Assembly (NCBI GenBank): GCA_024653945.1
Contig: JANLIT010000004.1
Location: 13,281 to 77,280, forward strand
Origin: Candidatus Campbellbacteria bacterium
GTDB taxonomy: Bacteria; Patescibacteriota; Minisyncoccia; Phycocordibacterales; EsbW-18
Direction of reading: 5' to 3'
Length of the DNA: 64,000 nucleotides
In this document: one piece after another, positions 1 to 64,000 of the stretch
Position numbering within the stretch: position 1 is the stretch's first letter
Layout of the letters: the number at the start of each line of letters is the position of its first letter
Notes under the pieces: model-generated
Told to the model about the DNA's origin: nothing
Databases searched by the model: none
The model's input: only the letters and a program-made list of their open reading frames with translations
Made by a program: the position numbers and the translations under genes

Positions 1-15
1 AGATAAGTATACACT

Positions 16-162
16 GCGGAGACGGGAGGATTCGCCTCTCGTTGCTGGTGCAACTCGAAACCTTCGCCTCCTCTTCGGAAGCTGCGGCCCGCGGTTCGAA
101 TTGCACCCCCTTTCTCCATAGTACGCAAAACAGATGGCAAAAGCCATCCTTGTTTGCATATG
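16..162 (-). repeat. tRNA-linked repeat element (TLE) downstream of tRNA-Ser; its distal end is a 20-nt direct copy of the tRNA-Ser 3' end
   Basis: Exact duplicate tgcggagacgggaggattcg at 16-35 and 161-180; internal imperfect inverted repeat 47-63/101-116; same architecture as the other tRNA-adjacent copies in this window. Confidence 0.55.
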
Positions 163-249
163 CGGAGACGGGAGGATTCGAACCTCCGATCCGGTTTCCC
201 AGATGCCGGTTTTCGAAACCGGTGCCTTCAACCACTCAGCCACGTCTCC
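163..249 (-). tRNA. tRNA-Ser(CGA), type II with long variable arm; CCA not encoded
   Basis: Cloverleaf read by eye: acceptor GGAGACG/CGTCTCC, anticodon stem CCGGT/ACCGG with loop TTCGAAA, T-arm GGAGGTTCGAATCCTCC. Confidence 0.85.
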
Positions 250-262
250 TTACAAAACACGC

Positions 263-943
263 CTATCCTATCACTTTATCAATGTCTTCTCTAGAGATTG
301 GGCCTTCGCGTAAAACTTCACACATATCATCAACACATTGCACAACCGTTGAAACGTGTGTCTCTGGAAGTTGCCCCCCATCTATGGTTCCATCAATCAT
401 TTTCCATGTATCTTTCAAACTTTTTTTAACATCAGGAATTGAATAACATGCGGGCGTATCTGACGCATTAGCGCTTGTTGCGGTTATAGGAAAATTGCAC
501 GCACGAACAAGATCAAGAACCCATTGTCGATTTGGAATACGAAAACCTATGGTTGTGCCTTCTGCAAGCAGTTTTTTAGAAACACGTTCGCGCGCGGGAA
601 CAACAAGAGTAAGGGGTCCAGGTAAAAAAGCTTCTGCCACAGCAAGAGCCCGCGGAGAAAAAACTCCATATCGTTTTGCCATAGCAATGTCCGACACTAC
701 AACAGAGATTGCCTTTGATTCGGGGCGACCTTTTACCAAACTTATTTTAGTTATTGCACCATCACGATCAGTCCGCACCGCAAGTCCGTATGCAGTATCT
801 GTTGGAAAAACTAAGACCCCACCATCTTCTAAAATAGCCCGTGCTTGAATTATTCCGGCTGCGTTTTCTTCTATTTTTTTAACCATCTCCGTATTTTGCC
901 ATTTATCTGAAAAAATGCTATATTTTTGCTCGTTGGCCCTCAA
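263..943 (-). CDS. tsaC: L-threonylcarbamoyladenylate synthase TsaC (YrdC/Sua5 domain)
   Basis: YrdC-domain motifs VFPTDTAYGL, LPGPLTLV, RIPN...TSANASD; start uncertain (alternative Met near 886). Confidence 0.8.
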   Translation of the reverse strand: MRANEQKYSIFSDKWQNTEMVKKIEENAAGIIQARAILEDGGVLVFPTDTAYGLAVRTDRDGAITKISLVKGRPESKAISVVVSDIAMAKRYGVFSPRALAVAEAFLPGPLTLVVPARERVSKKLLAEGTTIGFRIPNRQWVLDLVRACNFPITATSANASDTPACYSIPDVKKSLKDTWKMIDGTIDGGQLPETHVSTVVQCVDDMCEVLREGPISREDIDKVIG

Positions 944-966
944 GTTGGGCCCGCATAAATACCAGC

Positions 967-1040
967 GGCCTCATCGTCTAGCCTGGTTAGGACGTCACCC
1001 TTTCACGGTGAAAACTCGGGTTCGAATCCCGATGAGGTCA
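967..1040 (+). tRNA. tRNA-Glu(TTC); CCA not encoded
   Basis: Acceptor GGCCTCA/TGAGGTC; anticodon stem TCACC/GGTGA with loop CTTTCAC; T-arm TCGGGTTCGAATCCCGA. Confidence 0.85.
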
Positions 1041-1236
1041 CAACACAAAACAGGGCGCCCATATGGGGCGTTTTTGTTTTGTGTCTAGTGGACCGAAATA
1101 GCAGGCAAACTACTTTGCCTGCGTCGGAATTCGAATGACGGAGCATGTTTCGAGCATGGCGAGAAACAGCGAGTCACGTCCAGCAGTACTTATGAGCAAA
1201 GCGAATTAGTAACTGCGGGACGAATCCCGATGATAC
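1041..1236 (+). repeat. TLE downstream of tRNA-Glu: hairpin, conserved core, then a partial copy of the tRNA-Glu T-arm/3' end
   Basis: The hairpin ACAAAACAGGGCGCC/GGGGCGTTTTTGTTTTGT follows the tRNA directly; core motif AGTACTTATGAGCAAAGCGAATTAGTAACT is shared with the Gly, Trp and Lys copies; terminal GCGGGACGAATCCCGATGA resembles the tRNA-Glu 3' end. Confidence 0.55.
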
Positions 1237-1317
1237 GACAAAATACTTAGTGATCCGTGACCACAAAAAAGGAGATAAAAGTTATACACCCCACACATAT
1301 CACTTACATATCCAGAA

Positions 1318-1656
1318 GTGCTACTCTTAAAGAGACCTTATAAGTCATTACTTTTATTATTATTTTATAGTAACCATTTTATGGAACCACAATCAAACGT
1401 ATACAAATACGCAACATGGATTCTTGTCGTTGTTGTCATTATTCTCGGTGTCATGCTTAGTAGGAAGAATGCTGAGACCATCACAAGTCAACTTGGAGAT
1501 TCTACCGTTGACATTCAAGCATGTCGTGTAAAGGTTGCAACATGGCAAGAGGCAAATCCTAAAGGAACACCAGTCAGTGCAACGGCACAAGCTGAGCTCG
1601 ATGGTATTCTCGAGACATGTCTCGGTAGTGTTGAGGATGCTCAAGACAAAATATAA
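1318..1656 (+). CDS. hypothetical small membrane-anchored protein (likely start at Met 1381)
   Basis: ORF with one hydrophobic N-terminal segment, followed by a rho-independent terminator. Confidence 0.4.
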   Translation: MLLLKRPYKSLLLLLFYSNHFMEPQSNVYKYATWILVVVVIILGVMLSRKNAETITSQLGDSTVDIQACRVKVATWQEANPKGTPVSATAQAELDGILETCLGSVEDAQDKI

Positions 1657-1683
1657 AGTTAGAGAAATCTTCTCTCTTATGAA

Positions 1684-1716
1684 AACAGTTCCGACGCCGT
1701 GTCGGAACTGTTTTTG
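1684..1716 (+). terminator. rho-independent terminator
   Basis: Hairpin cagttccgacgccgtgtcggaactg followed by a T-run. Confidence 0.6.
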
Positions 1717-1784
1717 TATAGACAATTTGCTATACTCACCTGACCTCAATACGATGTCATCTGGTCTAAAAAGACCCTTATTTC

Positions 1785-3005
1785 ATGAAAATACTAGCAA
1801 TAGAAACGAGTTGTGATGAGACGGCCGTGTCCATTCTAGAGTGCTCTGGAGACGCCCATATGCCCTCCTGCGCCGTGCTGGGCACGGGTTTGTACTCACA
1901 GGCATCCAAACACGCCGAATTTGGTGGTGTCTTCCCCAACCTTGCAAAACGAGAACACCAACTAAACCTGACTTCGATGTTAAAAATCGCACTGAAGGAG
2001 TCAGGTTTAAGCACCAAGCACCAAGCACCAGATTCCAAACAAATTCAAAATTTCCAAACAATGCAAGAAATTTTAGAACGGGAGGAAACGCTTTTTAAGA
2101 ACCTACAAGAATATCTCTCAAAAAACCCAAATAATCCTGGGTTTGATGCAATTGCGGTAACCCAAGGTCCAGGTCTTGAACCGGCGCTGTGGGTTGGGAT
2201 TAACTTTGCAAAAGCACTTTCTTTTTTCTGGAATATTCCACTTGTTCCCGTCAATCACATGGAAGGACACATCCTTTCTGTCCTCTCGGACAGAAAGGAA
2301 AATTCCAATGATCAAATAACAAATAACAAAATAGCGTTTCCTGCTATTGCCCTGCTTGTCTCCGGAGGACACACGGAACTTGACCTCGTGCATGATTGGG
2401 GGACGTATGAGCTCATTGGGCAAACGCGCGATGATGCTGTTGGGGAAGCGTTTGATAAAGTTGCACGACTCCTCGGACTTCCCTATCCTGGTGGACCAGA
2501 AATAAGTCGCCTTGCGGCGGAAGCACGAAATCCGAAATCCGAAATCCGAAACACTATCCACCTTCCTCGACCAATGATTGACTCAAATGATTTTGATTTT
2601 TCATTTGCAGGACTTAAAACAGCCGTTCTCTACGCAGTCAAAAAACTTGGCTCGCTCTCTGATGAGCAAAAGAAAGAAATTGCATGTGAATTTGAAAACG
2701 CCGCAGTAGAAGTATTGGTTTCAAAAACAAAAAAGGCACTTGAACACTACAACGCCCCAACACTCATCATCGGCGGAGGCGTTGTCGCAAATACACATTT
2801 ACGTGAAGAAATGAAAAAAATGCTCGCACAGGAATTTCCTGATGTAACACTTCTTCTTCCCACCCACGAACTCTCCACAGATAACGCGGTCATGATAGGA
2901 ATTGCTGGGTACATTGCATATACAAAAAACCCCAACGAATATGGAGTCTTTTCACCTGAACACGGTGACCTGCGCGCACACGGAACCCTTAGACTCTCAA
3001 GTTAG
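1785..3005 (+). CDS. tsaD: tRNA N6-adenosine threonylcarbamoyltransferase TsaD (Kae1/Gcp family) with an insertion of about 40 aa
   Basis: ILAIETSCDETAVSI, GPGLEPALWVG and NHMEGH motifs; an extra segment sits between LKESGL and the GPG motif; an in-frame (gaaatcc)x3 repeat at 2526-2548. Confidence 0.85.
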   Translation: MKILAIETSCDETAVSILECSGDAHMPSCAVLGTGLYSQASKHAEFGGVFPNLAKREHQLNLTSMLKIALKESGLSTKHQAPDSKQIQNFQTMQEILEREETLFKNLQEYLSKNPNNPGFDAIAVTQGPGLEPALWVGINFAKALSFFWNIPLVPVNHMEGHILSVLSDRKENSNDQITNNKIAFPAIALLVSGGHTELDLVHDWGTYELIGQTRDDAVGEAFDKVARLLGLPYPGGPEISRLAAEARNPKSEIRNTIHLPRPMIDSNDFDFSFAGLKTAVLYAVKKLGSLSDEQKKEIACEFENAAVEVLVSKTKKALEHYNAPTLIIGGGVVANTHLREEMKKMLAQEFPDVTLLLPTHELSTDNAVMIGIAGYIAYTKNPNEYGVFSPEHGDLRAHGTLRLSS

Positions 3006-3668
3006 TTTGGGATTAGGTTCCATAACTAAAACCCGTGTCCTCTCAAAATCAGTAGGAATCAAACGAACCAACCGACGATTGACAAAATCTATTTGAAAAA
3101 TCATATCGTTTGCCTTCCAAGACCGTTGTAAACCGTTCGCTAAGAACAGATTCTGAAGGTCCACCATTTCGCGTTCAGTATCTTGTTTCAGCTGGTGTAT
3201 ATCCTCAGCACTCCATCCCGAAACCGCCACATCGAGTTCTTTTTTTGTATAGCCATCTACCTTCTCCATTAAAAAAATACTGTTCTGTTCACTCTCAAAA
3301 AAACCAATCGGTTTCGGCGCAGGTAGTCCGAGGGATTGGATGTATGAAAGGAGATTGTACTCATATAAAGGTTCCCCCGTCTCCTTCAGCATACTTTTTT
3401 CTCGGTTTGTCCACTTCGCAATCGGCGTGACAACCCTGTCTCCCTCTTCCCAATCAGGTAGCTGCCGTACTGCGCCAGGATCGTCGCGAAGAGAACCTTC
3501 TTTGTCATACTTCTTCTCACCACTTTTCATTGGTGTCCCAAGACGCTCGAAGTACCCGAGAGGATCTTGCCTTAATTCTAGGGGAACTAAAGAAGCGTAC
3601 TTCTCCCCAAATTCCATCTTGAATGGTTGATCTGAGGTTTCCGATGTATGAAAAGATTCAAGGCCCAT
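2997..3668 (-). CDS. hypothetical protein (possible kinase-like fold; weak)
   Basis: Long ORF; an IDF-containing segment is weakly reminiscent of Kdo/RIO-type kinase motifs. Confidence 0.3.
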   Translation of the reverse strand: MGLESFHTSETSDQPFKMEFGEKYASLVPLELRQDPLGYFERLGTPMKSGEKKYDKEGSLRDDPGAVRQLPDWEEGDRVVTPIAKWTNREKSMLKETGEPLYEYNLLSYIQSLGLPAPKPIGFFESEQNSIFLMEKVDGYTKKELDVAVSGWSAEDIHQLKQDTEREMVDLQNLFLANGLQRSWKANDMIFQIDFVNRRLVRLIPTDFERTRVLVMEPNPKLT

Positions 3669-3671
3669 ACG

Positions 3672-4754
3672 TTACACAATCAATAAATCTTTTGCGAGAA
3701 GAAGATAGTTGAAGTACGACAAGAAGACAATCAAAATAATGAGTGCGATGCCATGAGAAAATTCACGCGAGTGTCTTTTGTGTACTTGAAAGAGAACCAT
3801 CAACAATGTCACAAAAGCAAGTGCGAGTCCGATGATGATGTATCCCCAACGAACCACGGCTCGTGGTTGTGCTAAAAACTTCTCCCACGCATTTGTATAC
3901 GAAATTCGTTCAACGGGCATAATGACCTCCTCCTTAACTGAAGCTCCTGCCGTATTCGCATCTCGCGCTGGGGTAAACTCCTGTGCTAATGAAACATCTT
4001 GGGCCCCTTCTGGAGCTGGAGCCGGTACTTGGGTCACTGCTGTTGGGGTCACCTCCTGAACTACCACTGGCTCTGAAACGGTCTGCTGGGCTACAGCCAC
4101 GGTAGCTCCCTGTACCTCCTGTGTGCTCGCAACGGCAAGCGTAGGGGCAGTTTGAGCAATCACGGGGGCAACCGCGACTTGTGCTGGCGTACCAAAAAGC
4201 TGAACGACAAAAATGGTCTTCCTGTCCTTGTATTGCCCTGGGACAGCGGCAATACCTATTTCAGTAAAGGTCCCATTCATGATGTTTTCTCGGTGTCCTG
4301 GAGAGTTCATCCATGCTTGTTCAACGTCACCCGAGTCAACAAAGTTCACCGCCAAGTTTTCTCCCGCATTCACAAAATTGTATCCCGCTCGGTAAAACCA
4401 ATACCACGGATTGAGTCCGTCGGGACTTGTGTGTGCAAAATATTCGTTTTCCGCCATGTGCTCCGCCTTCATGCGTGCCGCCTTTTCCAAAATCGGACTC
4501 ACCGTCAAATCAGAAAGTCCTTCTGCTTCTCGGTCCTTGTTTGCAAGGTCAACAAGCACTCCGGGAACAACCGCTGCTGTAAATTCAATACTCGTACGAA
4601 TGAGAAGCGCTTGGAATACAGAAAAACCAAACGTGAGCACGAGAATCGTGGTAAGCGCAACAATACTTGCATCACGAACCATGTGTGGCTTGTGGTCGTT
4701 GCCTTCGTGCGGAATGAAGTAATCTTTAATATGTTTTCGCATAGCTGTTAGCAT
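3672..4754 (-). CDS. CAP/SCP (YkwD-like) domain membrane protein with a Thr/Val/Ala/Pro-rich linker
   Basis: CAP-domain motifs HTSPDG, GENLA, WMNSPGHRENIM; N- and C-terminal hydrophobic segments. Confidence 0.6.
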   Translation of the reverse strand: MLTAMRKHIKDYFIPHEGNDHKPHMVRDASIVALTTILVLTFGFSVFQALLIRTSIEFTAAVVPGVLVDLANKDREAEGLSDLTVSPILEKAARMKAEHMAENEYFAHTSPDGLNPWYWFYRAGYNFVNAGENLAVNFVDSGDVEQAWMNSPGHRENIMNGTFTEIGIAAVPGQYKDRKTIFVVQLFGTPAQVAVAPVIAQTAPTLAVASTQEVQGATVAVAQQTVSEPVVVQEVTPTAVTQVPAPAPEGAQDVSLAQEFTPARDANTAGASVKEEVIMPVERISYTNAWEKFLAQPRAVVRWGYIIIGLALAFVTLLMVLFQVHKRHSREFSHGIALIILIVFLSYFNYLLLAKDLLIV

Positions 4755-4763
4755 GAGTATATC

Positions 4764-5414
4764 CTACTTCGTATCGTCGCTATCAACAAGTGTCGCGTAG
4801 ACAACAAGTACTCGGTCGTATTCCTGTGTCTCTTGGCTATATGTTCCTGAGCAGGTAATAAGACGCAAACCTGGAAACGTTATATCGCCGTATACTTTTT
4901 CTGTCGGAAAATTGCTTCTATCGTACCGTTCAAGTACTGTTACACGAAATGTTGCTGTTGTTCCGTCTGCGCGATCTACATACACATAGTCGCCTTCTGT
5001 GAGTTGACCAAGAGATAAAAACACACCAGGGCCTTCATACGAGTCAACATGTCCGAGCACAACAGCAGGACCAATTTCACCAGGTGTCGGACCATAGGTG
5101 TACCATCCAACTTCTGTGTATCCTTTTGGAATTTCAATTTCACCATTTTCTTGCAGACCAAGAGGAACAAAATTAGTGTCCACAAATATATCTGGAATAC
5201 GCAAACGCATTGGGTCTGAATCTTCAAGCGGGCGCGCTGGATCAAAAATCGGTCGTGAAGATGTTGCAAGAGTTTCTTGAGAATTTTTTTGTGTCAAATA
5301 TGTGGTGACACCTCCTTGTGATGCTATAAGGATTCCAAAACCAACGACAAGCAACACAACGCCCACAGATATAAGTACTTTTTTTGTGTTCATTTCTGAA
5401 TTAAACAACATCAT
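4764..5414 (-). CDS. sortase family transpeptidase
   Basis: N-terminal TM anchor; His motif VVLGHVDS; catalytic TLxTC motif LRLITCSG; conserved downstream Arg. Confidence 0.75.
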   Translation of the reverse strand: MMLFNSEMNTKKVLISVGVVLLVVGFGILIASQGGVTTYLTQKNSQETLATSSRPIFDPARPLEDSDPMRLRIPDIFVDTNFVPLGLQENGEIEIPKGYTEVGWYTYGPTPGEIGPAVVLGHVDSYEGPGVFLSLGQLTEGDYVYVDRADGTTATFRVTVLERYDRSNFPTEKVYGDITFPGLRLITCSGTYSQETQEYDRVLVVYATLVDSDDTK

Positions 5415-5482
5415 ATTCGCTGTACATGGTAACTCTTTTTGCCCGTTGTGTCAACCCCATCGTGGGTTGGGGCCGTCTTAAT

Positions 5483-5559
5483 GCAAAACCCGCCCAAAAG
5501 GCGGGTTTTGCGCTTTTTTGTTTTCCGAAGCGAAGCTTCCCTTTTGGAAGCTTCGCTTC
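5483..5559 (-). terminator. tandem perfect hairpins downstream of the 605-aa surface-protein gene
   Basis: 12-bp stem GCAAAACCCGCC/GGCGGGTTTTGC and 14-bp stem GAAGCGAAGCTTCC/GGAAGCTTCGCTTC; the second hairpin recurs at 7488-7520. Confidence 0.6.
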
Positions 5560-5572
5560 TTGTTTTAAATCT

Positions 5573-7390
5573 TTAGTAAAGACACATCTTCAATCCTCCA
5601 AATCCTGTAGCAGGAGCACCGAGTGGAAGAATGGATGTTTGCTCACCCAAGACCTCACCAAGAACCTCTCCGCCACCATCTGTGGATGAGTTTCGACGAC
5701 GGAAGCCACTTCCTCCACCGTCGTCGTCATCGTCTCCGTTTGTATCATCACCACCAGTATCTTCGTGAGAATATGAGTTGGTGAATGTACATGTTACATC
5801 CTGATCTTCAGAGAGATACACAGTTACAGACCTCTCTGGTTTATTCGTGTCATACTCAGTTCCATAGTTACAACTAATGAGAGACAGGCTCCAATCAACA
5901 CCTGCATCTACTTCACTGATTGTGTACGTTCCTGAAGAAAGATTCGACAGTACCTCAGGTTCATCATTTGCAGAAAGATCAAACGATGATTCATCCCAGT
6001 AATTAAATGTAAATATGTGGGTTCCATCCGCACCTTCGTTTACCTCCTTGTCAATTGTGATTGAACCTCCGTTCTGATGATTACCAAAGTCCTTGAGCGA
6101 GAAGGTGCCGGGTGTTCCTTCTCCGTCGCCCTGAATCCGATGTCCAACAGTGCCGTTTGCGCAGGTAACCGTTCCGTCCGAAGCGGAAATCGGCGAGGTC
6201 TGTTCCCAACCGCTTTGGACCTCTTCGCAGACAACGTAATTAAGCTCTGGGTCTAAACTGTCGAAGGAGTAGTTGCCGTCGCCATCGGTCGTAGTCGTGT
6301 CCGCGGGCGTCTCTTCGATTACAGTCGTATCTTCGTCGATTGTGTACGGGAACAGGTTGATGGTCCATCCGTCGATGCCGGATTCGTCATCGCTCTGCCG
6401 ATCGCTGTTCACGTCGTTCCACTTCATGCCAGTAACAATGGATCGCGTGGTATTGGTAAAGGTACAAGTCACATCATCGCCACTTTCCACAGTGATTCGT
6501 TCGCCATCTTCAACGGCACTACCAGTGCTATCACCATCGTAAATACATTCTACGTCGGCTAATTGCCAGGCGCTCTGCTGGGTTTCCAGAACATCATATG
6601 TTCCAGGAGCGAGGGAGATGGGACTGGAAGTCGCGGTGTTATCTTCTGGGTCAGCGTCAGGTGTAAGATCAACCCCGTACAAGAACACGGTTGGATCTAT
6701 TCCCGTCACCAAAAATTCAAAGTTGGGGGTCCTTCTAGGGTCAACTGGCTCACCTTGCACGAGACCTTGAAAATCCCCAATCTTCACAATCGTAAGGGTT
6801 GCTGGAGGTATACATGTCTCGCTGTCCACAGTCAGTCTGAATATAACTCCTGCTGGATTACCCGGTCCGTCGGGTTCGTCGTTTGTTGCCTCAATCGTCA
6901 GCGTGTTCGTACCGCTCAAAAGAGAGCTGGCTGGGATAGGGTGTGTTCCAACAATCTGCCAATTGTCACCAGAGCCTACCGCATTGCCGTTGATGGTGAC
7001 AACGTAACTGTTGTCCGCGGTGATATCAAGAGAAGCTCCTGTTGGTGTTCCAACAATCTCAAACGTTCTCGTGAAGGTCAGCGTGCCGGCTGGGTGCGAG
7101 CCTGTGTCATCGGCAGGGACTTTGTCTGCATCCCAGATCCACGTAGCACCTGATGGAAGTGGATCATAGTCATCCCATACGGAGTGTGGAGTAACAGCAA
7201 CCGCATTACCACTACCTACTTGTGTTTCCGAATCACTGACAAGTGTCTGTGTGCTTGGGTCACACGCTGGTGCTACCGTTGCATTTGCGTTCAGTGGACT
7301 AAAAGAAAATACCCCAATAAAAAGAAGTGCGCCCAAAAGCCCCAGCCCAATAGTTCGATGTGTTTTATACGATGTAGTAATGAGAGCCAT
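5573..7390 (-). CDS. secreted adhesin-like surface protein (605 aa) with SdrD-B/Cna-B-like domains; paralog of the 1639-aa gene upstream
   Basis: Signal peptide MALITTSYKT...NANA; SdrD-B/Cna-B-like segments with Thr-Cys-Thr-Phe-Thr-Asn (TCTFTN) motifs and GMKWNDVNSDRQ; C-terminal 45 aa identical to the paralog (ends LPLGAPATGFGGLKMCLY). Confidence 0.7.
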   Translation of the reverse strand: MALITTSYKTHRTIGLGLLGALLFIGVFSFSPLNANATVAPACDPSTQTLVSDSETQVGSGNAVAVTPHSVWDDYDPLPSGATWIWDADKVPADDTGSHPAGTLTFTRTFEIVGTPTGASLDITADNSYVVTINGNAVGSGDNWQIVGTHPIPASSLLSGTNTLTIEATNDEPDGPGNPAGVIFRLTVDSETCIPPATLTIVKIGDFQGLVQGEPVDPRRTPNFEFLVTGIDPTVFLYGVDLTPDADPEDNTATSSPISLAPGTYDVLETQQSAWQLADVECIYDGDSTGSAVEDGERITVESGDDVTCTFTNTTRSIVTGMKWNDVNSDRQSDDESGIDGWTINLFPYTIDEDTTVIEETPADTTTTDGDGNYSFDSLDPELNYVVCEEVQSGWEQTSPISASDGTVTCANGTVGHRIQGDGEGTPGTFSLKDFGNHQNGGSITIDKEVNEGADGTHIFTFNYWDESSFDLSANDEPEVLSNLSSGTYTISEVDAGVDWSLSLISCNYGTEYDTNKPERSVTVYLSEDQDVTCTFTNSYSHEDTGGDDTNGDDDDDGGGSGFRRRNSSTDGGGEVLGEVLGEQTSILPLGAPATGFGGLKMCLY

Positions 7391-7487
7391 ATGTATATGA
7401 TTAGTGACCCACCTTTAGTGGCGAGCTCTGATTAATTAACAACTTTTATTAAAATACTTTTCCCGAGGGTTAAACCTCTGCTTAAAA

Positions 7488-7520
7488 GAAGCGAAGCTTC
7501 CCTTCTGGAAGCTTCGCTTC
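7488..7520 (-). terminator. hairpin downstream of the 1639-aa gene; duplicate of the hairpin at 5527-5559
   Basis: GAAGCGAAGCTTCC-CTTCT-GGAAGCTTCGCTTC perfect stem; a REP-like GAGGGTTAAACCTC lies next to it at 7465-7478. Confidence 0.55.
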
Positions 7521-7534
7521 TTGCTTTTAAATCT

Positions 7535-10500
7535 TTAGTAAAGACACATCTTCAATCCTCCAAAGCCTGTGTTTGGAGCTCCGAGTGGAAGAATGGATGT
7601 TTGTTCACCCAAAACCTCACCAAGAACCTCTCCGCCACCATCTGTGGATGAGTTTCGACGAAAACCTGAGCTTCCGCCACCATTACTTCCACCACCATCG
7701 TCTGTTGTAATTGTAGGATTTTGGTGGTTACCGAAGTCAATACCAACCAGAGAATCTCCTAGAGAAAGTTCCACTTCATGGCCGGCCCCTTCACCCTGAC
7801 AGAGCGTGTTGCCCGACGGGTATGTCTTCTCCCATCCGTCCTGGCCCGTCTCACAGACTATGTATGTGTCTGGAATAAGGTCGGAGAATGAGTAGTTTCC
7901 ATCAGCGTCGGTTTCCGTTGACACGATGAACCCGCCTTCACTATCGTTTGAAGCGTGGATCGCCCAGCCCTGAAGACCTGGTTCACCCGAATCCTTGATA
8001 CCATCAGCGTTAAGGTCATTCCACTTCATACCCGAGATTGAGCCTCTGTCATCATCGTTTGTAAAGACACACGTAATTGTTTCTCCGTTAGACAGAACAA
8101 TGTTGCCTGAATTAATATCGGTGTGTCCTGTGTCATCTGATGTACACGATACACTTTGAAGATTCCATCCAGGTAGAACTGTCTCAGTCACTGAATACGA
8201 GGTGCCAACATTAAGGTCACCACTGTTGTGTTCCTGATTTGCTTCAAGCAAGAAGTTATCAGTACTCCAACTTGGGTCAAATTCAAACGCAGTGTTTGTG
8301 TCGCTTACTTCTGTCACCTCCTTGCGAACGATAATTCGTTCGCCATCATCGTCATCGTCGTCTCCACTTGTTTGAGGGTCATAGGTGTTGGTGAATGTGC
8401 AGGTAACGTCTTCATCCTCACCAAGTGTAATTTCAACATCACCTTCACCTAGGTCGTGAAAAAAATCAACGTCGTCGCCACAATCAACATCCGTGACATA
8501 CCAATCGTCGTCGGTGCTAGTTAATTCAGTAACGATATAGCTTCCAGCTACAAGACCTGAGAATGTTTCTGGATCATTGCTTGCTGTAAGGAGTATGTCG
8601 TCATCGCCCCCATCGAGGTCAAATGAGAATGCTTCATCTTGACTTCCCCCCACAACAACCTTATCAATCGTAATAGAACCTCCGTCCTGGTGATTGCCGA
8701 AATCAAAACCATCTCGGTCATCAGTACCTGTGTCAATAATAAGTTGGTACCCAACACCATCATCACACGCTACAGCATATCCGTCAGAAATCTCTGGTGA
8801 TGTTTGATTCCAACCACTTCCTTGTGCTTCACACACTTTGTAATCGCCATAAGAAATATTGAACTGGTAGTAACCGTCTGAATTTGTTTCCATTGAGCCA
8901 ACGAGGACATCCTCGTCATCATAGATATTGATAGTCCAACCTTCAATTGTTGGTTCGTCGTAATCTTTGTATCCATCATTATCAAGATCGTTGTACTTCA
9001 CACCATTGATGTTTCCTTCACCACCTCCCTGTTGTCCGTCTCTCTCGTTGATAAGGTTGAAGGTGTACACACCCTGATCACTGTCGATATTCCAAACAGT
9101 ACCTCCTCCCGCACCACTGAAGTATGACCAGCCATCCTGCATAACTTCGTCCACAGTGTACTCATCAAGAGCAACATCATTGAAGGTTACACAACCTGTT
9201 TCATCAGTAATACCTGTGTACCCCTTGTAGATATCAACCGAGAGTGTTCCTGAGTTATCATCAAACCATCCTGGGTTCTGCACACCACTATCACCATCAA
9301 AGATGGTAAATGGTACTGGACCAGTAACGCTTGGTGTGAACCCTTGGAGGTATGCATGTGGAGTATTGTATGCACCCCAGTTGCCGAATCCAAGTCCACT
9401 AAAGTCGCCACCAATGTTGAGTTCAAGAATTTCTGTTGGGTACCCTGTGTATCCGTCCATCTGGGTTGCCCAAGAATCTATTGTAGAGTATTCAGAGTCA
9501 ACAAGGTTTGCACCACCTTGGTTACTCCACGTACCGTCTGCAAAAGCAAGGTATGATGTTCCCGCGTCAAGCGATGTTGAGTCAGTACCGTTGATATCCT
9601 CTGAATCAACAATCAAGTCCGATTCTACAGAATCACCCTTGAGGAAGACCGTCCATCCTGAAAGACCCTCGTTCTGGCCCACCTCATACTTACAAATCGT
9701 AACTTCATTGTGGTGTTCTGGTTCTTGTGGTGGCACACAGAAGAGCGCCACGTTGTCGAGGAACGTCCCCTCGGAGTTTGGAGTACCGAGGTCTTTAAAT
9801 GCGATGTCTGTTGAACTGTCTCCGGCTACAAATGAGTGTGCATACGTGTTCCATACCGTGTTTAGATTTGCACTTCCATCAAGACTCACCGCGTTAAGCA
9901 CGTTGCCATCTTGTGAGACTTCAAGATTGTTTTCTGAAGTTCCTGTTCCTGGTCGTGGAGAGAATGCGTATGAAAGTTGATACGTTCTTCCTGGAACCGT
10001 TGCAATAGCTTCTGAAATGATAGTTGATGCCTCTTCACCATTTGGACCACTTGCGTGACCGTTCCAATCAGAATCGAGCTCAGCGTACTGTTCAAGCTCA
10101 TATGGCAACCATCCGTTTACTCCACCGTGAAGTTCTGCATTTGCTGTAGCGGGAGCGCCTACAAATGCACCCGCCCATGCAACCGTCCAATCAAGACCTG
10201 AAAAACCTGAAGCAAAGATGTCCCATCCAGAACCATCGGTAACGTCTGGCAATTCAAATCCTCCGTTTGCAATAAGATTTTGTTCAGGATTACACTCGCG
10301 AGCGTTCACAAGGTTAAATGTTTGTGTGGGTTCATTTACTGTGACCTGACTTCCTGCATTAGTTGCATCATCTGCATCAGTAAGGTTTTCCCAACCCTCC
10401 TGCATAAATTCATCAAGAGTATATGTGCCATAAGGAACCGCTTCAAATGACACACAACCATCTTTATTCGTTGTTCCTGAATAGTCGTGTTCATCAGTAT

Positions 10501-12454
10501 CATCGGCCATAAATGTATCATCACCGACATACTCATCAAGCCACACCTCCCAATCTGAGAGAAGGTTTTCTGGGTCAACTGAGTTTTCATACTTACAAAT
10601 CGTTATGTCTGATGTGTCTTCAACTGGTGGTTGCTCACAAGATGTCTGCTCTTCACCGTTCACCACAAGTTGGTAGATACCTGCTGCGGGGTTCCTTTCA
10701 GGAAGCTGTTCGTATCCTGCCATACCAATGTTTTCAACCGTCAATTCAATAGTGTTCCATCCTGAATCAACATAACTGGTGACATCCGTAGGACCAGTAA
10801 CAGCTCCATAGTTAAATTCGGTTATGTTTGAGATAACAGGGTCACCGTTGATAGTAATCCAGTAGCGGTTATCTGCAGCAAGATTAAGAGTTGCGTCGTT
10901 TACAGGACCGTCAACAAAGAAATCTTTTGTAAATGTTTTTGCCACAGTTTGTGATCCGTCAACAACTTGATAGCTGTCCCAAATCCAAGTAGCTACACTG
11001 TTGAGTGCTGTGGTCCATGCACCGTGAATCCACGCGGCAACTGCATCACCGTTACCAACGCCTTCGTCACCCGCTTCACTCACCACCTCTACACGACACG
11101 CTTCTGCCACCAAGATAGGAACGTTCCACGCAACACAGTAGTAGTCTGTGTCCGGTGTGGTGCTAAGCCATTCCCAGTTATCATAGTGAAGTATGTCATC
11201 AGAACAATAGATTTCTGCTGAAACATTTTCTGTTGTGTTTTGACCTGTAAAAGGAATGTAATTTGCGTCAAAAAGTTCACGTACACGAAGCTGACTATCG
11301 TTTGAAATATCAACCACTGCAGTACCAGCAACAAATGCTGTCCATCCTGCTCCTGCTGAGCCTGGAGTATTGTCGTCAGGGTCTCCAGCGGTGCTGTAAC
11401 TCCATTCAAAGTCCCACGGAACGAGCTGACAGCCGTTATTTGGGTTTGCTGCGAGCCAGCGAGTTGCAGTATTTGATGTCACAGTTGTAAGTGTTGATGT
11501 ACCTGCGCCCCAGTTTGGAAGGTCACTTTCTTCATCACACTCAATTTTTTGTGCGTGAAGGGTAACAGTTTCTTCTGATGGAACGACGCCTTCGTTATAT
11601 GCAACACAGTGGGCAGTTCCGTCAGTGGGAACGAATGTAAGCTCTTGGTTATCGTTTGTACCAGAAGTATCTCCGTCACCTTCACAGTAAAGACCTAAAA
11701 CATCTTCGTTTGGAAGTTTGTTACCGGCGCCGTCGGTTTCAACAATAAGATAGCGTCCAGCTGATGGGAGATTGTCTATAGTGAGTATTCCGCTACCGTT
11801 TGTTGAACCATCTTCAATGAATGGTCCGTCTAATTCTGGGTAAGGACCATCGGTATCATCTGCTTCGCCGTGAACATACCCAAAAGTCTTGCCCGACTGC
11901 AAAGCACATGCTTCTGGTACATCTCCGCCTACACCATTATCGTCGCGATTTACGGTTGTACCGTCAGGACACACGTATTTTGTAATTTCAATTGAACCCG
12001 TTGGGTCATCACTGCCTATATCTTCACAAGCATCCCCGATATTATTCTGATTTCCGTCTACCTGATCTGGATTTACAGCATTTACACAGTTATCACATGC
12101 GTCTCCAACACCATCCCCATCTGCATCTTCTTGGTTAGGATTTGCAACCTCAGAACAATTATCTGAGTCATCGGGAATATCATCATCGTCTGTGTCTACT
12201 GGATCTGGTGCGGGACAAGCGCCACTTTGATCGGGCATAACATCTCCGTGGTCAAGATGTGTTTGAAGAGCGTTTGCATTAAAGGTTAACAAAGAGAAAT
12301 TGCCGTCGTCGTCTTTGTGACAAACAGTAACATCTCCTGCTGGTTGTGCATTTACTAACGAGCCAAAAGAAAACACTCCAACAACAAGGAGTGCGCCCAA
12401 AAGCCCCAACCCAATAGTTCGATATGTTTTATACGAGGTAGTAATGAAAGCCAT
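7535..12454 (-). CDS. giant secreted adhesin-like protein (1639 aa) with thrombospondin type-3-like Ca-binding repeats and several SdrD-B/Cna-B-like domains
   Basis: Signal peptide; D-rich DxDxDG/NC..NP.Q repeats (about aa 83-150); segments with TCTFTNT/TCVFTND motifs and GMKWNDLNADG; C-terminus identical to the 605-aa paralog. Confidence 0.75.
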   Translation of the reverse strand: MAFITTSYKTYRTIGLGLLGALLVVGVFSFGSLVNAQPAGDVTVCHKDDDGNFSLLTFNANALQTHLDHGDVMPDQSGACPAPDPVDTDDDDIPDDSDNCSEVANPNQEDADGDGVGDACDNCVNAVNPDQVDGNQNNIGDACEDIGSDDPTGSIEITKYVCPDGTTVNRDDNGVGGDVPEACALQSGKTFGYVHGEADDTDGPYPELDGPFIEDGSTNGSGILTIDNLPSAGRYLIVETDGAGNKLPNEDVLGLYCEGDGDTSGTNDNQELTFVPTDGTAHCVAYNEGVVPSEETVTLHAQKIECDEESDLPNWGAGTSTLTTVTSNTATRWLAANPNNGCQLVPWDFEWSYSTAGDPDDNTPGSAGAGWTAFVAGTAVVDISNDSQLRVRELFDANYIPFTGQNTTENVSAEIYCSDDILHYDNWEWLSTTPDTDYYCVAWNVPILVAEACRVEVVSEAGDEGVGNGDAVAAWIHGAWTTALNSVATWIWDSYQVVDGSQTVAKTFTKDFFVDGPVNDATLNLAADNRYWITINGDPVISNITEFNYGAVTGPTDVTSYVDSGWNTIELTVENIGMAGYEQLPERNPAAGIYQLVVNGEEQTSCEQPPVEDTSDITICKYENSVDPENLLSDWEVWLDEYVGDDTFMADDTDEHDYSGTTNKDGCVSFEAVPYGTYTLDEFMQEGWENLTDADDATNAGSQVTVNEPTQTFNLVNARECNPEQNLIANGGFELPDVTDGSGWDIFASGFSGLDWTVAWAGAFVGAPATANAELHGGVNGWLPYELEQYAELDSDWNGHASGPNGEEASTIISEAIATVPGRTYQLSYAFSPRPGTGTSENNLEVSQDGNVLNAVSLDGSANLNTVWNTYAHSFVAGDSSTDIAFKDLGTPNSEGTFLDNVALFCVPPQEPEHHNEVTICKYEVGQNEGLSGWTVFLKGDSVESDLIVDSEDINGTDSTSLDAGTSYLAFADGTWSNQGGANLVDSEYSTIDSWATQMDGYTGYPTEILELNIGGDFSGLGFGNWGAYNTPHAYLQGFTPSVTGPVPFTIFDGDSGVQNPGWFDDNSGTLSVDIYKGYTGITDETGCVTFNDVALDEYTVDEVMQDGWSYFSGAGGGTVWNIDSDQGVYTFNLINERDGQQGGGEGNINGVKYNDLDNDGYKDYDEPTIEGWTINIYDDEDVLVGSMETNSDGYYQFNISYGDYKVCEAQGSGWNQTSPEISDGYAVACDDGVGYQLIIDTGTDDRDGFDFGNHQDGGSITIDKVVVGGSQDEAFSFDLDGGDDDILLTASNDPETFSGLVAGSYIVTELTSTDDDWYVTDVDCGDDVDFFHDLGEGDVEITLGEDEDVTCTFTNTYDPQTSGDDDDDDGERIIVRKEVTEVSDTNTAFEFDPSWSTDNFLLEANQEHNSGDLNVGTSYSVTETVLPGWNLQSVSCTSDDTGHTDINSGNIVLSNGETITCVFTNDDDRGSISGMKWNDLNADGIKDSGEPGLQGWAIHASNDSEGGFIVSTETDADGNYSFSDLIPDTYIVCETGQDGWEKTYPSGNTLCQGEGAGHEVELSLGDSLVGIDFGNHQNPTITTDDGGGSNGGGSSGFRRNSSTDGGGEVLGEVLGEQTSILPLGAPNTGFGGLKMCLY

Positions 12455-12814
12455 ATGTATATGATTAGTGACCTACCTTTTTGGGTAGGCTATTAAAAAC
12501 GTTTTTTATAAAAATACCCCTGTGTACAACTAATTATCCCTCTACAAACCGTCTCCACCTCGGAGATCAAATTTTTCTAAAGATTACACCGTCATTTTAA
12601 TCTAGTCAAGCCCCACAAGTCAAAGACATTTTTAAAGATTTTGTGTATAGACGGTGGATAATAATACAATACAAAAGAATAATTGTGTCAAACGACTTTC
12701 CTGTTCATTGACAAAATTCTTTTTACTCATTTTGATAATTTTCTTTTTTCTCACCCCATCCTTTTCAACACAACAAAAAGAGTTCAATCCCCCACCCCAC
12801 CAAGATTAATATCT

Positions 12815-12852
12815 CCCAAAGGTTAAACCTTCGCAAAGGTTTAACCTTTGGG
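12815..12852. repeat. REP-like palindromes (2 copies) of the family CAAAGGTT(T)AAACCTTYG
   Basis: caaaggttaaaccttcg followed by caaaggtttaacctttgg; the same palindrome family flanks the RAYT gene. Confidence 0.65.
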
Positions 12853-12867
12853 TACCATACATATCCA

Positions 12868-12996
12868 TAAAGGACATTATAAAAGACATTTAAATATGGA
12901 TGCGATGTTTATATTTTTATAAAGGACATAAAGGACATTATCTCGCCCCACCTTCCACCACCAAAGGTTAAACCTTTGGGCGTTGCGTCCTTTATA
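12868..12996. promoter_or_regulatory. array of five TAAAGGACAT-like direct/inverted repeats in the intergenic region upstream of the giant adhesin gene
   Basis: taaaggacat at 12868, 12920 and 12929; taaaagacat at 12879; inverted copy gtcctttata at 12987. Confidence 0.35.
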
Positions 12997-13043
12997 AAAA
13001 TTTCATCCCTGTGGTGTAAATTACCGAACGAAGGTTTAACCTT
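12961..13043. repeat. two REP-like palindromes at the 5' side of the RAYT gene
   Basis: ccaaaggttaaacctttgg (12961-12979) and cgaaggtttaaccttcg (13027-13043). Confidence 0.65.
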
Positions 13044-13052
13044 CGTAAATCT

Positions 13053-13710
13053 TATGGGAAGAAAAGTGGCACTTGCTCTGGGTGAGTTTTACCATCTCTA
13101 TAACCGGGGCGTCGAAAAAAGAATAGTTTTCACTAATAAATATGACTATGATCGTTTTTTGTCCCTGATGTATCTATGCAATACCACAAAATACGTAGAT
13201 GCTCGAGAGCAAGGAGGTACGCTTCAAAAAGCCTACAGAACAAGGGGTGGCAATCGAATAGTTGATATCTGTACGTATTGCCTTATGCCAAACCATTTTC
13301 ACATTCTCATAAAGGAAATGGCCGAGGGTGGTGCCAGTAAATTTATGCAAAAACTAACCACAGGATACACAATGTACTTCAATAAACGATATAAACACAC
13401 CGGGGCACTTTTTCAAGGAACATACAAATCATCACACGCAAATACCGACCAATATCTTTCCTACCTTATTGCGTATATTCATCTCAATCCTGTCAAAATT
13501 ATTGAACCGAACTGGAAAAAAGACGGCATCCTGAATTTACAAAGAGCTGAAATGTACCTAAAAGAATACCCGCACTCAAGTTATCTCGACTATCTCGGCA
13601 AAACACGCGTTCATAATTGCATCATAAATAAGAGTGCTTTGCCTGAGTACTGTAGTACTCCACAAGATTTTATGGAAAGTGTTAAAACTTGGCTCTCCCC
13701 GAAGGTTTAA
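13053..13710 (+). CDS. REP-associated tyrosine transposase (IS200-like Y1 transposase, RAYT)
   Basis: HuH motif NHFHILI and catalytic-Tyr region YLIAYIHLNPV; flanked on both sides by REP palindromes; the ORF track starts at 12976, but the two 5' REPs lie inside that extension, so Met 13053 is preferred. Confidence 0.75.
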
Positions 13711-13734
13711 CCTTCGCGAAGGTTAAACCTTCGG
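13700..13734. repeat. two REP-like palindromes overlapping the RAYT stop codon
   Basis: cgaaggtttaaccttcg and cgaaggttaaaccttcg. Confidence 0.65.
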
Positions 13735-13779
13735 GAAACGGCTCTTTCAGCTTTATCTTTCTGTTGCTAGAATGGTCGT

Positions 13780-15966
13780 ATGACTCCTGACAAATTCCTC
13801 AAACCATATAATCCAGTACAAACAGAAAAAGACACATACACACGATGGGAAGAGAGCGGTTATTTCAATCCTGATGTGTGTGTACAAAAGGGGGTTACCT
13901 CGGCCGACGCCCCGCCATTTTGTATCGTCCTTCCCCCACCAAATGTGACGGGTACACTCCATCTTGGCCACGCACTTGAAGACTCACTACAAGATGCAAT
14001 GATTCGCTTTGCCCGTATGCGTGGCAAAAAAACTCTCTGGGTGCCCGGAACTGACCATGCGGCAATCGCCACACAAACGAGAGTTGAAAAAATTCTTGAA
14101 AAAGAGGGGGTCCGTCGTAGTGACTTGGGCCGTGAAAAATTCCTAAAACGAGTAAATGCCTTCGCACAAAATTCACACGATACGATTGTGTCACAAGTAC
14201 GCGCAACAGGCGCGTCACTTGATTGGTCGCGTGAAGCATTCACCCTCGATGAAAAACGTTCGTTCGCCGTGCGTACCACATTCAAGCGAATGTATGATGA
14301 AGGGCTCATCTACCAGGGCAAGAAAATTGTTAACTGGGACCCGAAGGGTCAGACGGTTATTTCGGATGATGAAATTGAGTATGTGGAAGAAAAAACAAAA
14401 TTGTATTATTTCAAGTATGGCCCATTTGAAATCAGCACCGCACGACCAGAAACGAAATTCGGTGACAAATATGTCGTCATGCATCCAGCGGACACACGAT
14501 ACGCGGGATACACACATGGGCAGAAAATTGAACTTGAGTGGATTAACGGGCCAATCACTGCAACCGTCGTTAAGGACGAAAGTATTGATATGGAATTCGG
14601 TACTGGGGTGATGACTATTACACCGTGGCACAGTATGGTTGACTTTGATATGGCAGTACGCCACGGCCTCGACTACGAACAGATTATTGACTCACACGGA
14701 CGTCTGCTCCCTATTGCACAAGAATTTGCGGGAATGAAAATTACCGACGCGCGAGAAAAAATTGTTGAAAAACTACAACAAAAAGGTCTTGTTACCCGCG
14801 TCGAAGAAAACTATGTACACAATATTGCTACCGCACAACGCTCTGGCGGAAAAATCGAACCGCAGATAATGAAACAATGGTTCGTGAACGTAACCAAAGA
14901 ATTTGTTCTTCCCCACTCGACCATCCCAAGCATCACTTCAGGAGCAACGACCACCCTCAAGGAAATTATGCGTAAGGGTGTCCTGGGCGGAGCAATACAC
15001 GTTCTTCCCGACCGGTTTGAAAAAATATATTTCCACTGGATAGACAACCTCCGTGATTGGTGTATCTCGCGACAAATTTGGTATGGACACCAAATACCAG
15101 TGTGGTATCGGGGAGATGAAATATATGTTGGTATTGAAGCACCCCAGGGTAACGATTGGATTCAGGATGAAGATACGCTTGATACGTGGTTTTCTTCGGC
15201 TTTGTGGCCGTTTTCTACCCTCGGATGGCCCCAAGAGACATCAGACCTACAAACATTCTTCCCAAATACAGTTATGGCCCCTGGATACGAAATACTCTTT
15301 TTCTGGGTTGCGCGAATGATTCTCATGAGTGGCTACCTACTTGGCAGTGTTCCGTTTAAGACAGTGTACCTGCACGGCATGCTCCGAGACGCGCAAGGAC
15401 GTAAATTTAGTAAATCTGCAGGAAACGGGGTAGATCCTTTGGATATTATCAAATCGTACGGGGCTGACGCATTGCGCATGTCGCTCGTTGTTGGTATCGG
15501 TCCTGGTAATGACAGCAACTTTACTGAAGACAAGGTGCGCGCATATAAAAAGTTTTCAAATAAAATTTGGAACGTCACACGATTTGTCCTAGACAACACA
15601 GAGGGTGTTCCAAAGGAGCAACCGGAACTTCGCGCTGAAGACATCGCTCGTCTTGAAGAACTTTCGGCTCTTACAAAAGAAGTTACCGAAGAGTATGAAC
15701 AATATCAGCTCTACCTTGCAGGAGAAAAACTCTATCATTATGTGTGGCACACACTTGCCGATGTTATTCTTGAGGAACGAAAGGATATTCTTGTTGGTAT
15801 TGATGAGAAAGCAAAACGAAGTGCACAGTGGACCTTGATGCATATCCTAACCACATCACTCAAACTTCTCCACCCACTTATGCCATTCGTTACCGAGGAA
15901 ATTTGGAGTTCACTTCCCCACACAGAAACTGATATGATTATGGTAGCTCCATGGCCACGTACATAA
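13780..15966 (+). CDS. valS: valyl-tRNA synthetase (short form, 728 aa, lacking the C-terminal coiled coil)
   Basis: HIGH-region PPPNVTGTLHLGHA; KMSKS as KFSKSAGNG; ValRS-like editing and anticodon-binding segments. Confidence 0.85.
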   Translation: MTPDKFLKPYNPVQTEKDTYTRWEESGYFNPDVCVQKGVTSADAPPFCIVLPPPNVTGTLHLGHALEDSLQDAMIRFARMRGKKTLWVPGTDHAAIATQTRVEKILEKEGVRRSDLGREKFLKRVNAFAQNSHDTIVSQVRATGASLDWSREAFTLDEKRSFAVRTTFKRMYDEGLIYQGKKIVNWDPKGQTVISDDEIEYVEEKTKLYYFKYGPFEISTARPETKFGDKYVVMHPADTRYAGYTHGQKIELEWINGPITATVVKDESIDMEFGTGVMTITPWHSMVDFDMAVRHGLDYEQIIDSHGRLLPIAQEFAGMKITDAREKIVEKLQQKGLVTRVEENYVHNIATAQRSGGKIEPQIMKQWFVNVTKEFVLPHSTIPSITSGATTTLKEIMRKGVLGGAIHVLPDRFEKIYFHWIDNLRDWCISRQIWYGHQIPVWYRGDEIYVGIEAPQGNDWIQDEDTLDTWFSSALWPFSTLGWPQETSDLQTFFPNTVMAPGYEILFFWVARMILMSGYLLGSVPFKTVYLHGMLRDAQGRKFSKSAGNGVDPLDIIKSYGADALRMSLVVGIGPGNDSNFTEDKVRAYKKFSNKIWNVTRFVLDNTEGVPKEQPELRAEDIARLEELSALTKEVTEEYEQYQLYLAGEKLYHYVWHTLADVILEERKDILVGIDEKAKRSAQWTLMHILTTSLKLLHPLMPFVTEEIWSSLPHTETDMIMVAPWPRT

Positions 15967-15970
15967 TTTC

Positions 15971-16666
15971 ATGCCGATCTTTCAATCAGTTGTCATAGCA
16001 TTTTTAGGAGGATCCATCCCCGCCTTTTTTTGGCTTTGGTTTTGGCTACGTGAAGATAGAAAACACCCAGAACCTCGGCATCTTTTGGTAGCTTGTTTTT
16101 TTCTTGGTATGGCCGGCGTAGTGGTTGCAATTCCCTTGGAAAAAGCAGCCGAGCTCATTTCAACCGCTCCCCTTTTTATATTTATTGTATGGGCGCTTAT
16201 TGAAGAGTCCCTCAAGTATGGTGCTGCCTACATCGGTGGCATGCACACACAAGCAGAAGATGAACCTATTGACGCAATGGTGTACTTGCTCACGGCCGCA
16301 CTTGGATTTGCAGCAGCAGAAAATATGCTCTTCCTCCTCAACCCACTTATTGAAGGCGATGCGTTCGTGGGAATACTCACAGGAAACATCCGTTTTATTG
16401 GAACATCACTCTTACATGTGGTTGCTTCGTGTGTTATTGGAGGTATGGTTGCTCTTTCCTTTTACAAAAAGAAAAAAATACGCCACGAATACTTTTTGGC
16501 CGGACTTATCGGTGCTGTTGCCCTTCACACAGCATTCAACTACTTTATTGTGCAGGGTGGTGCTGGTGGTCTTTTCTATGTGTTTGCAATGCTCTGGATA
16601 CTCGTCATTGGGCTCATGCTCTTGTTTGAAGACGTAAAACGTGTCCATCCACAGGGTGTGGTGTAG
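15971..16666 (+). CDS. PrsW-family intramembrane metalloprotease
   Basis: Multi-TM protein with EExxK (EESLK) and FxxxE (FAAAEN) motifs. Confidence 0.6.
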   Translation: MPIFQSVVIAFLGGSIPAFFWLWFWLREDRKHPEPRHLLVACFFLGMAGVVVAIPLEKAAELISTAPLFIFIVWALIEESLKYGAAYIGGMHTQAEDEPIDAMVYLLTAALGFAAAENMLFLLNPLIEGDAFVGILTGNIRFIGTSLLHVVASCVIGGMVALSFYKKKKIRHEYFLAGLIGAVALHTAFNYFIVQGGAGGLFYVFAMLWILVIGLMLLFEDVKRVHPQGVV

Positions 16667-16746
16667 CAAGTTGTTCTACGGGTGGTACAATTAAGAATAC
16701 TGAAAGTAACACTTTATAAAACAGTAACGTACCTCACACCTATTTC

Positions 16747-17211
16747 ATGAAAAAACAATCATTCTTTCAACGACTCACTGGGGCTATCAATACGGATGAC
16801 GATTTTCTTGACGACGAACAAGACGCAAAAGACATCGTGCGCCGTGAAAGTATTGGAACGCTTGCTGAAGACCACGAGCACGAAGCGGAGCTTGCTGTTG
16901 ATGTGAGTCAAACACCAACTGAAATCATCATTAAGACCATGGTTGCTGGTGTAGGACTTGATGACTTGGATGTGTCCATCAGTCAAGAAATGGTGATTAT
17001 CAAAGGTTCACGCCGTGAAGTGTATGAAGCAGATGATAGTGATTACTTTCATCGAGAATTGTATTGGGGAACATTTGCCAGAACCATTCTTCTCCCTGCG
17101 GAAGTAAAATCAGAAGATGCGATTGCAGAGATTAAAAATGGACTTCTCACTATCCGTCTACCAAAGATAGATAAGCAGAGACAAACAAAACTTCGTATCC
17201 GAACAATTTAA
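16747..17211 (+). CDS. Hsp20/alpha-crystallin family small heat-shock protein
   Basis: Alpha-crystallin domain; C-terminal GLLTIRLPK motif. Confidence 0.75.
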   Translation: MKKQSFFQRLTGAINTDDDFLDDEQDAKDIVRRESIGTLAEDHEHEAELAVDVSQTPTEIIIKTMVAGVGLDDLDVSISQEMVIIKGSRREVYEADDSDYFHRELYWGTFARTILLPAEVKSEDAIAEIKNGLLTIRLPKIDKQRQTKLRIRTI

Positions 17212-17212
17212 A

Positions 17213-17245
17213 TCAAAAAAACCGCCTTCGGGCGGTTTTTTTGTT
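17213..17245 (+). terminator. rho-independent terminator after the hsp20 gene
   Basis: aaaccgccttcgggcggttt hairpin followed by a T-run. Confidence 0.7.
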
Positions 17246-17247
17246 AC

Positions 17248-17323
17248 TGGTGCTTGGGACCGGGCTCGAACCGGTGACCCCCGCCTCTTCAGGGCGATGC
17301 TCTACCAACTGAGCTACCCAAGC
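17248..17323 (-). tRNA. tRNA-Phe(GAA), CCA encoded
   Basis: Acceptor GCTTGGG/CCCAAGC; anticodon loop CTGAAGA; T-arm CCGGTTCGAGCCCGG; terminal CCA present. Confidence 0.85.
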
Positions 17324-17398
17324 GCCACCTTCCTTTCAAGTTCCCTTGAAGGCCACAATATCATGTTTTTTTACCCTCTTCCACCTCCTTTCAGTCAC

Positions 17399-17647
17399 CT
17401 AAAAATTAAAAAAACTTTCAATGCTACTTTGTTCCCCATCACCATTTCCTGTTAAAGATTGTATTGTATCAATGTAGGGTTGTATAAGGTAGAACGCACC
17501 AACCGAAGCACCGATAATAATTGCCCAATAGACTACACGCATAACACTTCCCACCATAATGTGTCGATACATTTTTCTAACAAGAATATTTGTTTCTTTT
17601 GCAAGTGTGGCGGTTTCTTCAAGAAGTTTTTTTTCTTCAGGTGTCAT
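17399..17647 (-). CDS. hypothetical small membrane protein
   Basis: ORF with one TM segment; start set at MTPEEKK to avoid overlap with tRNA-Arg. Confidence 0.35.
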   Translation of the reverse strand: MTPEEKKLLEETATLAKETNILVRKMYRHIMVGSVMRVVYWAIIIGASVGAFYLIQPYIDTIQSLTGNGDGEQSSIESFFNF

Positions 17648-17699
17648 ATGAGTAGTATATCGTATATAGGATTTAGTATATAGTAAGAAGTTGTATAAA

Positions 17700-17771
17700 G
17701 CCCCCATAGCTCAACGGATAGAGCAGTTCCGTCCTAAGGAAAAAATCCTCGTTCAATTCGGGGTGGGGGCA
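17700..17771 (+). tRNA. tRNA-Arg(CCT)
   Basis: Acceptor GCCCCCA/TGGGGGC; anticodon loop GTCCTAA; T-arm CCTCGTTCAATTCGGGG. Confidence 0.75.
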
Positions 17772-18307
17772 CTTGAAGTGATTCTACGTGGCGTAGCGTG
17801 TGCTCGGATAATAAATCCCATTTTCCAATCAATAACCACACTCCAACCAGATTCTTGTAGTGTTTCGAGTGTTGGCCGATTCAGGTGACAATTATAGGCA
17901 AACGCTGACCACCGTGGTGTTGCTCTATCAGCAATATAGCGAAGACATGTGTTGGAGGGACGAATATGTTCAACCATATGCAGTACCCCACCTGGACGAA
18001 GTACTCGCTCAATCTCATTAAGAACCTTTTTTTGGTTAGAGACGGAACACAAAACAAGACTAGAGACAACGTGGTCAAAACTACCGTTAGAAAAGGGGAG
18101 GTTCTCAGCTGATATGTGTGTAATACTTACTGGTATCTTAACACCACCTGCAACCTTCACTGCTTTTTGGTACTGCTCATAGTTAGGTTCAATACCAGCG
18201 ACAGAAGAGGCGTGTGTATACAGTGGTATGTTTTGCCCTGCTCCAACACCAATCTCAAGTACGTCACCAGTGAGTTCTGCAACAAGTTTTTTTCTCCAAT
18301 TCAACAT
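17753..18307 (-). CDS. class I SAM-dependent methyltransferase
   Basis: Motif I VLEIGVGAG; LRPGGVL; the 3' end overlaps tRNA-Arg by 19 nt, so the exact stop is uncertain. Confidence 0.6.
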   Translation of the reverse strand: MLNWRKKLVAELTGDVLEIGVGAGQNIPLYTHASSVAGIEPNYEQYQKAVKVAGGVKIPVSITHISAENLPFSNGSFDHVVSSLVLCSVSNQKKVLNEIERVLRPGGVLHMVEHIRPSNTCLRYIADRATPRWSAFAYNCHLNRPTLETLQESGWSVVIDWKMGFIIRAHATPRRITSSAPTPN

Positions 18308-18399
18308 AATGTGCGAGTAGCGAGAACCTGCCTGCCGGCAGGCGGGTCGAACTCGGGTCTTAACCTTGGCCCTGCAATAATTTTGCGGACCTGTGCGAG

Positions 18400-18537
18400 T
18401 GGTGGGAATCGGTCACGAGTTACTAATTCGCTTCGCTCATAAGTACTCTCGACCCCGCCTCCCAAATTGTCACACTGTGATAATTTGGTCCGGCCTTCGA
18501 TTCCCGCGCATCCATCAAAAAAATAATTTTTTGATTG
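18400..18537 (-). repeat. TLE downstream of tRNA-Gly
   Basis: After the tRNA comes a hairpin ATCAAAAAATTATTTTTTTGAT, then motifs GGAATCGAAGGCCGGA and GAGGCGGGGTCGAGA, then AGTACTTATGAGCGAAGCGAATTAGTAACT, then CGTGACCGATTCCCACCACTCGCACA, which is a partial copy of the tRNA-Gly 3' end. Confidence 0.6.
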
Positions 18538-18608
18538 TGCGAGTGGCGGGAATCGAACCCGCGTCAGATGCTTGGGAAGCATCCATTCGACCACTGAACT
18601 ACACTCGC
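18538..18608 (-). tRNA. tRNA-Gly(CCC); CCA not encoded
   Basis: Acceptor GCGAGTG/CACTCGC; anticodon loop TTCCCAA; T-arm GCGGGTTCGATTCCCGC. Confidence 0.85.
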
Positions 18609-18758
18609 AAAATTCTTCAGGATTGCGATTTACAATACACTCGTTTCACTCGTGATTCAAGAGAATGTACTCCAAGAGTGAATCTACTGATTCACCTACT
18701 GGGTGTGTAAATCGGGAAGAATGTCACATTCTGAAACTCAAACCTGTACCCGCTTGTT

Positions 18759-19130
18759 CTACCACAACCACTCCCACAACCTACCCCACCACCCAACTTC
18801 CACTTCTTCTGTACTCGACGCTTCTTCATCATTGATGAGTATAATCACTTTTTCTCCAGATTTAGCAATACTATATCGTTCGCGTAACTTTGATTCAACA
18901 CCCGCAACTGTTTCCATAGATTCTATTTCAGAAGAAAGAAATTCCTTGCGTTGTATAAGATCTTCATACTGTCCTTGTACACGCGCACGTGCCTCTTCTG
19001 CTTGTTCTTTTTTTTGAAAAATATCCCAGAGCTCTTTTCCACCAATAAACAGTAGCCCAAGTAATACTGCGATAGTAACGTTTGAGTAGAGTAACTTTCG
19101 AGCTCGTTGTCGTTGTCTAAAGTCTGCCAT
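18759..19130 (-). CDS. FtsB/DivIC-like septum-formation initiator family protein (membrane-anchored coiled coil)
   Basis: N-terminal TM helix followed by a coiled-coil segment; roughly 120 aa. Confidence 0.35.
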   Translation of the reverse strand: MADFRQRQRARKLLYSNVTIAVLLGLLFIGGKELWDIFQKKEQAEEARARVQGQYEDLIQRKEFLSSEIESMETVAGVESKLRERYSIAKSGEKVIILINDEEASSTEEVEVGWWGRLWEWLW

Positions 19131-19306
19131 AGAGTAAATCTAGTATACCGCAAAATGCTGTGGTACAATCTTTTTTGTTATATGCTATTTCAAAAGAAAA
19201 CACAAAAGGTGGTAAGGGCGATTTGGATGGTGGTCGTTATTTTGGTTATCATCAGTATGATTGCCCTCTATACACCATCCATTTTCTAATAAACCCTTAC
19301 CCGACT

Positions 19307-21094
19307 CTACTCTTTAACCATTTTGAGGAACACATCGTGGGGAATGTTTACTTTTGCGTTTTTAAGCATTTTCTTCTTTCCTCTCTTTTGTTTTTCTAAG
19401 AGTTTCATTTTTCGCGTAATATCACCTCCATACAAATATCCAGTCACGTCTTTTCGCATGGCCTTCAAACTATCTGAGGCAACAATACGCCCCTTGGCAC
19501 GCGCCTGAATCTTTGTCACAAATAATTGTCGTGGAAGAGCTGATGCAAGTTTTTCTACCGCCTTGCGGGCTTCTTCCTCGAGAGTTCTGTGTGATACAAC
19601 GCGTGAAAATGCTGTTACCACTTCGTCCGCAACAAGAATATCCAGACGGACCACATCCGCGTCTTTCATTTCGGTCAATTCATATGACAGAGATGCGTAG
19701 CCCGCCGTCACACTTTTTACCGCATCAAAAAATCCACGCATTAATTCACGTAGTGGCATCGCAAGAGAAAGCGATACACGTCCATCACGAAATGTTTTTG
19801 AATCCTCCAACGAAGCCTCGTGGTCATACAGTAATTGCATGAGAGCATTCATATATGCCGATGGTGTAATGAGGTGCACAGCAACCCACGGCTCACGTAT
19901 TCGTGTTGCTGTGCCATGGTCTGGAAAAAGAGCTGGAGAATAAATCATTTCTGTTTCACCATTTTTGTAGGTAACTTCATACGTAATTGATGGCGTGGTC
20001 ACAATCATTGAAAGATTGGACTCTCGGCGCAATCGTTCGGTCACAATTTCAAGATGAAGCATTCCCAAAAAACCACAACGAAATCCGCGACCAAGTGTTC
20101 CTGATGCTTCCTCTTCATATGAAAGAGACGAGTCAGAAAGACGCAAACGTTCAAGTGCTTGTCGCAGTAGTGTGAAGTCATCTTGTCCTTCAGGAAAAAT
20201 ACTTGCCCACACAACTGGCTTTGGTTGTTGATATCCAGGGAGGGCTTCTGCTGGATCTTTTGGTTTAGTGAGTGTGTCACCAACAGATGCAATACCTGGT
20301 TTTTTAATACCCGTCACGATGTATCCAATCTCACCAGGACCGAGAGATTCCATGAGATGCTCTTGTGGTGTGAACACACCAACCTCTCCTGCGAAACATT
20401 CCTCACCCGCGGCAACAAAAGAGAGTCTGTCTTTGCCGGACACACTTCCGTTTACAATACGGGTATGCACAATAATTCCGCGATGGTTTGAATACGTAAA
20501 ATCAAAAACAAGCGCTTGTAACTTTTCACCTGTTGGTTCTTTTGGTGGTGGAATACGTCGTACTATTTCTTCCAATAATTCGGCGACACCCTCTCCTGTT
20601 CGTCCTGACACTTTCATAATAGTGTTGGGGTCACAGGTAAGTATTTCAATAATTTCCAATGCAACATCCTCAATACGTGCAAGGGGTGAATCAATTTTTG
20701 AAAGCACTGGAATTATGGTAAGACCTTGTTCGCGCGCCATAGCAAGTGTGGTAAGTGTTTGTGCCTGCACTCCTTGTGTTGCGTCAACAAGTAACAGTGT
20801 TCCTTCAACGGCCTTGAGGGCGCGCGATACCTCATATGAGAAATCTATATGTCCAGGTGTGTCAATGAGGTTAAGAACGTGCTTCTCCCCCCCTGTGCTG
20901 AAATCCATGCGTACAGGGGCCATTTTGATGGTAATACCGCGCTCACGCTCCAAATCCATTGAATCAAGCACCTGCTCGCGCATTTTTCGTTTCTCTATGG
21001 TATGTGTCACCTCAAGCATGCGGTCAGCCAATGTGGACTTACCGTGATCAATGTGGGCGATAATACTAAAATTTCTAATGAGTCGTGATGGCAT
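19307..21094 (-). CDS. lepA: elongation factor 4 (LepA)
   Basis: NFSIIAHIDHGKSTLADR G1 motif; length and LepA-specific C-terminal domain. Confidence 0.9.
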   Translation of the reverse strand: MPSRLIRNFSIIAHIDHGKSTLADRMLEVTHTIEKRKMREQVLDSMDLERERGITIKMAPVRMDFSTGGEKHVLNLIDTPGHIDFSYEVSRALKAVEGTLLLVDATQGVQAQTLTTLAMAREQGLTIIPVLSKIDSPLARIEDVALEIIEILTCDPNTIMKVSGRTGEGVAELLEEIVRRIPPPKEPTGEKLQALVFDFTYSNHRGIIVHTRIVNGSVSGKDRLSFVAAGEECFAGEVGVFTPQEHLMESLGPGEIGYIVTGIKKPGIASVGDTLTKPKDPAEALPGYQQPKPVVWASIFPEGQDDFTLLRQALERLRLSDSSLSYEEEASGTLGRGFRCGFLGMLHLEIVTERLRRESNLSMIVTTPSITYEVTYKNGETEMIYSPALFPDHGTATRIREPWVAVHLITPSAYMNALMQLLYDHEASLEDSKTFRDGRVSLSLAMPLRELMRGFFDAVKSVTAGYASLSYELTEMKDADVVRLDILVADEVVTAFSRVVSHRTLEEEARKAVEKLASALPRQLFVTKIQARAKGRIVASDSLKAMRKDVTGYLYGGDITRKMKLLEKQKRGKKKMLKNAKVNIPHDVFLKMVKE

Positions 21095-21137
21095 AGTAGG
21101 TCAATCCTACCAGAAAAACAGCGTTGTGAAAGGAGTA

Positions 21138-22814
21138 CTACAATTCTTCTGGACTTGGTGCAATAGGTTTTGTGCGCCAGAATTTAACATGGACTGTTTG
21201 CCACATCTCTGCAAGCTCGTTATTTTTTAGACCAATGAGCACCAAAACACCCGCGGCCACTCCAACAATACCCGCACTTACTCCGTGCACAAGAACTCCA
21301 GCGAACGAATCAAGATTTATAAAAGGTTCAAGCACATGTAGGGTCATATACGCACCCGCTCCAGCGATTATTGAAGCAGCAAAACTTTGCCAAAACGTTT
21401 TATACATACTAGAAGGAAGGTGGCCACCGAAATCGTGTCTGAAAAGTAACCAGAAAGCGGTCGCATTGCACATCATGCCAACGGTATATCCAAATGAAAG
21501 CATAATAATAACAGCACCAGAAACATCGCTGATACGAAAGAGTGATTCCACAAAAAACCGTACCCCTTCAAATGAACGGTAGAGCCACACACTCCCGTAC
21601 GCAGTAAGAAGTGTGAGGACCGATGTAGAAACATTAATCCAAAACGGTCGAGCCGTTTTTCCAGCAGCATAGTACCCACGAACAAAAAGTAGCACCAAAC
21701 TATGTGCAACAAGTGAGACCACAAGCATTGCCATTACTGCGGCAGTTAAACGTGTTGCTGACCAATCAAATGCACCCGATCCCAACAGAAGGCGGACGAT
21801 GTGTGCACGCAATACGATAAATAACACAGTTGCCGGGAGAGACCAAAAGAGAATGTGCCGAACAGCAACTAATAAATGATCTATAAAAACGTCTCGCTTC
21901 CCTTCTGAAAAAAGATTTACCAATGTCGGAAATGCCGCAACAGAATATGAAACACCAATAATGGTGAGTGGTGCAAGATTAATATTTAATGCAAATGTAA
22001 ATACAGCAATGGACCCTTCAGGAAAACGCGACGCCATACCAATGAGTATCATTAATATAATTTGATCGAACGCGAGAGTCATTGTCCGTGGAATAGAAAC
22101 CATAACCAATAATTTAATATCTGGCCATGAAATGGTACGTGTAAGTTTTGGCACAAGTCGCTCTTTGATAAGAGTGGGAATTTGCACACAGAGGTGGAGC
22201 ACGGCGCCAAGAACGACACCGTACGTAAGTCCTTGAATTCCAAACATCGGATACAGCACCACGACACCAACAATAATACCGATGTTATACACAAGCGGAG
22301 AAATCGCGTACACAAAAAACTTTTTTGTAATTTGAGTAACGCTCGCCACAATGTTAGAAAGACCAAGAAATATTGGAGAAAGAAGAAGAATTCGTGTCAG
22401 CATAACCAATGTGTCGTGTTGTTCTGGTGAAAATCCTGGATACAGAAAATCTGAAAGAGCTGGAATGAAAAACCACAGAACAGCACTCACGCCAACCATG
22501 AAGAATGTGAATACGGTTGTTATCTCAGAAAGAAAACGGCGAGCATCCTCCCTATCATCTATTTTTTTTGCAAGAAACGGAATAAGAACGAATAGAGACA
22601 CAAATGACGCGATGGACGCAAACACCACGTCTGGAATTCGAAAGGCGGCATAGTACACATCTAGAGTCGCGCTCGCTCCAAAGGCATGGGCCAGCAACCT
22701 ATCTCGAATAAGCCCCAGAACTTGTGATGCAAGCGAGAAAATGGCAATAGTATATGCCGCCTGGTGAAGACCCTCTATTTTTGTTGAAAAAAGTGCAAAA
22801 AACCTTTGTATCAT
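21138..22814 (-). CDS. murJ: lipid II flippase MurJ (MviN)
   Basis: About 14 TM helices; MurJ N-terminal signature ...LIRDRLLAHAFGASATLDVYYAAFRIPD... Confidence 0.85.
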   Translation of the reverse strand: MIQRFFALFSTKIEGLHQAAYTIAIFSLASQVLGLIRDRLLAHAFGASATLDVYYAAFRIPDVVFASIASFVSLFVLIPFLAKKIDDREDARRFLSEITTVFTFFMVGVSAVLWFFIPALSDFLYPGFSPEQHDTLVMLTRILLLSPIFLGLSNIVASVTQITKKFFVYAISPLVYNIGIIVGVVVLYPMFGIQGLTYGVVLGAVLHLCVQIPTLIKERLVPKLTRTISWPDIKLLVMVSIPRTMTLAFDQIILMILIGMASRFPEGSIAVFTFALNINLAPLTIIGVSYSVAAFPTLVNLFSEGKRDVFIDHLLVAVRHILFWSLPATVLFIVLRAHIVRLLLGSGAFDWSATRLTAAVMAMLVVSLVAHSLVLLFVRGYYAAGKTARPFWINVSTSVLTLLTAYGSVWLYRSFEGVRFFVESLFRISDVSGAVIIMLSFGYTVGMMCNATAFWLLFRHDFGGHLPSSMYKTFWQSFAASIIAGAGAYMTLHVLEPFINLDSFAGVLVHGVSAGIVGVAAGVLVLIGLKNNELAEMWQTVHVKFWRTKPIAPSPEEL

Positions 22815-22904
22815 ACTGATTTATGTTCGTCACAAATGATACCAGGTTACAGGATAAGAGTCATTGTATAAGTTGTTTATGGCACTTGCTTTTGTATAAA
22901 ACCA

Positions 22905-23402
22905 CACGTATACTTCTGAAGCTTGTACAGGGCAATCGCGCCTGTGTTCTTTCACAGAGTGAGGAAAGTCCGAACATGTGCCAATTTTGCCTACCGAAGG
23001 TAGTTGTAACAATTGAGCATCCCGCCGAAACACTTTAGTGTGAAGGCGGGGCCCTATAACTTTTTGAAGTTACAATGGGACGCTTGAACGTGCAAACATC
23101 TTCGGTGGGTGAAATTAGCAGGACGGTAGTGGGTAACGCCCACCATACGCAAGTATAGAGGTACGAGCAGTGACGGTTTGTGTGGCAACGCACAAACAAT
23201 CCCTTGTGGATTATTTCGGTGGCAACATCGAAGTGAAACGGCAAAATCCTTACCTACATGCAAGGTCGTGCCATATTTTTGTTTTACAAAAACATGGAGA
23301 ACCGCAAAGACATCGTGTGTAAATACGATGCAAGATAAATGATTGTCACCAAGCGCTCGCAAGAGAGTGCTGGTACAGAATTCGGCTTACACGTACAAGT
23401 AC
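22905..23402 (+). ncRNA. rnpB: RNase P RNA (bacterial type, rnpB), about 500 nt
   Basis: Conserved P4 strands GAGGAAAGTCCG (22961-) and ACAGAATTCGGCTTA (23374-); P1 pairing cttgtac/gtacaag; a terminator follows at 23409-23436. Confidence 0.75.
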
Positions 23403-23408
23403 TATCAT

Positions 23409-23436
23409 AAAAACCCGCTTCACGCGGGTTTTTGTG
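23409..23436 (+). terminator. rho-independent terminator after rnpB
   Basis: aaacccgcttcacgcgggttt hairpin followed by a T-run. Confidence 0.7.
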
Positions 23437-23443
23437 TTTCTTG

Positions 23444-23893
23444 TTATTTAAATACCACCTCAAGTTGTGTTCCCTTCTCGATATGTAGTTCGTTTGATAC
23501 GCCAGCATTTACTTCGAGTACATACAGGGCTTTTTCGTTTGGTATAAAGACACTTGGATAGGTTTCTGGTGACACATTTTGTTCAAGGTGCACAACGGTG
23601 AAGTTGTTATCTAACCAAATGATATCAAGCGAAAAAAACATATCCTTCATCCAAAAACCATATACATCAGAAGTGTCAAAAACAAAAAGCATTCCTGTAT
23701 TTGGCAACAGTGATTTTCGACCACTAAGACCTTGCGTTCTTAATTCTGGTGTATCAACCACTTCAAATGCTAGTGTTTTATCGTCAATCGACACCGTTGC
23801 TATCTTCGGTGAATCTTGTGGTATACGTACAAAAAAAGCGAGAGCAATTGCCCCCATACATATACCAGCAAAAATCAACAAAACAGTTTTCAT
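23444..23893 (-). CDS. DUF192 domain protein (COG1430)
   Basis: Signal/TM segment; GMLFVF...GFWMKDMFFSLDIIWLD...VLEVNAG; start set at MKTVLLIF. Confidence 0.6.
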   Translation of the reverse strand: MKTVLLIFAGICMGAIALAFFVRIPQDSPKIATVSIDDKTLAFEVVDTPELRTQGLSGRKSLLPNTGMLFVFDTSDVYGFWMKDMFFSLDIIWLDNNFTVVHLEQNVSPETYPSVFIPNEKALYVLEVNAGVSNELHIEKGTQLEVVFK

Positions 23894-23934
23894 ATTGCGG
23901 GCTTCGCCACGCCGAAGGTTTGCTACTGCGAACC

Positions 23935-24081
23935 GAAGGCGGGCCCACGAGGAATCGGTCACGAATCACTAAGTATTTTTGTTTCCTACGGAACCAAAAA
24001 TTCTAAGTGTTCTCGACCCCGCCTCAGCATATCTGCTTCCGGCTTTCGATTCCTCATATTAAATTACATTTTAATTATAAT
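23935..24081 (-). repeat. TLE downstream of tRNA-Trp
   Basis: 19-nt exact copy of the tRNA-Trp 3' end (gcgggcccacgaggaatcg at 23941-23959 and 24081-24099); shares GGAATCGAAAGCCGGA, GAGGCGGGGTCGAGA and TACTTAGTGATTCGTGACCGATTCC with the Gly copy. Confidence 0.6.
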
Positions 24082-24152
24082 GCGGGCCCACGAGGAATCG
24101 AACCTCGATCACCGGTTTTGGAGACCGGAGTTTTACCACTAAACTATAGGCC
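24082..24152 (-). tRNA. tRNA-Trp(CCA); CCA not encoded
   Basis: Acceptor GGGCCTA/TGGGCCC; anticodon stem CCGGT/ACCGG with loop CTCCAAA; T-arm CGAGGTTCGATTCCTCG. Confidence 0.85.
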
Positions 24153-24265
24153 CGAAATGAGGAACAGAGAGAAGCTTGCTTACTCTTTGTCTCCGAATGA
24201 GGGCCTATATCGAGTAAGCGAAAATATAGGCCCCTATTTAGGCATTGTACCAGTTTTACTTCCCC

Positions 24266-24296
24266 TATGAAAACAGCCCCTGCTGGGCTGTTTTGC
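24266..24296 (-). terminator. hairpin terminator downstream of rpmG
   Basis: aaacagcccctgctgggctgttt stem-loop. Confidence 0.5.
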
Positions 24297-24300
24297 TTCT

Positions 24301-24468
24301 TTATTTCTTTACTTGTTTATACGCAACATGCTCCCGCAGTGTTGGGTCAAATTTCTTAAATTCAAGGCGCTCTTTATTTTGAGCCCCCTTACTCTTTTTG
24401 TTGCGACGGGTCCAATACATGTGGTCGGACTTGGTCGATTTCATTTTTACGAGTGCGTCTTGTGACAT
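24301..24468 (-). CDS. rpmG: 50S ribosomal protein L33 (55 aa; not in the ORF track)
   Basis: Manual translation gives MSQDALVKMKSTKSDHMYWTRRNKKSKGAQNKERLEFKKFDPTLREHVAYKQVKK, matching the L33 consensus (TxKNKR..PEKLEL.KFDP..R.HV.YKE.K). Confidence 0.8.
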   Translation of the reverse strand: MSQDALVKMKSTKSDHMYWTRRNKKSKGAQNKERLEFKKFDPTLREHVAYKQVKK

Positions 24469-24508
24469 AGTGGAGATATACTAGCACGGGAATTAGTCAC
24501 GCGCAAAC

Positions 24509-25300
24509 ATGACTTTTTGGTACCCAGTGCGATATACTAACCTTATGTCCGAGGAAAAAACCACTGAAAAAAAGATTTCCGTGCAAGATTTGCACCAAGC
24601 TGTGTCGTATATTAAAACACTCATTTTAGATGAGGAGCACTTACTTGATGATACCGAGCATCTTAAAAAGATTCTTTCACAAGCATCTGTTGGTTTTGAC
24701 GCAGAAAAAGATCATGACGTGATTGAAAAACTTCACTCCCAGCTCCACTACCTACGCACAATGGTGTACAAAGACGAGTTGACAGGAATTCTCAACAGAC
24801 GCGGTATTCATGAAGAATTTACCTCATTCTTTGAAGAGGCAAAATTTAGTGAAGAAAATAAGGGTAAAAGAACGGGAGTCACCATTCACGACTTCTCTAT
24901 TCTTTTTATTGATTTGGATAATTTCAAAAATATTAATGACACATTGGGACATGATGCGGGAGATGAAATACTAAAAAAAATTGGCTCTATACTCAAAGCC
25001 GATATGCGTGACACTGATGCAGTTGGTCGTTTTGGAGGTGAAGAGTTTGTTGTTGCCATGCTCGGTACAACAGAGGATGATGCCTATATAAAAGCTGAAA
25101 AAATAAGAGCGCACATTGAGGGAACACTTTGTCTTGAGCCTTCTGCGTGTGTAACTGCAAGTATTGGCGTCGCTTCACTCCACACCACAAAAGCAGAAAC
25201 ACTGGAGCGGTTGATAACCTTTGCCGACCAAGCTATGTACGAAGCAAAAACAAAAAGAAGTAAAAATAATGTCGTAAAATATAGTGAGTTGAAGAAATAA
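24509..25300 (+). CDS. GGDEF-domain diguanylate cyclase with N-terminal coiled coil
   Basis: LTGILNRRG, DLDNFKNINDTLGH and RFGGEEF (GGEEF) motifs; alternative start near 24545. Confidence 0.75.
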   Translation: MTFWYPVRYTNLMSEEKTTEKKISVQDLHQAVSYIKTLILDEEHLLDDTEHLKKILSQASVGFDAEKDHDVIEKLHSQLHYLRTMVYKDELTGILNRRGIHEEFTSFFEEAKFSEENKGKRTGVTIHDFSILFIDLDNFKNINDTLGHDAGDEILKKIGSILKADMRDTDAVGRFGGEEFVVAMLGTTEDDAYIKAEKIRAHIEGTLCLEPSACVTASIGVASLHTTKAETLERLITFADQAMYEAKTKRSKNNVVKYSELKK

Positions 25301-25329
25301 GAAGCTGGGGAGGACCGCGAGTACGCTTT

Positions 25330-25486
25330 TCTCCCTCGACTAAACTTTTGCCGTCGCAAAAGTTTGTCTGGGCACCACCTCACGAAATTTTCTACTGAAA
25401 ATTTCGCTCCGGTGTTCGAATCCTCCTCTTCCAACAGCGTCAGAATGAAAAATACACCAGGCATTGCTGGTGTATTTTTCATTCTG
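25330..25486 (-). repeat. divergent TLE-like region downstream of tRNA-Tyr, including a perfect 20-bp-stem hairpin
   Basis: Stem cagaatgaaaaatacaccag/ctggtgtatttttcattctg at 25441-25486 directly abuts the tRNA; GGAGGATTCGAACACCGGAGCG resembles the GGAATTCGAATGACGGAGC motif of the Glu copy; 9-bp inverted repeat GAAATTTTC/GAAAATTTC. Confidence 0.45.
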
Positions 25487-25569
25487 TGCGCCGGGGAGGA
25501 TTCGAACCTCCGTAGCCCGAAGGCGCTAGATTTACAGTCTAGTGCGATTGACCGCTCCGCCACCGACGC
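25487..25569 (-). tRNA. tRNA-Tyr(GTA), type II; CCA not encoded
   Basis: Acceptor GCGTCGG/CCGGCGC; anticodon loop CTGTAAA; long variable arm; T-arm GGAGGTTCGAATCCTCC. Confidence 0.85.
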
Positions 25570-25610
25570 ATCGAGGTATACGTTACAACAAAAAAACAGT
25601 AAACGCAAAA

Positions 25611-28328
25611 TTATGCGTGGGCTATTTCTTTATCCTTTCTTGAAATCCGTGACTTGGTAGATTTACTTGTACCTTTTTTAGTAAGAGAGAAGACAATATC
25701 CATTTCTCCATTTTCTTGTTTTTGTGCATCTACAAGAACGGCTCCACCTTGGAAAATACCCTGAGACACCATGAGCTGTGCCACGCGTGTCAAAATCTTG
25801 TCTTGAATCAAGCGCTTGAGTGGTCGTGCACCATATGTTGGGTTATATCCCTTTTCTGCCAAAAACGCCACCGCCTCAGGAGAAACTTCAAGGGTAATTT
25901 CTTTTTCAGCCAAACGTTTCTTCACAATTTCCAATTGAATAGAAACAATGTTACCAATCGCCTCTTTTGAAAGCACGTTAAACACAACCATTTCATCCAA
26001 ACGGTTCAAAAATTCTGGACGAAACTGGTCACGAAGCGCTTCCATAACTTTGTCACGAATATTTTTACTTGATTGTTCCTCTTCATCACTCGATGCAAAT
26101 CCGATGCCATGCATACGGTCAAGATACTGTGCACCGACGTTGGATGTCATAATAAGAATTGCATTTTTGAAGTTCACCGTGCGCCCCTTTGCGTCAGTGA
26201 GTCGTCCATCATCAAGAACCTGCAAAAGAATATTGAATACTTCTGGATGTGCTTTCTCAATCTCATCAAACAAGATCACACTGTACGGTCGATGACGAAT
26301 GAGTTCCGTGAGTGCGCCCCCCTCTTCATGACCAACATATCCTGGAGGCGCACCAATGACTTTTGAAACAGAGTGTTTCTCCATAAACTCGGACATGTCA
26401 ACACGAATGAGTGCCTTCTCATCATCAAACATAAATTCCGCAAGCGTCTTTGCCAATTCAGTTTTTCCAACACCTGTAGGACCCAAGAATATGAATGAAC
26501 CAATTGGTCGGTTGGGGTCTGCGATACCAGCACGTGAACGCTTTACTGCATTTGATACTTTTTCAACGGCTTCGTCTTGACCGACAACGCGTCGACGAAG
26601 CTCGTCTTCCATGCGAGACAGTTTCTGTGCCTCACCTTCTAACATTCGTGACACAGGAATACCTGTCCATCGTGACACAATTTCTGCAATGTCTGGCTCT
26701 GTCACATCCTCTTTGAGAATACGTCGTGATTTTTGAAGTCGTTTCAAACGAGCAGTTCGTGTTTCAAGCTCCTTCTCAAGTGTTGGGATGTTTCCATAAC
26801 GAATTTCTGCGGCACGAGCCAAATCGGCAGTTGCTTCGGCGGCCTCTGCATCAAGACGAGCACGCTCCATTTGTTTTTTAATTTCCTTAATTTCAGTGAT
26901 TGTTTCTTTTTCATTTTTCCACTTGAGTTCTATTTCTTCAATAGTTTCCTTAAGGTCCGCAATTTCTTTATCAATCACCTTCACTCGCCCCTTCACCTTT
27001 GCAGATTTTTCACCAACTCCAGACGCCTCGCCTTTGAGTGCTTCCTTTTCAATCTCCAACATCATTATTTTTCTGTGTGTCTCCTCCAAAATTGGTGGTT
27101 TGTTTTCAAGTGAAATACGTAATGCGGATGATGCCTCATCTATGAGGTCAACAGCTTTATCAGGCAAAAAACGGTCAGAAATGTACCGACTTGAAAGACC
27201 CACTGCAGCAATAATGGCATCGTCAGTAATTTTTACTCCGTGGAATAATTCATACTTTTCTTTTAATCCACGCAAAATAGCAACTGCATCTTCTACAGAT
27301 GGTTCATTAATAAATACTGGTTGAAAACGTCGTGTTAATGCGGGATCTTTTTCAATGTGACGTTGATATTCCTTAAAAGTTGTGGCGCCAATCGCTCGTA
27401 AATCACCGCGCGCAAGCGCCGGCTTTAACATGTTTGAGACGTCAAGCGAACCCTCTGCAGCTCCAGCACCAACAATGGTATGAATTTCGTCAATAAAGAG
27501 AACAATATTTCCGTTTGAATTTTCAATATCTTTTACGATTGCTTTGAGACGTTCTTCAAACTCTCCACGATATTTTGTTCCTGCAATAAGAGAACCGAGG
27601 TCAAGAGACACTAGATCCTTTCCCTTTAACGACTCTGGAATGTCTCCAGACGCAATTCGTTGTGCAAGTCCCTCAACAACCGCGGTTTTTCCTACTCCAG
27701 CTTCACCGATTAAAATTGGATTGTTTTTTGTACGACGAGATAAAATCTGAATAATTCGCTGAATCTCCTTATCGCGCCCAATCACGGGGTCAAGTTTATT
27801 TTCTTTTGCGAGTACGGTGAGACTTCGTGTGTATCGAGCAATCGCACGTGGTTTTTTGGGTCCGCCCTCTGCTGTTTCGGGGTTCTCACGAAGTTCTTTA
27901 AGTACGTGGAGAACTGCCTCACGAGATACTTTAAATTGTTTTAAGATTTCTTTTGACTCACCCGGACTATCAATAGCACTGATAAAAAGGTGTTCGGTAG
28001 AAACAAATTTATCTGAAAGAGATGCTGCTATTTTTAAAGAGTGCTCAAGGGCCTTCGCAAGTTCTGGAGTCAAATACATTTGGTATGCAGGTGATACTGT
28101 CTGATTGCTATCAGTTGGCTCAAGGGAATCAAGAAGTGCGTCGGTCAACGCTATCGTATCAACTTCAAGTTTGTCCAAAATTGAAGCAACCATGCTTTCT
28201 TCCTGAAGAATGAGTGAAGCGAGCAAGTGCAAAACCCCTACATTACTTTGTCCACGTTCAATGGCAAGCTCGTGGGCACGCTTAATTGCCTCCTTTGCTT
28301 TTGTTGTAAATTTTTGAAACGGGGGCAT
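25611..28328 (-). CDS. clpB: ATP-dependent chaperone ClpB (two AAA+ modules plus a long M-domain coiled coil)
   Basis: Clp N-domain; Walker A GEAGVGKT and GPTGVGKT; [11 protein letters not shown]; coiled-coil middle domain; 905 aa. Confidence 0.85.
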
Positions 28329-28401
28329 AGATTTCAGTATAATAACCTATATTTACGATATAGTCAATCCCACCCTAAACCAAGCACGCGACTCTTTTTA
28401 C

Positions 28402-29169
28402 TTACAGAGACGTTGAGAATATCGTTCTAAAGAGCCCTAATTCAGTTGGATGCACAATACCCACAATCTCGCCCCTATTGGTCATTAGAGGCGTTCCTAG
28501 GGCCATTCCTGCCGTATCAATAGTTGTCTTAATAAGCCCCATACCTGTCTGGTTTTCTGGAGTAGGAAGCGTGATGTTTGTAACAACGCCTGGAGAAATT
28601 GTAAACGATTCATTTCCGCTCAACGCAACGATGGTTTGTCCGAGTCTTAAATCAACAATAGACGCGTGTGGTGCTGGTTTGAATACAAGCACCTCACCTT
28701 CTTGTGCTGGATCAATAGTAAACGTGCTGATGCCGTCGGTACTGGTCCCCGCAATCACCTTTGTTGATACACCGTCATCACGCATGGCAAGGTAGGTTTC
28801 TTTCGATTTGAATGATGCCGAACTGGACAGCATGGTTCCTACCTCATCTGTGACAATACCAAAAGCTACAAAAGTATTTTTCGTACGACCAATTTCATAC
28901 AAACGAACAATGCTTGGACGAATGGTTTCAATGGCTTGCGCAATAAGTTCATTTTCCTGAACAACAACCGTTTTTGTAATAACTTCTTTTTCTCCCGGTA
29001 TAAATGTTTCAATTGGTTTTTCAATAATTCTATCAATAACGCGCATCACATCAACTGGAGCTTTTTCAATAAGTGATACCGTTGCAATACCCGTAGCGAT
29101 TGATGTCACAAAAGACACCAATAGTGTTAAAAGAATTATTTGCATTTTGCTGAGTGTTTCGATATCCAT
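28402..29169 (-). CDS. trypsin-like (S1C/HtrA-like) peptidase-domain protein lacking a PDZ domain; the catalytic Ser appears substituted
   Basis: HtrA-like block TIDTAGMALGTPLMTNRGEIVGIV sits where GNSGGPL is expected; signal/TM N-terminus; start set at ATG 29169 (MDIETL...). Confidence 0.55.
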   Translation of the reverse strand: MDIETLSKMQIILLTLLVSFVTSIATGIATVSLIEKAPVDVMRVIDRIIEKPIETFIPGEKEVITKTVVVQENELIAQAIETIRPSIVRLYEIGRTKNTFVAFGIVTDEVGTMLSSSASFKSKETYLAMRDDGVSTKVIAGTSTDGISTFTIDPAQEGEVLVFKPAPHASIVDLRLGQTIVALSGNESFTISPGVVTNITLPTPENQTGMGLIKTTIDTAGMALGTPLMTNRGEIVGIVHPTELGLFRTIFSTSL

Positions 29170-29257
29170 ATAGAGTAGAAGTTGGAAGTTAGATGTTGGA
29201 AGAAAAATATATTTGATACTCCTAGTATAAATGATAACTGTTGTGCCGACAAGAATG

Positions 29258-30449
29258 CTATGCGAGCACGTCCACAAGAACACTTATCACATACTCAATA
29301 TCTTCACGTACTGATTCCTTGCCAAATGAAATACGTAGTACGTTATTTTTTCTCTCTGGGTCAAGTGCCGCAATAACATATGAACCCTCACCTCCTCCAG
29401 ACAAACAGGCACTTTTGGCTGATGCGGCAATACCGTGCATTGAGAGTTGCGTCACCAAAAACTCAGCTTCAATGTTGGGGAAAGAAACGCTAATATTGTT
29501 TGCAACACGATTTGTTAGGCTTCCGTGAATGCGCGCATCTGGAAACCGGGCGTGTAATTGTTCAATAGAATAGTCACGTAGCACCGTAATCCGAGCAACG
29601 GTCTCGTCCCGTTCCTGCTCACAAAGTTCAAACGCTTTTGCAAAACCAACAATTGCTGGAACGTTGGGGGTACCACCTTCATCTTTTTGAATTTTATGAA
29701 TCGTCCCGCACATACCCACGTACGGCGTTCCATGCTTTATCACAAGCGCTCCAATACCTTTTGGTCCATACATTTTGTGCGCATCAAGCGTCATCATATC
29801 CGCACCAATGTTTGGCAATACCACTGGAAGCCATAGTGGCGCCTGACTCGCGTCGGTGTGTAACACAATCTGGTTTTTTCTTCCCTTGTTTATATCTTTC
29901 AATCGCTCTGCAAGTTGCGCAATTGGTTGAATTGTTCCAATTTCATTGTTCACCAACATATTCGAAATAAAAACCGTTGTATCCTTAATAAGTGCGAGTG
30001 TTCTATCAACATCAAGAATGCCGTCAGTAGTAACTGGTGCATAGGAAACAGACACACCGCGACGTGAAAGTAACTCTGCACACGAACGAACGGAGGAATG
30101 TTCGATGCTCCCCACGATGCAATGCATGTCAGACAAAAGCATACCCTTGTCTTGTAGTGCGTTCAGTACTCCCATGATAGCCCTCATATTTCCATCACTT
30201 CCACTATGCGTAAAACGAACTTCATCTGCAGTAACTCCCACATACGTTGCTATGCGGGAACGTGCATCTTCAACGACACGTCGCGCTTCCATACCAAACG
30301 CGTGTGGAGAGCGCGGATTCGCGAATACATCGGTCTCATACAAATGCATGACTTCCGCCACACGCGGGTCAAGTGGAGTTGTCGCCGCATAATCAAGATA
30401 CACACGAGGTCGAGTTGTTTTTGGGCGCATGTTGGACATACTCATATCT
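29258..30449 (-). CDS. cysteine desulfurase (NifS/IscS family, class V aminotransferase)
   Basis: VYLDYAATTPLDP; PLP-binding Lys in TLDAHKMYGPKG; start chosen to avoid overlap with infB (the ORF track extends to 30574). Confidence 0.8.
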
Positions 30450-30503
30450 CTCATACTACGCCGATGATGCTCACACGGCATCCTTTCATACTCTACAAAA
30501 ACA

Positions 30504-32063
30504 TTGTATAATACACGCACCGCGTCGAAAGACGCTTTTTCTATCCTTATGACTGCCCTGCGTAACAAAAGCATAGAACGACCCCCTATTGTCGTTGTCC
30601 TCGGGCACGTTGATCATGGTAAATCGAGTCTTTTGGACTATGTTCGAAAAACAAACATCGTTGCCACAGAGGCAGGAGGTATCACACAGCACACAGCTGC
30701 GTACGAAGTAGTGCACAAAGACAAAACCGGTGCACTGAAAAAAATCACCTTCATTGACACTCCAGGACACGAGGCGTTTAAGGCCCAGCGCCAACGAGGT
30801 GCTTCCGTTGCTGACATTGCCATTCTCGTTGTTTCTGCAGAAGATGGTGTTAAAGCGCAAACAAAAGAAGCCGTGCAAGCAATTGAAGATGCGGATATAC
30901 CATACATTGTGGCCATCAACAAAATTGACGCCCCAAATGCAAATGTGGAGCGAACTGTCGCCAATCTTATTGAAAATAGTATTTTCGTGGAAGGTCACGG
31001 TGGCTCTACTCCCTACATTCCTATTAGTGCAAAAAAAGGAACTGGTATTGATGAGTTGCTTGAAATGATTTTACTTGTTGCGTCTCTTGAAGAACTGCAC
31101 GCAGAACCAGATGTGTCTGCAACAGGTATCATTATTGAAGCACACCGTGATGCACAGAAAGGAATTTCTGCCACGTTCATCATTACCAATGGAACTCTTT
31201 CCAAGGGCTCAGCCGTTTCTGCTGGAAAAAGTTGTTCACCGGTGCGTGCTTTGTACGATTTTAAAGGCGAACACATTGAAACAGCAAGTGTGTGTGCTCC
31301 AGTAACTATTATTGGATGGAATGAACTTCCAGAAGTGGGATCTGAAGTACACACGTTTGATAAAAAGAAAGATGCGGAAGCGTTCTGTGCTGAAACTGTT
31401 GAGACACACATAGACACACCTGTGGCTACAGCCATTTCCCCAGATGACACATCAGAACACGCGCTTGTTCCTATTGTTATAAAAGCAGATGTGTCTGGCT
31501 CACTTGATGCCATCGCACATGAAATTGCAAAAATTCAGGAAGAAAAAGTTGACCTCAAAATTATTCTTACGGGAGTTGGTCCAATATCTGAGAATGACGT
31601 GAAGCGTGCTGGTGGTGATGTGCGAACAGTGATTATTGGTTTTAATACAAGTGTGGAAACCGAGGCGCGCCTTAGTGCTGAGCGTGTTGGTATGACCGTG
31701 CACACTGAAACTATTATTTACAAACTCACCGAATGGTTGGCCGCACTGGTGGCACAGCGAAAGCCAAAAGAAACCGTGCAAGAGGTCTGTGGTCAAGCGC
31801 GCGTACTCAAACTTTTTAGTGTGGTTAAAACAAAACAAGTCCTTGGTGCACGTGTTGATGAGGGGGCGTTCCATGTTGGTGATACGGTGACCATCGTGCG
31901 ACGCGAAGAAGAAATTGGACATGGACGTATTGTTGGTTTACAAAAAGATAGAGATCAAGTAAAACAAGTTCCCACTGGAACAGAGTTTGGAGGACGAGTT
32001 GATTCTCCTACCACTATTGCAACTGGGGACACACTTATTTCGTACACGTCAGTAACACGATAA
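30504..32063 (+). CDS. infB: translation initiation factor IF-2 (short N-terminus)
   Basis: G domain VVVLGHVDHGKSSLLD, DTPGHEAF, NKID; IF-2 C-terminal beta-barrel domains. Confidence 0.85.
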   Translation: MYNTRTASKDAFSILMTALRNKSIERPPIVVVLGHVDHGKSSLLDYVRKTNIVATEAGGITQHTAAYEVVHKDKTGALKKITFIDTPGHEAFKAQRQRGASVADIAILVVSAEDGVKAQTKEAVQAIEDADIPYIVAINKIDAPNANVERTVANLIENSIFVEGHGGSTPYIPISAKKGTGIDELLEMILLVASLEELHAEPDVSATGIIIEAHRDAQKGISATFIITNGTLSKGSAVSAGKSCSPVRALYDFKGEHIETASVCAPVTIIGWNELPEVGSEVHTFDKKKDAEAFCAETVETHIDTPVATAISPDDTSEHALVPIVIKADVSGSLDAIAHEIAKIQEEKVDLKIILTGVGPISENDVKRAGGDVRTVIIGFNTSVETEARLSAERVGMTVHTETIIYKLTEWLAALVAQRKPKETVQEVCGQARVLKLFSVVKTKQVLGARVDEGAFHVGDTVTIVRREEEIGHGRIVGLQKDRDQVKQVPTGTEFGGRVDSPTTIATGDTLISYTSVTR

Positions 32064-32066
32064 TCT

Positions 32067-32399
32067 ATGTCACGTCGAGAACAAAAAGAAGAATTGTTTG
32101 CACACATTGCCGCTGATTTCGTGAATCTTGAATCAAACCGACAGTCGTTGGTAACGGTCACACGCGCAGTGTTATCTTCTGATGAAAAACGTTTAAGTAT
32201 TTTTATCAGTGTGCTTCCTGATTCCTATGAAGACACTGCGTTGGATTTTTTGAAACGAAAAAGAAAAGAGTTTCGTGCATTTGCACAAAAACGTGCACGA
32301 ACACGCATCCTTCCCTTCTTCGATTTTGAAATCGATTACGGAGAAAAGAATCGCATCGAACTTGAGGCATTGTCAGATGACAATAAACCTTTAGAATAG
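32067..32399 (+). CDS. rbfA: ribosome-binding factor A
   Basis: Size, position directly after infB, and RbfA-like KH fold sequence. Confidence 0.7.
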   Translation: MSRREQKEELFAHIAADFVNLESNRQSLVTVTRAVLSSDEKRLSIFISVLPDSYEDTALDFLKRKRKEFRAFAQKRARTRILPFFDFEIDYGEKNRIELEALSDDNKPLE

Positions 32400-32406
32400 G
32401 TGAAGT

Positions 32407-32482
32407 GGCACGGTGGCGAAGTGGTAACGCGACGGTCTGCAAAACCGTTATTGCGCGGGTTCAATTCCCGCCCGTGCCTCCA
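32407..32482 (+). tRNA. tRNA-Cys(GCA), CCA encoded
   Basis: Acceptor GGCACGG/CCGTGCC; anticodon loop CTGCAAA; T-arm GCGGGTTCAATTCCCGC; terminal CCA present. Confidence 0.85.
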
Positions 32483-32519
32483 GGAGGATTTGTTGTGTTG
32501 GGAATTAAATGCCGGATTT

Positions 32520-32600
32520 GGGCCAGTGGTGGAATGGTATACACGCACGACTTAAGATCGTGTCTCGTATGAGATGTGGGTTCGAGTCCCACCTGGCCCA
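32520..32600 (+). tRNA. tRNA-Leu(TAA), type II; CCA not encoded
   Basis: Acceptor GGGCCAG/CTGGCCC; anticodon loop CTTAAGA; long variable arm; T-arm GTGGGTTCGAGTCCCAC. Confidence 0.8.
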
Positions 32601-32716
32601 CAAAGCGAAGCTTTGTCGTGTGGGACGAGAAAGTCGCAGACCGACGGGCCGAGACGGGGCTGCAAAATTTTTCAGCAGAAAAATATTTGTGGCCGAGTCC
32701 CACCTGGCCCACACCA
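32601..32716 (+). repeat. TLE downstream of tRNA-Leu(TAA)
   Basis: 19-nt copy of the tRNA 3' end gagtcccacctggcccaca at 32695-32713; hairpin AAAGCGAAGCTTT directly after the tRNA; GAGACGGGGCTGC resembles GAGGCGGGGTCGAGA. Confidence 0.5.
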
Positions 32717-32801
32717 TAAGAAACAACAGTGAGAGAAATTTTTAAAAAAGAAAAAACTGATACAATGTATCAATCTAACATCATTTTAAAACACCTAGAA
32801 A

Positions 32802-33662
32802 ATGGAATCTTTCGAAAAAAATAATCAACTTAGTTACGAAAAAAAAACTCTTTTAACTGAGAGGGACAGGGAGGTTGTAAAAGAAAGTCTTGAAACGCTT
32901 TTGCATAAATTTAGAGATATTCCAAATGAAAAACTGCCAACAGTGGTAGCATTCTTAGAAACCTCAACTCGACCCGCAGTTTACGCTGTAAAACCAATTT
33001 TTAAAAAAATTTATAAAGAGGCCCAATTGAATGAACCTAAAATTCAATTTTTGACCACTTTTAGAAGTATCGACAAGACCTCCCTTGGCCACATATTTAC
33101 AGAAAAATTTTTTTATGAACTAGAAAATGGAAAATCGTTTGAAGAAGCCCTAAAAGAAGCCCGAGACAGGTCTCTTTCTGATGGGGCCAGTGAAGAAATG
33201 CTCGAGTCTTATACTGACAAAATAATCGACCACTACCTAACACTAATGGAGAAACTTAAGACCCTACTTGAATCGTCAAATGACGGTCCTGTACTAATTT
33301 TTGACGATTATATTTTTAGTATGGCTTCCTACAACCAAATAGTTGGAGCTTTGAAGGCTTTGGAAGTTCCTCCCGGTAGGGTTACTTTCTTTGCAATGTA
33401 TGGCTGGGCTGGTAAAGAGCCCCTTGAAAAAGCAGCTTCCCCAGATGTTCCTATCTGGGTTGGATCAGATATCAAAAAAGATGAAACTTGGTCTGGTTTT
33501 TCATACAGAAGAAATCCAGAGAAGTCAAAATACCTCGGTGTGGCAAAAAACTTCCCAAATGTTACGGAGAAAATATCGTCTGAGGAAAGGGATTCTGAAA
33601 AAATGAAAGAGCTGAGACAAATATTTAGTAATTTGGGCGAAGAAGTTTCTCGAGAGCCTTAA
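32802..33662 (+). CDS. hypothetical protein with a type I phosphoribosyltransferase-like C-terminal domain (low-GC island gene 1)
   Basis: PRTase-like PRPP-binding motif VLIFDDYIFSMAS, preceded by the PTVVAFLETSTRPAVYAV segment; AT-rich coding sequence. Confidence 0.4.
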   Translation: MESFEKNNQLSYEKKTLLTERDREVVKESLETLLHKFRDIPNEKLPTVVAFLETSTRPAVYAVKPIFKKIYKEAQLNEPKIQFLTTFRSIDKTSLGHIFTEKFFYELENGKSFEEALKEARDRSLSDGASEEMLESYTDKIIDHYLTLMEKLKTLLESSNDGPVLIFDDYIFSMASYNQIVGALKALEVPPGRVTFFAMYGWAGKEPLEKAASPDVPIWVGSDIKKDETWSGFSYRRNPEKSKYLGVAKNFPNVTEKISSEERDSEKMKELRQIFSNLGEEVSREP

Positions 33663-33684
33663 TAGCTGTTTTTAAATATAACGT

Positions 33685-34629
33685 ATGAGAGAATACCCAA
33701 AAAATCCGGAGATAGAATCAATCGATCAAATTCCAACTATAAAATCTGGATCTTTGATTATTGAGAGAGGAAAAACAGAACAACTTGAGAATTTACCCGA
33801 AAACAGTATAGCCCTTGATGGGTATGTTCAAGGTCCATTATTTGATCTTGAACACAATAAGTTTTCATTTGATCACCACGATAATGTAAATAGACAAATT
33901 ACTCGCGCAAGCTGTCAACAAATAGCTGATGCACTACTGCTTGGTTTTGAACCCAAAGAATCAAATATTTATGTTAATGATATTGACGGAGACACCGTTT
34001 TATCCGTGTGGCTACTTCGACACCCTAAAATGGTGAATGATCCGAGGGTCAGAATGTTGGTTGAGTCTGTGGGTGGAGTAGACGCGCACGGTCCAGCATA
34101 TGTACCGCTTGATTCAGAGCTTGCCGAGAAATTTTATAAGGGAGTAATGAAACCTGAAATTGATACACGAAGGAATAGAACATACGCTCAGACTGACTTA
34201 AATACTTTATTAGAAGAATGTCTAAAAAATGTGGACGCCTTGGTGGCAGGAACATTGGTGTATGAAAAACTAGAAGATCACAGGAGTTTTGAAGTTATAA
34301 AAGAAGGCACGGGATGGATTATGGTAGAGTCTAATGACTTCGTTTTTGATCTTGTATATAAAGCTGGCCATACTCGCGCAGTGGCAATGCAAAAACAACC
34401 GGATGGAAGTATTGCGTATACCGTTGCAAAAAAATCAGAACTTGTCAGCAATTTCCCAGTCGGACCAACATCAAAGGACGGGAGTATACTTTACGAGCTA
34501 AACAAACTTGAGGCAGGTTGGGGCGGAGGATCTACTATCGGTGGAGCCCCCCGTAATCCCGACGGATCAAGATCTCATTTATCTCCGGAGGAAGTTTTTG
34601 GTGCTATCGAAGATATACTCAATAAATAG
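33685..34629 (+). CDS. DHH/DHHA1-like phosphoesterase-motif protein (island gene 2; paralog of 35053..36027)
   Basis: FDHHDN, NDIDGDTVLS, and C-terminal GWGGGSTIGGA resembling the DHHA1 GGGH motif; the motif order differs from canonical NrnA/RecJ. Confidence 0.4.
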   Translation: MREYPKNPEIESIDQIPTIKSGSLIIERGKTEQLENLPENSIALDGYVQGPLFDLEHNKFSFDHHDNVNRQITRASCQQIADALLLGFEPKESNIYVNDIDGDTVLSVWLLRHPKMVNDPRVRMLVESVGGVDAHGPAYVPLDSELAEKFYKGVMKPEIDTRRNRTYAQTDLNTLLEECLKNVDALVAGTLVYEKLEDHRSFEVIKEGTGWIMVESNDFVFDLVYKAGHTRAVAMQKQPDGSIAYTVAKKSELVSNFPVGPTSKDGSILYELNKLEAGWGGGSTIGGAPRNPDGSRSHLSPEEVFGAIEDILNK

Positions 34630-34717
34630 AGTGACTATTTTTATTTAATTACTTGTACGAGCGTTTAACTATTTACGGGTATAAACAAGGCACTATGTGC
34701 CGTGGGTAAGAATATTT

Positions 34718-34996
34718 CTATTCTTTTGGTTGTTTTTTATCTTTTTGATCCCGTATTAAATCAGCAATAAAATAAGAGTCGGCAAATTGGCCTCGACTAT
34801 TTTTATAGACAGTATAGCCGTCATAAATTAATCTGCCTGATGGAGTAAATCTGTCTTTTCCATCAAAAAAACCATGTTCACTTACCAGTTCCCAACCAAG
34901 TTCAGATGCACTCTTATCAAATTCCTCCGTATGGTTGTCAACGGATTTTTTTACCTCTTCATGCTCACTACTAGGCATTTCCATTTTATTTTCCAT
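34718..34996 (-). CDS. hypothetical small protein (island gene 3)
   Basis: ORF only; acidic N-terminus. Confidence 0.3.
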   Translation of the reverse strand: MENKMEMPSSEHEEVKKSVDNHTEEFDKSASELGWELVSEHGFFDGKDRFTPSGRLIYDGYTVYKNSRGQFADSYFIADLIRDQKDKKQPKE

Positions 34997-35052
34997 GTTT
35001 ATATAAATTAAATTCGTATAATTAATAACGATTATACTATTAGTCTTATACT

Positions 35053-36027
35053 CTACTTACTTTCAAGTTTTTCTTTAATAATCTTGTCTAGTAAAACCGC
35101 ATACTCTTCTGGATTTAATGTGGTTCCCCCTTTTCCTTCAGGACCCTTGGCTCTTTTAGTACTGCCCGCATTCCACCTGCCACCAAAATCTGGCAAATTA
35201 AGGGTGTTCAGAGTTAGACCTTCAGGTGCTTTCATTCCTAATCGTATCTTTATCTCCCATCTTTCTGGATTATCTTTCATCGGACTTCCGAGAAGTATGA
35301 CGATTGCATCAGGTAAAAGGGCCGGCAACAGTCCTGCGTCAAATTTTTCATTTACAGATGTAAAATACACATCCCCGATACTATTGAATTTTCCGTCTGT
35401 TATTATTTCTTTTGCCCTTTTTCTGTCTTGTAATCGTTTGTTGAGCATTTGTTCCGCTTCTTCATCAACCGGTTCTCCTTTAAGGAGTTTTTCAAGATTG
35501 GTTAGAGAAAAAGAAATGCTTCTTTTATCTTGTAGAGATTGGAGTAGATCAGCAATTTCATTTTGAGCACCTGTGTGGTCAGCCGCAATTGCAGCCTCTC
35601 CAAATTTTTGATCTGGTGACAATATGCCTCTCATAATCGAACTTGAAAGAACACTGTCACAATCCACATGATTGACTACAACATGAACTGGTGGAATCAT
35701 CACACCATTTTTTTCAACAAATTGTATGGCTAGGTTAGTGCTAGAAATTTGTCTTGCCATTAAAGCTCCTGGCGCATGATGATCTATGTTTGTTACATCC
35801 TCCTGTCTATACCCGGATTCTAACTCCTCTCCTTTTTCAATATCTTCTACATAAAAATCACAAACTACGATAGGATCATCTGGTATAATCTCTCGTAATT
35901 CTGATATTGTAATTTTTGATCTTTCGGGAAAAAGTTCGATTGGTAATTTTTCTAACTTGTCAGTAAGTGGTTCTGGGTCAGAAATAGTATATCCTTGCTC
36001 TACAAAATTTTCTGGTTGTTTTTCCAT
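35053..36027 (-). CDS. DHH/DHHA1-like phosphoesterase-motif protein (island gene 4; divergent paralog of 33685..34629)
   Basis: NIDHHAPG, VNHVDCDSVLSS, GGRWNAGSTKRAKG...LNPEE, collinear with the motifs of the paralog. Confidence 0.4.
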   Translation of the reverse strand: MEKQPENFVEQGYTISDPEPLTDKLEKLPIELFPERSKITISELREIIPDDPIVVCDFYVEDIEKGEELESGYRQEDVTNIDHHAPGALMARQISSTNLAIQFVEKNGVMIPPVHVVVNHVDCDSVLSSSIMRGILSPDQKFGEAAIAADHTGAQNEIADLLQSLQDKRSISFSLTNLEKLLKGEPVDEEAEQMLNKRLQDRKRAKEIITDGKFNSIGDVYFTSVNEKFDAGLLPALLPDAIVILLGSPMKDNPERWEIKIRLGMKAPEGLTLNTLNLPDFGGRWNAGSTKRAKGPEGKGGTTLNPEEYAVLLDKIIKEKLESK

Positions 36028-36138
36028 ATGCTCTAATACTAAGCATATTATCTACCTTACACAAGTGCGTCTTAAATCGTGTGATTAAGTCCCACACCTA
36101 GAATAATTCTTTTTTATTGCTACAATAACGCTATTCCA

Positions 36139-36211
36139 CCACCCATAGCTCAGCTGGTAGAGCAGCTCCCTCTTAAGGAGACGGTCGTAGGTCCGATTCC
36201 TACTGGGTGGA
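36139..36211 (+). tRNA. tRNA-Lys(CTT); CCA not encoded
   Basis: Acceptor CCACCCA/TGGGTGG; anticodon loop CTCTTAA; T-arm GTAGGTCCGATTCCTAC. Confidence 0.8.
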
Positions 36212-36387
36212 CTTTCGGTAGAAAGTCCTGCAAACTAGAGCGCACGGCGGTGCGCACCGCACCAGCAAGCCGTACCTGGTTCGCGCGAAGTGCGATACGG
36301 CTTACTGGGTGGACTACGAGTACTTAGAATTTTACAAGTGTAGCGAAGTAAAATACTTAGTAACTTGTGACGACTTTCACACATATT
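36212..36387 (+). repeat. TLE downstream of tRNA-Lys, extending to the start of tRNA-Leu(TAG)
   Basis: 13-nt copy of the tRNA-Lys 3' end tactgggtggact at 36304-36316; hairpin GCGCAC-GGCG-GTGCGC; core GAGTACTTAGAATTTT...AATACTTAGTAACTTGTGACGA matches the Trp, Gly and Glu copies. Confidence 0.55.
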
Positions 36388-36472
36388 GGGCGAGTGGCGA
36401 AATTGGTAGACGCGCTAGCCTTAGGAGCTAGTGTCGCAAGACTTGGAGGTTCGAGTCCTCTCTCGCCCACCA
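36388..36472 (+). tRNA. tRNA-Leu(TAG), type II, CCA encoded
   Basis: Acceptor GGGCGAG/CTCGCCC; anticodon loop CTTAGGA; long variable arm; T-arm GGAGGTTCGAGTCCTCT; terminal CCA present. Confidence 0.85.
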
Positions 36473-36475
36473 AAC

Positions 36476-36515
36476 AAACAGGAGGGATGCGAAGCATTCT
36501 TCCTGTTTTTGTTTT
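36476..36515 (+). terminator. rho-independent terminator after the tRNA pair
   Basis: aacaggag...ttcctgtt hairpin followed by TTTTTGTTTTG. Confidence 0.65.
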
Positions 36516-36577
36516 GTAGGTAACGAGAGGGGGCTCGAAATACGGCCCTACAAAGCCCTATTTTATGCATTCGTAGC

Positions 36578-36605
36578 TTGACAATCCTATTGTTTGTGAT
36601 ATACT
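36578..36605 (+). promoter_or_regulatory. sigma70-like promoter (TTGACA-N16-TATACT with an extended -10 TG)
   Basis: ttgaca at 36578-36583 and tatact at 36600-36605; about 100-nt leader with an AAAGGAG RBS before the ATG at 36709. Confidence 0.55.
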
Positions 36606-36708
36606 GTGTCTCGGCAGTTCTTTGACATCATGAATTTGGAAATTCATCTCGCAAGGGATTGAATATATCAGAAAACAAACAACCTCACTCTCTCGAAAGG
36701 AGAACACC

Positions 36709-37560
36709 ATGGCTATCATCCGCACGGGCTTCGTGATGGAGCTCTTTGAGGCAGTCGCCGCCCGCTTGGGCGTCGACTGGTTGGTCGACAAGGGAAAGAA
36801 GTCAACCACCGAAACTCCATCAGCCACACAAGCAAGTGACCAGAAAGAAGACCGCATGGACTGGCACTTGCTCATCAACAACGACAGTGTATTGCCCTTG
36901 AAGAATCGGAAGATTCTTCATGAGGCAGTCGAGAAGTTGTCGCCAGACGACCGTGATCGTGCCGAGCAAGCTATCGGCAAGGTCCTCTCGGATGGGCGTG
37001 ATGGCTTCTTCAAGGCGCGGTCCGTTGTCACCATGACACAGAAGAGTTCCGAATCCCGTAAGGGGGACGACTCGAAAACCGTCAAGGAGACGACTGAGTC
37101 GTCGAAGTCAGGTGTGGCAAAGACAGTGAAAGAAACGACCGAGTCCCACAAAGGAGGCGACTCGAAGTCAGCACGTGAGCCAGTGACTCGGGAAGTATAT
37201 CCGAAAGGTTTTGAACCCGAGAGTCTCACCGTTGAGTTCCTCAGGAGCTCAACAAACTCACTAGAGGCGGCCGATCTGTTCCTCGCGATGCTTCTCCAGA
37301 AGTCTCGCACCCAGCAGGCACGAGAAGCTGCTAAGAAAGCGCTCGATCAGGTTGAGAAGTTTGTTGGGAACAAGCTCTGGTGGTTCTTCGGAACGTACCT
37401 TGCTCTTCTCATCATCTCTCTCGTCGGCTGGGTTGTCTGCTTCAGCGCAGTCATCACCAGCCCCGAAGCATTCTCCACGTTCATGTGGGGTCTCGTGTGG
37501 TTCGCCCTCTTCGTCGCTCTCTCGACGCCAATCGCAAAACTTCTACTTCCCAAAGAGTAA
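36709..37560 (+). CDS. hypothetical membrane protein with internal repeats (high-GC segment)
   Basis: Repeats DSKTVKETTESSKSG/VAKTVKETTESHKGG; two C-terminal TM helices; GC clearly above the window average. Confidence 0.45.
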   Translation: MAIIRTGFVMELFEAVAARLGVDWLVDKGKKSTTETPSATQASDQKEDRMDWHLLINNDSVLPLKNRKILHEAVEKLSPDDRDRAEQAIGKVLSDGRDGFFKARSVVTMTQKSSESRKGDDSKTVKETTESSKSGVAKTVKETTESHKGGDSKSAREPVTREVYPKGFEPESLTVEFLRSSTNSLEAADLFLAMLLQKSRTQQAREAAKKALDQVEKFVGNKLWWFFGTYLALLIISLVGWVVCFSAVITSPEAFSTFMWGLVWFALFVALSTPIAKLLLPKE

Positions 37561-37570
37561 GGAGTAGGTC

Positions 37571-38431
37571 ATGAACGAAAAAGATTTGCCGAAAATCATC
37601 GGCGCACTCCTCTCAGGAGTAGTCCTCTTTATCCTCATGACGTACATGGGGGTAACGAACGGTTTTCTGAAGATTCTTGTTGTTGTACTTCTCCTCCTGT
37701 CGTTTTTCAGCGACAGGTTTGGAAATGCTGGCAAGAAGTTGCGTACCATCTTCAGCATCGCGACGGCTGTTGTGTTTCTCCTTTCGTGGGGATACACTGC
37801 AGCAACTGCAACATGGGGAAAGCACGAGCTCCAGGTGGCCATGCCACGTGAAATCTTTAACTCGGAGAGTCCTCTGCCGAAAGCAGGAGAAAATCCGACT
37901 ACGGGTGCCACATCGAAATTCATCCGTCTTCCCGACGGAACGCTCAAGCCCGTTCCACTTTCGTGGAAACGCGACCAGCGAACGGGGTTGGAGATCCCAA
38001 ATCCTGGGACCGTCGAGTACTGGAACCAACTCAACGAGTACAACGCTCAGGAAGCCCGCAAGACCACCACTCCGGTAGAGTACCGGTTTTGCTGGAGCAA
38101 GCCGAAGGAGGTCAAAGGTTACCGTCCAGACCTCCGACAGAAGTGTCTCCCTATGCGAATCAACGCATGGAGCGGTGGGTACATCAACATCTCCGTCTTC
38201 CACCTCTCAGGAGGTGAAACGAAGGAGCAGGTGTACTCCATGAATCGGCCCGAAGGGACCGGCACATGGAAGAACACCGACGGAAGTGGCGGACACGGGG
38301 TGTGGGAAGAGCTTCCCCTCCCAGAAGGAACCAACACAAAGATGTTGGGAAGACTCAAAGATGAGACCCAGAAGGACGACGGGTGGTTCAGTTTTGTCAT
38401 CACCCCAAAGTCCACCACCCCAAGTTCATGA
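37571..38431 (+). CDS. hypothetical membrane-anchored protein (high-GC segment)
   Basis: N-terminal TM helices followed by a soluble domain; same GC-rich composition as the upstream gene. Confidence 0.45.
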   Translation: MNEKDLPKIIGALLSGVVLFILMTYMGVTNGFLKILVVVLLLLSFFSDRFGNAGKKLRTIFSIATAVVFLLSWGYTAATATWGKHELQVAMPREIFNSESPLPKAGENPTTGATSKFIRLPDGTLKPVPLSWKRDQRTGLEIPNPGTVEYWNQLNEYNAQEARKTTTPVEYRFCWSKPKEVKGYRPDLRQKCLPMRINAWSGGYINISVFHLSGGETKEQVYSMNRPEGTGTWKNTDGSGGHGVWEELPLPEGTNTKMLGRLKDETQKDDGWFSFVITPKSTTPSS

Positions 38432-38521
38432 TGTGCATAGTGACGTTGGTGGTCCTCACAGACCACCAACGTCGAAGGGCGCCCCTCGCGGGACGCCCTT
38501 TTCTTATACACTATCCATTTT

Positions 38522-38815
38522 TTATATTGGCGCTGTTACGGTTGGTGTAATCGCAGCTGGTGGATTTGGATTTGTAGCACCAATGGTACCTGTAATAATC
38601 TTAATGATCCCAAATACTGAAATCATAATGACCATCCCAAGAATTCCCCACAGCATATTCCGCCTCCCTTTTGCCTTACCATCATCACTTTCCGAATCAC
38701 GGATTGATTCAACAATTCCCCAGAAAAATATGACAAAAGCAACAGCAAAAAGAAGAAGGATAATCGGCTTAAGAATCACCGTATATCCAGTTGCAAGAAA
38801 AGTCTGGAGTGACAT
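38522..38815 (-). CDS. VirB2/TrbC-like T4SS pilin family small protein (1 of 6 tandem paralogs)
   Basis: About 100 aa; two hydrophobic helices separated by a short acidic/basic loop; Thr/Pro-rich tail. Confidence 0.5.
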   Translation of the reverse strand: MSLQTFLATGYTVILKPIILLLFAVAFVIFFWGIVESIRDSESDDGKAKGRRNMLWGILGMVIMISVFGIIKIITGTIGATNPNPPAAITPTVTAPI

Positions 38816-38827
38816 ACGGACTTACTT

Positions 38828-39172
38828 TTATTGAACGCCAGGTACTGGCAAATTACCACCTGTCGTAACTCCAACCTGAGCGGCAATGAAGTTAATAATA
38901 CCGACGATTGCAACCATCACGAAAAGCGCAATGATACCTCCAATCATAAGACCCTTGCCTTTCTTTCGAGCCTCATCATCATCTGAATTCATGATGAACT
39001 TAATCAACCCCCAGAAGAATACAAGGAGGGCCAAACCAATAACAATAGGCGTTGCGGTGTCAATCAATCTTCCAATTGCGGTAAGAATATTTGAAACACC
39101 ACCCAACTGTGCAAATGCAAACAATGGTGTGAATGCAGATGCGATAGCGAGACCTTGTAGAACTTTTTTCAT
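38828..39172 (-). CDS. VirB2/TrbC-like pilin family protein (2 of 6)
   Basis: Signal peptide ...LFAFAQ; two TM helices with loop NSDDDEARKKGKG. Confidence 0.55.
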   Translation of the reverse strand: MKKVLQGLAIASAFTPLFAFAQLGGVSNILTAIGRLIDTATPIVIGLALLVFFWGLIKFIMNSDDDEARKKGKGLMIGGIIALFVMVAIVGIINFIAAQVGVTTGGNLPVPGVQ

Positions 39173-39263
39173 ACGTAGTGTGTAATTACTTTTAATATAA
39201 TGCTAACAACTTAATACTATCACCAACATACCCGAGAAACTAGATACTCTGTCCCCAAAACCG

Positions 39264-39608
39264 TTACAGAGTTACCTTGGGAGGAGTGAACGGACCGTCT
39301 ACTGGGCTAAGACCGAGAGATGACCTAATAAATGCGACTAACCCAACGACTGAAAATAATACGAATAACGCTATCACCCCGTATATCATAATACTTTTCC
39401 CTTCCTTGGCCTTGTCCGCATCACCAGCACTGGTAAGATACTTTACAATTCCCCACATAAACACAAGAAGAGCGAGCGAGGCAATTATTGGGATAAGCCA
39501 ACCAACCCACACCCCCAAACTGGTTATAACACTCCCAACACTCTGTGCAAACACAAACAACGGCGAGAGTACAAGCACTGCAACAAGCGATGATATATAT
39601 CTACGCAT
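39264..39608 (-). CDS. VirB2/TrbC-like pilin family protein (3 of 6)
   Basis: Signal peptide ...VFAQS; loop TSAGDADKAKEGKS between two TM helices. Confidence 0.55.
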   Translation of the reverse strand: MRRYISSLVAVLVLSPLFVFAQSVGSVITSLGVWVGWLIPIIASLALLVFMWGIVKYLTSAGDADKAKEGKSIMIYGVIALFVLFSVVGLVAFIRSSLGLSPVDGPFTPPKVTL

Positions 39609-39628
39609 AATGATTAAATTAATGACAA

Positions 39629-39925
39629 TTAAAATATTGACCTATAAAGCAGTTGCACAATTCCCCAGAACGAAAAAAGAATAAAGAGTGCGAGGATTCC
39701 ATACGTCATAATACTTTTACCTTCTTGTGCTTTTGCTTCATCACCGGCATTGCGTATGTATTTTACAATACCCCATATAAAGAATAGCACCGCAAGCCCT
39801 GTGAGCAAAGCAAGAATGGGATTAAGAAGTCCTGTGAAGAGTCCAATCAAACCAGCCAAATCTGTAACGGCAAAAGAAACCAGTGGCGCAAAAACAAGTG
39901 TGAGAAGTAGCAGTATTTTTTTCAT
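39629..39925 (-). CDS. VirB2/TrbC-like pilin family protein (4 of 6)
   Basis: Signal peptide ...VSFAVT; loop RNAGDEAKAQEGKS; close paralog of copy 3. Confidence 0.55.
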   Translation of the reverse strand: MKKILLLLTLVFAPLVSFAVTDLAGLIGLFTGLLNPILALLTGLAVLFFIWGIVKYIRNAGDEAKAQEGKSIMTYGILALFILFSFWGIVQLLYRSIF

Positions 39926-40338
39926 ACAATATCTTGTTGGGTTGTTGGCGCATCTCTGTGGCCAAGTTGAGTAACGGTATTTTTAATAACATCTGAAAGA
40001 ATTTGTGCACCAAGAAGAACTGCCGCGCCAACAACCGTCCAGAGAAAAGTATTTTTTGCATCCGTAATTCCCTTTGGGTCCCCTCGCGCTTTCACAAACA
40101 AAAATCCTGAATAAATGAGGAAAAAGACGATGACAAAGTAACCAATATCTTTAACCGCTGTGACAATAATAGTGATGAGTGCAGGAATACTGGTTACATT
40201 ATTAAGTGGGTTCTCGATGGTACTACCTTCACCGCCCACTTGTGCAAAAATGACCATAGGAACCACAAAAACAAACAGTGCCAGAGCGAGAGACACAACC
40301 GCACGTATCTTTTTATTTTTTTGAAAAAATGTGTTCAT
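39922..40338 (-). CDS. VirB2/TrbC-like pilin family protein (5 of 6)
   Basis: Signal peptide ...IFAQV; two TM helices; loop KARGDPKGITDAKN. Confidence 0.5.
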   Translation of the reverse strand: MNTFFQKNKKIRAVVSLALALFVFVVPMVIFAQVGGEGSTIENPLNNVTSIPALITIIVTAVKDIGYFVIVFFLIYSGFLFVKARGDPKGITDAKNTFLWTVVGAAVLLGAQILSDVIKNTVTQLGHRDAPTTQQDIV

Positions 40339-40340
40339 AG

Positions 40341-40796
40341 TTATGGTTGTCTAAATGGATTTGCTGACCACCCCCTTCCTGTTAGCACATTTGTTATTAA
40401 ATCAATAATCAAAAATCCTGCAAGTGCAATAATAAGCCCAAAGAAGACATTTTTAAATATTTCATGAGCTTTTGATATCTTGCCCATATCCCCCGCCGCC
40501 GTGAGATACAAAATACCCGCCCACGCAAATAGTGCCGCCGAAATCGGAAGTGCAACCGTATAGAGGAGAAAGTTAATGACATTATTAACGAGAAGAACGA
40601 GGTCATTGAACGTGCAGGCGGTCTGGGGTGGTGGCCCACCACAAGGAACAATCGCTGCAAAAGATACCAGAGGAACGAGCACTACCGCCAAAGAAAGGCC
40701 GAAGGCCACCGTCTTTCGTTTCTGTTCTTGTGTCATATAGCCATTGTATGCCCTTATCAGAAAAAAGTTATCCCCACCCACATTTTTCGTCTTCAT
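40341..40796 (-). CDS. VirB2/TrbC-like pilin family protein (6 of 6)
   Basis: Signal peptide ...VSFAAIV; two TM helices; loop AAGDMGKISKAHE. Confidence 0.5.
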   Translation of the reverse strand: MKTKNVGGDNFFLIRAYNGYMTQEQKRKTVAFGLSLAVVLVPLVSFAAIVPCGGPPPQTACTFNDLVLLVNNVINFLLYTVALPISAALFAWAGILYLTAAGDMGKISKAHEIFKNVFFGLIIALAGFLIIDLITNVLTGRGWSANPFRQP

Positions 40797-40799
40797 TTG

Positions 40800-42095
40800 C
40801 TATTCTAATAGCTGGCTCATCCGTCCATTTGCCTGACTTACCGCCTGACTTATTGATACTCGCCCCGACGTTACATCTTCAATGAGTGTACTAAAGAGTG
40901 CGTTCGTTTGAACGGGGTCTGGGTCATAAAATCCTCTTGAGATAAGTGCATCATTATAAAATACTGCCTTGTATGGGTCGGTCGGCACTTGTGAGAGAGC
41001 GTCGCGACGTGCTGGCGGAAGTCCGAGTATGTCAAGAAAAAATGGAGACATCTCTTTACTTGTCAGAATTGTTGCGGCTTGAAATGCATTTGCCTTCGTT
41101 GGTGATTGGTTGAGAATTGCAATCGCATATATGGTGCCGAACGTACTTTTTTGAACAGCGTCACGAACCTGTGGCATGCGCGTCACATCAAAATTAAGAT
41201 TTGGGTTTTGTTCTCGTATACCAAAAAGCTCACCAGAAAAACCGAGGTACATAGCAAGATCACCCCTTACAAATAAATCCTTTGAGGCAATCAAGGAACG
41301 ATTCCATGAGTATGACGGCTTTACTGGATTTGCAAACTCAGTATAAAAGCGGAGGGCTGAATCTGCAGGAACTTCGGAAAGACCAAATCGTTCGCTGATA
41401 CTGCTCATCACGCCGTTTTCTGTGCGTATTGTAATCGGATTACCAGCCTGCATCATCATAAGTGCGAGAATCTCTTTTGCATGATTGACATTGCGATATT
41501 CTCCGAGCGCTATGGCACTTTGTAATACATTATGTGCTGTATCTGATTTTGTGAGCTTCGGCACAAGGGCTGTTATTTCTTCCCACAACAATGGTGGTTG
41601 GGCTATGCCCGCAGCATTAAAGAGTGTCCTGTTCCAATAGAGCACCATAGGGTCAACGGCAAGCGGAAAGGCAAGAATACCGTCCGTACCAACAAACAAC
41701 TCGGCACCCTCAATAAAAGTATCCCTAAATGTTCGCTCGGGAAGATTTTGAAAAGGAATCGGATAGATTTTCTTTTCGTGCTTGAGGAGTCGTTCTTGAG
41801 AAAGAATAATCGCATCGGGGCCTCGGTTTTCTGCAAGAGCTTCTGTTAGTTTTGCATCAAATGCTTCTTCAGAAAATTGTGTGTAGGTAATCGTGAGAAT
41901 ATTGTCATTTTTTTCATTAAAAAGTTGTACGGCTTTATCAATCATGTTTTTATCAAGCGTTCCCCACAAAACTGCCTGCGCAGGAACATCTCCCGAACCT
42001 GACGAGCCAAACTTACCATACGATGCCACCGCAATAACTCCGGCAATAATAAAAAATCCAAAAATAACGAGAATAATTGTTGGAAATGATTTCAT
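40800..42095 (-). CDS. membrane-anchored extracellular solute-binding protein (ABC transporter SBP family 1-like)
   Basis: N-terminal TM anchor; SBP_bac_1-like fold. Confidence 0.5.
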   Translation of the reverse strand: MKSFPTIILVIFGFFIIAGVIAVASYGKFGSSGSGDVPAQAVLWGTLDKNMIDKAVQLFNEKNDNILTITYTQFSEEAFDAKLTEALAENRGPDAIILSQERLLKHEKKIYPIPFQNLPERTFRDTFIEGAELFVGTDGILAFPLAVDPMVLYWNRTLFNAAGIAQPPLLWEEITALVPKLTKSDTAHNVLQSAIALGEYRNVNHAKEILALMMMQAGNPITIRTENGVMSSISERFGLSEVPADSALRFYTEFANPVKPSYSWNRSLIASKDLFVRGDLAMYLGFSGELFGIREQNPNLNFDVTRMPQVRDAVQKSTFGTIYAIAILNQSPTKANAFQAATILTSKEMSPFFLDILGLPPARRDALSQVPTDPYKAVFYNDALISRGFYDPDPVQTNALFSTLIEDVTSGRVSISQAVSQANGRMSQLLE

Positions 42096-42149
42096 ATAAA
42101 GTGGGGGTTGGAAGTTAGATGTTGGATGTTGGAGGTTGGTTTTAGTTTG

Positions 42150-42215
42150 GTCTTTGTTATTTTTCTTTCTACATACTACTTTCTACATACTACTTTCTGC
42201 TTACTACTTTCTGCT
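42150..42215. repeat. tandem 15-bp repeats (ctacatactactttc x2, then tgcttactactttc x2), intergenic
   Basis: Direct reading of ctacatactactttctacatactactttctgcttactactttctgcttactac. Confidence 0.7.
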
Positions 42216-42217
42216 TA

Positions 42218-42757
42218 CTACTTATTTTCTTTCGGCTTTCTTAAAAGCATACCGTAGTGGTGTGTTCCTGCATCAATGTCTTTTTCAAAAACAAACCCCG
42301 CACTTTCAGCGAGCGTTTGGGCGGTGTGACGTTTGAGCACAGATGTAGCATGAGGTCCCATACCTCCGTACGAATCACTCCAGTCAACAATGAGCGCCTT
42401 TCCATCAGCACGTAGAATACGGAACATCTCCTTTAAAAAACGCTCCTTGTGCTCTATTTGAAACAAGATATTGGTGGCCATAACTGCGTGCACTGATGCA
42501 TCCGCGAGTGTTGTTCCCCGCTCTTCTTCAAGATCAGTCCACATGGTGTGTACATTCAAAAGGCCTTCCTGCTGTGCTTCTTTGTGCACTTTTTGTATGA
42601 GCTCTTTCTGAAGATCGCACGCATACACTACCCCCGTTTCACCAACGTGGCGCGCAGCAAGAAACGTGAAATCCCCGGCACCAACGCCGAGGTCTGCAAC
42701 ATGCATTCCTTCACCGAGTTGAAACTGCTCAATAATTTTTTCAGGGTGTGCAAACAT
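42218..42757 (-). CDS. class I SAM-dependent methyltransferase (type 11-like)
   Basis: Motif I VADLGVGAGDF; ILRADGKALIVDW. Confidence 0.65.
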   Translation of the reverse strand: MFAHPEKIIEQFQLGEGMHVADLGVGAGDFTFLAARHVGETGVVYACDLQKELIQKVHKEAQQEGLLNVHTMWTDLEEERGTTLADASVHAVMATNILFQIEHKERFLKEMFRILRADGKALIVDWSDSYGGMGPHATSVLKRHTAQTLAESAGFVFEKDIDAGTHHYGMLLRKPKENK

Positions 42758-42851
42758 ATACCACTATTGTAAAGCACCACTAACCAAGCACCAAATGATA
42801 AGTGGAACAATCGAAAAAACCCACAAAAAATTCTTACTACTTACTTCTACC

Positions 42852-45323
42852 CTACAAGCAGACAAATGATGCGATAGAATCTCCCTCACGAAGCTTCATA
42901 ATACGAACACCTTGTGTCACGCGTCCAAGAAGTGAGATTTCAGAAAGTGCTACCCGAATAACCTGTCCTTTTTGGGAAATGACCACAAGTTCACCTTCTT
43001 CAGATGACACAATCTGAGACGCCATCACCTTACCCGTTTTTGCGGTTACATTCGCCGTTTTTACACCCCCACCTCCTCGTTTTTGAGTTTTATACTCATC
43101 TATTGCTGTTCGCTTTCCGTATCCGTTTGAAAGGAGAATAAGTAGTGCTGAGTCGGCGTCTTCTTTCTTCACAACACTCGTGCCCACAATAACGTCTTTT
43201 GCTGACAGACGCATTGCCCGAACACCTCCGGCAGTACGTCCCATGGCTCGAATATCTGTTTCTTTGAAACGAATTGATTGACCACTTTGAGAAACGAGCA
43301 ATGTTTCATCTCCAGGATTTACAAGAACGGCAGCAATGAGTTCATCATTTGCGTCCAGTGAAATCGCAATAATACCACTACGGCGTACATCGTGGAAATT
43401 GGCAACTGCAACCTTTTTTGCAACACCGCGACGAGTCACCATCATAACACCACCTTTTGACTCTTTTGAAATTTTTGACAGCGGAAGAATGGATGTCACG
43501 CGCTCTCCGTCTGAAAGCTGTAGGAAGTTCATCACCGACTTTCCTTTCGTTGCGCGCTTTCCTTCTGGAAGTTCGTACATCTTCAATTGGTACACCTTTC
43601 CTTTGTCCGTAAAGAACAGGAGGTCGTCGTGTGTATGTGCACCAACAAGCATGGTAACAAAATCTTCTTCTTTGGTATCCAAATCGATCACTCCAACACC
43701 ACCACGCTTTTGTGCCTTGTATTCACTTGGATTCGTGCGCTTGATGTACCCGCCAGCAGTAAATACCACAACGTTTTCTTCGTTGGGAATTAAATCTTCA
43801 GCAGAAAGATTTTCAACGCCCCCTCGAACCACTTTTGTTCTTCGGTCATCACCGTATTTCTGCTCAATTGCAGTGAGCTCTGTCTTAATAACCTCACGCA
43901 TCTTTTTCTCACTCTTGAGAAGTGCTGTAAGTTCGGTAATAGTTTTTTGAACCTCTGCAAGCTCGTCTTCAACCTTCTTTCGTTCAAGACCAGCAAGCTT
44001 TTGAAGTCGCATTTCCAAAATGGCAATCGCTTGGAGCTCTGAGAAACTGAATTTTTTCTTAAGGGATTCTTTTGCGTCAAGAGCATCTTTTGATTTCTTA
44101 ATAACCGCAATTACTTGGTCAATATGGTCGAGTGCTTTGGAGAGACCAAGGAGAATGTGCTCTCGGGCCTGTGCAACATTGAGGTCAAATTGCGTACGAC
44201 GTCGAACCACAATAAGGCGGTGTTTGACAAACTCTTCCAAAATACTCTTCAAGGAGAGCGTTTGCGGAACACCGTCCACGAGACACACGGTATTGATGTG
44301 GAACGTGTCTTCAAGCTGTGTGTGTTTGTAGAGAAAGTTGAGAATTTTTTGTGGATGTGCCCCCGTTTTGAGCTCAATCACCACACGAATATCCTTCGTT
44401 GATTCATCACGAATATCACGAATACCATCAATCTTTTTTTCTCGAACAAGGTCAGCAACTTTGACAATGAGATCCGCCTTGTTAACACGGTACGGAATTG
44501 ATGTAATTATAATTTGAAATTGACCCTTTTTCCCTTCCATAATTTCAGCTTCACCACGTGTCACAATTCCTCCCTTTCCGTTCGTGTATGCGTGCTTAAT
44601 ATCTTTTTCACCAAAAATAACCCCGCCTGTTGGAAAGTCTGGCCCTTTGACAAACGAGAGGAGGTCGTCATTTGTTGCTTCTGGGTTATCGGCAAGATGC
44701 ACCGTTGCGTGGACAACTTCACGGAGGTTGTGTGGAGGAATGTTTGTTGCCATACCAACAGCAATACCAAGCGTGCCGTTTAAAAGAAGTCCTGGGACAG
44801 ACGCCGGAAACACTACTGGCTCTTTGTATCGTCCGTCATAGTTTGGTCGCCAATCAACCGTATCTTTTTCAAGGTCTTGCATGAGCTCAAATGCCACGCG
44901 CGACATTCGTGCTTCGGTGTATCGCATCGCGGCTGGAGGGTCTCCATCAATTGAACCAAAGTTTCCCTGACCAATAACGAGCGGGTAGCGGTACGAAAAT
45001 AGTTGCGCCATGTTCACCATCGCATCGTACACAGACGCATCTCCGTGCGGGTGGTATTTTCCAAGCACTTCACCAACGACAGCGGCTGATTTTCGTGGCT
45101 TTGCTGTTGGAAGCAACCGCATGCCATACATGGCGTATAAAATTCTGCGATGCACTGGTTTAAGCCCATCTCGAACATCCGGCAACGCGCGCATTGTGAT
45201 AACCGACATCGCATAGTCCAAATACGCCTCCTTCATTTCGGCAGAAATGCTACGAGAAACAATCCCTGATTCGGAGCGATCTGGCACTATATTTTCATCT
45301 TCTTTTGGTGTTTTGGAAGCCAT
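42852..45323 (-). CDS. gyrA: DNA gyrase subunit A
   Basis: [28 protein letters not shown]; active-site Tyr region; C-terminal beta-pinwheel repeats. Confidence 0.9.
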
Positions 45324-45401
45324 GAAATACTACATTTTTACCCTATCATTATACACCAAAAAGACCCACAAATAAAGGGGATTTCTTCGCTTTTGGGTGT
45401 T

Positions 45402-45653
45402 TTAAAATGAGTTCTGCACGGTGCTTTTGAGCGAGTCCCAAAGAGAGGAAAATGTTTCTTTGGAGCTATTCAGTGGGGAAACTTTTTCTGAAATAACGGT
45501 GTCTGCGGGAGAGGAAATTTGATTGAGGTGTGCAAAAAATGAGACAAACCAAATACCAAAAATACACACCGTTATCCAAAAGGCAATCCACAATGCTATG
45601 GTACGACGTTCGTGTTCTGGGCGCTGTTGAATCTTTTGTAATAACGTAAACAT
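45402..45653 (-). CDS. hypothetical small membrane protein
   Basis: ORF with one TM segment. Confidence 0.3.
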   Translation of the reverse strand: MFTLLQKIQQRPEHERRTIALWIAFWITVCIFGIWFVSFFAHLNQISSPADTVISEKVSPLNSSKETFSSLWDSLKSTVQNSF

Positions 45654-45665
45654 ACTGGGAATGTG

Positions 45666-46292
45666 CTACACCTGTGGAGAAAGCACAATAACCTCACCCT
45701 CTTTTTCAATCACTTCTTTTTTTCGCAAAGTTACCTTGTCTGTTGCCGAAGCCCCCGTTTCTCCCTCTTCTTTAAGAAACGCCTTGAGTGTGTCTGCTGT
45801 GTAGTGCATTGGAATCACCACATGTGGTTCAAGAGAAACGGAAAGTTTGTGAGCCGCACGCGCATCAAGAACGCCGTCTCCACCAATAGGAAGAAAGAGA
45901 ATGTCAACATCATCCAGCACTTCATACAACTCTGAAGAAAGTTGTCCATCAGAAAGTGCACCACAAAAACACATCTTCATATCTTCCAATGTAACGAGGT
46001 ACACCGTATTGAGTCTCTCTTTTCCGTCATACATACTCTTTGACGAATATCCGCGAATCACAATACCATTGAGTTCATATTCTCCTGGCCCACTGATAAC
46101 TAGAGGACTGGCATCTCCGCGTGCAACCGTTTCCGCACCATTCATATCGGGGTGGTTCACCGAAACAAGCACAACATCTGCACCGTACGATGTTGCGGTG
46201 TGTTTTGATTTCTTGGATACGGGGTTAAATGCGAGGACCGCGTCTCCAAATTGAACTTTAAATGACTCTAGTGTGTTGTACGTAATTATCAT
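45666..46292 (-). CDS. MBL-fold metallo-hydrolase
   Basis: Size and beta-lactamase-fold-like sequence; weak motif support. Confidence 0.45.
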   Translation of the reverse strand: MIITYNTLESFKVQFGDAVLAFNPVSKKSKHTATSYGADVVLVSVNHPDMNGAETVARGDASPLVISGPGEYELNGIVIRGYSSKSMYDGKERLNTVYLVTLEDMKMCFCGALSDGQLSSELYEVLDDVDILFLPIGGDGVLDARAAHKLSVSLEPHVVIPMHYTADTLKAFLKEEGETGASATDKVTLRKKEVIEKEGEVIVLSPQV

Positions 46293-46343
46293 ATGTACGC
46301 AAAGTATACCAAAAAATGCCTTCCCCGTCCTCTTATATTCATA

Positions 46344-47279
46344 CTACAAATATGTTTCTTTATTTTGCTTGTGCTCTTCAAACGTCTCAGCATAGTGGGT
46401 TACCCCATCCTTTCCATTGAGGTAATACCAATATGGTGTCTTTGTTGGAGAAAGTGCCGCTTCAATGGCACTTCGTCCTGGGTTGCTAATCGGTGTTGGT
46501 GGAAGTCCAACTCGTGTGTATGAATTGTATGGAGAATCAAGTTCCAAATCTGCACTCGTCAATTCGTGTGACTCCTTTCCAAGTGTGTACGCAAACGTAG
46601 CATCAACTTGTAATGCCATGCCAACATCAAAACGCTTCCAGAGAATGCCGGACACGCTACGCTGATCTTCTCTCCCACGTGCCTCCTCTTCTATAATAGA
46701 TGCCATCGTTACTATTTCTTCCAAACTTCGACTTGATGATGCAATTGCATCTGCGTATTCGGCAAGAATGGTGTCTGATTTTTTGGAGAGTGTTGAGAGA
46801 ACATCTTCTGGTGTTGTGTTTACAAAAAAGAAATACGTATCAGGAAACAAAAATCCCTCTTGGGTGTATGCGAGTGAAAAAAACTTTTGTTTGTCAAATG
46901 CTGGCAGATTTTTTGAAAGAATATCAGCCATAGTGGCAACGGTGATGCCTTCAGGGAGCACTACTTTAATCTGTTCCAAACGATAGTCACCGTGCGTGAG
47001 GCGATATGCAACCGCGAGTGTTCCTTGTGGTTTTTTAAAAAGGTAATCTCCCGCTCGAATATTTTCTGCACCACCGATGACTTCTGTAAGCACCCTGAGT
47101 AATGTTGTTGATGTAATAATACGTGCGCCTTTAAGCAACGATGCAGCCTCTACAAACGAAGCACCTTCTGGGATATTCACCAAGGAGTGCTCTGGGAACG
47201 GCTTCGGCGTATGCAACAAAATCAAAAGAAGCACAACGCCACACACCACACCAATGTTCATCATCATATTTCGAGACAT
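46344..47279 (-). CDS. mltG: endolytic murein transglycosylase MltG (YceG-like)
   Basis: N-terminal TM helix; YceG-domain C-terminal motifs ...YNSYTRVGLPPTPISNPG... Confidence 0.75.
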   Translation of the reverse strand: MSRNMMMNIGVVCGVVLLLILLHTPKPFPEHSLVNIPEGASFVEAASLLKGARIITSTTLLRVLTEVIGGAENIRAGDYLFKKPQGTLAVAYRLTHGDYRLEQIKVVLPEGITVATMADILSKNLPAFDKQKFFSLAYTQEGFLFPDTYFFFVNTTPEDVLSTLSKKSDTILAEYADAIASSSRSLEEIVTMASIIEEEARGREDQRSVSGILWKRFDVGMALQVDATFAYTLGKESHELTSADLELDSPYNSYTRVGLPPTPISNPGRSAIEAALSPTKTPYWYYLNGKDGVTHYAETFEEHKQNKETYL

Positions 47280-47281
47280 AC

Positions 47282-48595
47282 CTATACAGGAAGATTCATT
47301 GGTGGCTCTGCTTTTTGTGATTCAATACGACCAAATGTTGGTGTTTCTACAACGCCTCCAGGGAAGTGAAAAATGGTTGCTAATTCTTCGGCATTAAGTA
47401 CAAACGGTTTTCGTTTGTAGGGTGCGTGAAAATAACTTCGTAAACGGTATGCCTCAAACATTTCCCGTTTCATTTTTGGAAGGCGTATTTTAAGTGGGTC
47501 CTGAATAATATAATCAAAACTTGTCCCTCGAACTTTTTTGAATCCGTTCAGGTGTGGTGTGTTGTACTGTGTCAGCACACCATTAAGCGCCCCTTTGTGT
47601 GACTTGTTGAAATAGTCTTTTTCCGCGACATACACTCCACGAATACCAACGTCAAACCCGAGCTTCGTTATGCTTCGTTCAAGTGCAGTTACAATATCTT
47701 TCTCCCCAGAAGTGAAGGTGACCAACGTACTTTCCTCATCATCATTTTTACCCTTTCCTTTGAGCGTTCTCTTGTCAATAATCTTCTTTATCTCACCCTT
47801 CACATCATCTTTCCACTTGTCAGTTTTTTCAAAGTGCTCTTTTGTCTTTTTTCCTATATCAAACACATCCTCAACCGACTTAAAATTAGCAAAAAATGAG
47901 CCTTCTTTGGTATCCTCTTTTTTGTGTGCACGAACAAGAATTTGTATCCATGCCTGTTCACCCTTACCCAAACCACCGAGATACTCTAGCACTGGGGCAA
48001 TGGGGTCAATTTTAAATTCCTCTTTTGGATCTCTATCCAAACCATAATCAATGTACGTTTTAATTGGGTACGGATCTGGTTTGTTGAGTATAAATTCTGC
48101 GGCATAGAGGTCCGCCACATCGGGGTCATACAAAAATGCCAGCGTGTAGTCAGGAACTTCAACGACTTCTGTTTTCGGATACTGTGCGTAGATATGATTT
48201 TGAATATTTTTAACACTATTTCTCCATGTCCAAATAAAAAACTTCACCTGGCCTTCAAGAGACACAAGCTCAAGAGAAAACCATGCACGCACACCACCGT
48301 CCCAATATTTTTCAAGAAGGTTACCTTCACCGGGAATCGAATAGAGTGAGTTGAGAGCCATTTCCATTGCTGCGGGTGACTTACTCACTTCTCGCGGAAC
48401 TTTAATTTCAAGAAGAACGGGTTCTTGTTTTGCCAAATATTTTGCCCTTCGATACCGCATCCACCCGCGCCACCCAGCATATCCAAACAGAATAGGTGCC
48501 CACAGAGGAGCAAGCTCAAACAAAAAACGGGAAGTGGTCCAGATGGGTTGTATACGTTCTAGAATATCGCCGAACATATAAGTATCATACCACAC
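47282..48595 (-). CDS. hypothetical protein (437 aa)
   Basis: Long ORF consistent with the coding strand of its neighbours; no family recognised by eye. Confidence 0.35.
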   Translation of the reverse strand: MWYDTYMFGDILERIQPIWTTSRFLFELAPLWAPILFGYAGWRGWMRYRRAKYLAKQEPVLLEIKVPREVSKSPAAMEMALNSLYSIPGEGNLLEKYWDGGVRAWFSLELVSLEGQVKFFIWTWRNSVKNIQNHIYAQYPKTEVVEVPDYTLAFLYDPDVADLYAAEFILNKPDPYPIKTYIDYGLDRDPKEEFKIDPIAPVLEYLGGLGKGEQAWIQILVRAHKKEDTKEGSFFANFKSVEDVFDIGKKTKEHFEKTDKWKDDVKGEIKKIIDKRTLKGKGKNDDEESTLVTFTSGEKDIVTALERSITKLGFDVGIRGVYVAEKDYFNKSHKGALNGVLTQYNTPHLNGFKKVRGTSFDYIIQDPLKIRLPKMKREMFEAYRLRSYFHAPYKRKPFVLNAEELATIFHFPGGVVETPTFGRIESQKAEPPMNLPV

Positions 48596-48640
48596 GCCCC
48601 CGCCTTCAAAATGAAGTGCGGGGGCTTTGGCGTGCCGAGA

Positions 48641-49711
48641 TTAGGCGAGAACGTAGGTTCCGTCTGGATTCTTAGAGAAATATTTTGAATCCTGAAGATT
48701 AACAAGAATAGTATTTGGCTTTACGTAACGCTCCTTGAGTACTTTTGCAACAACGTCATCTTTTGTAAGAGCACCGTGTTCTTTAAGAATTTTCGTAATA
48801 ACATCACGCACAACTCCCTGCATATATCCCCATTCCGCAAGTGCGTAGAGTCCGCGTCCCACGAGAACAAATCGGTCATCCTTAATAAGCTCGTTGTGTG
48901 TTGTCGCAACGTGCGCCTTCTTTTCAAAAAGTTCGTTGATTCGTTTAGCAACTTCGCTAAAGTGAAGTGGCGATCCGTGATTTCGAATAGCAAGATATGC
49001 AAAGTCACGAACTCCCTTTGGTGTAACATTTGGAGATGCTGAGTGTCCCCATTCTCCTAATGGATTACTGGAAACAACCTTTGACATAGTGAGCCATCGA
49101 CGTGTCATTTCTTCAGTGCGATATACTTCAGCAACATTTTTTAAATGTGAGAGAAATGTGGCGATAACGTCTGATTCAGAAACAAGTTCCTCGTATGAAA
49201 GTGATGCGTAGAGTTGTTTCAATGCCTCTTCAACTTTTTCTGCCAAGTCAGTATCTGCGTGCCAGCGATGTTCAAAGTGTTCATCTTCTTTTCTTTTTTC
49301 AAAATCTTCCCCAACAACCAAAATAAAGTGGAAGTGGTTTCGCACACCAGCATCAGCTGAGAGGTGTGCGAGAAAATGTTCCTCAGATGCAATGCCACCA
49401 AAAAACATGAGCTCTTCTTTCAGTTCTGCAAACGCATTTTTATCTTTTGTGTATGCATCCGATTTTCGGATACTGCCGAGAGCGTAATTTTCAATCTGAC
49501 GAACTCGTTCACGGGTAATACCATACAATTCGCCAATTGCCTCAAGTGTCATACGCTTCACCTTATCACCAAGACCATACCGTTTGATGAGAACATCCTG
49601 TGCACGTGCAGAAAGGGCACCAAGAAGACGCTTGGTTACCTGCTTTGAGTTAAAAGAAATTGCCGACTTTCGACCGGCAGATGGTGATACTTTTTTTAAG
49701 GTTTTTGACAT
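48641..49711 (-). CDS. DNA-binding protein with an N-terminal sigma-70 region-4-like HTH and a C-terminal HARE-HTH-like domain
   Basis: TLEAIGELYGITRERVRQIENYAL (region 4.2-like); C-terminal HFSEVAKRINELF...DDRFVLVGRGLYALAEWGY (HARE-HTH-like). Confidence 0.4.
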   Translation of the reverse strand: MSKTLKKVSPSAGRKSAISFNSKQVTKRLLGALSARAQDVLIKRYGLGDKVKRMTLEAIGELYGITRERVRQIENYALGSIRKSDAYTKDKNAFAELKEELMFFGGIASEEHFLAHLSADAGVRNHFHFILVVGEDFEKRKEDEHFEHRWHADTDLAEKVEEALKQLYASLSYEELVSESDVIATFLSHLKNVAEVYRTEEMTRRWLTMSKVVSSNPLGEWGHSASPNVTPKGVRDFAYLAIRNHGSPLHFSEVAKRINELFEKKAHVATTHNELIKDDRFVLVGRGLYALAEWGYMQGVVRDVITKILKEHGALTKDDVVAKVLKERYVKPNTILVNLQDSKYFSKNPDGTYVLA

Positions 49712-49770
49712 GCGTGTATTAGTTATCTATTGATTGATACCTGCTAGTCTATCACTCTTGGGGGATATCG

Positions 49771-52308
49771 TCAAGGCTCTCGCGTAACGATACTTATAAG
49801 GCGATTGGGGATAAAAATGACCTTCTCAACAGTAACTTTCTCTAGGTACCGAGACAGCTTTTCATCCTTATAAATTAAGGCCAAAACGTCATCTTGGGTC
49901 ACTCCGGGGATGGTCAAAACCTTACCCCGAACCTTACCGTTGACCTGCATTATAACATATATCTCTTTTTCTGCAAGTACTGACTCATCGTACGTCGGCC
50001 ACGCTTGTATATGAACAGAATCCTGATGCCCGAGCTGTTGCCAAAGCTCTTCGGTAATATGTGGGGCAAAGGGAGCAAGAATACGCGCGAAGGTTTCAAA
50101 AGCTTCTTGTGGTATTCCCCTTTCTTTCTCCAGAGCATTAAGACAAATCATGAGTGCCGAAACAGCGGTGTTAAACTTAAACGATTCTATTTCATCCGTC
50201 ACTTTCTTAATTGTTTGATGAAGAACTCGCTTACCACTCTCAGATAGCTCATCAGCGCCAATCTTACTTGCCATTTTCCATACTCGTTCAATAAATCTTC
50301 GTACTCCAATGATACCGTCGGAGCTCCAGGGATACGAACCAACTTCATTGTATGGTCCAATGAATGCAAGATACATACGAACGGTATCCGACCCAAGTTG
50401 TGCAACTACCGCATCTGGATCAATAACGTTTCCTTTACTCTTACTCATTTTGTTTCCATCAGGACCAAGAATGAGTCCGCGATTCATTCGCTTCAGGTAC
50501 GGTTCCGAGTCACGAACAAGCCCGAGGTCAAAAAGAACTTTGTGCCAAAATCGAGAATACAGCAAGTGCATTGTTGTGTGTTCGGCCCCACCAGAATAAA
50601 ACGCAACAGGCATCCACATATCTTGTTTTGCTCGGGACGCAAACTCTTTCTCATTCTTTGGGTCGGTGTATCGAAGAAAATACCACGAAGAATCAATGAA
50701 TGTATCCAACGTATCTGTTTCGCGTTGTGCATCTCCGCCACATGTTGGACACTTCACATTCACCCAACTTTCTGCTTTTGCGAGAGGCGACTTACCATCC
50801 CCCATTGGAAGATAGTCGTCAATTTCGGGAAGTATCACAGGAAGGTCTTTCTCTGGAACAGGAACTGGACCACATTTCTCACAATGGATAATTGGAATGG
50901 GACAACCCCAATATCGTTGACGTGACACAATCCAATCACGCATACGGTACGTTGTTTTCATTTCCCCACCAACAGATTCGGTAATTTCTCTTTTTACTTC
51001 TTCAGTATTTTTTCCATTGAATTGGTTTGAATTCACCAATACTCCGTGACCTTCGTAACAGCGCTCGCCTTTTTTTATCAAATCAAGCTCTGAAAGACGA
51101 TGTCGTTCCGAAGTTTGTGCTACTGTTTCGTCTTCTAATTGGTGAGGAGCAAACGTCGGATACCCCCACGTGTCTACATCGTGCTCGTTCAAAGGATCGA
51201 TAACGTGGACCATTGGCAACTCGTAACGCCGTGCAAACTCATAATCTCGTCTGTCGTGTGCAGGGACGGCCATAATGGCACCTGTCCCATATGATGCGAG
51301 TACGTAATCAGCAATAAATATTGGAATCTCTTCTTTGTTTGCTGGATTAATCGCAACAACACCCTCAAGCTTCACACCCGTCTTTTCTCTTCCCTCCGCC
51401 ATACGATCAATCTCCGCTTTCTTGCGTGACTCTGTCGCATATTTTTGCACTTCCGCAAAATTGGAAATAGTACCTTTTAGTTTTTCTACCAATTCATGCT
51501 CGGGTGCGAGCACAAGGTAGGTTGCACCAAATAGCGTGTCCGGACGAGTTGTAAACACCTCAACAAAATCTAATTTTTCGAATTTCGAATTTCGAATTTC
51601 GAATTTAATCTGTGCACCTTCTGACGCACCAATCCAATTTCGTTGTGCTTCTTTAATCGCTTCTGGATACTGGAGTGTGTCTAAGTCAGACAATAGTCGT
51701 GGTGCGTAGTCGGTAATTTTAAGATTCCATTGTTTCATCAAACGCTTCTCAACTTCTGTTTCACACCGTTCACAGTGTCCCGCAACCACTTGCTCATTTG
51801 CGAGCACCGTCTTGCATGAGGGACACCAGTTTACCTCCGTTTCTTTTTGATATGCCAAACCTTTATTGTAGATTTGCAGAAAGAGCCACTGTGTCCATTT
51901 GTAGTACGATGGATCACACGTCACCACTTCGCGCGACCAATCAAACGATGCACCCATTGAACGAAGTTGGTTGCGCATGTACTCAATATTGCCAAGTGTC
52001 CACTCGCGCGGATTCAATTTGTTTTTAATCGCAGCGTTTTCAGCGGGCAAACCGAATGCATCAAACCCCATTGGGTAGAGCACATTGAAACCCTTCATGC
52101 GTTTGTACCGCGCAAAAATATCTGGAACAGAAAATGCATACCAATGTCCCACATGCAGGTTTCCCGACGGATAGGGAAACTCAATTAACGAGTAGAACTT
52201 GGGGCGTTTGTCTTCATCCTGCGCACGGAAAAGCTCTTGCCTCTCCCACTCTTTACGCCATTTCTCTTCAATTTTTTTGTGGTCGTAGGATTCCATATAC
52301 GTAAACAC
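49771..52308 (-). CDS. leuS: leucyl-tRNA synthetase
   Basis: HIGH region YPSGNLHVGHWYAF; KMSKSKGN; editing (CP1) domain; an in-frame (gaaattc)x4 repeat at 51584-51612. Confidence 0.9.
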   Translation of the reverse strand: MFTYMESYDHKKIEEKWRKEWERQELFRAQDEDKRPKFYSLIEFPYPSGNLHVGHWYAFSVPDIFARYKRMKGFNVLYPMGFDAFGLPAENAAIKNKLNPREWTLGNIEYMRNQLRSMGASFDWSREVVTCDPSYYKWTQWLFLQIYNKGLAYQKETEVNWCPSCKTVLANEQVVAGHCERCETEVEKRLMKQWNLKITDYAPRLLSDLDTLQYPEAIKEAQRNWIGASEGAQIKFEIRNSKFEKLDFVEVFTTRPDTLFGATYLVLAPEHELVEKLKGTISNFAEVQKYATESRKKAEIDRMAEGREKTGVKLEGVVAINPANKEEIPIFIADYVLASYGTGAIMAVPAHDRRDYEFARRYELPMVHVIDPLNEHDVDTWGYPTFAPHQLEDETVAQTSERHRLSELDLIKKGERCYEGHGVLVNSNQFNGKNTEEVKREITESVGGEMKTTYRMRDWIVSRQRYWGCPIPIIHCEKCGPVPVPEKDLPVILPEIDDYLPMGDGKSPLAKAESWVNVKCPTCGGDAQRETDTLDTFIDSSWYFLRYTDPKNEKEFASRAKQDMWMPVAFYSGGAEHTTMHLLYSRFWHKVLFDLGLVRDSEPYLKRMNRGLILGPDGNKMSKSKGNVIDPDAVVAQLGSDTVRMYLAFIGPYNEVGSYPWSSDGIIGVRRFIERVWKMASKIGADELSESGKRVLHQTIKKVTDEIESFKFNTAVSALMICLNALEKERGIPQEAFETFARILAPFAPHITEELWQQLGHQDSVHIQAWPTYDESVLAEKEIYVIMQVNGKVRGKVLTIPGVTQDDVLALIYKDEKLSRYLEKVTVEKVIFIPNRLISIVTREP

Positions 52309-52332
52309 TATACTACACCACGCACTGAGGAT

Positions 52333-52372
52333 ATAAAAACAGCCTCGCCACAGCTGTGTGGCGAGGCTGTTT
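52333..52372 (-). terminator. hairpin terminator downstream of the 52381..53316 gene
   Basis: aaacagcctcgccacagctgtgtggcgaggctgttt perfect stem. Confidence 0.6.
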
Positions 52373-52380
52373 TTCTTATT

Positions 52381-53316
52381 TTACTGTTTATACACTGGAT
52401 ATGTTTTTGGATCTATTGTTCGTTCAAAACACACTCGTCCCGAATCGTGAACAAAGTTTCCACTCATACCCCCCATGTCGTAGTACACAGGTGCAGGTGC
52501 TGTTTTTGCCGAATCAAGATTTGCTTGAGCAAACGTCGCACACAATTCAAACGAAAGAGGTTTAAGCACCGTGTATTCATATGATTCTTGTGATTGTGGG
52601 TCAACGGGTGCGCGGTATCCACTAATATCATCAGAAAGTGCACCTAGAGTTGTTGGCAATGCGTTGTGCTTTTGGTAGTAAAGGGTAATCTCCTGTTGAA
52701 CACCCGAAAGGTCGTTCACTCGTTGTTCATCAAAACGAAGCGCACGAACTTGAGATGGTGAGCCCGCAACAACAAGTCCCCACACAACAACTCCAACAAC
52801 TCCAATGACGGCAAGCACGATGAGTGTTTTGTTTACTTTTGTATCCTTTGACTCTGCACGACGTAAATCATAGAAGTAGTAGGCAAAGATAATTCCAGCA
52901 ACAACAAATACTGAAAGCATTTTCCAAATAAACCGAGATGAAATTTCTCCACCAAGGTATGTATTCACCAGCGCGATAATGTCACCCGCAACCGCCGCAC
53001 CAGCAATAAAGAGTGTGAAGTACACAAACCATTTACGAATAGCGAGTTGATACTTGGCAACATCGCGAGCTATATCTTTTCGGATGAGCCACGAAAGCAC
53101 GATGTACAAAGGAAATGCAACAAGGAGTGTTGACATAGCAAATCGCATACCACTTGTTGCCCACGATGACATGTACTGTGGATTCAATGCGTCGGGAAGT
53201 AGGGTGTTGATAATACTAAAAAAAATCGCAATAAGGGCACCCGCAGATGCATAGAGCGCTACCGCCGTGCCAAGATACATAAAGAAGTCCTTTGGCGTCA
53301 TTTTTGGTTTATCCAT
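52381..53316 (-). CDS. hypothetical multi-pass membrane protein with a C-terminal soluble domain
   Basis: 4-5 TM helices; shares the 5' leader motif described in the findings. Confidence 0.4.
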   Translation of the reverse strand: MDKPKMTPKDFFMYLGTAVALYASAGALIAIFFSIINTLLPDALNPQYMSSWATSGMRFAMSTLLVAFPLYIVLSWLIRKDIARDVAKYQLAIRKWFVYFTLFIAGAAVAGDIIALVNTYLGGEISSRFIWKMLSVFVVAGIIFAYYFYDLRRAESKDTKVNKTLIVLAVIGVVGVVVWGLVVAGSPSQVRALRFDEQRVNDLSGVQQEITLYYQKHNALPTTLGALSDDISGYRAPVDPQSQESYEYTVLKPLSFELCATFAQANLDSAKTAPAPVYYDMGGMSGNFVHDSGRVCFERTIDPKTYPVYKQ

Positions 53317-53428
53317 ATAAATAGAAGTTAGTAGTAAGTAGTAAGTAGTTAGTAATTTCCTTGATTACACACCAAGTATACTCTGATTCTTGCCCAAAAT
53401 ACACGAAAATAGCGAGTCTAAAAAACAC

Positions 53429-53456
53429 TTGACAAACAAACATGGTCTGCTATACT
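53429..53456 (+). promoter_or_regulatory. strong sigma70-like promoter (TTGACA-N16-TATACT)
   Basis: ttgaca at 53429-53434 and tatact at 53451-53456. Confidence 0.55.
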
Positions 53457-53462
53457 GTATCT

Positions 53463-53915
53463 ACCTTCAGCAGGCACGGGTTGCCCAGCTTGCATGAGAA
53501 GGTATCGTTCTTCGTGGGACAGCCCAACGAGGCTCCCACAGACAACCAACTACAACAACCTGGCTCAAAAGGAGGTTCGAACTAGATACCCTTGGCTACC
53601 AAGAGCAAGGGCTGGTCAAACAAGTACTAGAAGAGTACCTCGCCACCGACAACACACGATCTTCTCGCTTCTTGTGAGACAGAACGGCGGTACCACTCAA
53701 AAGGAGGGCCTGCTAGTGCGTGATTAGTGAAGGCGCTTGCGAGTGTAAGGAGAGAGTTTCGCGCCGCGAAACTACAAATAAACCCTCTCACTTGACGGAC
53801 TGTTAGCGGGTGTCCGCATCAAGTACTCGCACAGCTTGAGTTAAAAAGGGTTGGATACACAGAGACGCAGTGCGGGGGCCGGGCAGTCAGCGATGACTCC
53901 CCGGCCCTTTTTCAT
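53463..53915 (+). ncRNA. candidate structured ncRNA of unknown class, bounded by a consensus promoter and a terminator
   Basis: About 450 nt with higher GC than its flanks; no convincing ORF (only an Arg-rich 77-aa frame); terminator hairpin gggccggg...cccggccc followed by TTTTTC at 53872-53915. Confidence 0.4.
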
Positions 53916-53993
53916 TTCATGCAACATTTTCAGACGTCCGACTTCTCTACAGGAAGGTCGGGCTCCCTTGTTACATGTTACATGACTTGTAAA

Positions 53994-55088
53994 CTAGATT
54001 TTAAACTCGACGACGTCGCCGTCTTTGACGATGTATTCCTTCCCTTCTGTACGTACCAAACCCTTTTCACGAGCTGTTGCGTATGAGCCGGCATCAATTA
54101 AATCTTTCCAAAAAACAACCTCAGCACGAATAAATTTTTGTAAAAAGTCCGTGTGAATCGCAGCGCCAGCTTGCGGTGCAGTGCTTCCCTTCTTTATTGT
54201 CCACGCACGTGTTTCATCTTCTCCAGTCGTCAAGAATGTCATCAAATCAAGAAGTGTAAAACCAGAAACAATTAAATCATCAATACCACCACGTACTGAA
54301 AGCTCTGTGCGCATGGCAACACGCTCGTCATATTCCATATCTTTCAAATCAGATTCTGTATTTGCGTCCACCACAACCCATACCGCTTTTTCTTTTTCAA
54401 AAAATGCAAGCAATGCCGTCCACCGTTCATCTTTGAGTTCATCTAAATTTTTTCCACCTGATTGTGTGTTAAGTGCGTAGAGCATCTTTTTCATCGTCAA
54501 AAGGTTGAGGAGTTTCACTTTTTCAAACTCTTCTTCGGTGAGTGCTGTGGTTCGAGCAAATGCCTCGGATTCAAGCACTACCTTCACCTTCTCCAGCCCG
54601 TCTTTCTCAACCTGTGCCTCACGTGAGCCACTACGGACCTCCTTCTCAACACTTCCGAGACGCTTCGTTACTACCTGCATATCTGCCAAAATAAGCTCTA
54701 AATTAATCACCCCAATGTCTCGTACTGGGTCAATGGTGTTTGATACGTGAATAATGTCAGCATTTTCAAATATACGCACCACCTGCACAATCGCATCAAC
54801 TTCGCGAATGTGGGAGAGAAATTGGTTTCCAAGTCCCTGCCCTTCCGATGCGCCCTTTACAAGTCCCGCGATGTCCACAAACTCAACGGCCGCAGGAATT
54901 GTTTTTTTTGATTGTGAAAACGTTGAAAGAACGGTGAGACGTTCGTCGGGTACTCGAACAACACCAACTGACGGATCAATGGTGCAGAACGGATAATTTG
55001 CGGCATCAACACTTTGACGTGTAAGCGCATTAAAAAGCGTCGACTTACCAACGTTGGGAAGACCAACAATACCAAGCGAGAGTCCCAT
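53994..55088 (-). CDS. ychF: ribosome-binding ATPase YchF (Obg-family GTPase)
   Basis: GIVGLPNVGKSTLFNALT; YchF-specific coiled-coil and TGS domains; 364 aa. Confidence 0.85.
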   Translation of the reverse strand: MGLSLGIVGLPNVGKSTLFNALTRQSVDAANYPFCTIDPSVGVVRVPDERLTVLSTFSQSKKTIPAAVEFVDIAGLVKGASEGQGLGNQFLSHIREVDAIVQVVRIFENADIIHVSNTIDPVRDIGVINLELILADMQVVTKRLGSVEKEVRSGSREAQVEKDGLEKVKVVLESEAFARTTALTEEEFEKVKLLNLLTMKKMLYALNTQSGGKNLDELKDERWTALLAFFEKEKAVWVVVDANTESDLKDMEYDERVAMRTELSVRGGIDDLIVSGFTLLDLMTFLTTGEDETRAWTIKKGSTAPQAGAAIHTDFLQKFIRAEVVFWKDLIDAGSYATAREKGLVRTEGKEYIVKDGDVVEFKI

Positions 55089-55090
55089 AA

Positions 55091-55327
55091 TTATTTTGAA
55101 TCCTGCATTAAGGTGTGCAATTCAACTTCGTGAGATGCAAAAACAGCTTGGGCTGCGGCCATTTGCTCCATACCACTGTTCGTTTTTTCTTGAACCTCTT
55201 GTGCAATACGTACAAAAAGGTCTGGGTCTTTTTCAAGCATACGCATAAACATATCGCGTTGCTCGGGAGGTAACCCTTCGAGTTGTTTCTGTGCGAGTTT
55301 TTGTAGCAATAATCCTGAAATACTCAT
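55091..55327 (-). CDS. hypothetical small helical protein
   Basis: ORF co-directional with and directly upstream of ychF. Confidence 0.3.
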   Translation of the reverse strand: MSISGLLLQKLAQKQLEGLPPEQRDMFMRMLEKDPDLFVRIAQEVQEKTNSGMEQMAAAQAVFASHEVELHTLMQDSK

Positions 55328-55404
55328 AGTAGTACTAGGCAGACTAGCATAGACAAAAACAAAACACCACTCGCATACGGGTGGTGTTTTGCAAAACGAA
55401 AAAA

Positions 55405-55629
55405 TTAGTTTGTCGTTGTTGTAGTAGAAGTTGTTACTTCTGTTGTTGTGCCAGTTGTTCCATCATCACTTGTAGTTGCAACAACAGTTGTTGTTTCTAC
55501 TGTTGTCTCATCTACAATCACATCAGACACATCCTTCTTGTTTGTGAAGAAGAGAACACCTGCGAGAATGAGAAGAACAACAATGATGAGGATCGTAACA
55601 CCCGCTCCTCCTTTTTGTGTTGAAGTCAT
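55405..55629 (-). CDS. hypothetical small membrane protein with a Thr-rich tail
   Basis: N-terminal TM helix; TTxT-rich low-complexity C-terminus. Confidence 0.35.
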   Translation of the reverse strand: MTSTQKGGAGVTILIIVVLLILAGVLFFTNKKDVSDVIVDETTVETTTVVATTSDDGTTGTTTEVTTSTTTTTN

Positions 55630-55786
55630 GTCAAAAAATTACGATTAATAAAACGGGTGCCACACTAAACATCACTGTCCATGAACGACACCAGATTTGT
55701 ACCCACAACTATAGCACAGACAGCCCCCAAAAGCAAAACCCGCACGTGTGTGCAGGTTCTGCTTTTAGATATATTTTTCTAAAGAA

Positions 55787-64000: not shown

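Follow-up and report, generated by a model that had tools for sequence, protein, structure and literature searches.

A class F sortase gene adjoins two adhesin-like genes that end in an apparently truncated sorting signal in a Candidatus Campbellbacteria bacterium

Within a 64-kb window, by which we mean the whole stretch of DNA analysed, three open reading frames on the minus strand encode a sortase of 216 aa (4764..5414) and, upstream of it, two adhesin-like proteins of 605 aa (5573..7390) and 1639 aa (7535..12454), confirming the gene order given in an initial annotation. The two adhesin genes stand in tandem, and 158 nt separate the 605-aa gene from the sortase gene downstream of it. The sortase gene is directly followed at its 3' side by a gene for a CAP/YkwD-family membrane protein (3672..4754, minus strand), an arrangement found at all related loci with downstream sequence, whether their adhesins carry a truncated or a canonical tail. 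The sortase, CAP and tsaD genes together with valS form a conserved block that includes housekeeping genes, and the adjacency of adhesin and sortase genes is therefore in part inherited synteny and not independent co-occurrence.

The intergenic regions contain several putative regulatory elements. An identical 19-nt leader, GGTCACTAATCATATACAT, stands immediately before the ATG of both adhesin genes (7391..7409 and 12455..12473, both minus strand), as had been noted initially, and is itself preceded by a hairpin, a small CCACC...GGTGG for the 605-aa gene and CCTACC...GGTAGG for the 1639-aa gene; a promoter-like site lies ahead of the latter gene (12594-12623). At the other end, a common 3' cassette continues beyond the stop codon as a ~48-nt stretch with a hairpin of 14-16 bp, located directly 3' of the 1639-aa gene (7486..7522, 16 bp, then TTTT on the gene strand) and after the 605-aa gene (5527-5559). 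The second copy is one of two hairpins in the region that separates the 605-aa gene from the sortase gene (5482..5559); the other, a GC-rich AAAACCCGCC/GGCGGGTTTT terminator (5482-5512), is conserved at orthologous loci. The sortase gene has a sigma-70-like promoter of its own, TTGACA-17-TACCAT (5426..5454, minus strand), proposed on a consensus match only (10/12 matches), and the loci L001, L003, L004 and L016 carry TTGACA...TATCAT/TATTAT at the equivalent position.

The description of the adhesin-like proteins as secreted paralogs agrees with their signal peptides and their SpaA, SdrD_B, DUF5979 and DUF642 domains. The 605-aa protein combines a signal peptide (aa 1-37, ...NANA before T) and nine cysteines with a beta-sandwich resembling the N-terminal region of rhamnosidase (residues 79-190) and with SpaA_4, SdrD_B and DUF5979 domains, and the 1639-aa protein combines a signal peptide (aa 1-36, ...VNA before Q) and 31 cysteines with thrombospondin-3-like repeats, a DUF642/choice-of-anchor-C domain and several SpaA, SdrD_B and DUF5979 domains. 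Their bodies are 30-37% identical, and this only where they can be aligned. The N-terminal 35 aa, initially thought to be identical, match at 27/35 positions, and the last 41 residues at 40/41 (118/126 for the last 126 nt). The 45-aa C-terminal module previously called identical is thus near-identical at its end and differs by a one-codon indel (GFRRRNSS in the 605-aa and GFRRNSS in the 1639-aa protein) and by an A/N exchange. Common ends on bodies so divergent are far beyond chance; the combination of a common leader and signal peptide, a common tail, stop and hairpin, and mosaic bodies is the pattern that would be expected from duplication plus gene conversion of the ends.

Both proteins terminate in ...GEVLGEVLGEQTSILPLGAP[A/N]TGFGGLKMCLY, with a TAA stop nine residues past TG. 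For the 605-aa protein the pre-tail module, GFRRRNSSTDGGGEVLGEVLGEQTSI-LPLGAPATG (5603..5707, minus strand), comprises an R/S-rich element, a GEVLGEQ box and the motif APATG, and is followed by the tail FGGLKMCLY and TAA with a Cys at position -3 (5573..5602, minus strand); the module of the 1639-aa protein, GFRRNSSTDGGGEVLGEVLGEQTSILPLGAPNTG-FGGLKMCLY plus TAA, occupies 7535..7666 (minus strand). Such a tail occurs in only two ORFs of the window; an example of a peptide spanning it is QTSILPLGAPNTGFGGLKMCLY. In having a signal peptide at the N-terminus and an xPxTG pentapeptide (APATG/APNTG) near the C-terminus, the proteins resemble carriers of the canonical three-part LPXTG signal, in which the pentapeptide is followed by a hydrophobic segment and a positively charged end. 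Two of these three defining parts are missing in the window tails, as the initial annotation had correctly observed: in the nine residues after TG there is no hydrophobic membrane-spanning segment, and a positively charged tail is absent, with 0-1 K/R in the last six residues versus 2-3 in canonical relatives.

The set of truncated tails comprises nine proteins from eight lineages. The stop lies nine residues after TG in the two window proteins and in L001/L002, L014, L003, L004, L012/13 and L016-18, and 11 residues after it in L019. All nine proteins have a TAA stop and a Cys at -3, that is, they end in C-x-x-stop, and AP[AN]TG is invariant in 9/9; the flanking xGG is invariant across lineages with sortases down to ~55% identity. 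After TGxGG the stub of the clade reads L-x-M-C-x-x-stop, with M-S-R-N-S-C-E-L-stop in one relative instead, so that the ends seen are MCLY, MCFY, MCIE, MCIN, MCLF and SCEL. The invariant residues are encoded by varied codons (P by CCA/CCT/CCG, G by GGA/GGT/GGC/GGG, L by TTG/CTC/CTA/CTG), and this synonymous turnover indicates that selection acts on the peptide. The DNA past the stop diverges and forms terminators, with hairpins within 10-40 nt, and in no frame does it encode a hydrophobic or basic segment. In the L016-18 ortholog the reading frame is broken by 1 nt at an A7 run close to the 5' end.

An HMMER search run exhaustively over 1.84 billion representative proteins found only six truncated-tail proteins, all at sortase loci. 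A class F sortase gene lies 112-197 nt downstream of the truncated-tail gene in 8/8 lineages, the 1639-aa gene preceding its paralog instead. The occurrence of such tails in sortase-less genomes had been named initially as the finding that would speak against a link to the sortase; each truncated-tail gene found adjoins either a class F sortase gene or a tandem paralog.

Sister lineages have the same module (RR/S-rich...GEVLGEQ...(L/V)PxGAP(N/A)TGxGG), but there it runs on into a hydrophobic segment and a K/R tail. The six examples are L009 (...GEVLGAQTSTIPAGVPNTGAGGMAAEGANAFGMILSLFGGLALFAGKKKF), L010 (...GEVLGEQIALVPAGAPATGMGGMAGSVSTLGSLFTLLGGFALTAGRRK), P0129, P0130, L020 and L021. In these canonical relatives TG is followed by 24-31 residues, whose maximum Kyte-Doolittle mean over 15 residues is 1.5-2.6, and the pentapeptide has the form xP[AND]TG (mostly AP[AND]TG, VPNTG in L009). 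The model GVDTG_CTERM (NF058571, cutoff 29 bits) matches canonical tails weakly, at 25.6, 16 and 8 bits and thus always below cutoff, and gives no match to the window tail at E<=10. Compared with the sister Parcubacteria signals (L009, L010, L020, L021, P0128-P0130), the window module is the same through TGxGG, including the R/S-rich element, and the loci share the sortase subfamily and the order adhesin-sortase-CAP; unlike the window tails, the sister tails continue for 20-22 more residues, end in K/R and belong to proteins with even Cys counts. Because canonical relatives carry the RRR-type element in addition to their hydrophobic segment and K/R tail, the reading of the RRR as a relocated positive tail, suggested by the initial remark that it instead precedes the motif, is not supported. 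The proposed link to a sortase signal, on the other hand, holds, in that the tail is homologous to the genuine sorting signal of sister lineages, and the alternative of a different C-terminal export tag is unneeded, the module being a shortened canonical signal of the same sortase family.

In a concatenated tree of sortase, CAP, tsaD and valS, the loci with nine-residue tails form a clade (78% bootstrap), whereas the tree of the sortase alone does not resolve the monophyly of the truncated-tail loci. The basal sortases (L020, L021, L008) are accompanied by canonical tails, and for P0028 and P0012 the tail type was predicted from the sortase tree and then confirmed. By these comparisons, the ancestral signal consisted of [R/S-rich]-GEVLGEQ-x3-(L/I/V)P-x-G-A-P-(N/A)-T-G-x-G-G followed by ~20 hydrophobic residues and a K/R tail, and the short tail is a derived, clade-specific truncation of this genuine sorting signal. 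The bacteria with truncated tails are uncultured and Campbellbacteria-like and form a small clade. The tail of L019 differs in length and sequence, has the same Cys at -3 and an uncertain tree position, and the same solution may have arisen twice.

The sortase scores 182.4 bits against the NCBIfam model class_F_sortase (NF033748, cutoff 166), whereas the models for class E, GN and D sortases reach only 17-23 bits; Pfam Sortase (PF04203) matches with 68 bits (7.5e-19), and the protein is 100% identical to an NCBI entry named 'class F sortase [Candidatus Campbellbacteria bacterium]'. Its predicted architecture is an N-terminal membrane helix (~residues 7-34) and a catalytic domain from ~residue 60. 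The active-site string is GLRLITCSG, correcting the TLITC given initially. His122 (LGHVDS) and Cys188 (LITC) do not vary across 33 homologs and align in a PDB profile match with the GH and TC motifs of Clostridium perfringens SrtD (4d70); R201, the candidate catalytic Arg, varies in more distant class F homologs and follows the Cys by 13 residues, the spacing of Cys184 and Arg197 in S. aureus SrtA. The AF2 model (mean pLDDT 83.5, pTM 0.72) yielded sortases in 50/50 best Foldseek matches to the PDB (E 7e-9 to 2e-7), whereas phmmer found no match in the PDB, placing the protein very distant in sequence from any solved sortase. Judged by profile scores and predicted structure, the enzyme is a class F sortase with a sortase fold, which bears out the assignment as a sortase. 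Among the active-site residues of the sortase none covaries with tail type, so the enzyme side is without sign of adaptation to a new substrate form.

Cysteine counts separate the two tail types. They are odd in 8/8 truncated-tail proteins (9, 31, 21, 19, 23, 27, 15, 17) and even in 7/7 canonical-tail proteins (12, 10, 20, 36, 18, 8, 8), which makes the Cys of the tail a surplus, unpaired thiol; the rest of each secreted protein is even in Cys and so presumably disulfide-bonded. The locus was searched for a partner of the tail Cys and offered none, since the sortase has its catalytic Cys alone and the CAP protein has 0 Cys.

We consider it probable, at roughly 60%, that the module is a lineage-specific minimal signal of a dedicated class F sortase that cleaves between T and G and has the two paralogs as substrates. 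After Sec export and removal of the signal peptide, the membrane-anchored sortase would recognise (L/A)PxGAP(N/A)TG, cleave between T and G with release of the decapeptide G[F/R]GGLxMCxx, and transfer the adhesin to the cell wall via lipid II; MurJ and YceG/MltG, which belong to the acceptor pathway, are encoded within the window. Against this reading count the sortase gene's own promoter-like site and the terminator-like hairpins that separate it from the adhesin genes, so that the genes need not be co-transcribed. In addition, work by Schneewind on S. aureus reportedly found that proteins deprived of the hydrophobic segment and the charged tail are secreted and not anchored, so that a nine-residue stub would be expected to abolish sorting. 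As the stub is too short for the membrane, the substrate would have to stay near the enzyme by other means, most likely through a transient disulfide between the free tail Cys and a membrane-bound partner or through direct capture at the translocon. A tether that depends on the Cys is one possibility. In a stronger form of this idea, the C-x-x stub would be a new mode of substrate presentation, in which the unpaired Cys, as a covalent tether, stands in for transmembrane helix and positive tail and keeps the C-terminus at the membrane up to cleavage between T and G by the class F sortase. We put this form forward only tentatively and think it rather doubtful; the tether would likely be a mixed disulfide of long lifetime, formed at the translocon with a thiol-disulfide oxidoreductase of the membrane, with a lipid link as the alternative.

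In the standard model, as set out in the part of PMC4617865 consulted, the hydrophobic stretch and charged tail stop translocation and thereby let the sortase cleave, and truncations such as the one described here give secretion. Loss of the anchor could accordingly have made the adhesins soluble or host-directed, released or held non-covalently, with a tail that is no longer a sortase substrate and serves folding, partner binding or dimerisation through its free Cys. The stub lacks a basic end and cannot cross the membrane, a tail that is kept could dimerise or attach the protein through its unpaired Cys, and even in cultured actinomycetes no physiological role has been established for class F sortases (PMC13251363). 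Release rather than membrane retention, as the initial annotation suggested, is in this sense possible. However, invariance of AP(N/A)TG and xGG under synonymous turnover, at ~55% sortase identity, is the pattern of a motif in use, the sortase is intact and adjacent in 8/8 lineages, and a motif with another role is unlikely to match the canonical motif of sister lineages exactly. We therefore regard loss of sorting as improbable, if worth keeping in mind.

It is also conceivable that the C-x-x end itself anchors the proteins, the tail Cys being lipidated or linked to the envelope independently of sortase cleavage, much like Cys-containing signals processed by Rce1-like intramembrane proteases. 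The Cys is unpaired and stays at -3 though tail length and sequence vary, and a gene of the PrsW family, which belongs to the same superfamily as Rce1/CPBP, lies nearby (15971-16666). This gene is equally placed at the canonical-tail loci L010/L011 and is thus not specific to the truncated tail; moreover, L-x-M-C is a poor lipobox, and the retention of the sortase motif would be left unexplained. Haft describes four Cys-containing C-terminal signals with Rce1-like enzymes (10.1101/2023.06.07.544157), but in the part of that source consulted all are three-part signals with a transmembrane segment and an Arg cluster, both of which the window tail lacks. These signals, MYXO-CTERM and its relatives, resemble the window tail in that a short sorting element at the C-terminus of surface proteins contains an invariant Cys, and differ from it in retaining both parts and in being attributed to Rce1-like intramembrane proteases, not sortases; the window Cys, unlike theirs, follows a sortase motif, three residues from the end. 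Taken together, anchoring by the C-x-x end is unlikely.

That the short tail is an artefact or decaying pseudogene end, through assembly error, nonsense or frameshift mutation, an alternative code or anchor-restoring readthrough, is effectively refuted: metagenome assemblies can contain errors and L016-18 has its frame break, but the stop position recurs in independent NCBI, JGI, ENA and Logan assemblies, synonymous-only variation at conserved residues indicates purifying selection, the downstream frames and terminator hairpins leave no anchor to restore, and TAA is to our knowledge a stop in every bacterial genetic code.

The locus resembles canonical LPXTG systems in its multi-domain Ig-like adhesin substrates, the adjoining gene for a membrane-anchored sortase and the lipid II machinery, and differs in the longer recognition element GEVLGEQ...(L/V)PxGAPxTGxGG and in the invariant unpaired Cys at -3 of the stub. 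The class F sortase of Propionibacterium (Cutibacterium) acnes, which the consulted parts of PMC8225981 and PMC13251363 present as the only one studied biochemically, is reported to recognise an LPXTG-type motif (Di Girolamo 2019, as cited there). Both enzymes fall into class F of NCBIfam and share a single membrane anchor at the N-terminus; in the window, unlike in P. acnes, the motif is APxTG inside a longer box and the substrates have no anchor.

All curated prokaryotic C-terminal sorting signals that we know of are described as consisting of motif, membrane segment and basic cluster, and the membrane segment is thought to let the sorting enzyme catch its substrate. The locus appears to be a natural, conserved exception to this three-part signal and would thus offer a direct test of whether membrane retention is truly required. 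A natural sortase tag that is short and anchor-free could also interest users of sortase protein ligation. Furthermore, the locus supplies a class F sortase with defined candidate substrates from its own neighbourhood and with a recognition box of extended length. For such bacteria a life attached to other cells is assumed, in which surface adhesins are probably central.

The minus strand of the window carries, in agreement with the initial annotation, a 216-aa sortase (4764-5414) and, upstream of it, two large proteins of 605 aa (5573-7390) and 1639 aa (7535-12454). Both large proteins have signal peptides that look cleavable and contain SpaA-type, SdrD_B, DUF5979 and DUF642/choice-of-anchor-C domains as well as thrombospondin-3-like repeats and a beta-sandwich resembling the rhamnosidase N-terminal region, which makes them adhesin-like surface proteins, the usual kind of sortase substrate. 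Their bodies share 30-37% identity where alignable, and the last 126 nt of the genes match at 118 positions. Both C-termini read GEVLGEVLGEQTSILPLGAP[A/N]TGFGGLKMCLY followed by TAA, and the common 3' cassette extends beyond the stop codon through a 14-16 bp hairpin. The C-terminal modules, initially described as identical, have the same end but differ by a one-codon indel (RRR versus RR). The 19-nt leader before each ATG is indeed identical between the paralogs, and the N-terminal 35 residues, for which identity had also been claimed, agree at 27 positions. No ORF with such a tail was found in the 64-kb window beyond these two paralogs.

Some 17-20 nt ahead of the adhesin ATG there is a small hairpin, both in the window (7410-7430 and 12474-12495) and in the related loci L001, L003, L004 and L012. 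Its stems vary by locus yet stay paired (CCACC/GGTGG, CCTACC/GGTAGG, CTTGC/GCAAG, CCGCC/GGCGG), so that it is possibly a conserved element of the 5' UTR; no obvious Shine-Dalgarno sequence precedes these ATGs at normal spacing. Leaders and intergenic regions contained no riboswitch or known RNA above the Rfam gathering score, and the weak matches were terminator hairpins. One adhesin gene shows a frame break near its 5' end, and a second may do so. In L016-18 (about 7294-7400) a 1-nt shift separates the frame of the signal-peptide part (MSHKLLTKVKVGIGVILPVLFVFGATVSIANAKK-stop) from that of the body, at an A7 run right after the ANA cleavage site where A8 would restore the ORF. This was read in L016 and L017, which are identical there, and is indicated in L018 by an identical gene call; the sources of these loci are JGI, ENA and NCBI. 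The break could reflect slipped-strand phase variation or transcriptional slippage and not an error. In L012 (about 4530-4570) a GTG start is called for the 847-aa adhesin, and an upstream ATG (MKSSKI...), 1 nt out of frame, would yield an N-terminus resembling that of L004, so that another frame break or an assembly error is possible.

The sortase scores 182 bits against NCBIfam class_F_sortase (cutoff 166) and on this profile match is a class F member; an identical NCBI protein from a Candidatus Campbellbacteria MAG is likewise annotated as class F sortase. Its active-site string is RLITC and not TLITC as first read, and His122 and Cys188 are invariant in 33 homologs. The AF2 model (pLDDT 83.5) matched only sortases in the PDB, a plain sequence search returned no solved relative, and a profile search reached only C. 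perfringens SrtD (E=2e-4). It is the single sortase of the 64-kb window, which also encodes lipid II machinery, namely the flippase MurJ (21138-22814, minus strand) and YceG/MltG (46344-47279, minus strand). The peptide QTSILPLGAPNTGFGGLKMCLY would be a candidate substrate for its catalytic domain (about residues 55-216). What class F sortases do physiologically is reported as unknown (PMC13251363), and their single studied member, the P. acnes enzyme, is reported to use LPXTG (PMC8225981).

A word-indexed search with the 76-aa tail gave no matches. Searches with the sortase, DNA-pattern scans with the tail and an exhaustive HMMER run against 1.84 billion representative proteins brought up syntenic loci, which sort into two groups by tail type. 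In the first group, comprising sister and more basal lineages (loci L009, L010/11, L020, L021 and L005-L008, proteins P0128-P0130), an R/S-rich stretch, GEVLGEQ, (L/I/V)PxGAP(N/A/D)TG and xGG lead into a hydrophobic segment, followed in most members by a K/R-rich end (e.g. ...VPAGAPATGMGGMAGSVSTLGSLFTLLGGFALTAGRRK). To judge from this layout these canonical tails are ordinary three-part sorting signals; they resemble the curated GVDTG_CTERM weakly (25.6 bits, cutoff 29). The second group, which consists of the window and seven lineages (L001/2, L014, L003, L004, L012/13, L016-18, L019), stops 9 residues past TG, or 11 in L019, with the stubs FGGLKMCLY, FGGLNMCFY, FGGLKMCFY, RGGLRMCIE, RGGLQMCIN, FGGLQMCLF and FGGMSRNSCEL. 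RRR had been taken for a displaced positive tail; since the R-rich element occurs in both groups alike, it belongs to a common upstream module and does not substitute for the missing tail. The window tail, as sequence comparison shows it, is homologous to a real sorting signal, but because it lacks two of the three defining features and falls below the GVDTG_CTERM cutoff we do not count it as a member of either type. The literature searched contained no description of GVDTG-type or CPR sortase signals, nor of an anchorless tail.

Some canonical tails are variants: the 845-aa protein P0135 has VPLGAAAAGAGG without any PxTG, and the L005-7 tails end acidic, not basic (...GFATKGEELEE, ...RAVRDEEETI), with no sortase after these adhesins within the short contigs. 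The organism of P0028, another related protein, is present in 33 blocks of the public contig index.

Canonical tails were found with the more basal sortases, and the tail type of two loci was forecast from the first sortase tree and then confirmed. In a neighbour-joining (NJ) tree of concatenated sortase, CAP/YkwD-family protein, tsaD and valS, built like our other trees from few taxa, the seven loci with 9-residue tails group together (78% bootstrap) and the canonical-tail loci fall outside; a sortase-only NJ tree of 122 leaves did not resolve the monophyly of the truncated-tail loci. Gene trees and tail alignments show the truncation to be derived and conserved. The position of L019 is unsupported (35%), so its tail may represent a second, independent truncation.

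The stop position is identical in assemblies from four independent sources, with terminator-like hairpins no more than tens of bases beyond it, and every bacterial code reads TAA as a stop. Lineages differ in the codons they use for the invariant tail residues, a sign of purifying selection on the tail peptide. An artefactual short tail is essentially excluded. Rescue of the anchor by readthrough or frameshift was rejected, as no downstream frame is hydrophobic or basic and the downstream DNA is unconserved and forms terminators; four canonical tails read in their other frames gave nothing like L-x-M-C-x-x, which discards an origin of the stub by simple frameshift.

The distance from each truncated-tail gene to the class F sortase downstream of it, or for the 1639-aa protein to its tandem paralog, is 112-197 nt. 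A search among the recovered loci for tails without a sortase, proposed at the outset as a possible refutation, yielded none: all adjoin the sortase or the tandem adhesin paralog. Adhesin, sortase, CAP and tsaD, with valS nearby, form a conserved block, so this adjacency is partly inherited. By gene content, the pairing of the truncated tail with an intact class F sortase is constant. The active-site region is alike in both groups; a candidate adaptation of the enzyme to the short tail (H->F/Y and F->Y near the catalytic Cys) vanished with two more canonical-tail loci.

Next after the sortase comes the gene of the CAP/YkwD-family membrane protein (3672-4754, minus strand in the window); this holds for all related loci that extend beyond the sortase, whatever their tail type, and sortase and CAP protein may form a functional unit. 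A palindromic element, AGGTTTAACCT, occurs in 13 copies (at most one mismatch; 1.3 expected), at 12820-13042 and 13703-13730, flanking the ORF at 12976-13710 (plus strand), with one at 7467-7477. The copies cluster on either side of a gene for an IS200-like Y1 transposase, in what resembles a REP/RAYT arrangement. L012 and L016-18 have the same Y1_Tnp gene, placed between valS and the adhesin, and in L001 and L016 similar hairpins of sequence AGGTTTAACC occur downstream of the adhesin genes. In the canonical-tail relative L009 a type IV pilus-like cluster (1004-6781; T2SSE ATPase, T2SSF and several N_methyl pilins) is located directly upstream of the adhesin-sortase pair. The window encodes a GGDEF diguanylate cyclase (24509-25300, plus strand); neither a c-di-GMP riboswitch nor another Rfam family was detected close to the adhesin genes. 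No Pfam match at E<=1e-4 was obtained for six ORFs of 283-437 aa (32802-33662, 33685-34629, 35053-36027, 36709-37560, 37571-38431 and 47282-48595).

All truncated tails carry a Cys three residues from the end, including that of L019, which has a stub of another length and sequence. The Cys total is odd in 8/8 truncated-tail proteins (9, 31, 21, 19, 23, 27, 15 and, after frame-break repair in L016, 17) and even in 7/7 complete canonical-tail proteins (12, 10, 20, 36, 18, 8, 8). The simplest reading of these counts is that disulfides would pair the body cysteines and leave the tail Cys as a deliberately unpaired thiol. The locus offers it no evident partner: in the sortase the catalytic Cys is the only one, and the CAP protein has none. 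A PrsW-family intramembrane protease gene (15971-16666, plus strand) adjoins valS. It does so too in those valS-containing loci where the gene table extends far enough, namely canonical-tail L010/L011 and truncated-tail L003, L012 and L016-18, and thus has no special tie to the Cys-ended tail.

We consider it probable (roughly 0.6) that the class F sortase still processes the truncated-tail adhesins. It would cleave the tail at T|G and attach the adhesin to the wall, releasing a decapeptide. The stub is unable to hold the precursor in the membrane, and because of that something else would have to retain it; this might be the free Cys, the translocon, or a signal peptide that is removed slowly. 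That adhesins ending in such a stub are now simply released, without processing, is the main rival and seems unlikely to us. A sortase-independent anchor through the invariant Cys is more doubtful still, since the known Cys-containing C-terminal signals (10.1101/2023.06.07.544157) keep a membrane segment and Arg cluster and involve Rce1-like proteases, so that the likeness comes down to the Cys alone. Processing by the sortase would be of interest because in the standard model (PMC4617865) the hydrophobic stretch together with the charged tail stops translocation and lets the sortase act, and by this model the short tail should fail.

Follow-up and report, generated by a model that had tools for sequence, protein, structure and literature searches.

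Two adjacent surface-protein genes of an uncultured Campbellbacteria member begin and end alike and differ in between, which raises the question of whether their bodies are shuffled between fixed ends, as an earlier note on this DNA had proposed, or whether the ends are alike for other reasons. The DNA stems from a metagenome-assembled genome (MAG), and the window, i.e., the whole stretch that was analysed, covers 64 kb of a 148-kb contig. The genes that matter here are:

7535-12454, minus strand: gene B (NUW02_03120), complete, encoding a secreted multidomain surface protein of 1639 aa with a signal peptide, TSP3-like repeats, DUF642/choice-of-anchor C, SpaA/SpaA_4, two SdrD_B, DUF5979 and a putative C-terminal sorting signal
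5573-7390, minus strand: gene A (NUW02_03115), complete, encoding a secreted surface protein of 605 aa with a signal peptide, a 'WIWD' domain, SpaA_4, SdrD_B, DUF5979 and a putative C-terminal sorting signal
4764-5414, minus strand: class F sortase gene, directly downstream of A (NF033748, 182 bits against a cutoff of 166)
5426-5454, minus strand: conserved promoter-like site of the sortase gene

The central regions had been described as wholly different. This is correct for the DNA, at which level alone the bodies cannot be aligned, and incorrect for the domain content, since SdrD_B, SpaA_4 and DUF5979 (all Pfam) as well as the beta-sandwich-like 'WIWD' domain are common to both proteins, with 34-47% amino-acid identity. 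Silent sites are saturated in the bodies (pS of 0.73-0.89), compared with a pS between A and B of 0.19 at the 3' end and from 0.21 at the 5' end. The bodies are probably mosaics of Ig-like domains that are old and have evolved separately.

The order valS-adhesin-sortase F-CAP-tsaD recurs in four related species. Each of them has a single adhesin, and these adhesins differ greatly in size and in how their domains are arranged (1631 aa in L043, 1283 aa in L046/47, 847-858 aa in L048/49 and 849 aa in L001/44). Neighbouring genes across the syntenic loci share 57-90% amino-acid identity, and the adjacency of adhesin and sortase is kept in all of them. A and B sit in a valS-(RAYT)-adhesin-sortase F-CAP-tsaD locus that is conserved among Campbellbacteria-like Paceibacteria. 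No counterpart of gene A was found at the syntenic locus of the four species, and A has probably been added to what is otherwise a one-gene locus. From species to species, the ends of the adhesin at this fixed locus persist and its body is rearranged: the match between B and protein P0012 is limited to non-collinear patches of 34-47%, and residues 441-540 of A are 72% identical to P0014 versus 37% to B. To this extent the proposed shuffling of bodies between fixed ends stands, as a difference between species, whereas nothing indicates a programmed system.

The two shared ends and the signals around them are:

12594-12623, minus strand: promoter-like site TTGACT-18-TAAAAT, ~140 nt upstream of B
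12365-12517, minus strand: 5' repeat, copy B, leader and signal-peptide coding sequence as in copy A
7301-7457, minus strand: 5' repeat, copy A, a leader of ~65 nt (A/T-rich box, small hairpin and TCACTAATCATATACAT) followed by signal-peptide coding sequence
7488-7661, minus strand: 3' repeat, copy B, encoding the copy-A peptide but with APNTG, then stop codon and hairpin
5527-5699, minus strand: 3' repeat, copy A, encoding RRNSSTDGGGEVLGEVLGEQTSILPLGAPATGFGGLKMCLY, then stop codon and 45 nt with a hairpin
7486-7522, minus strand: hairpin, copy B, 16-bp stem followed by UUUU
5527-5559, minus strand: hairpin, copy A, 14-bp stem followed by GGAAAAC, without a U-tract
5482-5512, minus strand: canonical terminator hairpin AAAACCCGCC...GGCGGGTTTT, downstream of A and separate from hairpin copy A

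The 5' ends of A and B are 85% identical over 157 nt, or 91% over 116 nt, and include 24 nt of leader that are exact in both, in agreement with the earlier claim that the genes share a leader and the start of their coding sequence. GGTCACTAATCATATACATATGGC is exact in both copies (chance expectation 0). Both N-termini show a basic n-region and a core that is hydrophobic (KD15 2.5-2.6), and cleavage sites (ANA/VNA) can be read from the translations. The 5' block is predicted to encode a family-specific Sec signal peptide, which, together with the last ~65 nt of the leader, would make up all that is shared here. The promoter-like site upstream of B lies outside the repeat, so that A is left without a copy; a similar site, TTGACA-18-TACAAT, was read by eye upstream of the L043 gene. 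Between B and the L043 gene the 5' block is 88% identical, against 86% between A and B, with pS values of 0.24 and 0.21-0.33, respectively. Judged by these values, conservation across species may explain the likeness of the 5' blocks just as well as concerted evolution.

The 3' repeats are 94.3% identical over 174 nt with one 1-nt indel, and take in ~127 coding nt, the stop codon and a further 45 nt beyond it. The repeated ends are therefore real but near-identical rather than identical as first described. The hairpin GAAGCGAAGCTTCC-N5-GGAAGCTTCGCTTC occurs at two sites only in the 64 kb, after A and after B (chance expectation 0), and the surrounding 121-131 nt gave fold z-scores of -6.2 (A copy) and -4.2 (B copy). 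A 14-bp stem had been reported for both copies, which applies to copy A, the stem of copy B being 16 bp long. The description as duplicated terminators fits copy B, which is plausibly the terminator of gene B, possibly a leaky one; it does not fit copy A, which lacks a U-tract, has a second, canonical terminator behind it and on both counts looks like a passenger. A terminator of the AAAACCCGCC type is also found downstream of the single adhesin of L043. The A-B homology breaks off right at the hairpin base; past A, the flank has the AAAACCCGCC-type terminator and the conserved promoter-like site of the sortase gene, both as in L043.

In the 3' block, the synonymous difference between A and B is a pS of 0.19, compared with 0.62-0.63 to the syntenic L043 counterpart (p = 4e-7, on the small counts that 32 synonymous sites provide), and the hairpin was not found at the syntenic locus of the four related species. 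The low synonymous difference together with a non-coding hairpin that the relatives lack points to gene conversion or recent duplication of the 3' end. The best reading of these sequences is a recent homogenisation by gene conversion, or a duplication, in this lineage and confined to the 3' end, in which coding sequence and hairpin would have been copied together. Alternatively, constraint on the signal peptide, the sorting signal and RNA elements could by itself keep the ends alike, with no recent recombination between A and B. The 5' block, whose conservation between species equals that between A and B, agrees with this alternative, and so does a 29-nt stretch of the 3' block that is identical in A, L046 and L048; with parts of the block conserved as DNA, some constraint at the nucleotide level is possible. 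Selection alone is nevertheless improbable given the synonymous difference, the 45-nt non-coding tail with hairpin that is common to A and B alone and missing in the four species, and the passenger-like appearance of hairpin copy A. The APxTG codon, which differs by 3 nt between A and B, groups A with L046, L048 and L001 and B with L043, suggesting a patchy history of the 3' block.

What the 3' block encodes is a putative sorting signal, EVLGEQTSxLPxGAPxTGxGG, which takes the form LPLGAP(A/N)TGFGGLKMCLY in A and B. A profile search with the C-terminal block returned 21 proteins with this motif. Wherever another sortase locus has a gene with this motif, the gene is single (11 loci, mostly from CPR bacteria: L001, L002, L006-L009, L011, L021, L043, L046 and L048), and in the CPR loci compared by coordinates a class F-type sortase follows 29-715 nt after its end. 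The canonical cell-wall sorting signal consists of LPXTG, a hydrophobic segment and a basic tail. A and B resemble it in having a C-terminal xPxGAPxTG motif, a variant of the LPXTG type, beside a dedicated sortase gene, but lack the membrane anchor that canonical substrates need: the TG is followed only by FGG and the six residues LKMCLY in place of the usual anchor, no hydrophobic segment follows the motif in any downstream frame, and neither protein matched an LPXTG-anchor model in an NCBIfam scan (E<=0.01). Five orthologue-like proteins likewise end six residues past TGxGG (L[KQR]MC[LIF]x) without a membrane-spanning segment; long-tailed relatives have the full motif, a hydrophobic segment and a basic tail. 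The conservation of the LKMCLY tail instead of a membrane anchor was an unexpected extra. As the two ends encode a predicted signal peptide and a putative sorting signal for the class F sortase, functional selection explains most of the pattern, and the comparison shows purifying selection on export and anchoring that keeps the ends alike, also in the syntenic adhesins of other species.

The stronger version of the shuffling idea is programmed cassette antigenic variation, in which bodies are copied from silent cassettes into an expression slot with fixed ends. Systems of this kind, such as Neisseria pilE/pilS and Borrelia vlsE, depend on a large number of silent partial copies without promoters, together with one expression site. 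The likeness extends to conserved flanks around variable segments of a surface-protein gene, here with divergent bodies between conserved ends and radical body differences between species at the locus. It stops at the silent copies: blastn and tblastn searches with DNA and protein found no silent or partial copy of A or B in the other 57 kb of the window, and both genes are complete, each with all its signals. There is also no invertase or site-specific recombinase beside A and B, and function already accounts for the ends. Related species have a single gene, and in the species of the L001 group five independent assemblies carry one and the same body at 99.93-99.97% identity. We therefore consider programmed cassettes extremely unlikely; of the two processes that the earlier note had offered, gene conversion (or duplication) at the 3' end is favoured by pS and hairpin, and cassette variation is not. 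No second strain of the source species was present in the databases (valS, A and B are each singleton clusters at 90% identity), so that recombination here is inferred from one genome rather than directly observed. The only difference between samples in the L001-group adhesin is a poly-A tract (A7/A8) directly behind the signal peptide, and the one-base change in its length switches the reading frame. This resembles the phase-variable adhesins that are switched by homopolymer slippage, such as Neisseria opa and the contingency loci of Haemophilus and Campylobacter, although no such tract is present at that position in A and B.

The junction between B and A and the region upstream of B contain mobile-element signals:

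7466-7478: REP-like palindrome AGGGTTAAACCTC in the B-A spacer
12976-13710, plus strand: Y1 (IS200-like/RAYT-like) transposase gene, upstream of B
12819-12848, 12964-12976, 13031-13043 and 13702-13731: REP palindromes around the Y1 gene

A transposase gene with a REP cluster and the palindrome near the junction had been noticed before; the palindrome and six AAGGTTWAACCTT copies around the Y1/RAYT-like gene are confirmed. It is conceivable that the adjacent transposase, acting on the REP at 7466-7478, brought in or duplicated gene A: the palindrome lies exactly at the junction, and L001 and L048 have REP copies at the equivalent site, right after the adhesin stop codon. The junction, however, has a single REP, with none at the opposite end of A, and the 174-nt homologous repeats that bound the segment are typical of homologous recombination and not of transposition. 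The gene itself is above the cutoff for Pfam Y1_Tnp (38 bits, cutoff 23) but below that for NCBIfam REP_Tyr_transpos (42 bits, cutoff 80), and RAYTs are known for mobilising REPs rather than genes. Mobilisation by this route is very unlikely, and so, to a similar degree, is an assembly artefact in which a single-gene locus was represented by the alleles of two strains, fused in tandem via the ends they share. The MAG origin and the single gene at this position in related species would suit such an artefact. The repeats are only 85-94% identical, however, and the 144-nt B-A spacer is unique sequence that contains a REP of its own and a leader that has diverged; moreover, assemblers resolve an allelic bubble into alternative paths rather than tandem copies.

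Altogether, A and B are probably tandem paralogues with concerted ends, both substrates of the class F sortase that is encoded just downstream. The shared 3' block would combine a family-specific sorting signal, the short LKMCLY tail and a lineage-specific hairpin. The direct repeats could permit unequal crossing-over leading to deletion, fusion or amplification, as an occasional evolutionary recombination and not a programmed switch. A further-reaching reading, which we hold to be possible though unlikely, is that the valS-sortase F locus of Campbellbacteria-like CPR bacteria is a fixed 'adhesin slot', whose end blocks (leader with signal peptide, and sorting signal) serve as homology arms for swapping or adding bodies between paralogues and species, with the invariant, Cys-containing six-residue tail L[KQR]MC[LIF]x, in place of the membrane anchor, being a new anchor-less sorting signal that class F sortases read.

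The closest parallels come from Gram-positive pathogens, in which tandem sortase-substrate paralogues with concerted ends are well known, so that the pattern as such is not surprising. The S. aureus sdrC-sdrD-sdrE genes (MSCRAMM Sdr family) form a tandem adhesin locus whose gene number varies between lineages (PMC3098876, PMC9427642). Like A and B, they are same-strand paralogues with a shared signal peptide and C-terminal anchor region around divergent bodies (ligand-binding in sdr), and both sets contain SdrD B-type (CnaB-like) repeats, here by Pfam. In contrast, A and B have no SD-dipeptide repeat region, belong to a CPR bacterium, and pair GAPxTG and a 6-residue tail with a class F sortase instead of LPXTG and a membrane anchor with class A. 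In the emm/mrp/enn trio of Group A Streptococcus, recombination between neighbours is documented, including an emm-enn fusion (PMC6321872, PMC9993116, PMC6952200), an outcome that the A-B direct repeats would permit. That trio, too, consists of adjacent surface-protein paralogues with conserved signal-peptide and anchor ends and variable (in emm hypervariable) middles; it differs in having coiled coils in place of Ig-like domain arrays, and in that its recombination was seen across many strains, that of A and B being deduced from one genome.

The family described here consists of large Ig-domain proteins that are linked to class F sortases via a specific GAPxTG signal, with the adhesin at a conserved locus that is rebuilt between species and open to duplication. 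CPR bacteria presumably live attached to the cells of a host, and their surface proteins therefore probably decide host range. Most worth attention are the tail without an anchor and, in the related species, the poly-A frame switch.

The window derives from a 148-kb contig of a Candidatus Campbellbacteria MAG (CPR/Patescibacteria), whose proteins MCR4275009.1 (NUW02_03115) and MCR4275010.1 (NUW02_03120) are identical to the products of genes A and B, respectively. The locus is arranged as follows:

7535-12454, minus strand: gene B, 1639 aa, first in minus-strand order
144 nt: spacer between B and A
5573-7390, minus strand: gene A, 605 aa
4764-5414, minus strand: class F sortase (NF033748, 182 bits against a cutoff of 166), after A
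3672-4754, minus strand: membrane CAP-domain protein, after the sortase
minus strand: 223-aa protein, after the CAP-domain protein
plus strand: tsaD, valS and the Y1/RAYT-like gene

The neighbourhood valS-(RAYT)-adhesin-sortase F-CAP-tsaD recurs in four other species.

Related loci compared with the window, with adhesin length and valS amino acid identity to the window where available
L043: adhesin 1631 aa; valS 74%
L046/L047: adhesin 1283 aa
L048/L049/L053: adhesin 847-858 aa
L001/L044/L045/L050-52: adhesin 849 aa; valS 64%

The ends of A and B had been described as identical; they are real repeats and nearly so, but not identical. The 3' ends (5527-5699 and 7488-7661) match at 94.3% over 174 nt with one indel and the 5' ends (7301-7457 and 12365-12517) at 85% over 157 nt, rising to 91% when 116 nt are compared; that the tandem pair is an artefact of assembly is very improbable. 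Exactly two copies each of the hairpin GAAGCGAAGCTTCC-N5-GGAAGCTTCGCTTC and of the 24-nt leader GGTCACTAATCATATACATATGGC are present in the 64 kb, against none expected by chance. Both hairpins are very stable (14 and 16 bp), and their duplication was borne out, but only the B copy is followed by the U-run of a terminator, the A copy being followed by GGAAAAC and then by a separate canonical terminator (5482-5512). The bodies, proposed to differ completely in domain content, in fact have SdrD_B, SpaA_4, DUF5979 and a 'WIWD' domain in common, at 34-47% amino acid identity.

A and B are two tandem sortase-substrate genes whose shared ends are export and anchoring signals, with sortase cleavage itself a prediction. 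A Sec signal peptide of typical form, MA(L/F)ITTSYKT(H/Y)RTIGLGLLGALL..VGVFSF...(A/V)NA, is specified by the 5' block, and RRNSSTDGGGEVLGEVLGEQTSILPLGAP(A/N)TGFGGLKMCLY by the 3' block. When 1.84 billion representative proteins were searched with a profile built from the 3' peptide, 21 proved to carry the same motif, [ILV]Px GAP[NAD]TGxGG. In 14 of them the motif is followed by a tail of 26-38 residues, which in most has a hydrophobic segment and basic residues, the architecture of a canonical sorting signal. The remaining seven, from six species, end six residues further on as L[KQR]MC[LIF]x, with an invariant Met-Cys dipeptide, and lack the hydrophobic stretch and basic tail of the 14 related proteins. 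This short end occupies the last nine codons of A (5576-5602) and B (7538-7564) and is also present in L043, L046, L048 and L001. The short-tail gene lies directly upstream of the class F sortase in all five syntenic loci examined, and, among the loci that a search with the sortase returned, L002, L006-L009 and L011 each have exactly one motif-ending gene, 29-715 nt upstream of a class F-type sortase. For this reason the 3' 'cassette' is best read as the putative cognate sorting signal of the adjacent sortase. A metagenome scan with the C-terminal alignment returned two loci only, both from the L001 species, and a chimeric query of the N-terminal and C-terminal peptides gave no matches.

Read-through of the stop codon, a frameshift or ribosomal bypass of the hairpin might in principle give access to a hidden membrane anchor, but this was rejected because no downstream frame in A or B encodes a hydrophobic segment; the same short end precedes unrelated downstream DNA in L043, L046, L048 and L001, which also counts against it. 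The most unusual element of the locus, and one outside the earlier note, is a conserved, putative anchor-less sorting signal ending in an invariant Met-Cys and always next to a class F sortase. Elsewhere in the window (55787-59979), a second sortase gene (59290-59979) adjoins the gene of a 1154-aa protein with six SpaA_2 repeats, in which a mid-protein sorting-like segment, EVLG...LTQVPYTG, with a hydrophobic segment and RRR, is followed by a domain of ~300 residues, an unusual position for such a signal.

Selection on these signals could by itself keep the ends alike, and its merit differs between the two blocks; as the only force at the locus we consider it unlikely. Over the first 96 nt of the 5' block, A and B are 86% identical and B and L043 88%, a comparison that gives no recombination signal of the kind seen in the 3' block; the leader TCACTAATCATATA is also found in L043, and functional conservation is enough to explain this end. 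At the 3' block, 6 of the 32 synonymous sites in the last 41 codons distinguish A from B (pS 0.19), whereas pS between either gene and L043 is 0.62-0.63 (binomial p = 4e-7) and homologous body domains are saturated (0.73-0.89). Downstream of the stop codon, A and B alone share a 45-nt tail that includes the hairpin; the adhesin in L043, L046, L048 and L001 is not followed by it. The A-B homology stops exactly at the hairpin base, and past A's copy come a AAAACCCGCC-type terminator and the conserved sortase promoter, as after the single L043 gene. The low pS, the shared non-coding tail and the position of the boundary argue for a recent duplication or conversion of the 3' end in this lineage. 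This conclusion is limited by a patchy picture at the APxTG codon, which is GCT in A as in L046, L048 and L001 and AAC in B as in L043 (AAT), and by a 29-nt stretch of the 3' block identical in A, L046 and L048. Gene conversion, as first proposed for the pair, or a duplication is probable for the 3' block; the 5' block gives no sign of either.

Each locus in the four related species has a single adhesin with the short-tail signal, and the adhesin bodies vary widely in length and lack collinearity. B matches the L043 protein only in scattered patches of 34-47%, while the neighbouring genes are 74-90% identical; residues 441-540 of A are 72% identical to a domain of P0014, a protein of another organism, and 37% to B. 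At the species level, these comparisons indicate fixed ends around rebuilt middles, with gene A a probable lineage-specific addition. Fission of one long ancestral gene into A and B was rejected: B, with 1639 aa, matches the length of the single gene in L043 (1631 aa), which makes A look like an extra gene and not like one half of a broken one. The middle of A (6040-6640, codons ~250-450, SpaA_4/SdrD_B region) has a GC3 of 0.55-0.66, compared with 0.29-0.46 in other genes of the window, and its closest relatives are domains of unrelated CPR proteins (57-62%) rather than B (37-47%). The case for a foreign, horizontally acquired origin of these domains is suggestive only, since GC3 in one SdrD_B region of B also reaches 0.55.

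Programmed exchange of cassettes between fixed ends, one reading of the cassette-style variation raised initially, is the least probable of the alternatives. Both genes are complete. In the other 57 kb of the window, neither DNA nor protein comparison picked up fragments resembling A or B, the pair has no invertase or recombinase beside it, and nothing in the locus reached the Rfam gathering score (for the hairpins there were sub-threshold matches only, ohsC with 27 bits against 50). The databases hold no close strain of this species. Five assemblies of the L001 species from different samples are 99.93-99.97% identical over the adhesin, without body swaps, and their sole length difference is in a poly-A tract that directly follows the signal peptide: A7 and frameshifted in L001 (7353-7359) and L044 (7643-7649), A8 with an intact 849-aa protein (P0038) in L050 (2741-2748), L051 (1054-1061) and L052 (201-208). 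The pattern resembles slipped-strand phase variation, or else homopolymer error. Among the assemblies of another related species, which are 99.1% identical, L048 (4543-4546) and L049 have A4 and L053 (3013-3015) has A3 near the start codon (codons 5-6); the difference shifts the adhesin reading frame, and for the frameshifted form the gene call starts at a GTG further downstream, which leaves a truncated signal peptide. What varies at the locus thus resembles on/off phase variation, or homopolymer error, and not cassette exchange.

The REP-like palindrome (7466-7478) and six AAGGTTWAACCTT copies around the transposase gene were confirmed in the window; mobilisation of gene A by REP/RAYT is highly unlikely. 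Between the RAYT-like gene and B (12868-12939, intergenic), AATGTCYTTWA occurs three times against 0.26 expected, and visual inspection shows similar ATGTCCTTTA motifs at the equivalent places in L043, L001 and L048; the copies may be operator sites or element remnants. At 62028-63251, two long ORFs (404 and 397 aa) overlap on opposite strands, the minus-strand one with a weak IS110-family transposase match (20 bits, just under cutoff). Upstream of tRNA-Ser (162-249), the tRNA's GCGGAGACGGGAGGATTCG start is repeated within 17-118, which looks like a degenerate or interrupted tRNA-like copy, uncalled by ARAGORN and Rfam.

Of B's leader, only the last ~65 nt belong to the 5' homology; the promoter-like site of B (12594-12623) lies outside it, and a similar counterpart ahead of the L043 gene was read by eye. 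The B-A spacer contained no recognisable sigma-70-like site, so A may depend on read-through from B. A short GC-rich stem-loop precedes every adhesin gene at the locus, 15-20 nt ahead of the start codon (window 7410-7430 and 12474-12492; L043 ~6287-6305; L046 ~9968-9980; L048 ~4499-4511; L001 ~7229-7241), with stems that vary by gene (CCAC/GTGG, CCTACC/GGTAGG, CTTGC/GCAAG, CCGCC/GGCGG, CCGCG/CGCGG); an alignment-based covariation test was weak, in part owing to poor registration of the alignment. Within B's signal-peptide coding region, a small hairpin with a T-run (12373-12394; GCACTCCTTGTTGTTGGAGTGT TTTCTTTT) was flagged as terminator-like. The 30-nt stretch there is identical in the L043 gene, and the pairing is kept in A via G-U pairs. 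An attenuator is one possible reading, plain codon-level conservation another.

The closest architectural analogue of the A/B locus is the sdrCDE array of S. aureus (PMC3098876). Duplication or conversion would have homogenised the 3' end, and the direct repeats of 174 nt and ~150 nt could lead, by unequal crossing-over, to gene deletion or fusion, as documented for the adjacent emm and enn genes of group A streptococci (PMC6321872, PMC9993116).

Follow-up and report, generated by a model that had tools for sequence, protein, structure and literature searches.

Among domesticated transposases that live with non-autonomous repeats of their own, the main example is the RAYT/REPIN relationship; to our knowledge, almost all work on it concerns Proteobacteria and Cyanobacteria. 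In the REPtron, an E. coli-type RAYT (TnpA-REP, YafM) has REP/BIME sequences on its flanks (Nunvar 2010; PMC3333891; PMC3479197, PDB 4ER8); the enzyme measures 165 aa, the hairpins have a GT[AG]G tetranucleotide at their foot, and REPs occur in tens to hundreds of intergenic copies. The TIRtron, or TIRYT (PMC3733652), is the same group as TnpA-Y1 subclass 2.1 (PMC6006769) and RAYT Group 1 (PMC5581495). The signature of subclass 2.1 is NH[YF]H, FQ, Y[IV]HLNP and SS in the proximal tail, at a length of about 238 aa (Table 1 of PMC6006769), and these enzymes carry a C-terminal HTH-like extension (Bac_DnaA_C, HTH_23, HTH_28). Terminal inverted repeats with the published motif GGGGWSAS bracket TIRYT genes; they can be self-complementary and overlap the gene ends, and they occur at low copy number. 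REP-like hairpins are reported as absent near subclass 2.1 genes (PMC6006769). In subclass 2.4 (RAYT Group 4; Cyanobacteria, Bacteroidetes), REP copies occur in frame within the transposase gene without disrupting it (PMC6006769). IS200 (subclass 1.1) is a unit of about 0.7-0.9 kb with a sole Y1 open reading frame and a hairpin near each end, and it uses HUH/Tyr chemistry on single-stranded DNA.

We compared these systems with a locus of Candidatus Campbellbacteria bacterium. The window, by which we mean the whole stretch of DNA analysed (64,000 nt of contig JANLIT010000004.1), holds one copy of a Y1/HUH transposase-like gene (Table 1). Because homologs align from ATG 13054, we take this codon, and not TTG 12976, as the real start. 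The initial annotation had recognized the gene by the motifs HFHIL (H81-F82-H83) and YLIAYIHLNPV (Y141). Both are found in the protein, and the Pfam profile Y1_Tnp (PF01797) bears the identification out, with 38.7 bits for the window protein at a cut-off of 23 and matches to 25 of the 25 aligned family members. At 49 of the 49 invariant columns in this 25-sequence alignment, the window protein keeps the family residue. It has the motifs of class 2, the RAYT class: NHFH, FQ (in LFQG), YIHLNP and SS in the tail (S175-S176). The tyrosine motif is of the Y---NP form, with Y141, N145 and P146 invariant, and the Y---Q form of IS200 is absent.

Table 1. Features of the transposase locus, in positions of the 64,000-nt window.
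Feature	Position	Strand	Details
Left doublet, REPIN-like 38-nt super-palindrome	12815..12852		17-mer copies 1 (12817-12833, centre A) and 2 (12834-12850, centre T), inverted
Upstream spacer	12858..13001		ATAAAGGACAT repeats; hairpin 3 lies between the arms (12913-12927 / 12987-13001) of a perfect inverted repeat of 15 nt
Hairpin copy 3, single, CCAAAGGTTAAACCTTTGG	12961..12979		17-mer copy 3 at 12962-12978; -7.4 kcal/mol, z -3.3
Hairpin copy 4, single, ACGAAGGTTTAACCTTCGT	13028..13046		17-mer copy 4 at 13029-13045; -7.6 kcal/mol, z -4.4
Y1/HUH tyrosine-transposase-like gene	13054..13710	+	218 aa, intact; ATG 13054, stop TAA 13708-13710
Decayed internal hairpin site, CAAGGAGGTACGCTT = QGGTL	13210..13224	+	palindrome lost in the window
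HUH codons, H81-F82-H83	13294..13302	+	invariant in alignment; pairs with HmH of TnpA-REP 4ER8
Putative catalytic Tyr141 codon, YIHLNPVK	13474..13476	+	invariant in alignment; pairs with YIyiNPVK of 4ER8
Right doublet, perfect 38-nt super-palindrome	13698..13735		17-mer copies 5 (13700-13716, centre T) and 6 (13717-13733, centre A)

A phmmer search of the PDB with the single protein gave no match and a profile search gave weak ones; it was the fold search that proved decisive. The AF2 model of the window protein (pLDDT 88) has as its best PDB match 4ER8, E. coli TnpA-REP with a REP hairpin (E 2.3e-6, TM 0.69), and Foldseek matches of the model also include the TnpA proteins of IS608 and ISDra2. 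Among NCBIfam models, REP_Tyr_transpos (NF047646) is the sole one with E<=0.01, at 42.8 bits, which does not reach its equivalog cut-off of 80. The assignment of the gene product to the Y1/HUH enzymes of the RAYT class is thus supported. This is class 2 of TnpA-Y1, within which motif comparison would place it in subclass 2.1 (PMC6006769). Its 218 aa are also close to the 220-240 aa or so of TIRYT, and exceed the length of the REPtron enzyme, from which it further differs by a distinct C-terminal tail. Unlike subclass 2.1, however, this tail gives no Pfam match to HTH or Bac_DnaA_C domains across all 25 members, at a threshold as loose as E<=5, and the lineage, CPR, lies outside the surveys in which TIRYT and subclass 2.1 were defined.

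The palindrome CRAAGGTTWAACCTTYG is present in six copies inside 920 bp around the gene, where 0 are expected. A count of AAGGTTWAACCTT gives the same six (at 12819, 12836, 12964, 13031, 13702 and 13719), against an expectation of 0 and 0 occurrences in 100 shuffles. Four copies lie upstream of the gene, one adjacent pair among them, and a second adjacent pair lies at its 3' end. A repeated palindrome family on both sides of the gene, with a pair at 12817-12852 and another at the stop codon, had been described from the start, and all of this holds; the count of five becomes six, and two copies that had been placed within the 5' region of the gene exist but lie upstream of its real start. As single-stranded DNA, each doublet folds into one 17-bp hairpin (left, -18.7 kcal/mol, z -8.8; right, -19.0 kcal/mol, z -7.2). 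The right doublet is 100% self-complementary and 87% complementary to the left one, and it encodes the last codons and the stop codon of the gene, with the TAA in the loop of copy 5. Inverted REPIN-like doublets and a gene, present once in the 64-kb window, with its own palindromes around it are points of likeness to the REPtron, as are the Y1/HUH fold with Y---NP motif and the best match among solved structures; terminal inverted repeats that bracket the gene at low copy number recall the TIRtron. The GGGGWSAS motif of the latter is absent here, as is the GT[AG]G guide tetranucleotide of the former, the feet of the window hairpins being CCCAAAGG, ACCAAAGG, AACGAAGG and CCCGAAGG.

The six copies could in principle be short palindromes that have piled up by chance where intergenic DNA is AT-rich, beside an unrelated transposase remnant. 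Outside the immediate flanks of the gene, the window indeed contains 0 copies in 62.7 kb, which also disposes of the claim that the palindrome occurs elsewhere, as far as the window reaches. Moreover, the exact 17-mer has 110 genome matches, of which about 70 are expected by chance (calculated) in a 596-Gb genome collection, and many of the non-CPR ones resemble unrelated terminator hairpins. The chance reading is nevertheless refuted, and we give it next to no credence: six copies stand against 0 expected and 0 in 100 shuffles, the gene is intact with all invariant residues, and most of 80 independent loci show this architecture too, as described below. The same counts led us to reject the 17-mer as a pan-bacterial repeat, the non-CPR matches lying in long hairpins as often as the CPR ones. 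They suggest that exact matches outside CPR are coincidental terminator hairpins; for the 17-mer, only multi-copy CPR genomes are informative.

The layout of the cassette is common to the family. In a sample of 80 homolog loci from metagenomes (81 with the window added), most have hairpins at both gene ends, at the stop codon and about 31 nt 5' of the start codon. Of the 100-nt windows taken upstream and downstream of the genes, 60% and 51%, respectively, contain a perfect stem of >=9 bp, compared with 1.8% of 2,567 control windows. The distance from the end of the upstream hairpin to the ATG is 15-38 nt in most loci (median 31), and the start of the downstream hairpin falls mostly within -28 to +13 of the stop codon. 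Just 3' of the upstream hairpin, 61 of 79 loci have a -10-like hexamer. In the window, TATAAA is found at 12994, downstream of hairpin copy 3, which is probably the counterpart of this standard promoter-proximal hairpin; copy 4, which ends 8 nt 5' of the start codon, is additional to the usual layout. The spacer at 12858..13001 may be part of the cassette. As a candidate remnant of a Y1 gene this upstream region was rejected, since hmmsearch of the six-frame translation of 12455-13060 gave no match. Upstream and downstream hairpins are inverted in 26 and direct in 18 of the 44 scorable loci, so that an 'inverted REP' rule is a tendency and not a law. In some loci the short motif TTATCCACA lies outside both hairpins; an oriC location as the reason for these boxes was rejected, the neighbours in L125 and L137 not being dnaA/dnaN.

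Hairpin and gene are matched to each other. The two hairpins that flank a given gene agree in sequence, but other loci, and paralogs as well, have hairpins of other sequence. In 49 of 81 loci, the upstream and downstream hairpins have exactly the same core. The hairpins share a common apex scheme, GG-N5-CC. Protein identity is 58% when the apex is shared and 49% otherwise. Paralogs on one contig can have different hairpins (L137, L171), and a homolog of 41% identity in MAG H51-bin105_1 (L002) is flanked by the same 17-mer as the window gene. This tracking of the gene copy by the hairpin type is again as in the REPtron, from which the CPR hairpins differ by their apex and their lack of a GT[AG]G foot; near subclass 2.1 genes hairpins are reported as absent, whereas in these CPR loci they are the rule.

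Hairpins also occur within coding sequence. In 16 homolog loci, an in-frame hairpin lies inside the transposase gene, in two different protein loops, the main site being at aa ~50-58 (before HUH) and the second at aa ~86-95 (after HUH). At the main site, 11 homolog loci have a perfect hairpin with the very sequence of those beside the gene, as in CAAGGTTCAACCTTG = QGSTL; in the window this site is decayed (Table 1). Such in-frame copies resemble those of subclass 2.4, but there the REPs are GT[AG]G-footed and of the long or double-foot kind, the insertions lie between HUH and Tyr, and the protein motifs are NH[IFV]H / WQ / YIxNNP.

We considered whether the palindromes are regulatory or RNA elements only, serving as operator or insulator at the 5' end and as stabiliser or terminator at the 3' end, with no DNA-processing tie to the enzyme. 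The -10-like hexamer beside the upstream hairpin and the overlap of the downstream hairpin with the stop codon are what such elements might show, and many occurrences of the 17-mer in other genomes resemble bidirectional terminators (A-run, hairpin, T-run). Yet no T-tract follows the window hairpins, and a terminator scan found none there. Regulation of this kind also sits poorly with a sequence that is the same on both gene sides and changes jointly between loci and paralogs, with identical in-frame copies at two positions of the coding sequence, and with the nearest solved related enzyme (4ER8), which has just such a hairpin bound. We regard a purely regulatory role as quite unlikely.

Dispersal beyond the cassettes is sparse. 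In relatives, 12 distant copies were found in 359 kb of flanks. Extra intergenic copies lie near the closest homolog (L191), 2 of the 6 copies of the 17-mer in H51-bin105_1 are extra, and other CPR genomes carry doublets in frame within uvrC and a second open reading frame. Like the in-frame copies in the transposase genes, the copies near L191 and these doublets may be signs of hairpin mobility. With dispersal nearly absent, a hairpin-copying activity, if real, would be weak or tightly local. The initial annotation had called the arrangement a classic RAYT/REP pair. A RAYT-class enzyme with cognate flanking palindromes and doublets is what we find; with a REP_Tyr_transpos score under the cut-off, no GT[AG]G foot and no copy in 62.7 kb, against the high-copy dispersal of REPs, this is no RAYT/REP system of the classic, high-copy kind.

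The closest homolog (64% identity) has a neighbourhood unlike that of the window, and no synteny was found between the two loci. In the long run, the cassette must therefore have changed its place or been transferred. This might suggest an autonomous insertion sequence of the IS200/IS605 kind, made up of the whole unit (hairpin-gene-hairpin, ~0.75-0.93 kb) and moving by single-strand peel-and-paste, with the hairpins as its subterminal left- and right-end structures. The size and layout are IS200-like, the Y1 gene is the sole open reading frame with hairpins at fixed distances from the ends, and TTATCCACA lies outside both hairpins in some loci as a target or cleavage sequence might. However, the enzyme has the class-2 Y---NP motif in place of the IS200 Y---Q, and no IS200/IS605 TnpA model reaches E<=0.01 in NCBIfam. 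IS200 has a TnpA of about 150 aa, near-identical multiple copies within genomes, and end hairpins that are imperfect and on the same strand; here there is one copy in 64 kb, and end hairpins are often inverted (26/44), which is unfit for excision of one strand. The exact window protein (cluster P0001) has 1 member on 1 contig, proteins found on more contigs (P0088 on 24, P0098 on 15) have the same neighbours every time, and paralog pairs on one contig are only 38-46% identical. The gene thus behaves as a resident, single-locus gene and not as a recently active insertion sequence, and an autonomous element is, in our judgement, unlikely.

We consider it probable, at roughly two chances in three, that the locus is a cassette akin to the REPtron and TIRtron, made up of a CPR-specific enzyme of the RAYT class and its cognate 17-nt hairpins, in the order hairpin(s), promoter, Y1/HUH gene, hairpin(s). 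By analogy to E. coli TnpA-REP, the enzyme would bind its hairpin in single-stranded DNA, and would cut and rejoin the DNA beside it by means of Tyr141 and the HUH metal site. It may occasionally copy and paste hairpins, which would explain the pile-up of six copies, the REPIN-like doublets and the in-frame copies in the transposase genes of relatives. The upstream hairpin, by its position at the promoter, may double as an operator or insulator.

A RAYT in a reduced, CPR-like genome had been thought unexpected, but the family is abundant in CPR, with at least 7,960 matches, all named ones being Patescibacteria, and 394 clusters at 50% identity among the CPR family matches with E<=1e-30. More tentatively, CPR may carry a very large undescribed RAYT-class clade in fixed cassettes, in which enzyme and GG-N5-CC hairpin co-diversify and hairpins are written locally. 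If so, hairpins would be written in frame into the enzyme's own gene, with an old insertion become the conserved QGxTL motif, and in some genomes also into other genes such as uvrC. The smallest bacterial genomes would then hold a minimal, low-copy RAYT/REPIN relationship, and subclass-2.1-like enzymes, reported without hairpin partners, would have them. Such low-copy RAYT logic across CPR would extend RAYT/REPIN to the most reduced genomes and account for a class of short palindromes that lie in frame within genes of CPR bacteria, and the loci would give a natural series of matched enzyme-hairpin pairs for the reading of hairpins by Y1 enzymes without a GTAG guide. For the window alone the result is modest: a recognizable, apparently quiescent element with no sign of an effect on neighbouring genes, for which the gene start is corrected and the bare label 'transposase' can be replaced.

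Three genomic contexts looked as if the element might be tied to genes for adhesins, pili or sortases. When adhesin, pilin and sortase proteins were compared by BLAST with the 80 homolog loci, the sole match was one to a sortase; we rejected a general link of this kind, and the proposal that the element drives rearrangement of the adjacent adhesin locus finds no backing in this search. A related palindrome copy had also been proposed at 7465-7478. It has only the 9-mer GGTTAAACC in common with the family (0.63 expected by chance) and its fold is not significant (z -0.5 against shuffles), so it was rejected as a member. A separate terminator-like hairpin adjoins 7465-7478.

A single intact open reading frame lies in the region between 12815 and 13745. 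Since its homologs align from the ATG at 13054, we place the gene there, and its true product, as judged from this alignment, is 218 aa long. The same alignment rules out both the TTG at 12976 and the internal Met39 chosen by NCBI as start codons; the public entry (P0001, 'transposase', 180 aa) lacks the N-terminal strand EFYHLYNRG, though this strand is conserved in all homologs. The gene had initially been annotated as an IS200-like Y1 transposase, and the Pfam Y1_Tnp profile upholds the Y1 assignment (38.7 bits, cut-off 23). The sole NCBIfam model at E<=0.01 was REP_Tyr_transpos, at 42.8 bits and under its equivalog cut-off of 80. The AlphaFold model of the protein is confident (pLDDT 88), and among solved structures it most resembles E. 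coli TnpA-REP in complex with a REP hairpin (4ER8; E 2.3e-6, TM 0.69), followed by IS608 TnpA and ISDra2 TnpA. The family profile aligns MPNHFH with lPeHmH and YIHLNPVK with YIyiNPVK of 4ER8, and all of 25 family members share H81, H83, Y141, N145 and P146 without exception.

The motif set matches the subclass 2.1 row in Table 1 of Quentin et al., 2018 (PMC6006769), a subclass equivalent to Bertels' RAYT Group 1 and to most TIRYTs of Di Nocera et al. (PMC3733652). NHFH, FQ, YIHLNP and an SS in the tail are common to both, and the length is near 220-240 aa. The C-terminal HTH-like similarity reported for subclass 2.1 is undetectable in this protein family. Subclass 2.1 genes are described as having no hairpin partners (PMC6006769), and if the motif-level placement holds, the CPR clade would contrast with them in this respect.

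Within the 64-kb window, AAGGTTWAACCTT occurs six times, all inside 12819-13731, against an expectation of 0 and 0 occurrences in 100 shuffles; the looser pattern AGGTTNAACCT recovers the identical six sites and no others. The palindromes reported earlier do cluster at the gene, but they number six and not five. They form two adjacent pairs and two single copies (see table). The two units of a pair differ at their central base, A versus T, and are hence inverted; each pair therefore constitutes a 38-nt super-palindrome. Folded as single-stranded DNA, each pair gives one 17-bp hairpin (-18.7 and -19.0 kcal/mol; z -8.8 and -7.2), as in a REPIN, where a REP doublet makes up one hairpin.

Features of the cassette, its neighbors and intragenic doublets elsewhere
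Feature	Position	Strand	Remark
SpaA/SdrD-type surface protein, 1,639 aa	7535-12454	minus	left neighbor, divergent
Left doublet, adjacent pair	12817-12850		upstream of gene
Single copy	12962-12978		upstream of gene
Single copy	13029-13045		ends 8 nt before ATG
Y1/HUH gene, 218 aa	13054-13710	+	homologs align from its ATG
Right doublet, adjacent pair	13700-13733		first loop supplies stop codon TAA
valS	13780-15966		right neighbor
GGTTNAACC doublets	L097 785-815, 1020-1051		in frame
GGTTNAACC doublets	L015 7526-7556, 2962-3000		in frame

A further copy proposed at 7465-7478 was rejected as a family member: it has only GGTTAAACC in common, a 9-mer expected 0.63 times by chance, and folds no better than shuffles (z -0.5). 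A separate, terminator-like hairpin adjoins it. A GC-rich long inverted repeat (aagcgaagcttcc...ggaagcttcgctt, 7487-7530), flanked by A and T runs and lying downstream of the SpaA gene, is probably a bidirectional terminator unrelated to the palindrome family. ATAAAGGACAT occurs three times between 12858 and 13001, where the third hairpin copy is also bracketed by a 15-nt perfect inverted repeat (12913-12927 / 12987-13001); this segment was rejected as a remnant of a Y1 gene.

The layout is conserved across a large family, assigned to CPR/Patescibacteria by every name that the sources give. The homolog search returned at least 7,960 matches, the best listed being 55-66% identical, and an exhaustive scan yielded 17,608, 5,456 and 394 clusters at 50% identity (E<=1e-3, 1e-10 and 1e-30, respectively). 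We analyzed the flanks of 80 homolog loci from metagenomes, with 2,567 windows from the same contigs as controls. Of the 100-nt windows upstream of the start, 60% contained a perfect stem of 9 bp or more, as did 51% of those around the stop, versus 1.8% of controls, and 49 of 81 loci (including this window) carry the same hairpin core on either side of the gene. For the upstream hairpin, the median distance from its end to the ATG is 31 nt. As a -10-like hexamer falls in between (61 of 79 loci), this hairpin lies at the promoter, outside the mRNA, where a secondary role as operator or insulator is plausible. For the downstream hairpin, the median start is 1 nt past the stop, and it frequently overlaps the stop, hence C-terminal tails like QGSTL, TEV and PKV in the family alignment. 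Where the loop is asymmetric, the two copies are inverted at 26 loci and direct at 18, a tendency rather than a rule. Doublets recur in several homolog loci.

Hairpins are matched to their genes. Their sequence varies widely among loci (TAGGCAAGACCTA, AAGGACAGTCCTT, GAGGGTAACCCTC, GGAGGAATTGCCTCC, AAGGTTNAACCTT) around a GG-N5-CC apex common to most, and proteins whose hairpins have the same apex are 58% identical, versus 49% otherwise. On one contig (L137), two paralogs separated by 3.8 kb have different hairpins, GGGGGTTTCACCCCC versus AAGGTTTAACCTT. A 17-mer scan of a genome collection found a 41% identical homolog in MAG H51-bin105_1 (L002) flanked by exactly the window's 17-mer, with two further copies on other contigs of that MAG (L079, L102). 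Because chance alone should yield ~70 exact matches in the 596 Gb scanned (our own calculation), and a long-hairpin setting is as frequent outside CPR as within, lone matches in unrelated genomes are probably coincidental terminator hairpins. The 17-mer also lies inside a 44-nt tandem repeat unit in a Paceibacterota locus (L062, 1688-1790), and as two direct copies 23 nt apart in Saccharibacteria (L098, 6887-6926).

Several observations hint that hairpins are duplicated. Some copies occur within genes. Eleven loci have a third, in-frame hairpin at aa ~50-58, identical to the flanking ones; that of L113 is a 31-nt perfect palindrome coding KLREGLTFTEL, and CAAGGTTCAACCTTG codes QGSTL. Five other loci have the in-frame copy at aa ~86-95 instead. 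The near-invariant QGxTL (aa 53-57) sits on the first of these in-frame sites (CAAGGTNNNACCTTG), which in the window has decayed to CAAGGAGGTACGCTT (QGGTL; 13210-13224); a DNA palindrome thus seems to be the source of this conserved stretch of protein. The CPR loci resemble subclass 2.4 in this, where in-frame REP insertion into the element's own transposase gene is known (PMC6006769). A purely regulatory role for the hairpins would leave unexplained both these in-frame copies and the co-variation of hairpin and gene. Copies are found beyond the gene as well. The closest homolog (P0003, 64% identity; L191) has TACGGAGGTTWAACCTCCGTA on both sides and three more copies spread over two other intergenic regions, all within 12.7 kb. 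In two CPR genomes, GGTTNAACC doublets lie in frame in uvrC, immediately ahead of the RIEGYDIS motif, with a second further along in L097; another, a 38-nt perfect palindrome, lies in a large ORF (880 aa). These look like intragenic REPIN-like insertions.

The gene itself seems to stay put. The window holds one Y1 gene, its exact protein was found on one contig only in the homolog search, and the neighbors are constant for two proteins found on 24 and on 15 contigs, which come from different samples. Locus-specific hairpin copies are rare more than ~400 nt from the gene: 359 kb contain 12 overall, and 62.7 kb of the window contain none. Synteny is absent over long timescales: an adhesin gene and valS flank the copy in the window, and P0003 lies within a pilus cluster. 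The element behaves differently from an active IS200. Nor is it the "classic RAYT/REP" arrangement first proposed, since its hairpins lack a GTAG foot, dispersal is absent here and the score falls under the equivalog cut-off. The locus is best read as a REPtron/TIRtron-like cassette, in which a RAYT-class Y1 enzyme is paired with hairpins of its own. Its anatomy, the conservation of this anatomy throughout the family and the pairing of hairpin with gene are shown by the present analysis. Elements of this kind are not new, REPtrons and TIRtrons having been known since 2010-2013; our literature search found no paper connecting RAYT-like genes with CPR/Patescibacteria. From the TnpA-REP model of hairpin processing (Messing 2012, PMC3479197; Ton-Hoang 2012, PMC3333891) we infer binding, cleavage and mobility of the hairpins: the enzyme most likely binds and processes them on single-stranded DNA, and their copying would be occasional and chiefly local.

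The left neighbor, the 1,639-aa SpaA/SdrD protein, belongs to a sortase-dependent surface-protein cluster on the minus strand (2997-12454), which also includes a CAP-domain protein and, further left than the neighbor, a sortase and a second SpaA-like protein (605 aa). The suggestion that the element drives rearrangement of these adhesin genes found no support, and a pilin/SpaA neighborhood is not general across the 80 homolog loci. Pilin or SpaA genes also adjoin two other homologs (L191, L199). None of the eleven tRNA genes in the window (Ser, Glu, Phe, Arg, Gly, Trp, Tyr, Cys, Leu x2, Lys) adjoins the cassette.

A DnaA-box-like motif, T[TG][AT]TCCACA, lies beside or just outside the flanking hairpins at 14 of the 80 loci (within ~100 nt at L111, L113, L114, L119, L125, L127, L134, L137, L158, L166, L173, L174 and L188), with a density of 0.63 per kb near the gene versus 0.10 per kb elsewhere. 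No dnaA or dnaN gene adjoins the motif-bearing loci, and no DnaA_C domain is detectable in the protein tail. It might serve as a target or cleavage motif or offer a second site for binding. At L173 a perfect terminal inverted repeat has this motif as its outer end; the window has only TTATCCACC, at 12653-12661 on the minus strand.

Follow-up and report, generated by a model that had tools for sequence, protein, structure and literature searches.

Elements that integrate into tRNA genes leave a textbook footprint, namely a direct repeat that runs from the T-loop to the 3' end of the tRNA (e.g. Williams 2002). No description of an element such as the one reported here was found in the literature; the nearest paper deals with group I introns that occupy anticodon loops of CPR tRNAs. 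Group II introns are absent from Patescibacteria according to a 2026 survey (PMC13011429). Here we analysed a stretch of DNA of 64 kb (the window), in which an earlier note had pointed out a family of short segments behind tRNA genes, together with related loci of other Patescibacteria.

tRNA-linked elements in the window

Eleven tRNA genes were detected in the window by ARAGORN, at the positions that the earlier note had given. A covariance model of the element, run over the 64-kb window with filters off, recognised five family members, each located just 3' of a tRNA gene and on the tRNA strand. The scores were 85.4 bits for Trp, 85.0 for Gly, 43.6 for Leu-TAA, 41.4 for Glu and 35.5 for Tyr, and besides these five there was no other significant match. 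A multi-copy, tRNA-linked element family is thus genuine, but seven homologous segments had been listed and two of them were not recognised as such: the Ser segment reached only 8.6 bits (E 0.86), and at Lys the model matched a fragment of the P3 hairpin alone (model positions 55-86, E about 1), situated after the tail copy and not before it.

Both Ser and Lys nevertheless carry a significant copy of their own tRNA tail. Downstream copies of the tRNA's own 3' end exceeded all 500 shuffles (shuffle maximum 9-11 nt) at six loci: Ser and Leu-TAA (19 nt exact each, 20 counting the next A), Trp (19 nt exact), Gly (19/20, one mismatch), Glu (13 nt) and Lys (12 nt). The four element-free tRNAs had downstream self-matches of 5-8 nt, i.e. 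at chance level. The terminal copies are therefore locus-specific and not due to chance, as had been proposed, except that the 8-nt copy of Tyr is not significant alone. The two copies described as exact (20 nt for Ser, 19 nt for Trp) are so, and the one of Leu-TAA should have been added to them. Exact occurrences of GGAATCGAARGCCGGA and GAGGCGGGGTCGAGA in the window were confined to Gly and Trp. The P3 motif TACTTAGTRAYTYGTGAC was present at Trp, Gly and Lys, where it had been noticed before, and also downstream of Glu. The agreement of 28/30 positions between Glu and Gly was found at about 1186-1215, whereas at 1175-1204, where it had been placed, the two share 22/30.

The flagged element follows tRNA-Gly(CCC) (18537..18608, minus strand; ARAGORN, Rfam tRNA 68.9 bits), which has no encoded CCA. 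On the same strand, an AT-rich spacer hairpin (18514..18536) leads from the tRNA to the 5' arm GCGGGAATCGAA (18496..18507), the reverse complement of tRNA-Gly T54-C65 (T-loop and T-stem 3' strand), which is the 5' strand of helix P1 in the minimum-free-energy fold; this inverted match of 12 nt compares with a shuffle maximum of 10. The type A core (18412..18500) is composed of UCGAAGGCCGGA, the P2 hairpin, GAGGCGGGGUCGA, the P3 hairpin with a bulged A, and GUGAC, and forms a three-way junction according to covariation and to the covariance model, whose match spans 18400-18509 (85.0 bits, E 8e-29). The distal direct copy (18392..18411), identified by tail-copy comparison, extends from C56 to the tRNA 3' end with 19/20 identities and supplies the P1 3' strand and the acceptor 3' strand. 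Further downstream, outside the covariance-model score, the sequence contains an older remnant (18310..18359), in which a T-arm-like stretch precedes a third partial copy of the tRNA-Gly end, ACTCGCACA.

The other four members were delimited by the covariance model and, apart from Tyr, by tail-copy shuffles. At the tRNA-Trp locus (23939..24153, minus strand), the tRNA (24082-24153) is followed by a spacer (24056-24081), the 5' arm (24045-24057), a type A core (23958-24049) and the exact 19-nt distal copy (23939-23957); orthologues of this element occur in L224, L226 and L228. The tRNA-Leu(TAA) locus (32520..32713, plus strand; E 1e-13) comprises the tRNA (32520-32601), a small hairpin (32602-32614), the 5' arm (32620-32631), a diverged type A core (32627-32693) and the exact copy of 19-20 nt (32694-32713). 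At the tRNA-Glu locus (967..1262, plus strand), the tRNA (967-1041), a terminator-like hairpin revealed by terminator scan (1042-1084) and the 5' arm (1124-1135) precede a degenerate core (1130-1221), a decayed tail copy (1222-1233, or 13 nt if the C before it is counted) and, by motif match, an orphan P3 3' half (1241-1262). The tRNA-Tyr locus (25307..25569, minus strand) consists of the tRNA (25486-25569), a spacer hairpin (25442-25485), the 5' arm (25414-25426), a variant core ('type B', 25315-25420) that contains GCGUACUCGC as an additional mini-hairpin, and the residual 8-nt copy (25307-25314). Its orthologue in L226 is an intact type A element and that in L224 is truncated.

As for the two remaining loci, tRNA-Ser(CGA) (15..249, minus strand; tRNA at 162-249) is followed by a terminator-like hairpin (125-157) and an unrelated long hairpin (47-107), as judged by fold and terminator scan, and then by the exact tail copy of 19-20 nt (15-34), which again starts at C56. 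The tRNA-Lys locus (36139..36371, plus strand) is rearranged or fragmentary: the tRNA (36139-36212), a hairpin (36267-36303) and the 12-nt tail copy (36303-36314) are succeeded by a P3-like fragment ending in GUGAC (36318-36371), detected by motif match and as a covariance-model fragment. Finally, an orphan element 5' end, GGGAATTAAATGCCGGA (32500..32516, plus strand; motif match with 3 mismatches), lies just after tRNA-Cys and abuts tRNA-Leu; it consists of the antisense Cys T-loop and CCGGA.

Anatomy and fold of the element

Read on the tRNA-sense strand, the order of parts is tRNA, usually a terminator-like hairpin, 5' arm, core and direct tail copy. The T54-C56 loop bases and the T-stem 3' strand of the locus's own tRNA, in some loci its whole 3' end, recur as their reverse complement in the 5' arm. 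This arm pairs with the direct copy to form helix P1, and the tRNA itself is left intact. The block previously described as an antisense T-loop-like sequence is hence antisense indeed, but more specific than that, being derived from the locus's own T-loop and T-stem 3' strand and paired with the terminal copy. The junction of the copy always falls at position 55/56, and distal copies match the tRNA from C56 on, including CCA where it is encoded by the gene. Derivation of the 5' arm from the 5' half of the tRNA was rejected on account of the U6.G67 wobble in L036, where C stands in the arm instead of the tRNA's U, in keeping with complementarity to the 3' strand.

The core consensus, UCGAA-R-GCC-G-GA[P2]GA-GGC-GGG-GUCGA-NNN[P3]A-N'N'N'-GUGAC, folds into a three-way junction. 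Paired cells made up 86.8% against about 36% with partners slid, and cells with double changes numbered 618 against 234 in shuffles, P2 and P3 covarying strongly; two near-identical copies within one MAG differ solely by one compensatory pair. One strand matters, as follows from the prevalence of G.U over A.C in P3 (13 vs 1, plus an invariant G.U) and from the asymmetry of loop motifs by strand (GCGAAGC 17 vs 1, CGACGG 25 vs 1, CAGCAG 25 vs 2). Among 221 loops, C-GNA-G triloops, typical of stable DNA hairpins, were found 33 times, GNRA loops four times and UNCG loops not once. A kissing contact of the P0 and P3 loops (CUGC and CAGCAG, respectively) was dismissed, since it appeared inconsistent across loci when checked by eye.

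Some parts of this anatomy are what a by-product of replication or repair might look like, generated by fold-back template switching at palindromic tRNA terminators and carrying the core as passive cargo without function. The proximal tail, the spacer hairpin and the 5' arm form one long palindrome centred at the terminator loop, and the outer part of P1 lacks strand bias (85 G.U vs 107 A.C), as would be expected of decaying DNA repeats. Such a process, however, cannot account for a core that phylum-level lineages have conserved through compensatory changes, nor for another conserved core, unrelated to the first ('type C', six loci), which is embedded in the same arm-and-copy architecture, and we give it hardly any credence.

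Occurrence in Patescibacteria and possible origins

The core motif was found at more than 117 loci of Patescibacteria, including positions behind tmRNA genes. Motif matches were located within 150 nt 3' of a same-strand tRNA in 88 of 121 cases, representing 34 different anticodons. Similarly, in about 1 Mb of related CPR genomes, 128 of 156 alignment-profile matches had a tRNA or tmRNA gene on the same strand no more than 400 nt upstream; the motif thus abuts tRNA and tmRNA 3' ends in these genomes and does not lie mostly away from tRNA genes. An exact 11-mer copy was present downstream of 93 tRNAs in related loci. Elements occupied 124 of 259 tRNA and tmRNA genes (nearly half) in the wider locus sample, which was picked by motif pattern, so that this occupancy and some of the 'invariant' columns are biased; in an unbiased subset, the figure was 7/31 tRNAs scored.

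The family behaves like mobile DNA in its patchy presence, tandem arrays and truncated remnants. For example, an element follows tRNA-Trp in the window, L224, L226 and L228, whereas the site is empty in L146, L149, L150 and L151; truncated copies are found behind tRNA-Tyr in L224 and L153, and tandem arrays in L024 and L027. Long and short forms of P3 are swapped between orthologues, near-identical cores occur at different tRNAs, and one WWE3 contig carries two 100% identical copies of a unit of ~190 nt, 16 kb from each other and in unrelated flanks. No strictly orthologous pair of filled and empty sites with identical flanks was found among the relatives compared, and the insertion event was therefore not directly observed.

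The direct repeat starts always at C56 and measures 19-22 nt, otherwise 25 nt (L029), 45 nt (L055) or 53 nt (L090). In L090 and L055, which are apparently young copies, it runs through the terminator. Even where copies look young, the 5' arm is specific to its locus, which speaks against selfish insertion inasmuch as simple cut-and-paste with fixed ends fails to explain it.

As regards CCA, it is encoded in 0/7 occupied genes of the window compared with 3/4 unoccupied ones. The rule that elements reside only behind tRNA genes without encoded CCA, true in the window, fails when the set is widened (p = 0.17), and by our own estimate from counts the link is only weak in loci where CCA status is mixed. 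The distal copy reads N73-CCA in 10/69 genes without encoded CCA, which is at most suggestive of distal copies bearing post-transcriptional CCA.

Orthologous copies in Campbellbacteria have retained their structure by compensatory change while the flanking proteins are only about 70% identical; given such persistence, a host function fits too. The elements might then be a useful structured ncRNA module of the tRNA 3' trailer, as the earlier note had offered for an alternative. The module could be a tRNA-like minihelix, with acceptor-like and T-like helices and the junction in place of the T-loop, serving as a signal for processing or stability, or else a switch whose 5' arm has the real tRNA tail and the decoy copy as alternative pairing partners. 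The strong covariation and the long stay at orthologous tRNA-Trp and tRNA-Tyr loci would be natural for a module of this kind, but many copies are degenerate, truncated or missing in close relatives, and the tRNA and the element usually have a terminator-like hairpin between them. A subfamily indeed folds into an acceptor-like stem, a P0 hairpin and a T-like stem; the acceptor-like helix, however, often pairs through N73-C74 and so leaves no free NCCA end, and some elements (L228, L224, the tRNA-Met group) keep an intact core although the acceptor portion of their distal copy has decayed. Where the tail and the distal copy differ, the arm favours the real tRNA (174 cases, vs 48 with the copy only), and at tRNA-Trp the DUF192 start codon follows 2-4 nt after the copy in L224, L226 and L228; the scarcity of GNRA and UNCG loops and the lack of any Rfam match point the other way. 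We consider the trailer module an unlikely explanation, yet a live one.

Another explanation, taken up from the earlier note, regards the segments as attL/attR scars of prophages or integrative elements with tyrosine integrases, which integrated at the T-loop and were subsequently deleted down to their arms. It draws on the repeat from T-loop to tRNA 3' end, on the targeting of tmRNA genes and on the tandem arrays. Nevertheless, Pfam scans of 50 window ORFs revealed no integrase and no tyrosine or serine recombinase, and no protein cluster was enriched beside 117 loci, none being present in more than 10/117 (the top ones were LepA, 10 loci, and SmpB, 8, the latter from tmRNA loci). Zero viral contigs in IMG/VR carried the core pattern; 16-mer viral matches were marginal (about 16 bits, E about 0.005) and judged chance, and blastn matches in GenBank phages and PLSDB plasmids covered the tRNA part of the query alone. 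An origin from phages or plasmids was rejected on these grounds, and the proposed search for a tyrosine integrase with a core-bearing attP yielded none in the window, viral contigs, phages or plasmids. Furthermore, a single core of ~100 nt serves 34 tRNA specificities across the superphylum, displays hairpin covariation instead of arm-type repeats, and has on its other side an inverted copy of the target, a feature absent from att sites. Taken with the covarying junction, these observations make att scars very improbable.

The element itself is non-coding, and neither an autonomous partner nor a transposase, a recombinase or a reverse transcriptase for it was found among window ORFs and recurrent neighbours. 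A RAYT-like ORF does occur in the window (12976-13710; Pfam Y1_Tnp 38.4 bits, NCBIfam REP_Tyr_transpos 42 bits vs a cutoff of 80). It is flanked by AAGGTTWAACCTT palindromes, present nowhere else in the window, and was discarded as the enzyme of the element because these palindromes differ from the latter. In Rfam 15 scans of the window at gathering thresholds, 11 tRNAs and nothing else passed. At E up to 10, the element region gave sub-threshold matches only, with no ribozyme or intron among them; the best one, tmRNA_permuted (24.7 bits vs a gathering score of 47), was driven by the T-arm of the real tRNA, and this match, YrlA and other weak ones were accounted for by the adjacent tRNA. The Rfam tRNA model gave no score on the element, and no Rfam match was obtained around L038.

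These searches bear also on a catalytic or RNA-mediated mobile element, that is, a self-cleaving or self-splicing RNA, or a retroelement or viroid-like circle copied into tRNA 3' ends. The layout of about 25 conserved junction nucleotides, variable stems and an invariant bulged A and G.U is ribozyme-like, but no Rfam ribozyme or intron matched even at that relaxed threshold, and the loop repertoire is atypical for RNA. In the splicing version, pairing of the arm with the real tail would bring U55|C56 and GUGAC|C56 together like two splice sites, the invariant bulged A being positioned eight nucleotides upstream; the 2026 survey mentioned above nonetheless reports Patescibacteria to be devoid of group II introns. 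The right end of the direct repeat corresponds to an RNA 3' end, mostly that of the mature tRNA and in L090 and L055 the terminator U-tract, and the genomic order could be read as one unit of a circle closed at GUGAC|C56, together with terminal redundancy. Against copying from RNA, no reverse transcriptase is encoded in the window, nor was one seen among recurrent neighbour clusters of the 117 loci (not family-annotated). The N73-CCA copies would fit as well, yet the CCA signal is weak (p about 0.005 by our own rough calculation, uncorrected for multiple testing) and the overall relation of CCA status to occupancy is not significant. Altogether, such an element seems quite unlikely to us.

The reading that we prefer, with about an even chance of being correct, is a non-autonomous insertion element targeted to the T-loop, whose core folds as single-stranded RNA or DNA. 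On this reading, such elements, small (about 90-150 nt) and non-coding, would make up a family that is spread over the Patescibacteria and occupies tRNA and tmRNA 3' ends. As for the mechanism, we infer that the sense-strand core, folded as RNA or ssDNA, would be read by a putative trans-acting enzyme, with the 5' arm guiding it to the near-universal T-loop or clamping the latter. GUGAC would become joined to C56 when the element inserts or when a small intermediate recombines, and the tRNA tail would thereby be duplicated. The tRNA-identical repeats might then provide homology for recombination, leading to tandem arrays, module exchange and spread between genomes, and unused copies would decay into remnants such as those at Glu, Tyr, Lys and in L224. 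A bolder version, which we regard as unlikely, is that the core represents a new small catalytic or guide-bearing nucleic acid, whose antisense arm recognises the T-loop and which cuts and joins at U55|C56; it could do so as a ribozyme or mini-intron, as a viroid-like circle, or as ssDNA on which a structure-specific enzyme acts. If so, homing to tRNA and tmRNA genes would always regenerate an intact tRNA, and the elements would constitute a previously unknown class of guide-directed mobile elements, pervasive in CPR, with a strategy common to no fewer than two unrelated cores (types A and C).

CPR bacteria, or Patescibacteria, represent a large share of bacterial diversity, and their genomes of about 1 Mb are thought to be poor in mobile elements. 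The occupancies given above (nearly half in the motif-selected sample, 7/31 in the unbiased subset) mean that much conserved sequence in strongly reduced genomes has no explanation. If selfish, the elements would have a new way of parasitising the most conserved genes harmlessly, while offering homology through which species could recombine; with a catalytic core, or one read as ssDNA by a dedicated enzyme, they would amount to a ribozyme or recombination system of a new kind, in which a programmable arm is built in; and if useful to the host, tRNA expression in CPR would have a layer unknown elsewhere. In practice, the repeats will confound tRNA annotation, att-site-based prediction of prophages and islands, and assembly of CPR MAGs.

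Comparison with known systems

The element matched no described element or RNA class that we found, and its features are shared among several. With tRNA-like tags (plant mitochondrial t-elements, tmRNA including its two-piece form, the 3' end of the Mauriceville retroplasmid) it has in common an acceptor-like and a T-like helix and tRNA-identical sequence. The order of T-arm, acceptor 3' strand, spacer and GGAAUCGAA-like segment is that of tmRNA_permuted, hence the weak match. In contrast to these tags, it has a junction instead of a T-loop, and its discriminator and CCA are often paired; a tag reading frame and a reverse transcriptase are likewise lacking. Mobile self-splicing introns and IStrons are similar in being structured, in invading conserved RNA genes while sparing the host gene, and in using a guide-like segment that pairs with exon or target. 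The present element, however, stands behind a complete tRNA and not inside it, is far too small and has no Rfam match.

Among DNA elements, MITEs differ by their element-specific terminal inverted repeats, whereas the arms here are derived from each locus's own tRNA and vary between loci, and by a target-site duplication of fixed length, whereas the repeat here has a fixed start (C56) and a variable end. Closer are REPINs or REPs with their RAYTs and the PATEs of IS200/IS605, i.e. ssDNA hairpins acted upon by HUH Y1 enzymes, which are also short, non-coding, multi-copy and strand-specific. The likeness extends to hairpins that are imperfect, conserved at the foot and variable at the tip, with extrahelical bases, to the presumed need for one trans-acting enzyme, to the common C-GNA-G loops and to the RAYT-like gene in the window; the arms, on the other hand, are locus-specific target copies and not fixed ends, and that gene is flanked by AAGGTTWAACCTT and not by element ends. 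As to integrative elements that target tRNA and tmRNA genes, the element described here lacks an integrase and cargo, phages and plasmids show no attP for it, and the inserted segment is about 100-200 nt long with a covarying core and an extra inverted copy of the target. It resembles them in the use of the 3' part of the gene as a target, in leaving the tRNA intact, in tandem accretion at one tRNA, and in the direct repeat from T-loop to 3' end, by which the insert is flanked over 12-20 nt as compared with the shuffle maximum of 9-11 nt.

Element loci and tRNA-tail repeats in the window

ARAGORN and Rfam agreed on 11 tRNA genes in the window, seven of which an earlier note had described as followed by members of one repeat family. 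A covariance model, R1, was built from A1, an alignment of 112 related elements out of other genomes, and searched against the window with every filter disabled. R1 returned exactly five significant matches (Trp 85.4, Gly 85.0, Leu-TAA 43.6, Glu 41.4 and Tyr 35.5 bits), all directly 3' of a tRNA gene and on its strand, and no further match better than E = 0.1 over the 64 kb. The seven-member family is thus upheld for two intact and three diverged members, while two loci are uncertain or fragmentary: at Ser, a perfect tail copy starting from C56 follows a different interior not recognised by R1, and at Lys a 12-nt tail copy precedes a fragment resembling P3, one of the two core hairpins.

At tRNA-Gly(CCC) (18537-18608, minus strand, ARAGORN and Rfam), the gene is followed on the same strand by an AT-rich hairpin (18514-18536), the 5' arm GCGGGAATCGAA (18496-18507), the conserved blocks quoted in the earlier note, GTGAC and, directly after it, the distal tail copy CGATTCCCACCACTCGCACA (18392-18411). 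This copy repeats the tRNA-Gly sequence from T-loop base C56 to just beyond the 3' end at 19 of 20 bases, and the Gly tail occurs a third time, in part, at 18310-18318 (minus strand). The terminal copies reported earlier are confirmed at Ser, Trp, Leu-TAA, Glu and Lys, where exact matches of 12-20 nt (longest 19 (20), 19, 19 (20), 13 and 12 nt, respectively) compare with at most 9-11 nt in 500 shuffled controls. At the four element-free tRNAs of the window, the tail is matched over only 5-8 nt.

The block previously read as antisense T-loop-like is indeed antisense, but it is locus-specific, a point that had been overlooked: the 5' arm is the reverse complement of the T54-C56 loop bases and T-stem 3' strand of its own tRNA (GCGGGAATCGAA at Gly, GAGGAATCGAA at Trp, GGAGGATTCGAAC at Tyr). 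It follows that arm and terminal copy pair with each other, forming helix P1. Arms measure 7-10 nt in most loci and elsewhere up to 19 nt, the entire tRNA tail; in one subfamily an additional hairpin, P0 (loop CUGC), splits the arm, and the predicted fold is a cloverleaf without D and anticodon arms. Proximal tail, spacer hairpin and arm together form a single long palindrome.

Distal copies always start at C56 and usually end with the tRNA (N73 plus 1-3 nt), including CCA where the gene encodes it. The length of the duplication is not fixed, because repeats end variably among loci from related genomes: 25 nt in L029, and 45 and 53 nt in total in L055 and L090, where they continue past the terminator hairpin, while L024 has a tandem of complete units (spacer, arm, core and copy), of which the second has a different core. 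Genes without encoded CCA (window and related loci) mostly end N73-C-A and not in random sequence, with C74 in 60 of 69. All three window tRNAs that encode CCA (Phe, Cys, Leu-TAG) are element-free; in the wider sample, CCA status and the element show no significant correlation.

Partial structures were also found. Between tRNA-Cys and tRNA-Leu(TAA), GGGAATTAAATGCCGGA (32500-32516, plus strand) resembles the opening 17 nt of an element, comprising antisense Cys T-loop and CCGGA, whose remainder appears absent or pushed out by the Leu gene. Just past the decayed Glu tail copy, an orphan 3' half of P3, AAATACTTAGTGATCCGTGACC (1241-1262, plus strand), suggests a second tandem element, mostly deleted. 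Separately, an additional stretch of some 43 nt (23896-23938, minus strand) separates the Trp distal copy from the DUF192 start codon; it is missing in the orthologues L224, L226 and L228 and terminates in GCCCGCA, like a further degenerate tRNA-Trp end copy.

The folded core and its strand

On the tRNA-sense strand, the consensus of the main core (type A) runs from the 5' arm through UCG AAR GCC G GA, the P2 hairpin, GA GGC GGG and GUCGA NNN to the P3 hairpin, and then through A N'N'N' GUGAC, the junction, CGA NN, the T-stem 3' strand and the acceptor 3' strand to N73 C(CA). A three-way junction is the model of this core supported by both RNAalifold and explicit pair counting: 86.8% of cells were paired, compared with 29-41% when the 3' partners were slid, and double-change cells numbered 618, where shuffles gave 234 +/- 12. 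Pairing reaches 89-99% in P2 and P3, where each position shows many pair types; P3 also contains a bulged A, invariant in A1 and eight nt upstream of the GUGAC/C56 junction, and a G.U pair in 111 of 112 A1 sequences. Conservation in columns TCGAA, CCGGA, GAGG, GGGGTCGA and partly GTGACC was imposed by the search pattern; members found only by the models vary in these columns with compensation (GUC/GAC at Leu-TAA and at L226 tRNA-Tyr, GGC/GCC at L226 tRNA-Trp).

The folded structure belongs to the tRNA-sense strand. With the invariant pair excluded, P3 has 13 G.U against 1 A.C, and loop motifs far outnumber their complements (GCGAAGC 17 vs 1, CGACGG 25 vs 1, CAGCAG 25 vs 2). Outer P1, with 85 G.U vs 107 A.C, has no strand bias and behaves like a decaying repeat. 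Among 221 terminal loops there were four GNRA and no UNCG loops, and 33 C-GNA-G triloops, which are exceptionally stable in DNA. Because GNRA and UNCG loops are scarce and such triloops frequent, the folded species may be RNA or single-stranded DNA.

Four features suggest a catalytic or RNA-mediated element, to which we would give a rather small chance: the architecture is ribozyme-like, the bulged A lies eight nt from the junction, repeat ends coincide with RNA 3' ends, and ten distal copies show N73-CCA at genes that lack CCA; neither catalysis nor a reverse transcriptase is in evidence. At L100 (7594-7716, minus strand), the distal copy of tRNA-Ser(TGA), ...CCGCCACCAAC, contains CCACCA where the gene reads ...CCGCCgg. 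CCACCA is the tag which CCA-adding enzymes add to unstable tRNA-like RNAs; this single case may be due to chance.

Distribution and behaviour among relatives

A search pattern based on the cores at Gly and Trp (TCGAANNCCGGA, a gap of 5-35 nt, GAGGNGGGGTCGA) matched at least 120 loci in a collection of species-representative genomes. Among the matches listed, 117 loci came from Patescibacteria/CPR or from otherwise-labelled MAG contigs bearing the same tRNA-linked element, with named groups including Saccharibacteria, Paceibacterota/Parcubacteria, WWE3, Kaiser-, Campbell-, Yonath-, Vogel-, Peri- and Berkelbacteria and WS2; three further listed matches fell in high-GC non-CPR genomes and are evidently due to chance. 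Of 121 motif matches among those listed, 88 lay no more than 150 nt 3' of a tRNA on the same strand, most commonly at 58-65 nt, and at least 34 different anticodons were represented. Genes for tmRNA also carry the element downstream (L041, L058, L071, L103).

An nhmmer profile of A1 yielded 156 matches in 1.03 Mb of pattern-found and independently anchored loci. A tRNA or tmRNA 3' end lay within 120 nt of 111 matches and at 121-400 nt from 17, which are second elements of tandems; nine were truncated by locus ends, and 19 had no detectable upstream tRNA, several inspected ones following decayed tRNA/tmRNA tails. With 128 of 156 matches within 400 nt, the motif is clearly not one found mostly away from tRNAs. 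The element occupies 124 of 259 tRNA and tmRNA genes in the motif-selected sample and 7 of 31 in an unbiased subset (the window plus ClpB- and DUF192-anchored loci).

The DUF192 protein of the window is 100% identical to one named as Candidatus Campbellbacteria, the group of the MAG to which the window belongs. Orthologous sites were compared through the synteny of clpB, tRNA-Tyr, tRNA-Trp, DUF192, murJ and lepA. The window shares the tRNA-Trp element with three Campbellbacteria relatives (L224, L226, L228); P2 and P3 modules are swapped among them, P3 occurring in a long and a short form. In the distal copy, L228 has two mismatches and L224 four, and the core is intact (64-82 bits). Among Saccharibacteria-like contigs, which are more distant, L149, L150 and L151 have only a terminator after tRNA-Trp and L146 has unrelated sequence without the element, and L145 has a divergent variant. 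The element behind tRNA-Tyr is of type A and intact in L226. In the window it is a variant that shares the flanks but differs in the P3 region, and in L224 just spacer, arm and TCGAAGGCCG are left; the L153 fusion of GGGATTCGAAGGCC to TCCCGGCGCACC is a deletion remnant.

In one Saccharibacteria MAG, the tRNA-Arg and tRNA-Met elements are identical from GGAATCGAA to GTGACCGAT bar one compensatory pair, while arms, tail copies and flanks all differ. On WWE3 contig CALKWN010000065.1, a stretch of some 190 nt that comprises spacer, element and a Gln-type tail copy is 100% identical at two sites about 16 kb apart (L038 6600-7180; L126 2750-3330). One follows a real tRNA-Gln; at the second, where no tRNA was detected and the flanks are unrelated, it follows the decayed tRNA-tail-like AGGTTCTAGACCCGTATGCTCAGCCA, also kept in a second WWE3 genome (L109). 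A second conserved, structured core, type C (UCGAAC..GGGAGGGGGUCGGGGAAC..GUUCCCCGUGGAGGAA..GAAACCGUGGGUUUC), is unrelated to type A and has the same arm-and-copy architecture at six loci (L024 667-848, minus; L027 4420-4544, plus; L122, L067, L052, L102); it stands behind tRNAs with a likewise locus-specific antisense arm and tail copy, sometimes in tandem with type A.

Patchiness, tandems, truncations and module exchange are hallmarks of DNA that is selfish and recombining, as are near-identical cores at different tRNAs and a duplicate unit at a non-tRNA site. Selection on a single-stranded fold of the sense strand is shown by the extensive compensatory changes, the conserved nucleotides of the junction, the strand asymmetry and the element's persistence at orthologous sites. 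That the repeats are purely a by-product of replication fits poorly, and we consider it very improbable. A trailer RNA useful to the host would account for the long persistence and for an arm faithful to the real tRNA (where tRNA tail and distal copy disagree, the arm matches the tRNA at 174 positions and the copy at 48). However, terminators intervene between tRNA and element, many copies are decayed and the loop repertoire is atypical, so that we hold this reading to be unlikely, if worth keeping in mind.

Carriers, proposed origin and known families

Rfam 15 recognised only tRNAs in the window; with E up to 10, the best extra match was tmRNA_permuted (24.7 bits vs a gathering score of 47), rejected as its alignment rests on the real tRNA T-arm and a likeness of GGGAAUCGAAGG to the tmRNA 5' region. 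The core was absent from all viral contigs searched, and matches in phage and plasmid databases were limited to tRNA. No ORF cluster was enriched beside the 117 element loci among the matches listed, and Pfam scans of 50 window ORFs revealed neither integrase nor reverse transcriptase. The suggestion that the elements are att scars of tyrosine integrases, which would explain tRNA-end duplications, therefore fits poorly, and we give it scarcely any weight.

The sole window gene of mobile-DNA type encodes a RAYT-like Y1 (HUH) transposase homologue (12976-13710, plus strand; Pfam Y1_Tnp 38 bits, NCBIfam REP_Tyr_transpos 42 bits, under the cutoff of 80) with motifs NHFHIL and GALFQGTYK. It has its own palindromes, AAGGTTWAACCTT, or AAGGTT(A/T)AACCTT, in six copies on both sides (12819-12848, 12964-12976, 13031-13043, 13702-13731) and nowhere else in the window. 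Their hairpin (stem AAGG/CCTT, loop starting TT) is loosely T-arm-like. The window also contains surface-protein, sortase and T4SS-pilin-like genes (5573-12454, 55787-59251, 4764-5414, 59290-59979, 38828-40338), with very large SpaA/SdrD-type proteins (605, 1639 and 1154 aa) adjoining sortase genes and three pilin-like genes in tandem; we take these to be typical epibiont surface machinery, unconnected with the elements.

We favour, with about as much doubt as confidence, a non-autonomous insertion element, without coding capacity, whose targets are tRNA and tmRNA genes at their T-loop and 3' end. The folded core would be the substrate of a putative trans-acting activity, the 5' arm would pair with T-loop and T-stem, and the tRNA-identical repeats would both preserve the tRNA and supply homology for recombination. 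The data show directly the anatomy, the tRNA linkage, the covariation, the strand, the patchiness and the absence of coding capacity. We infer that the arm guides insertion, that joining takes place at position 55/56 and that a circular, single-stranded DNA or RNA intermediate exists; the nature of the enzyme would be a matter of similar inference.

In a full-text literature search of incomplete coverage, no description of these elements was found; the nearest paper concerns group I introns within CPR tRNA anticodon loops and reports group II introns as absent from the phylum (PMC13011429). Within that incomplete coverage, and with the mechanism as a proposal, we rate the element family as outside known kinds, because every known family considered fails in at least one testable defining feature. 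This applies to integrase att sites and MITEs, to REPIN and IS200/IS605 derivatives, and to introns, known ribozymes and tRNA-like tags alike.
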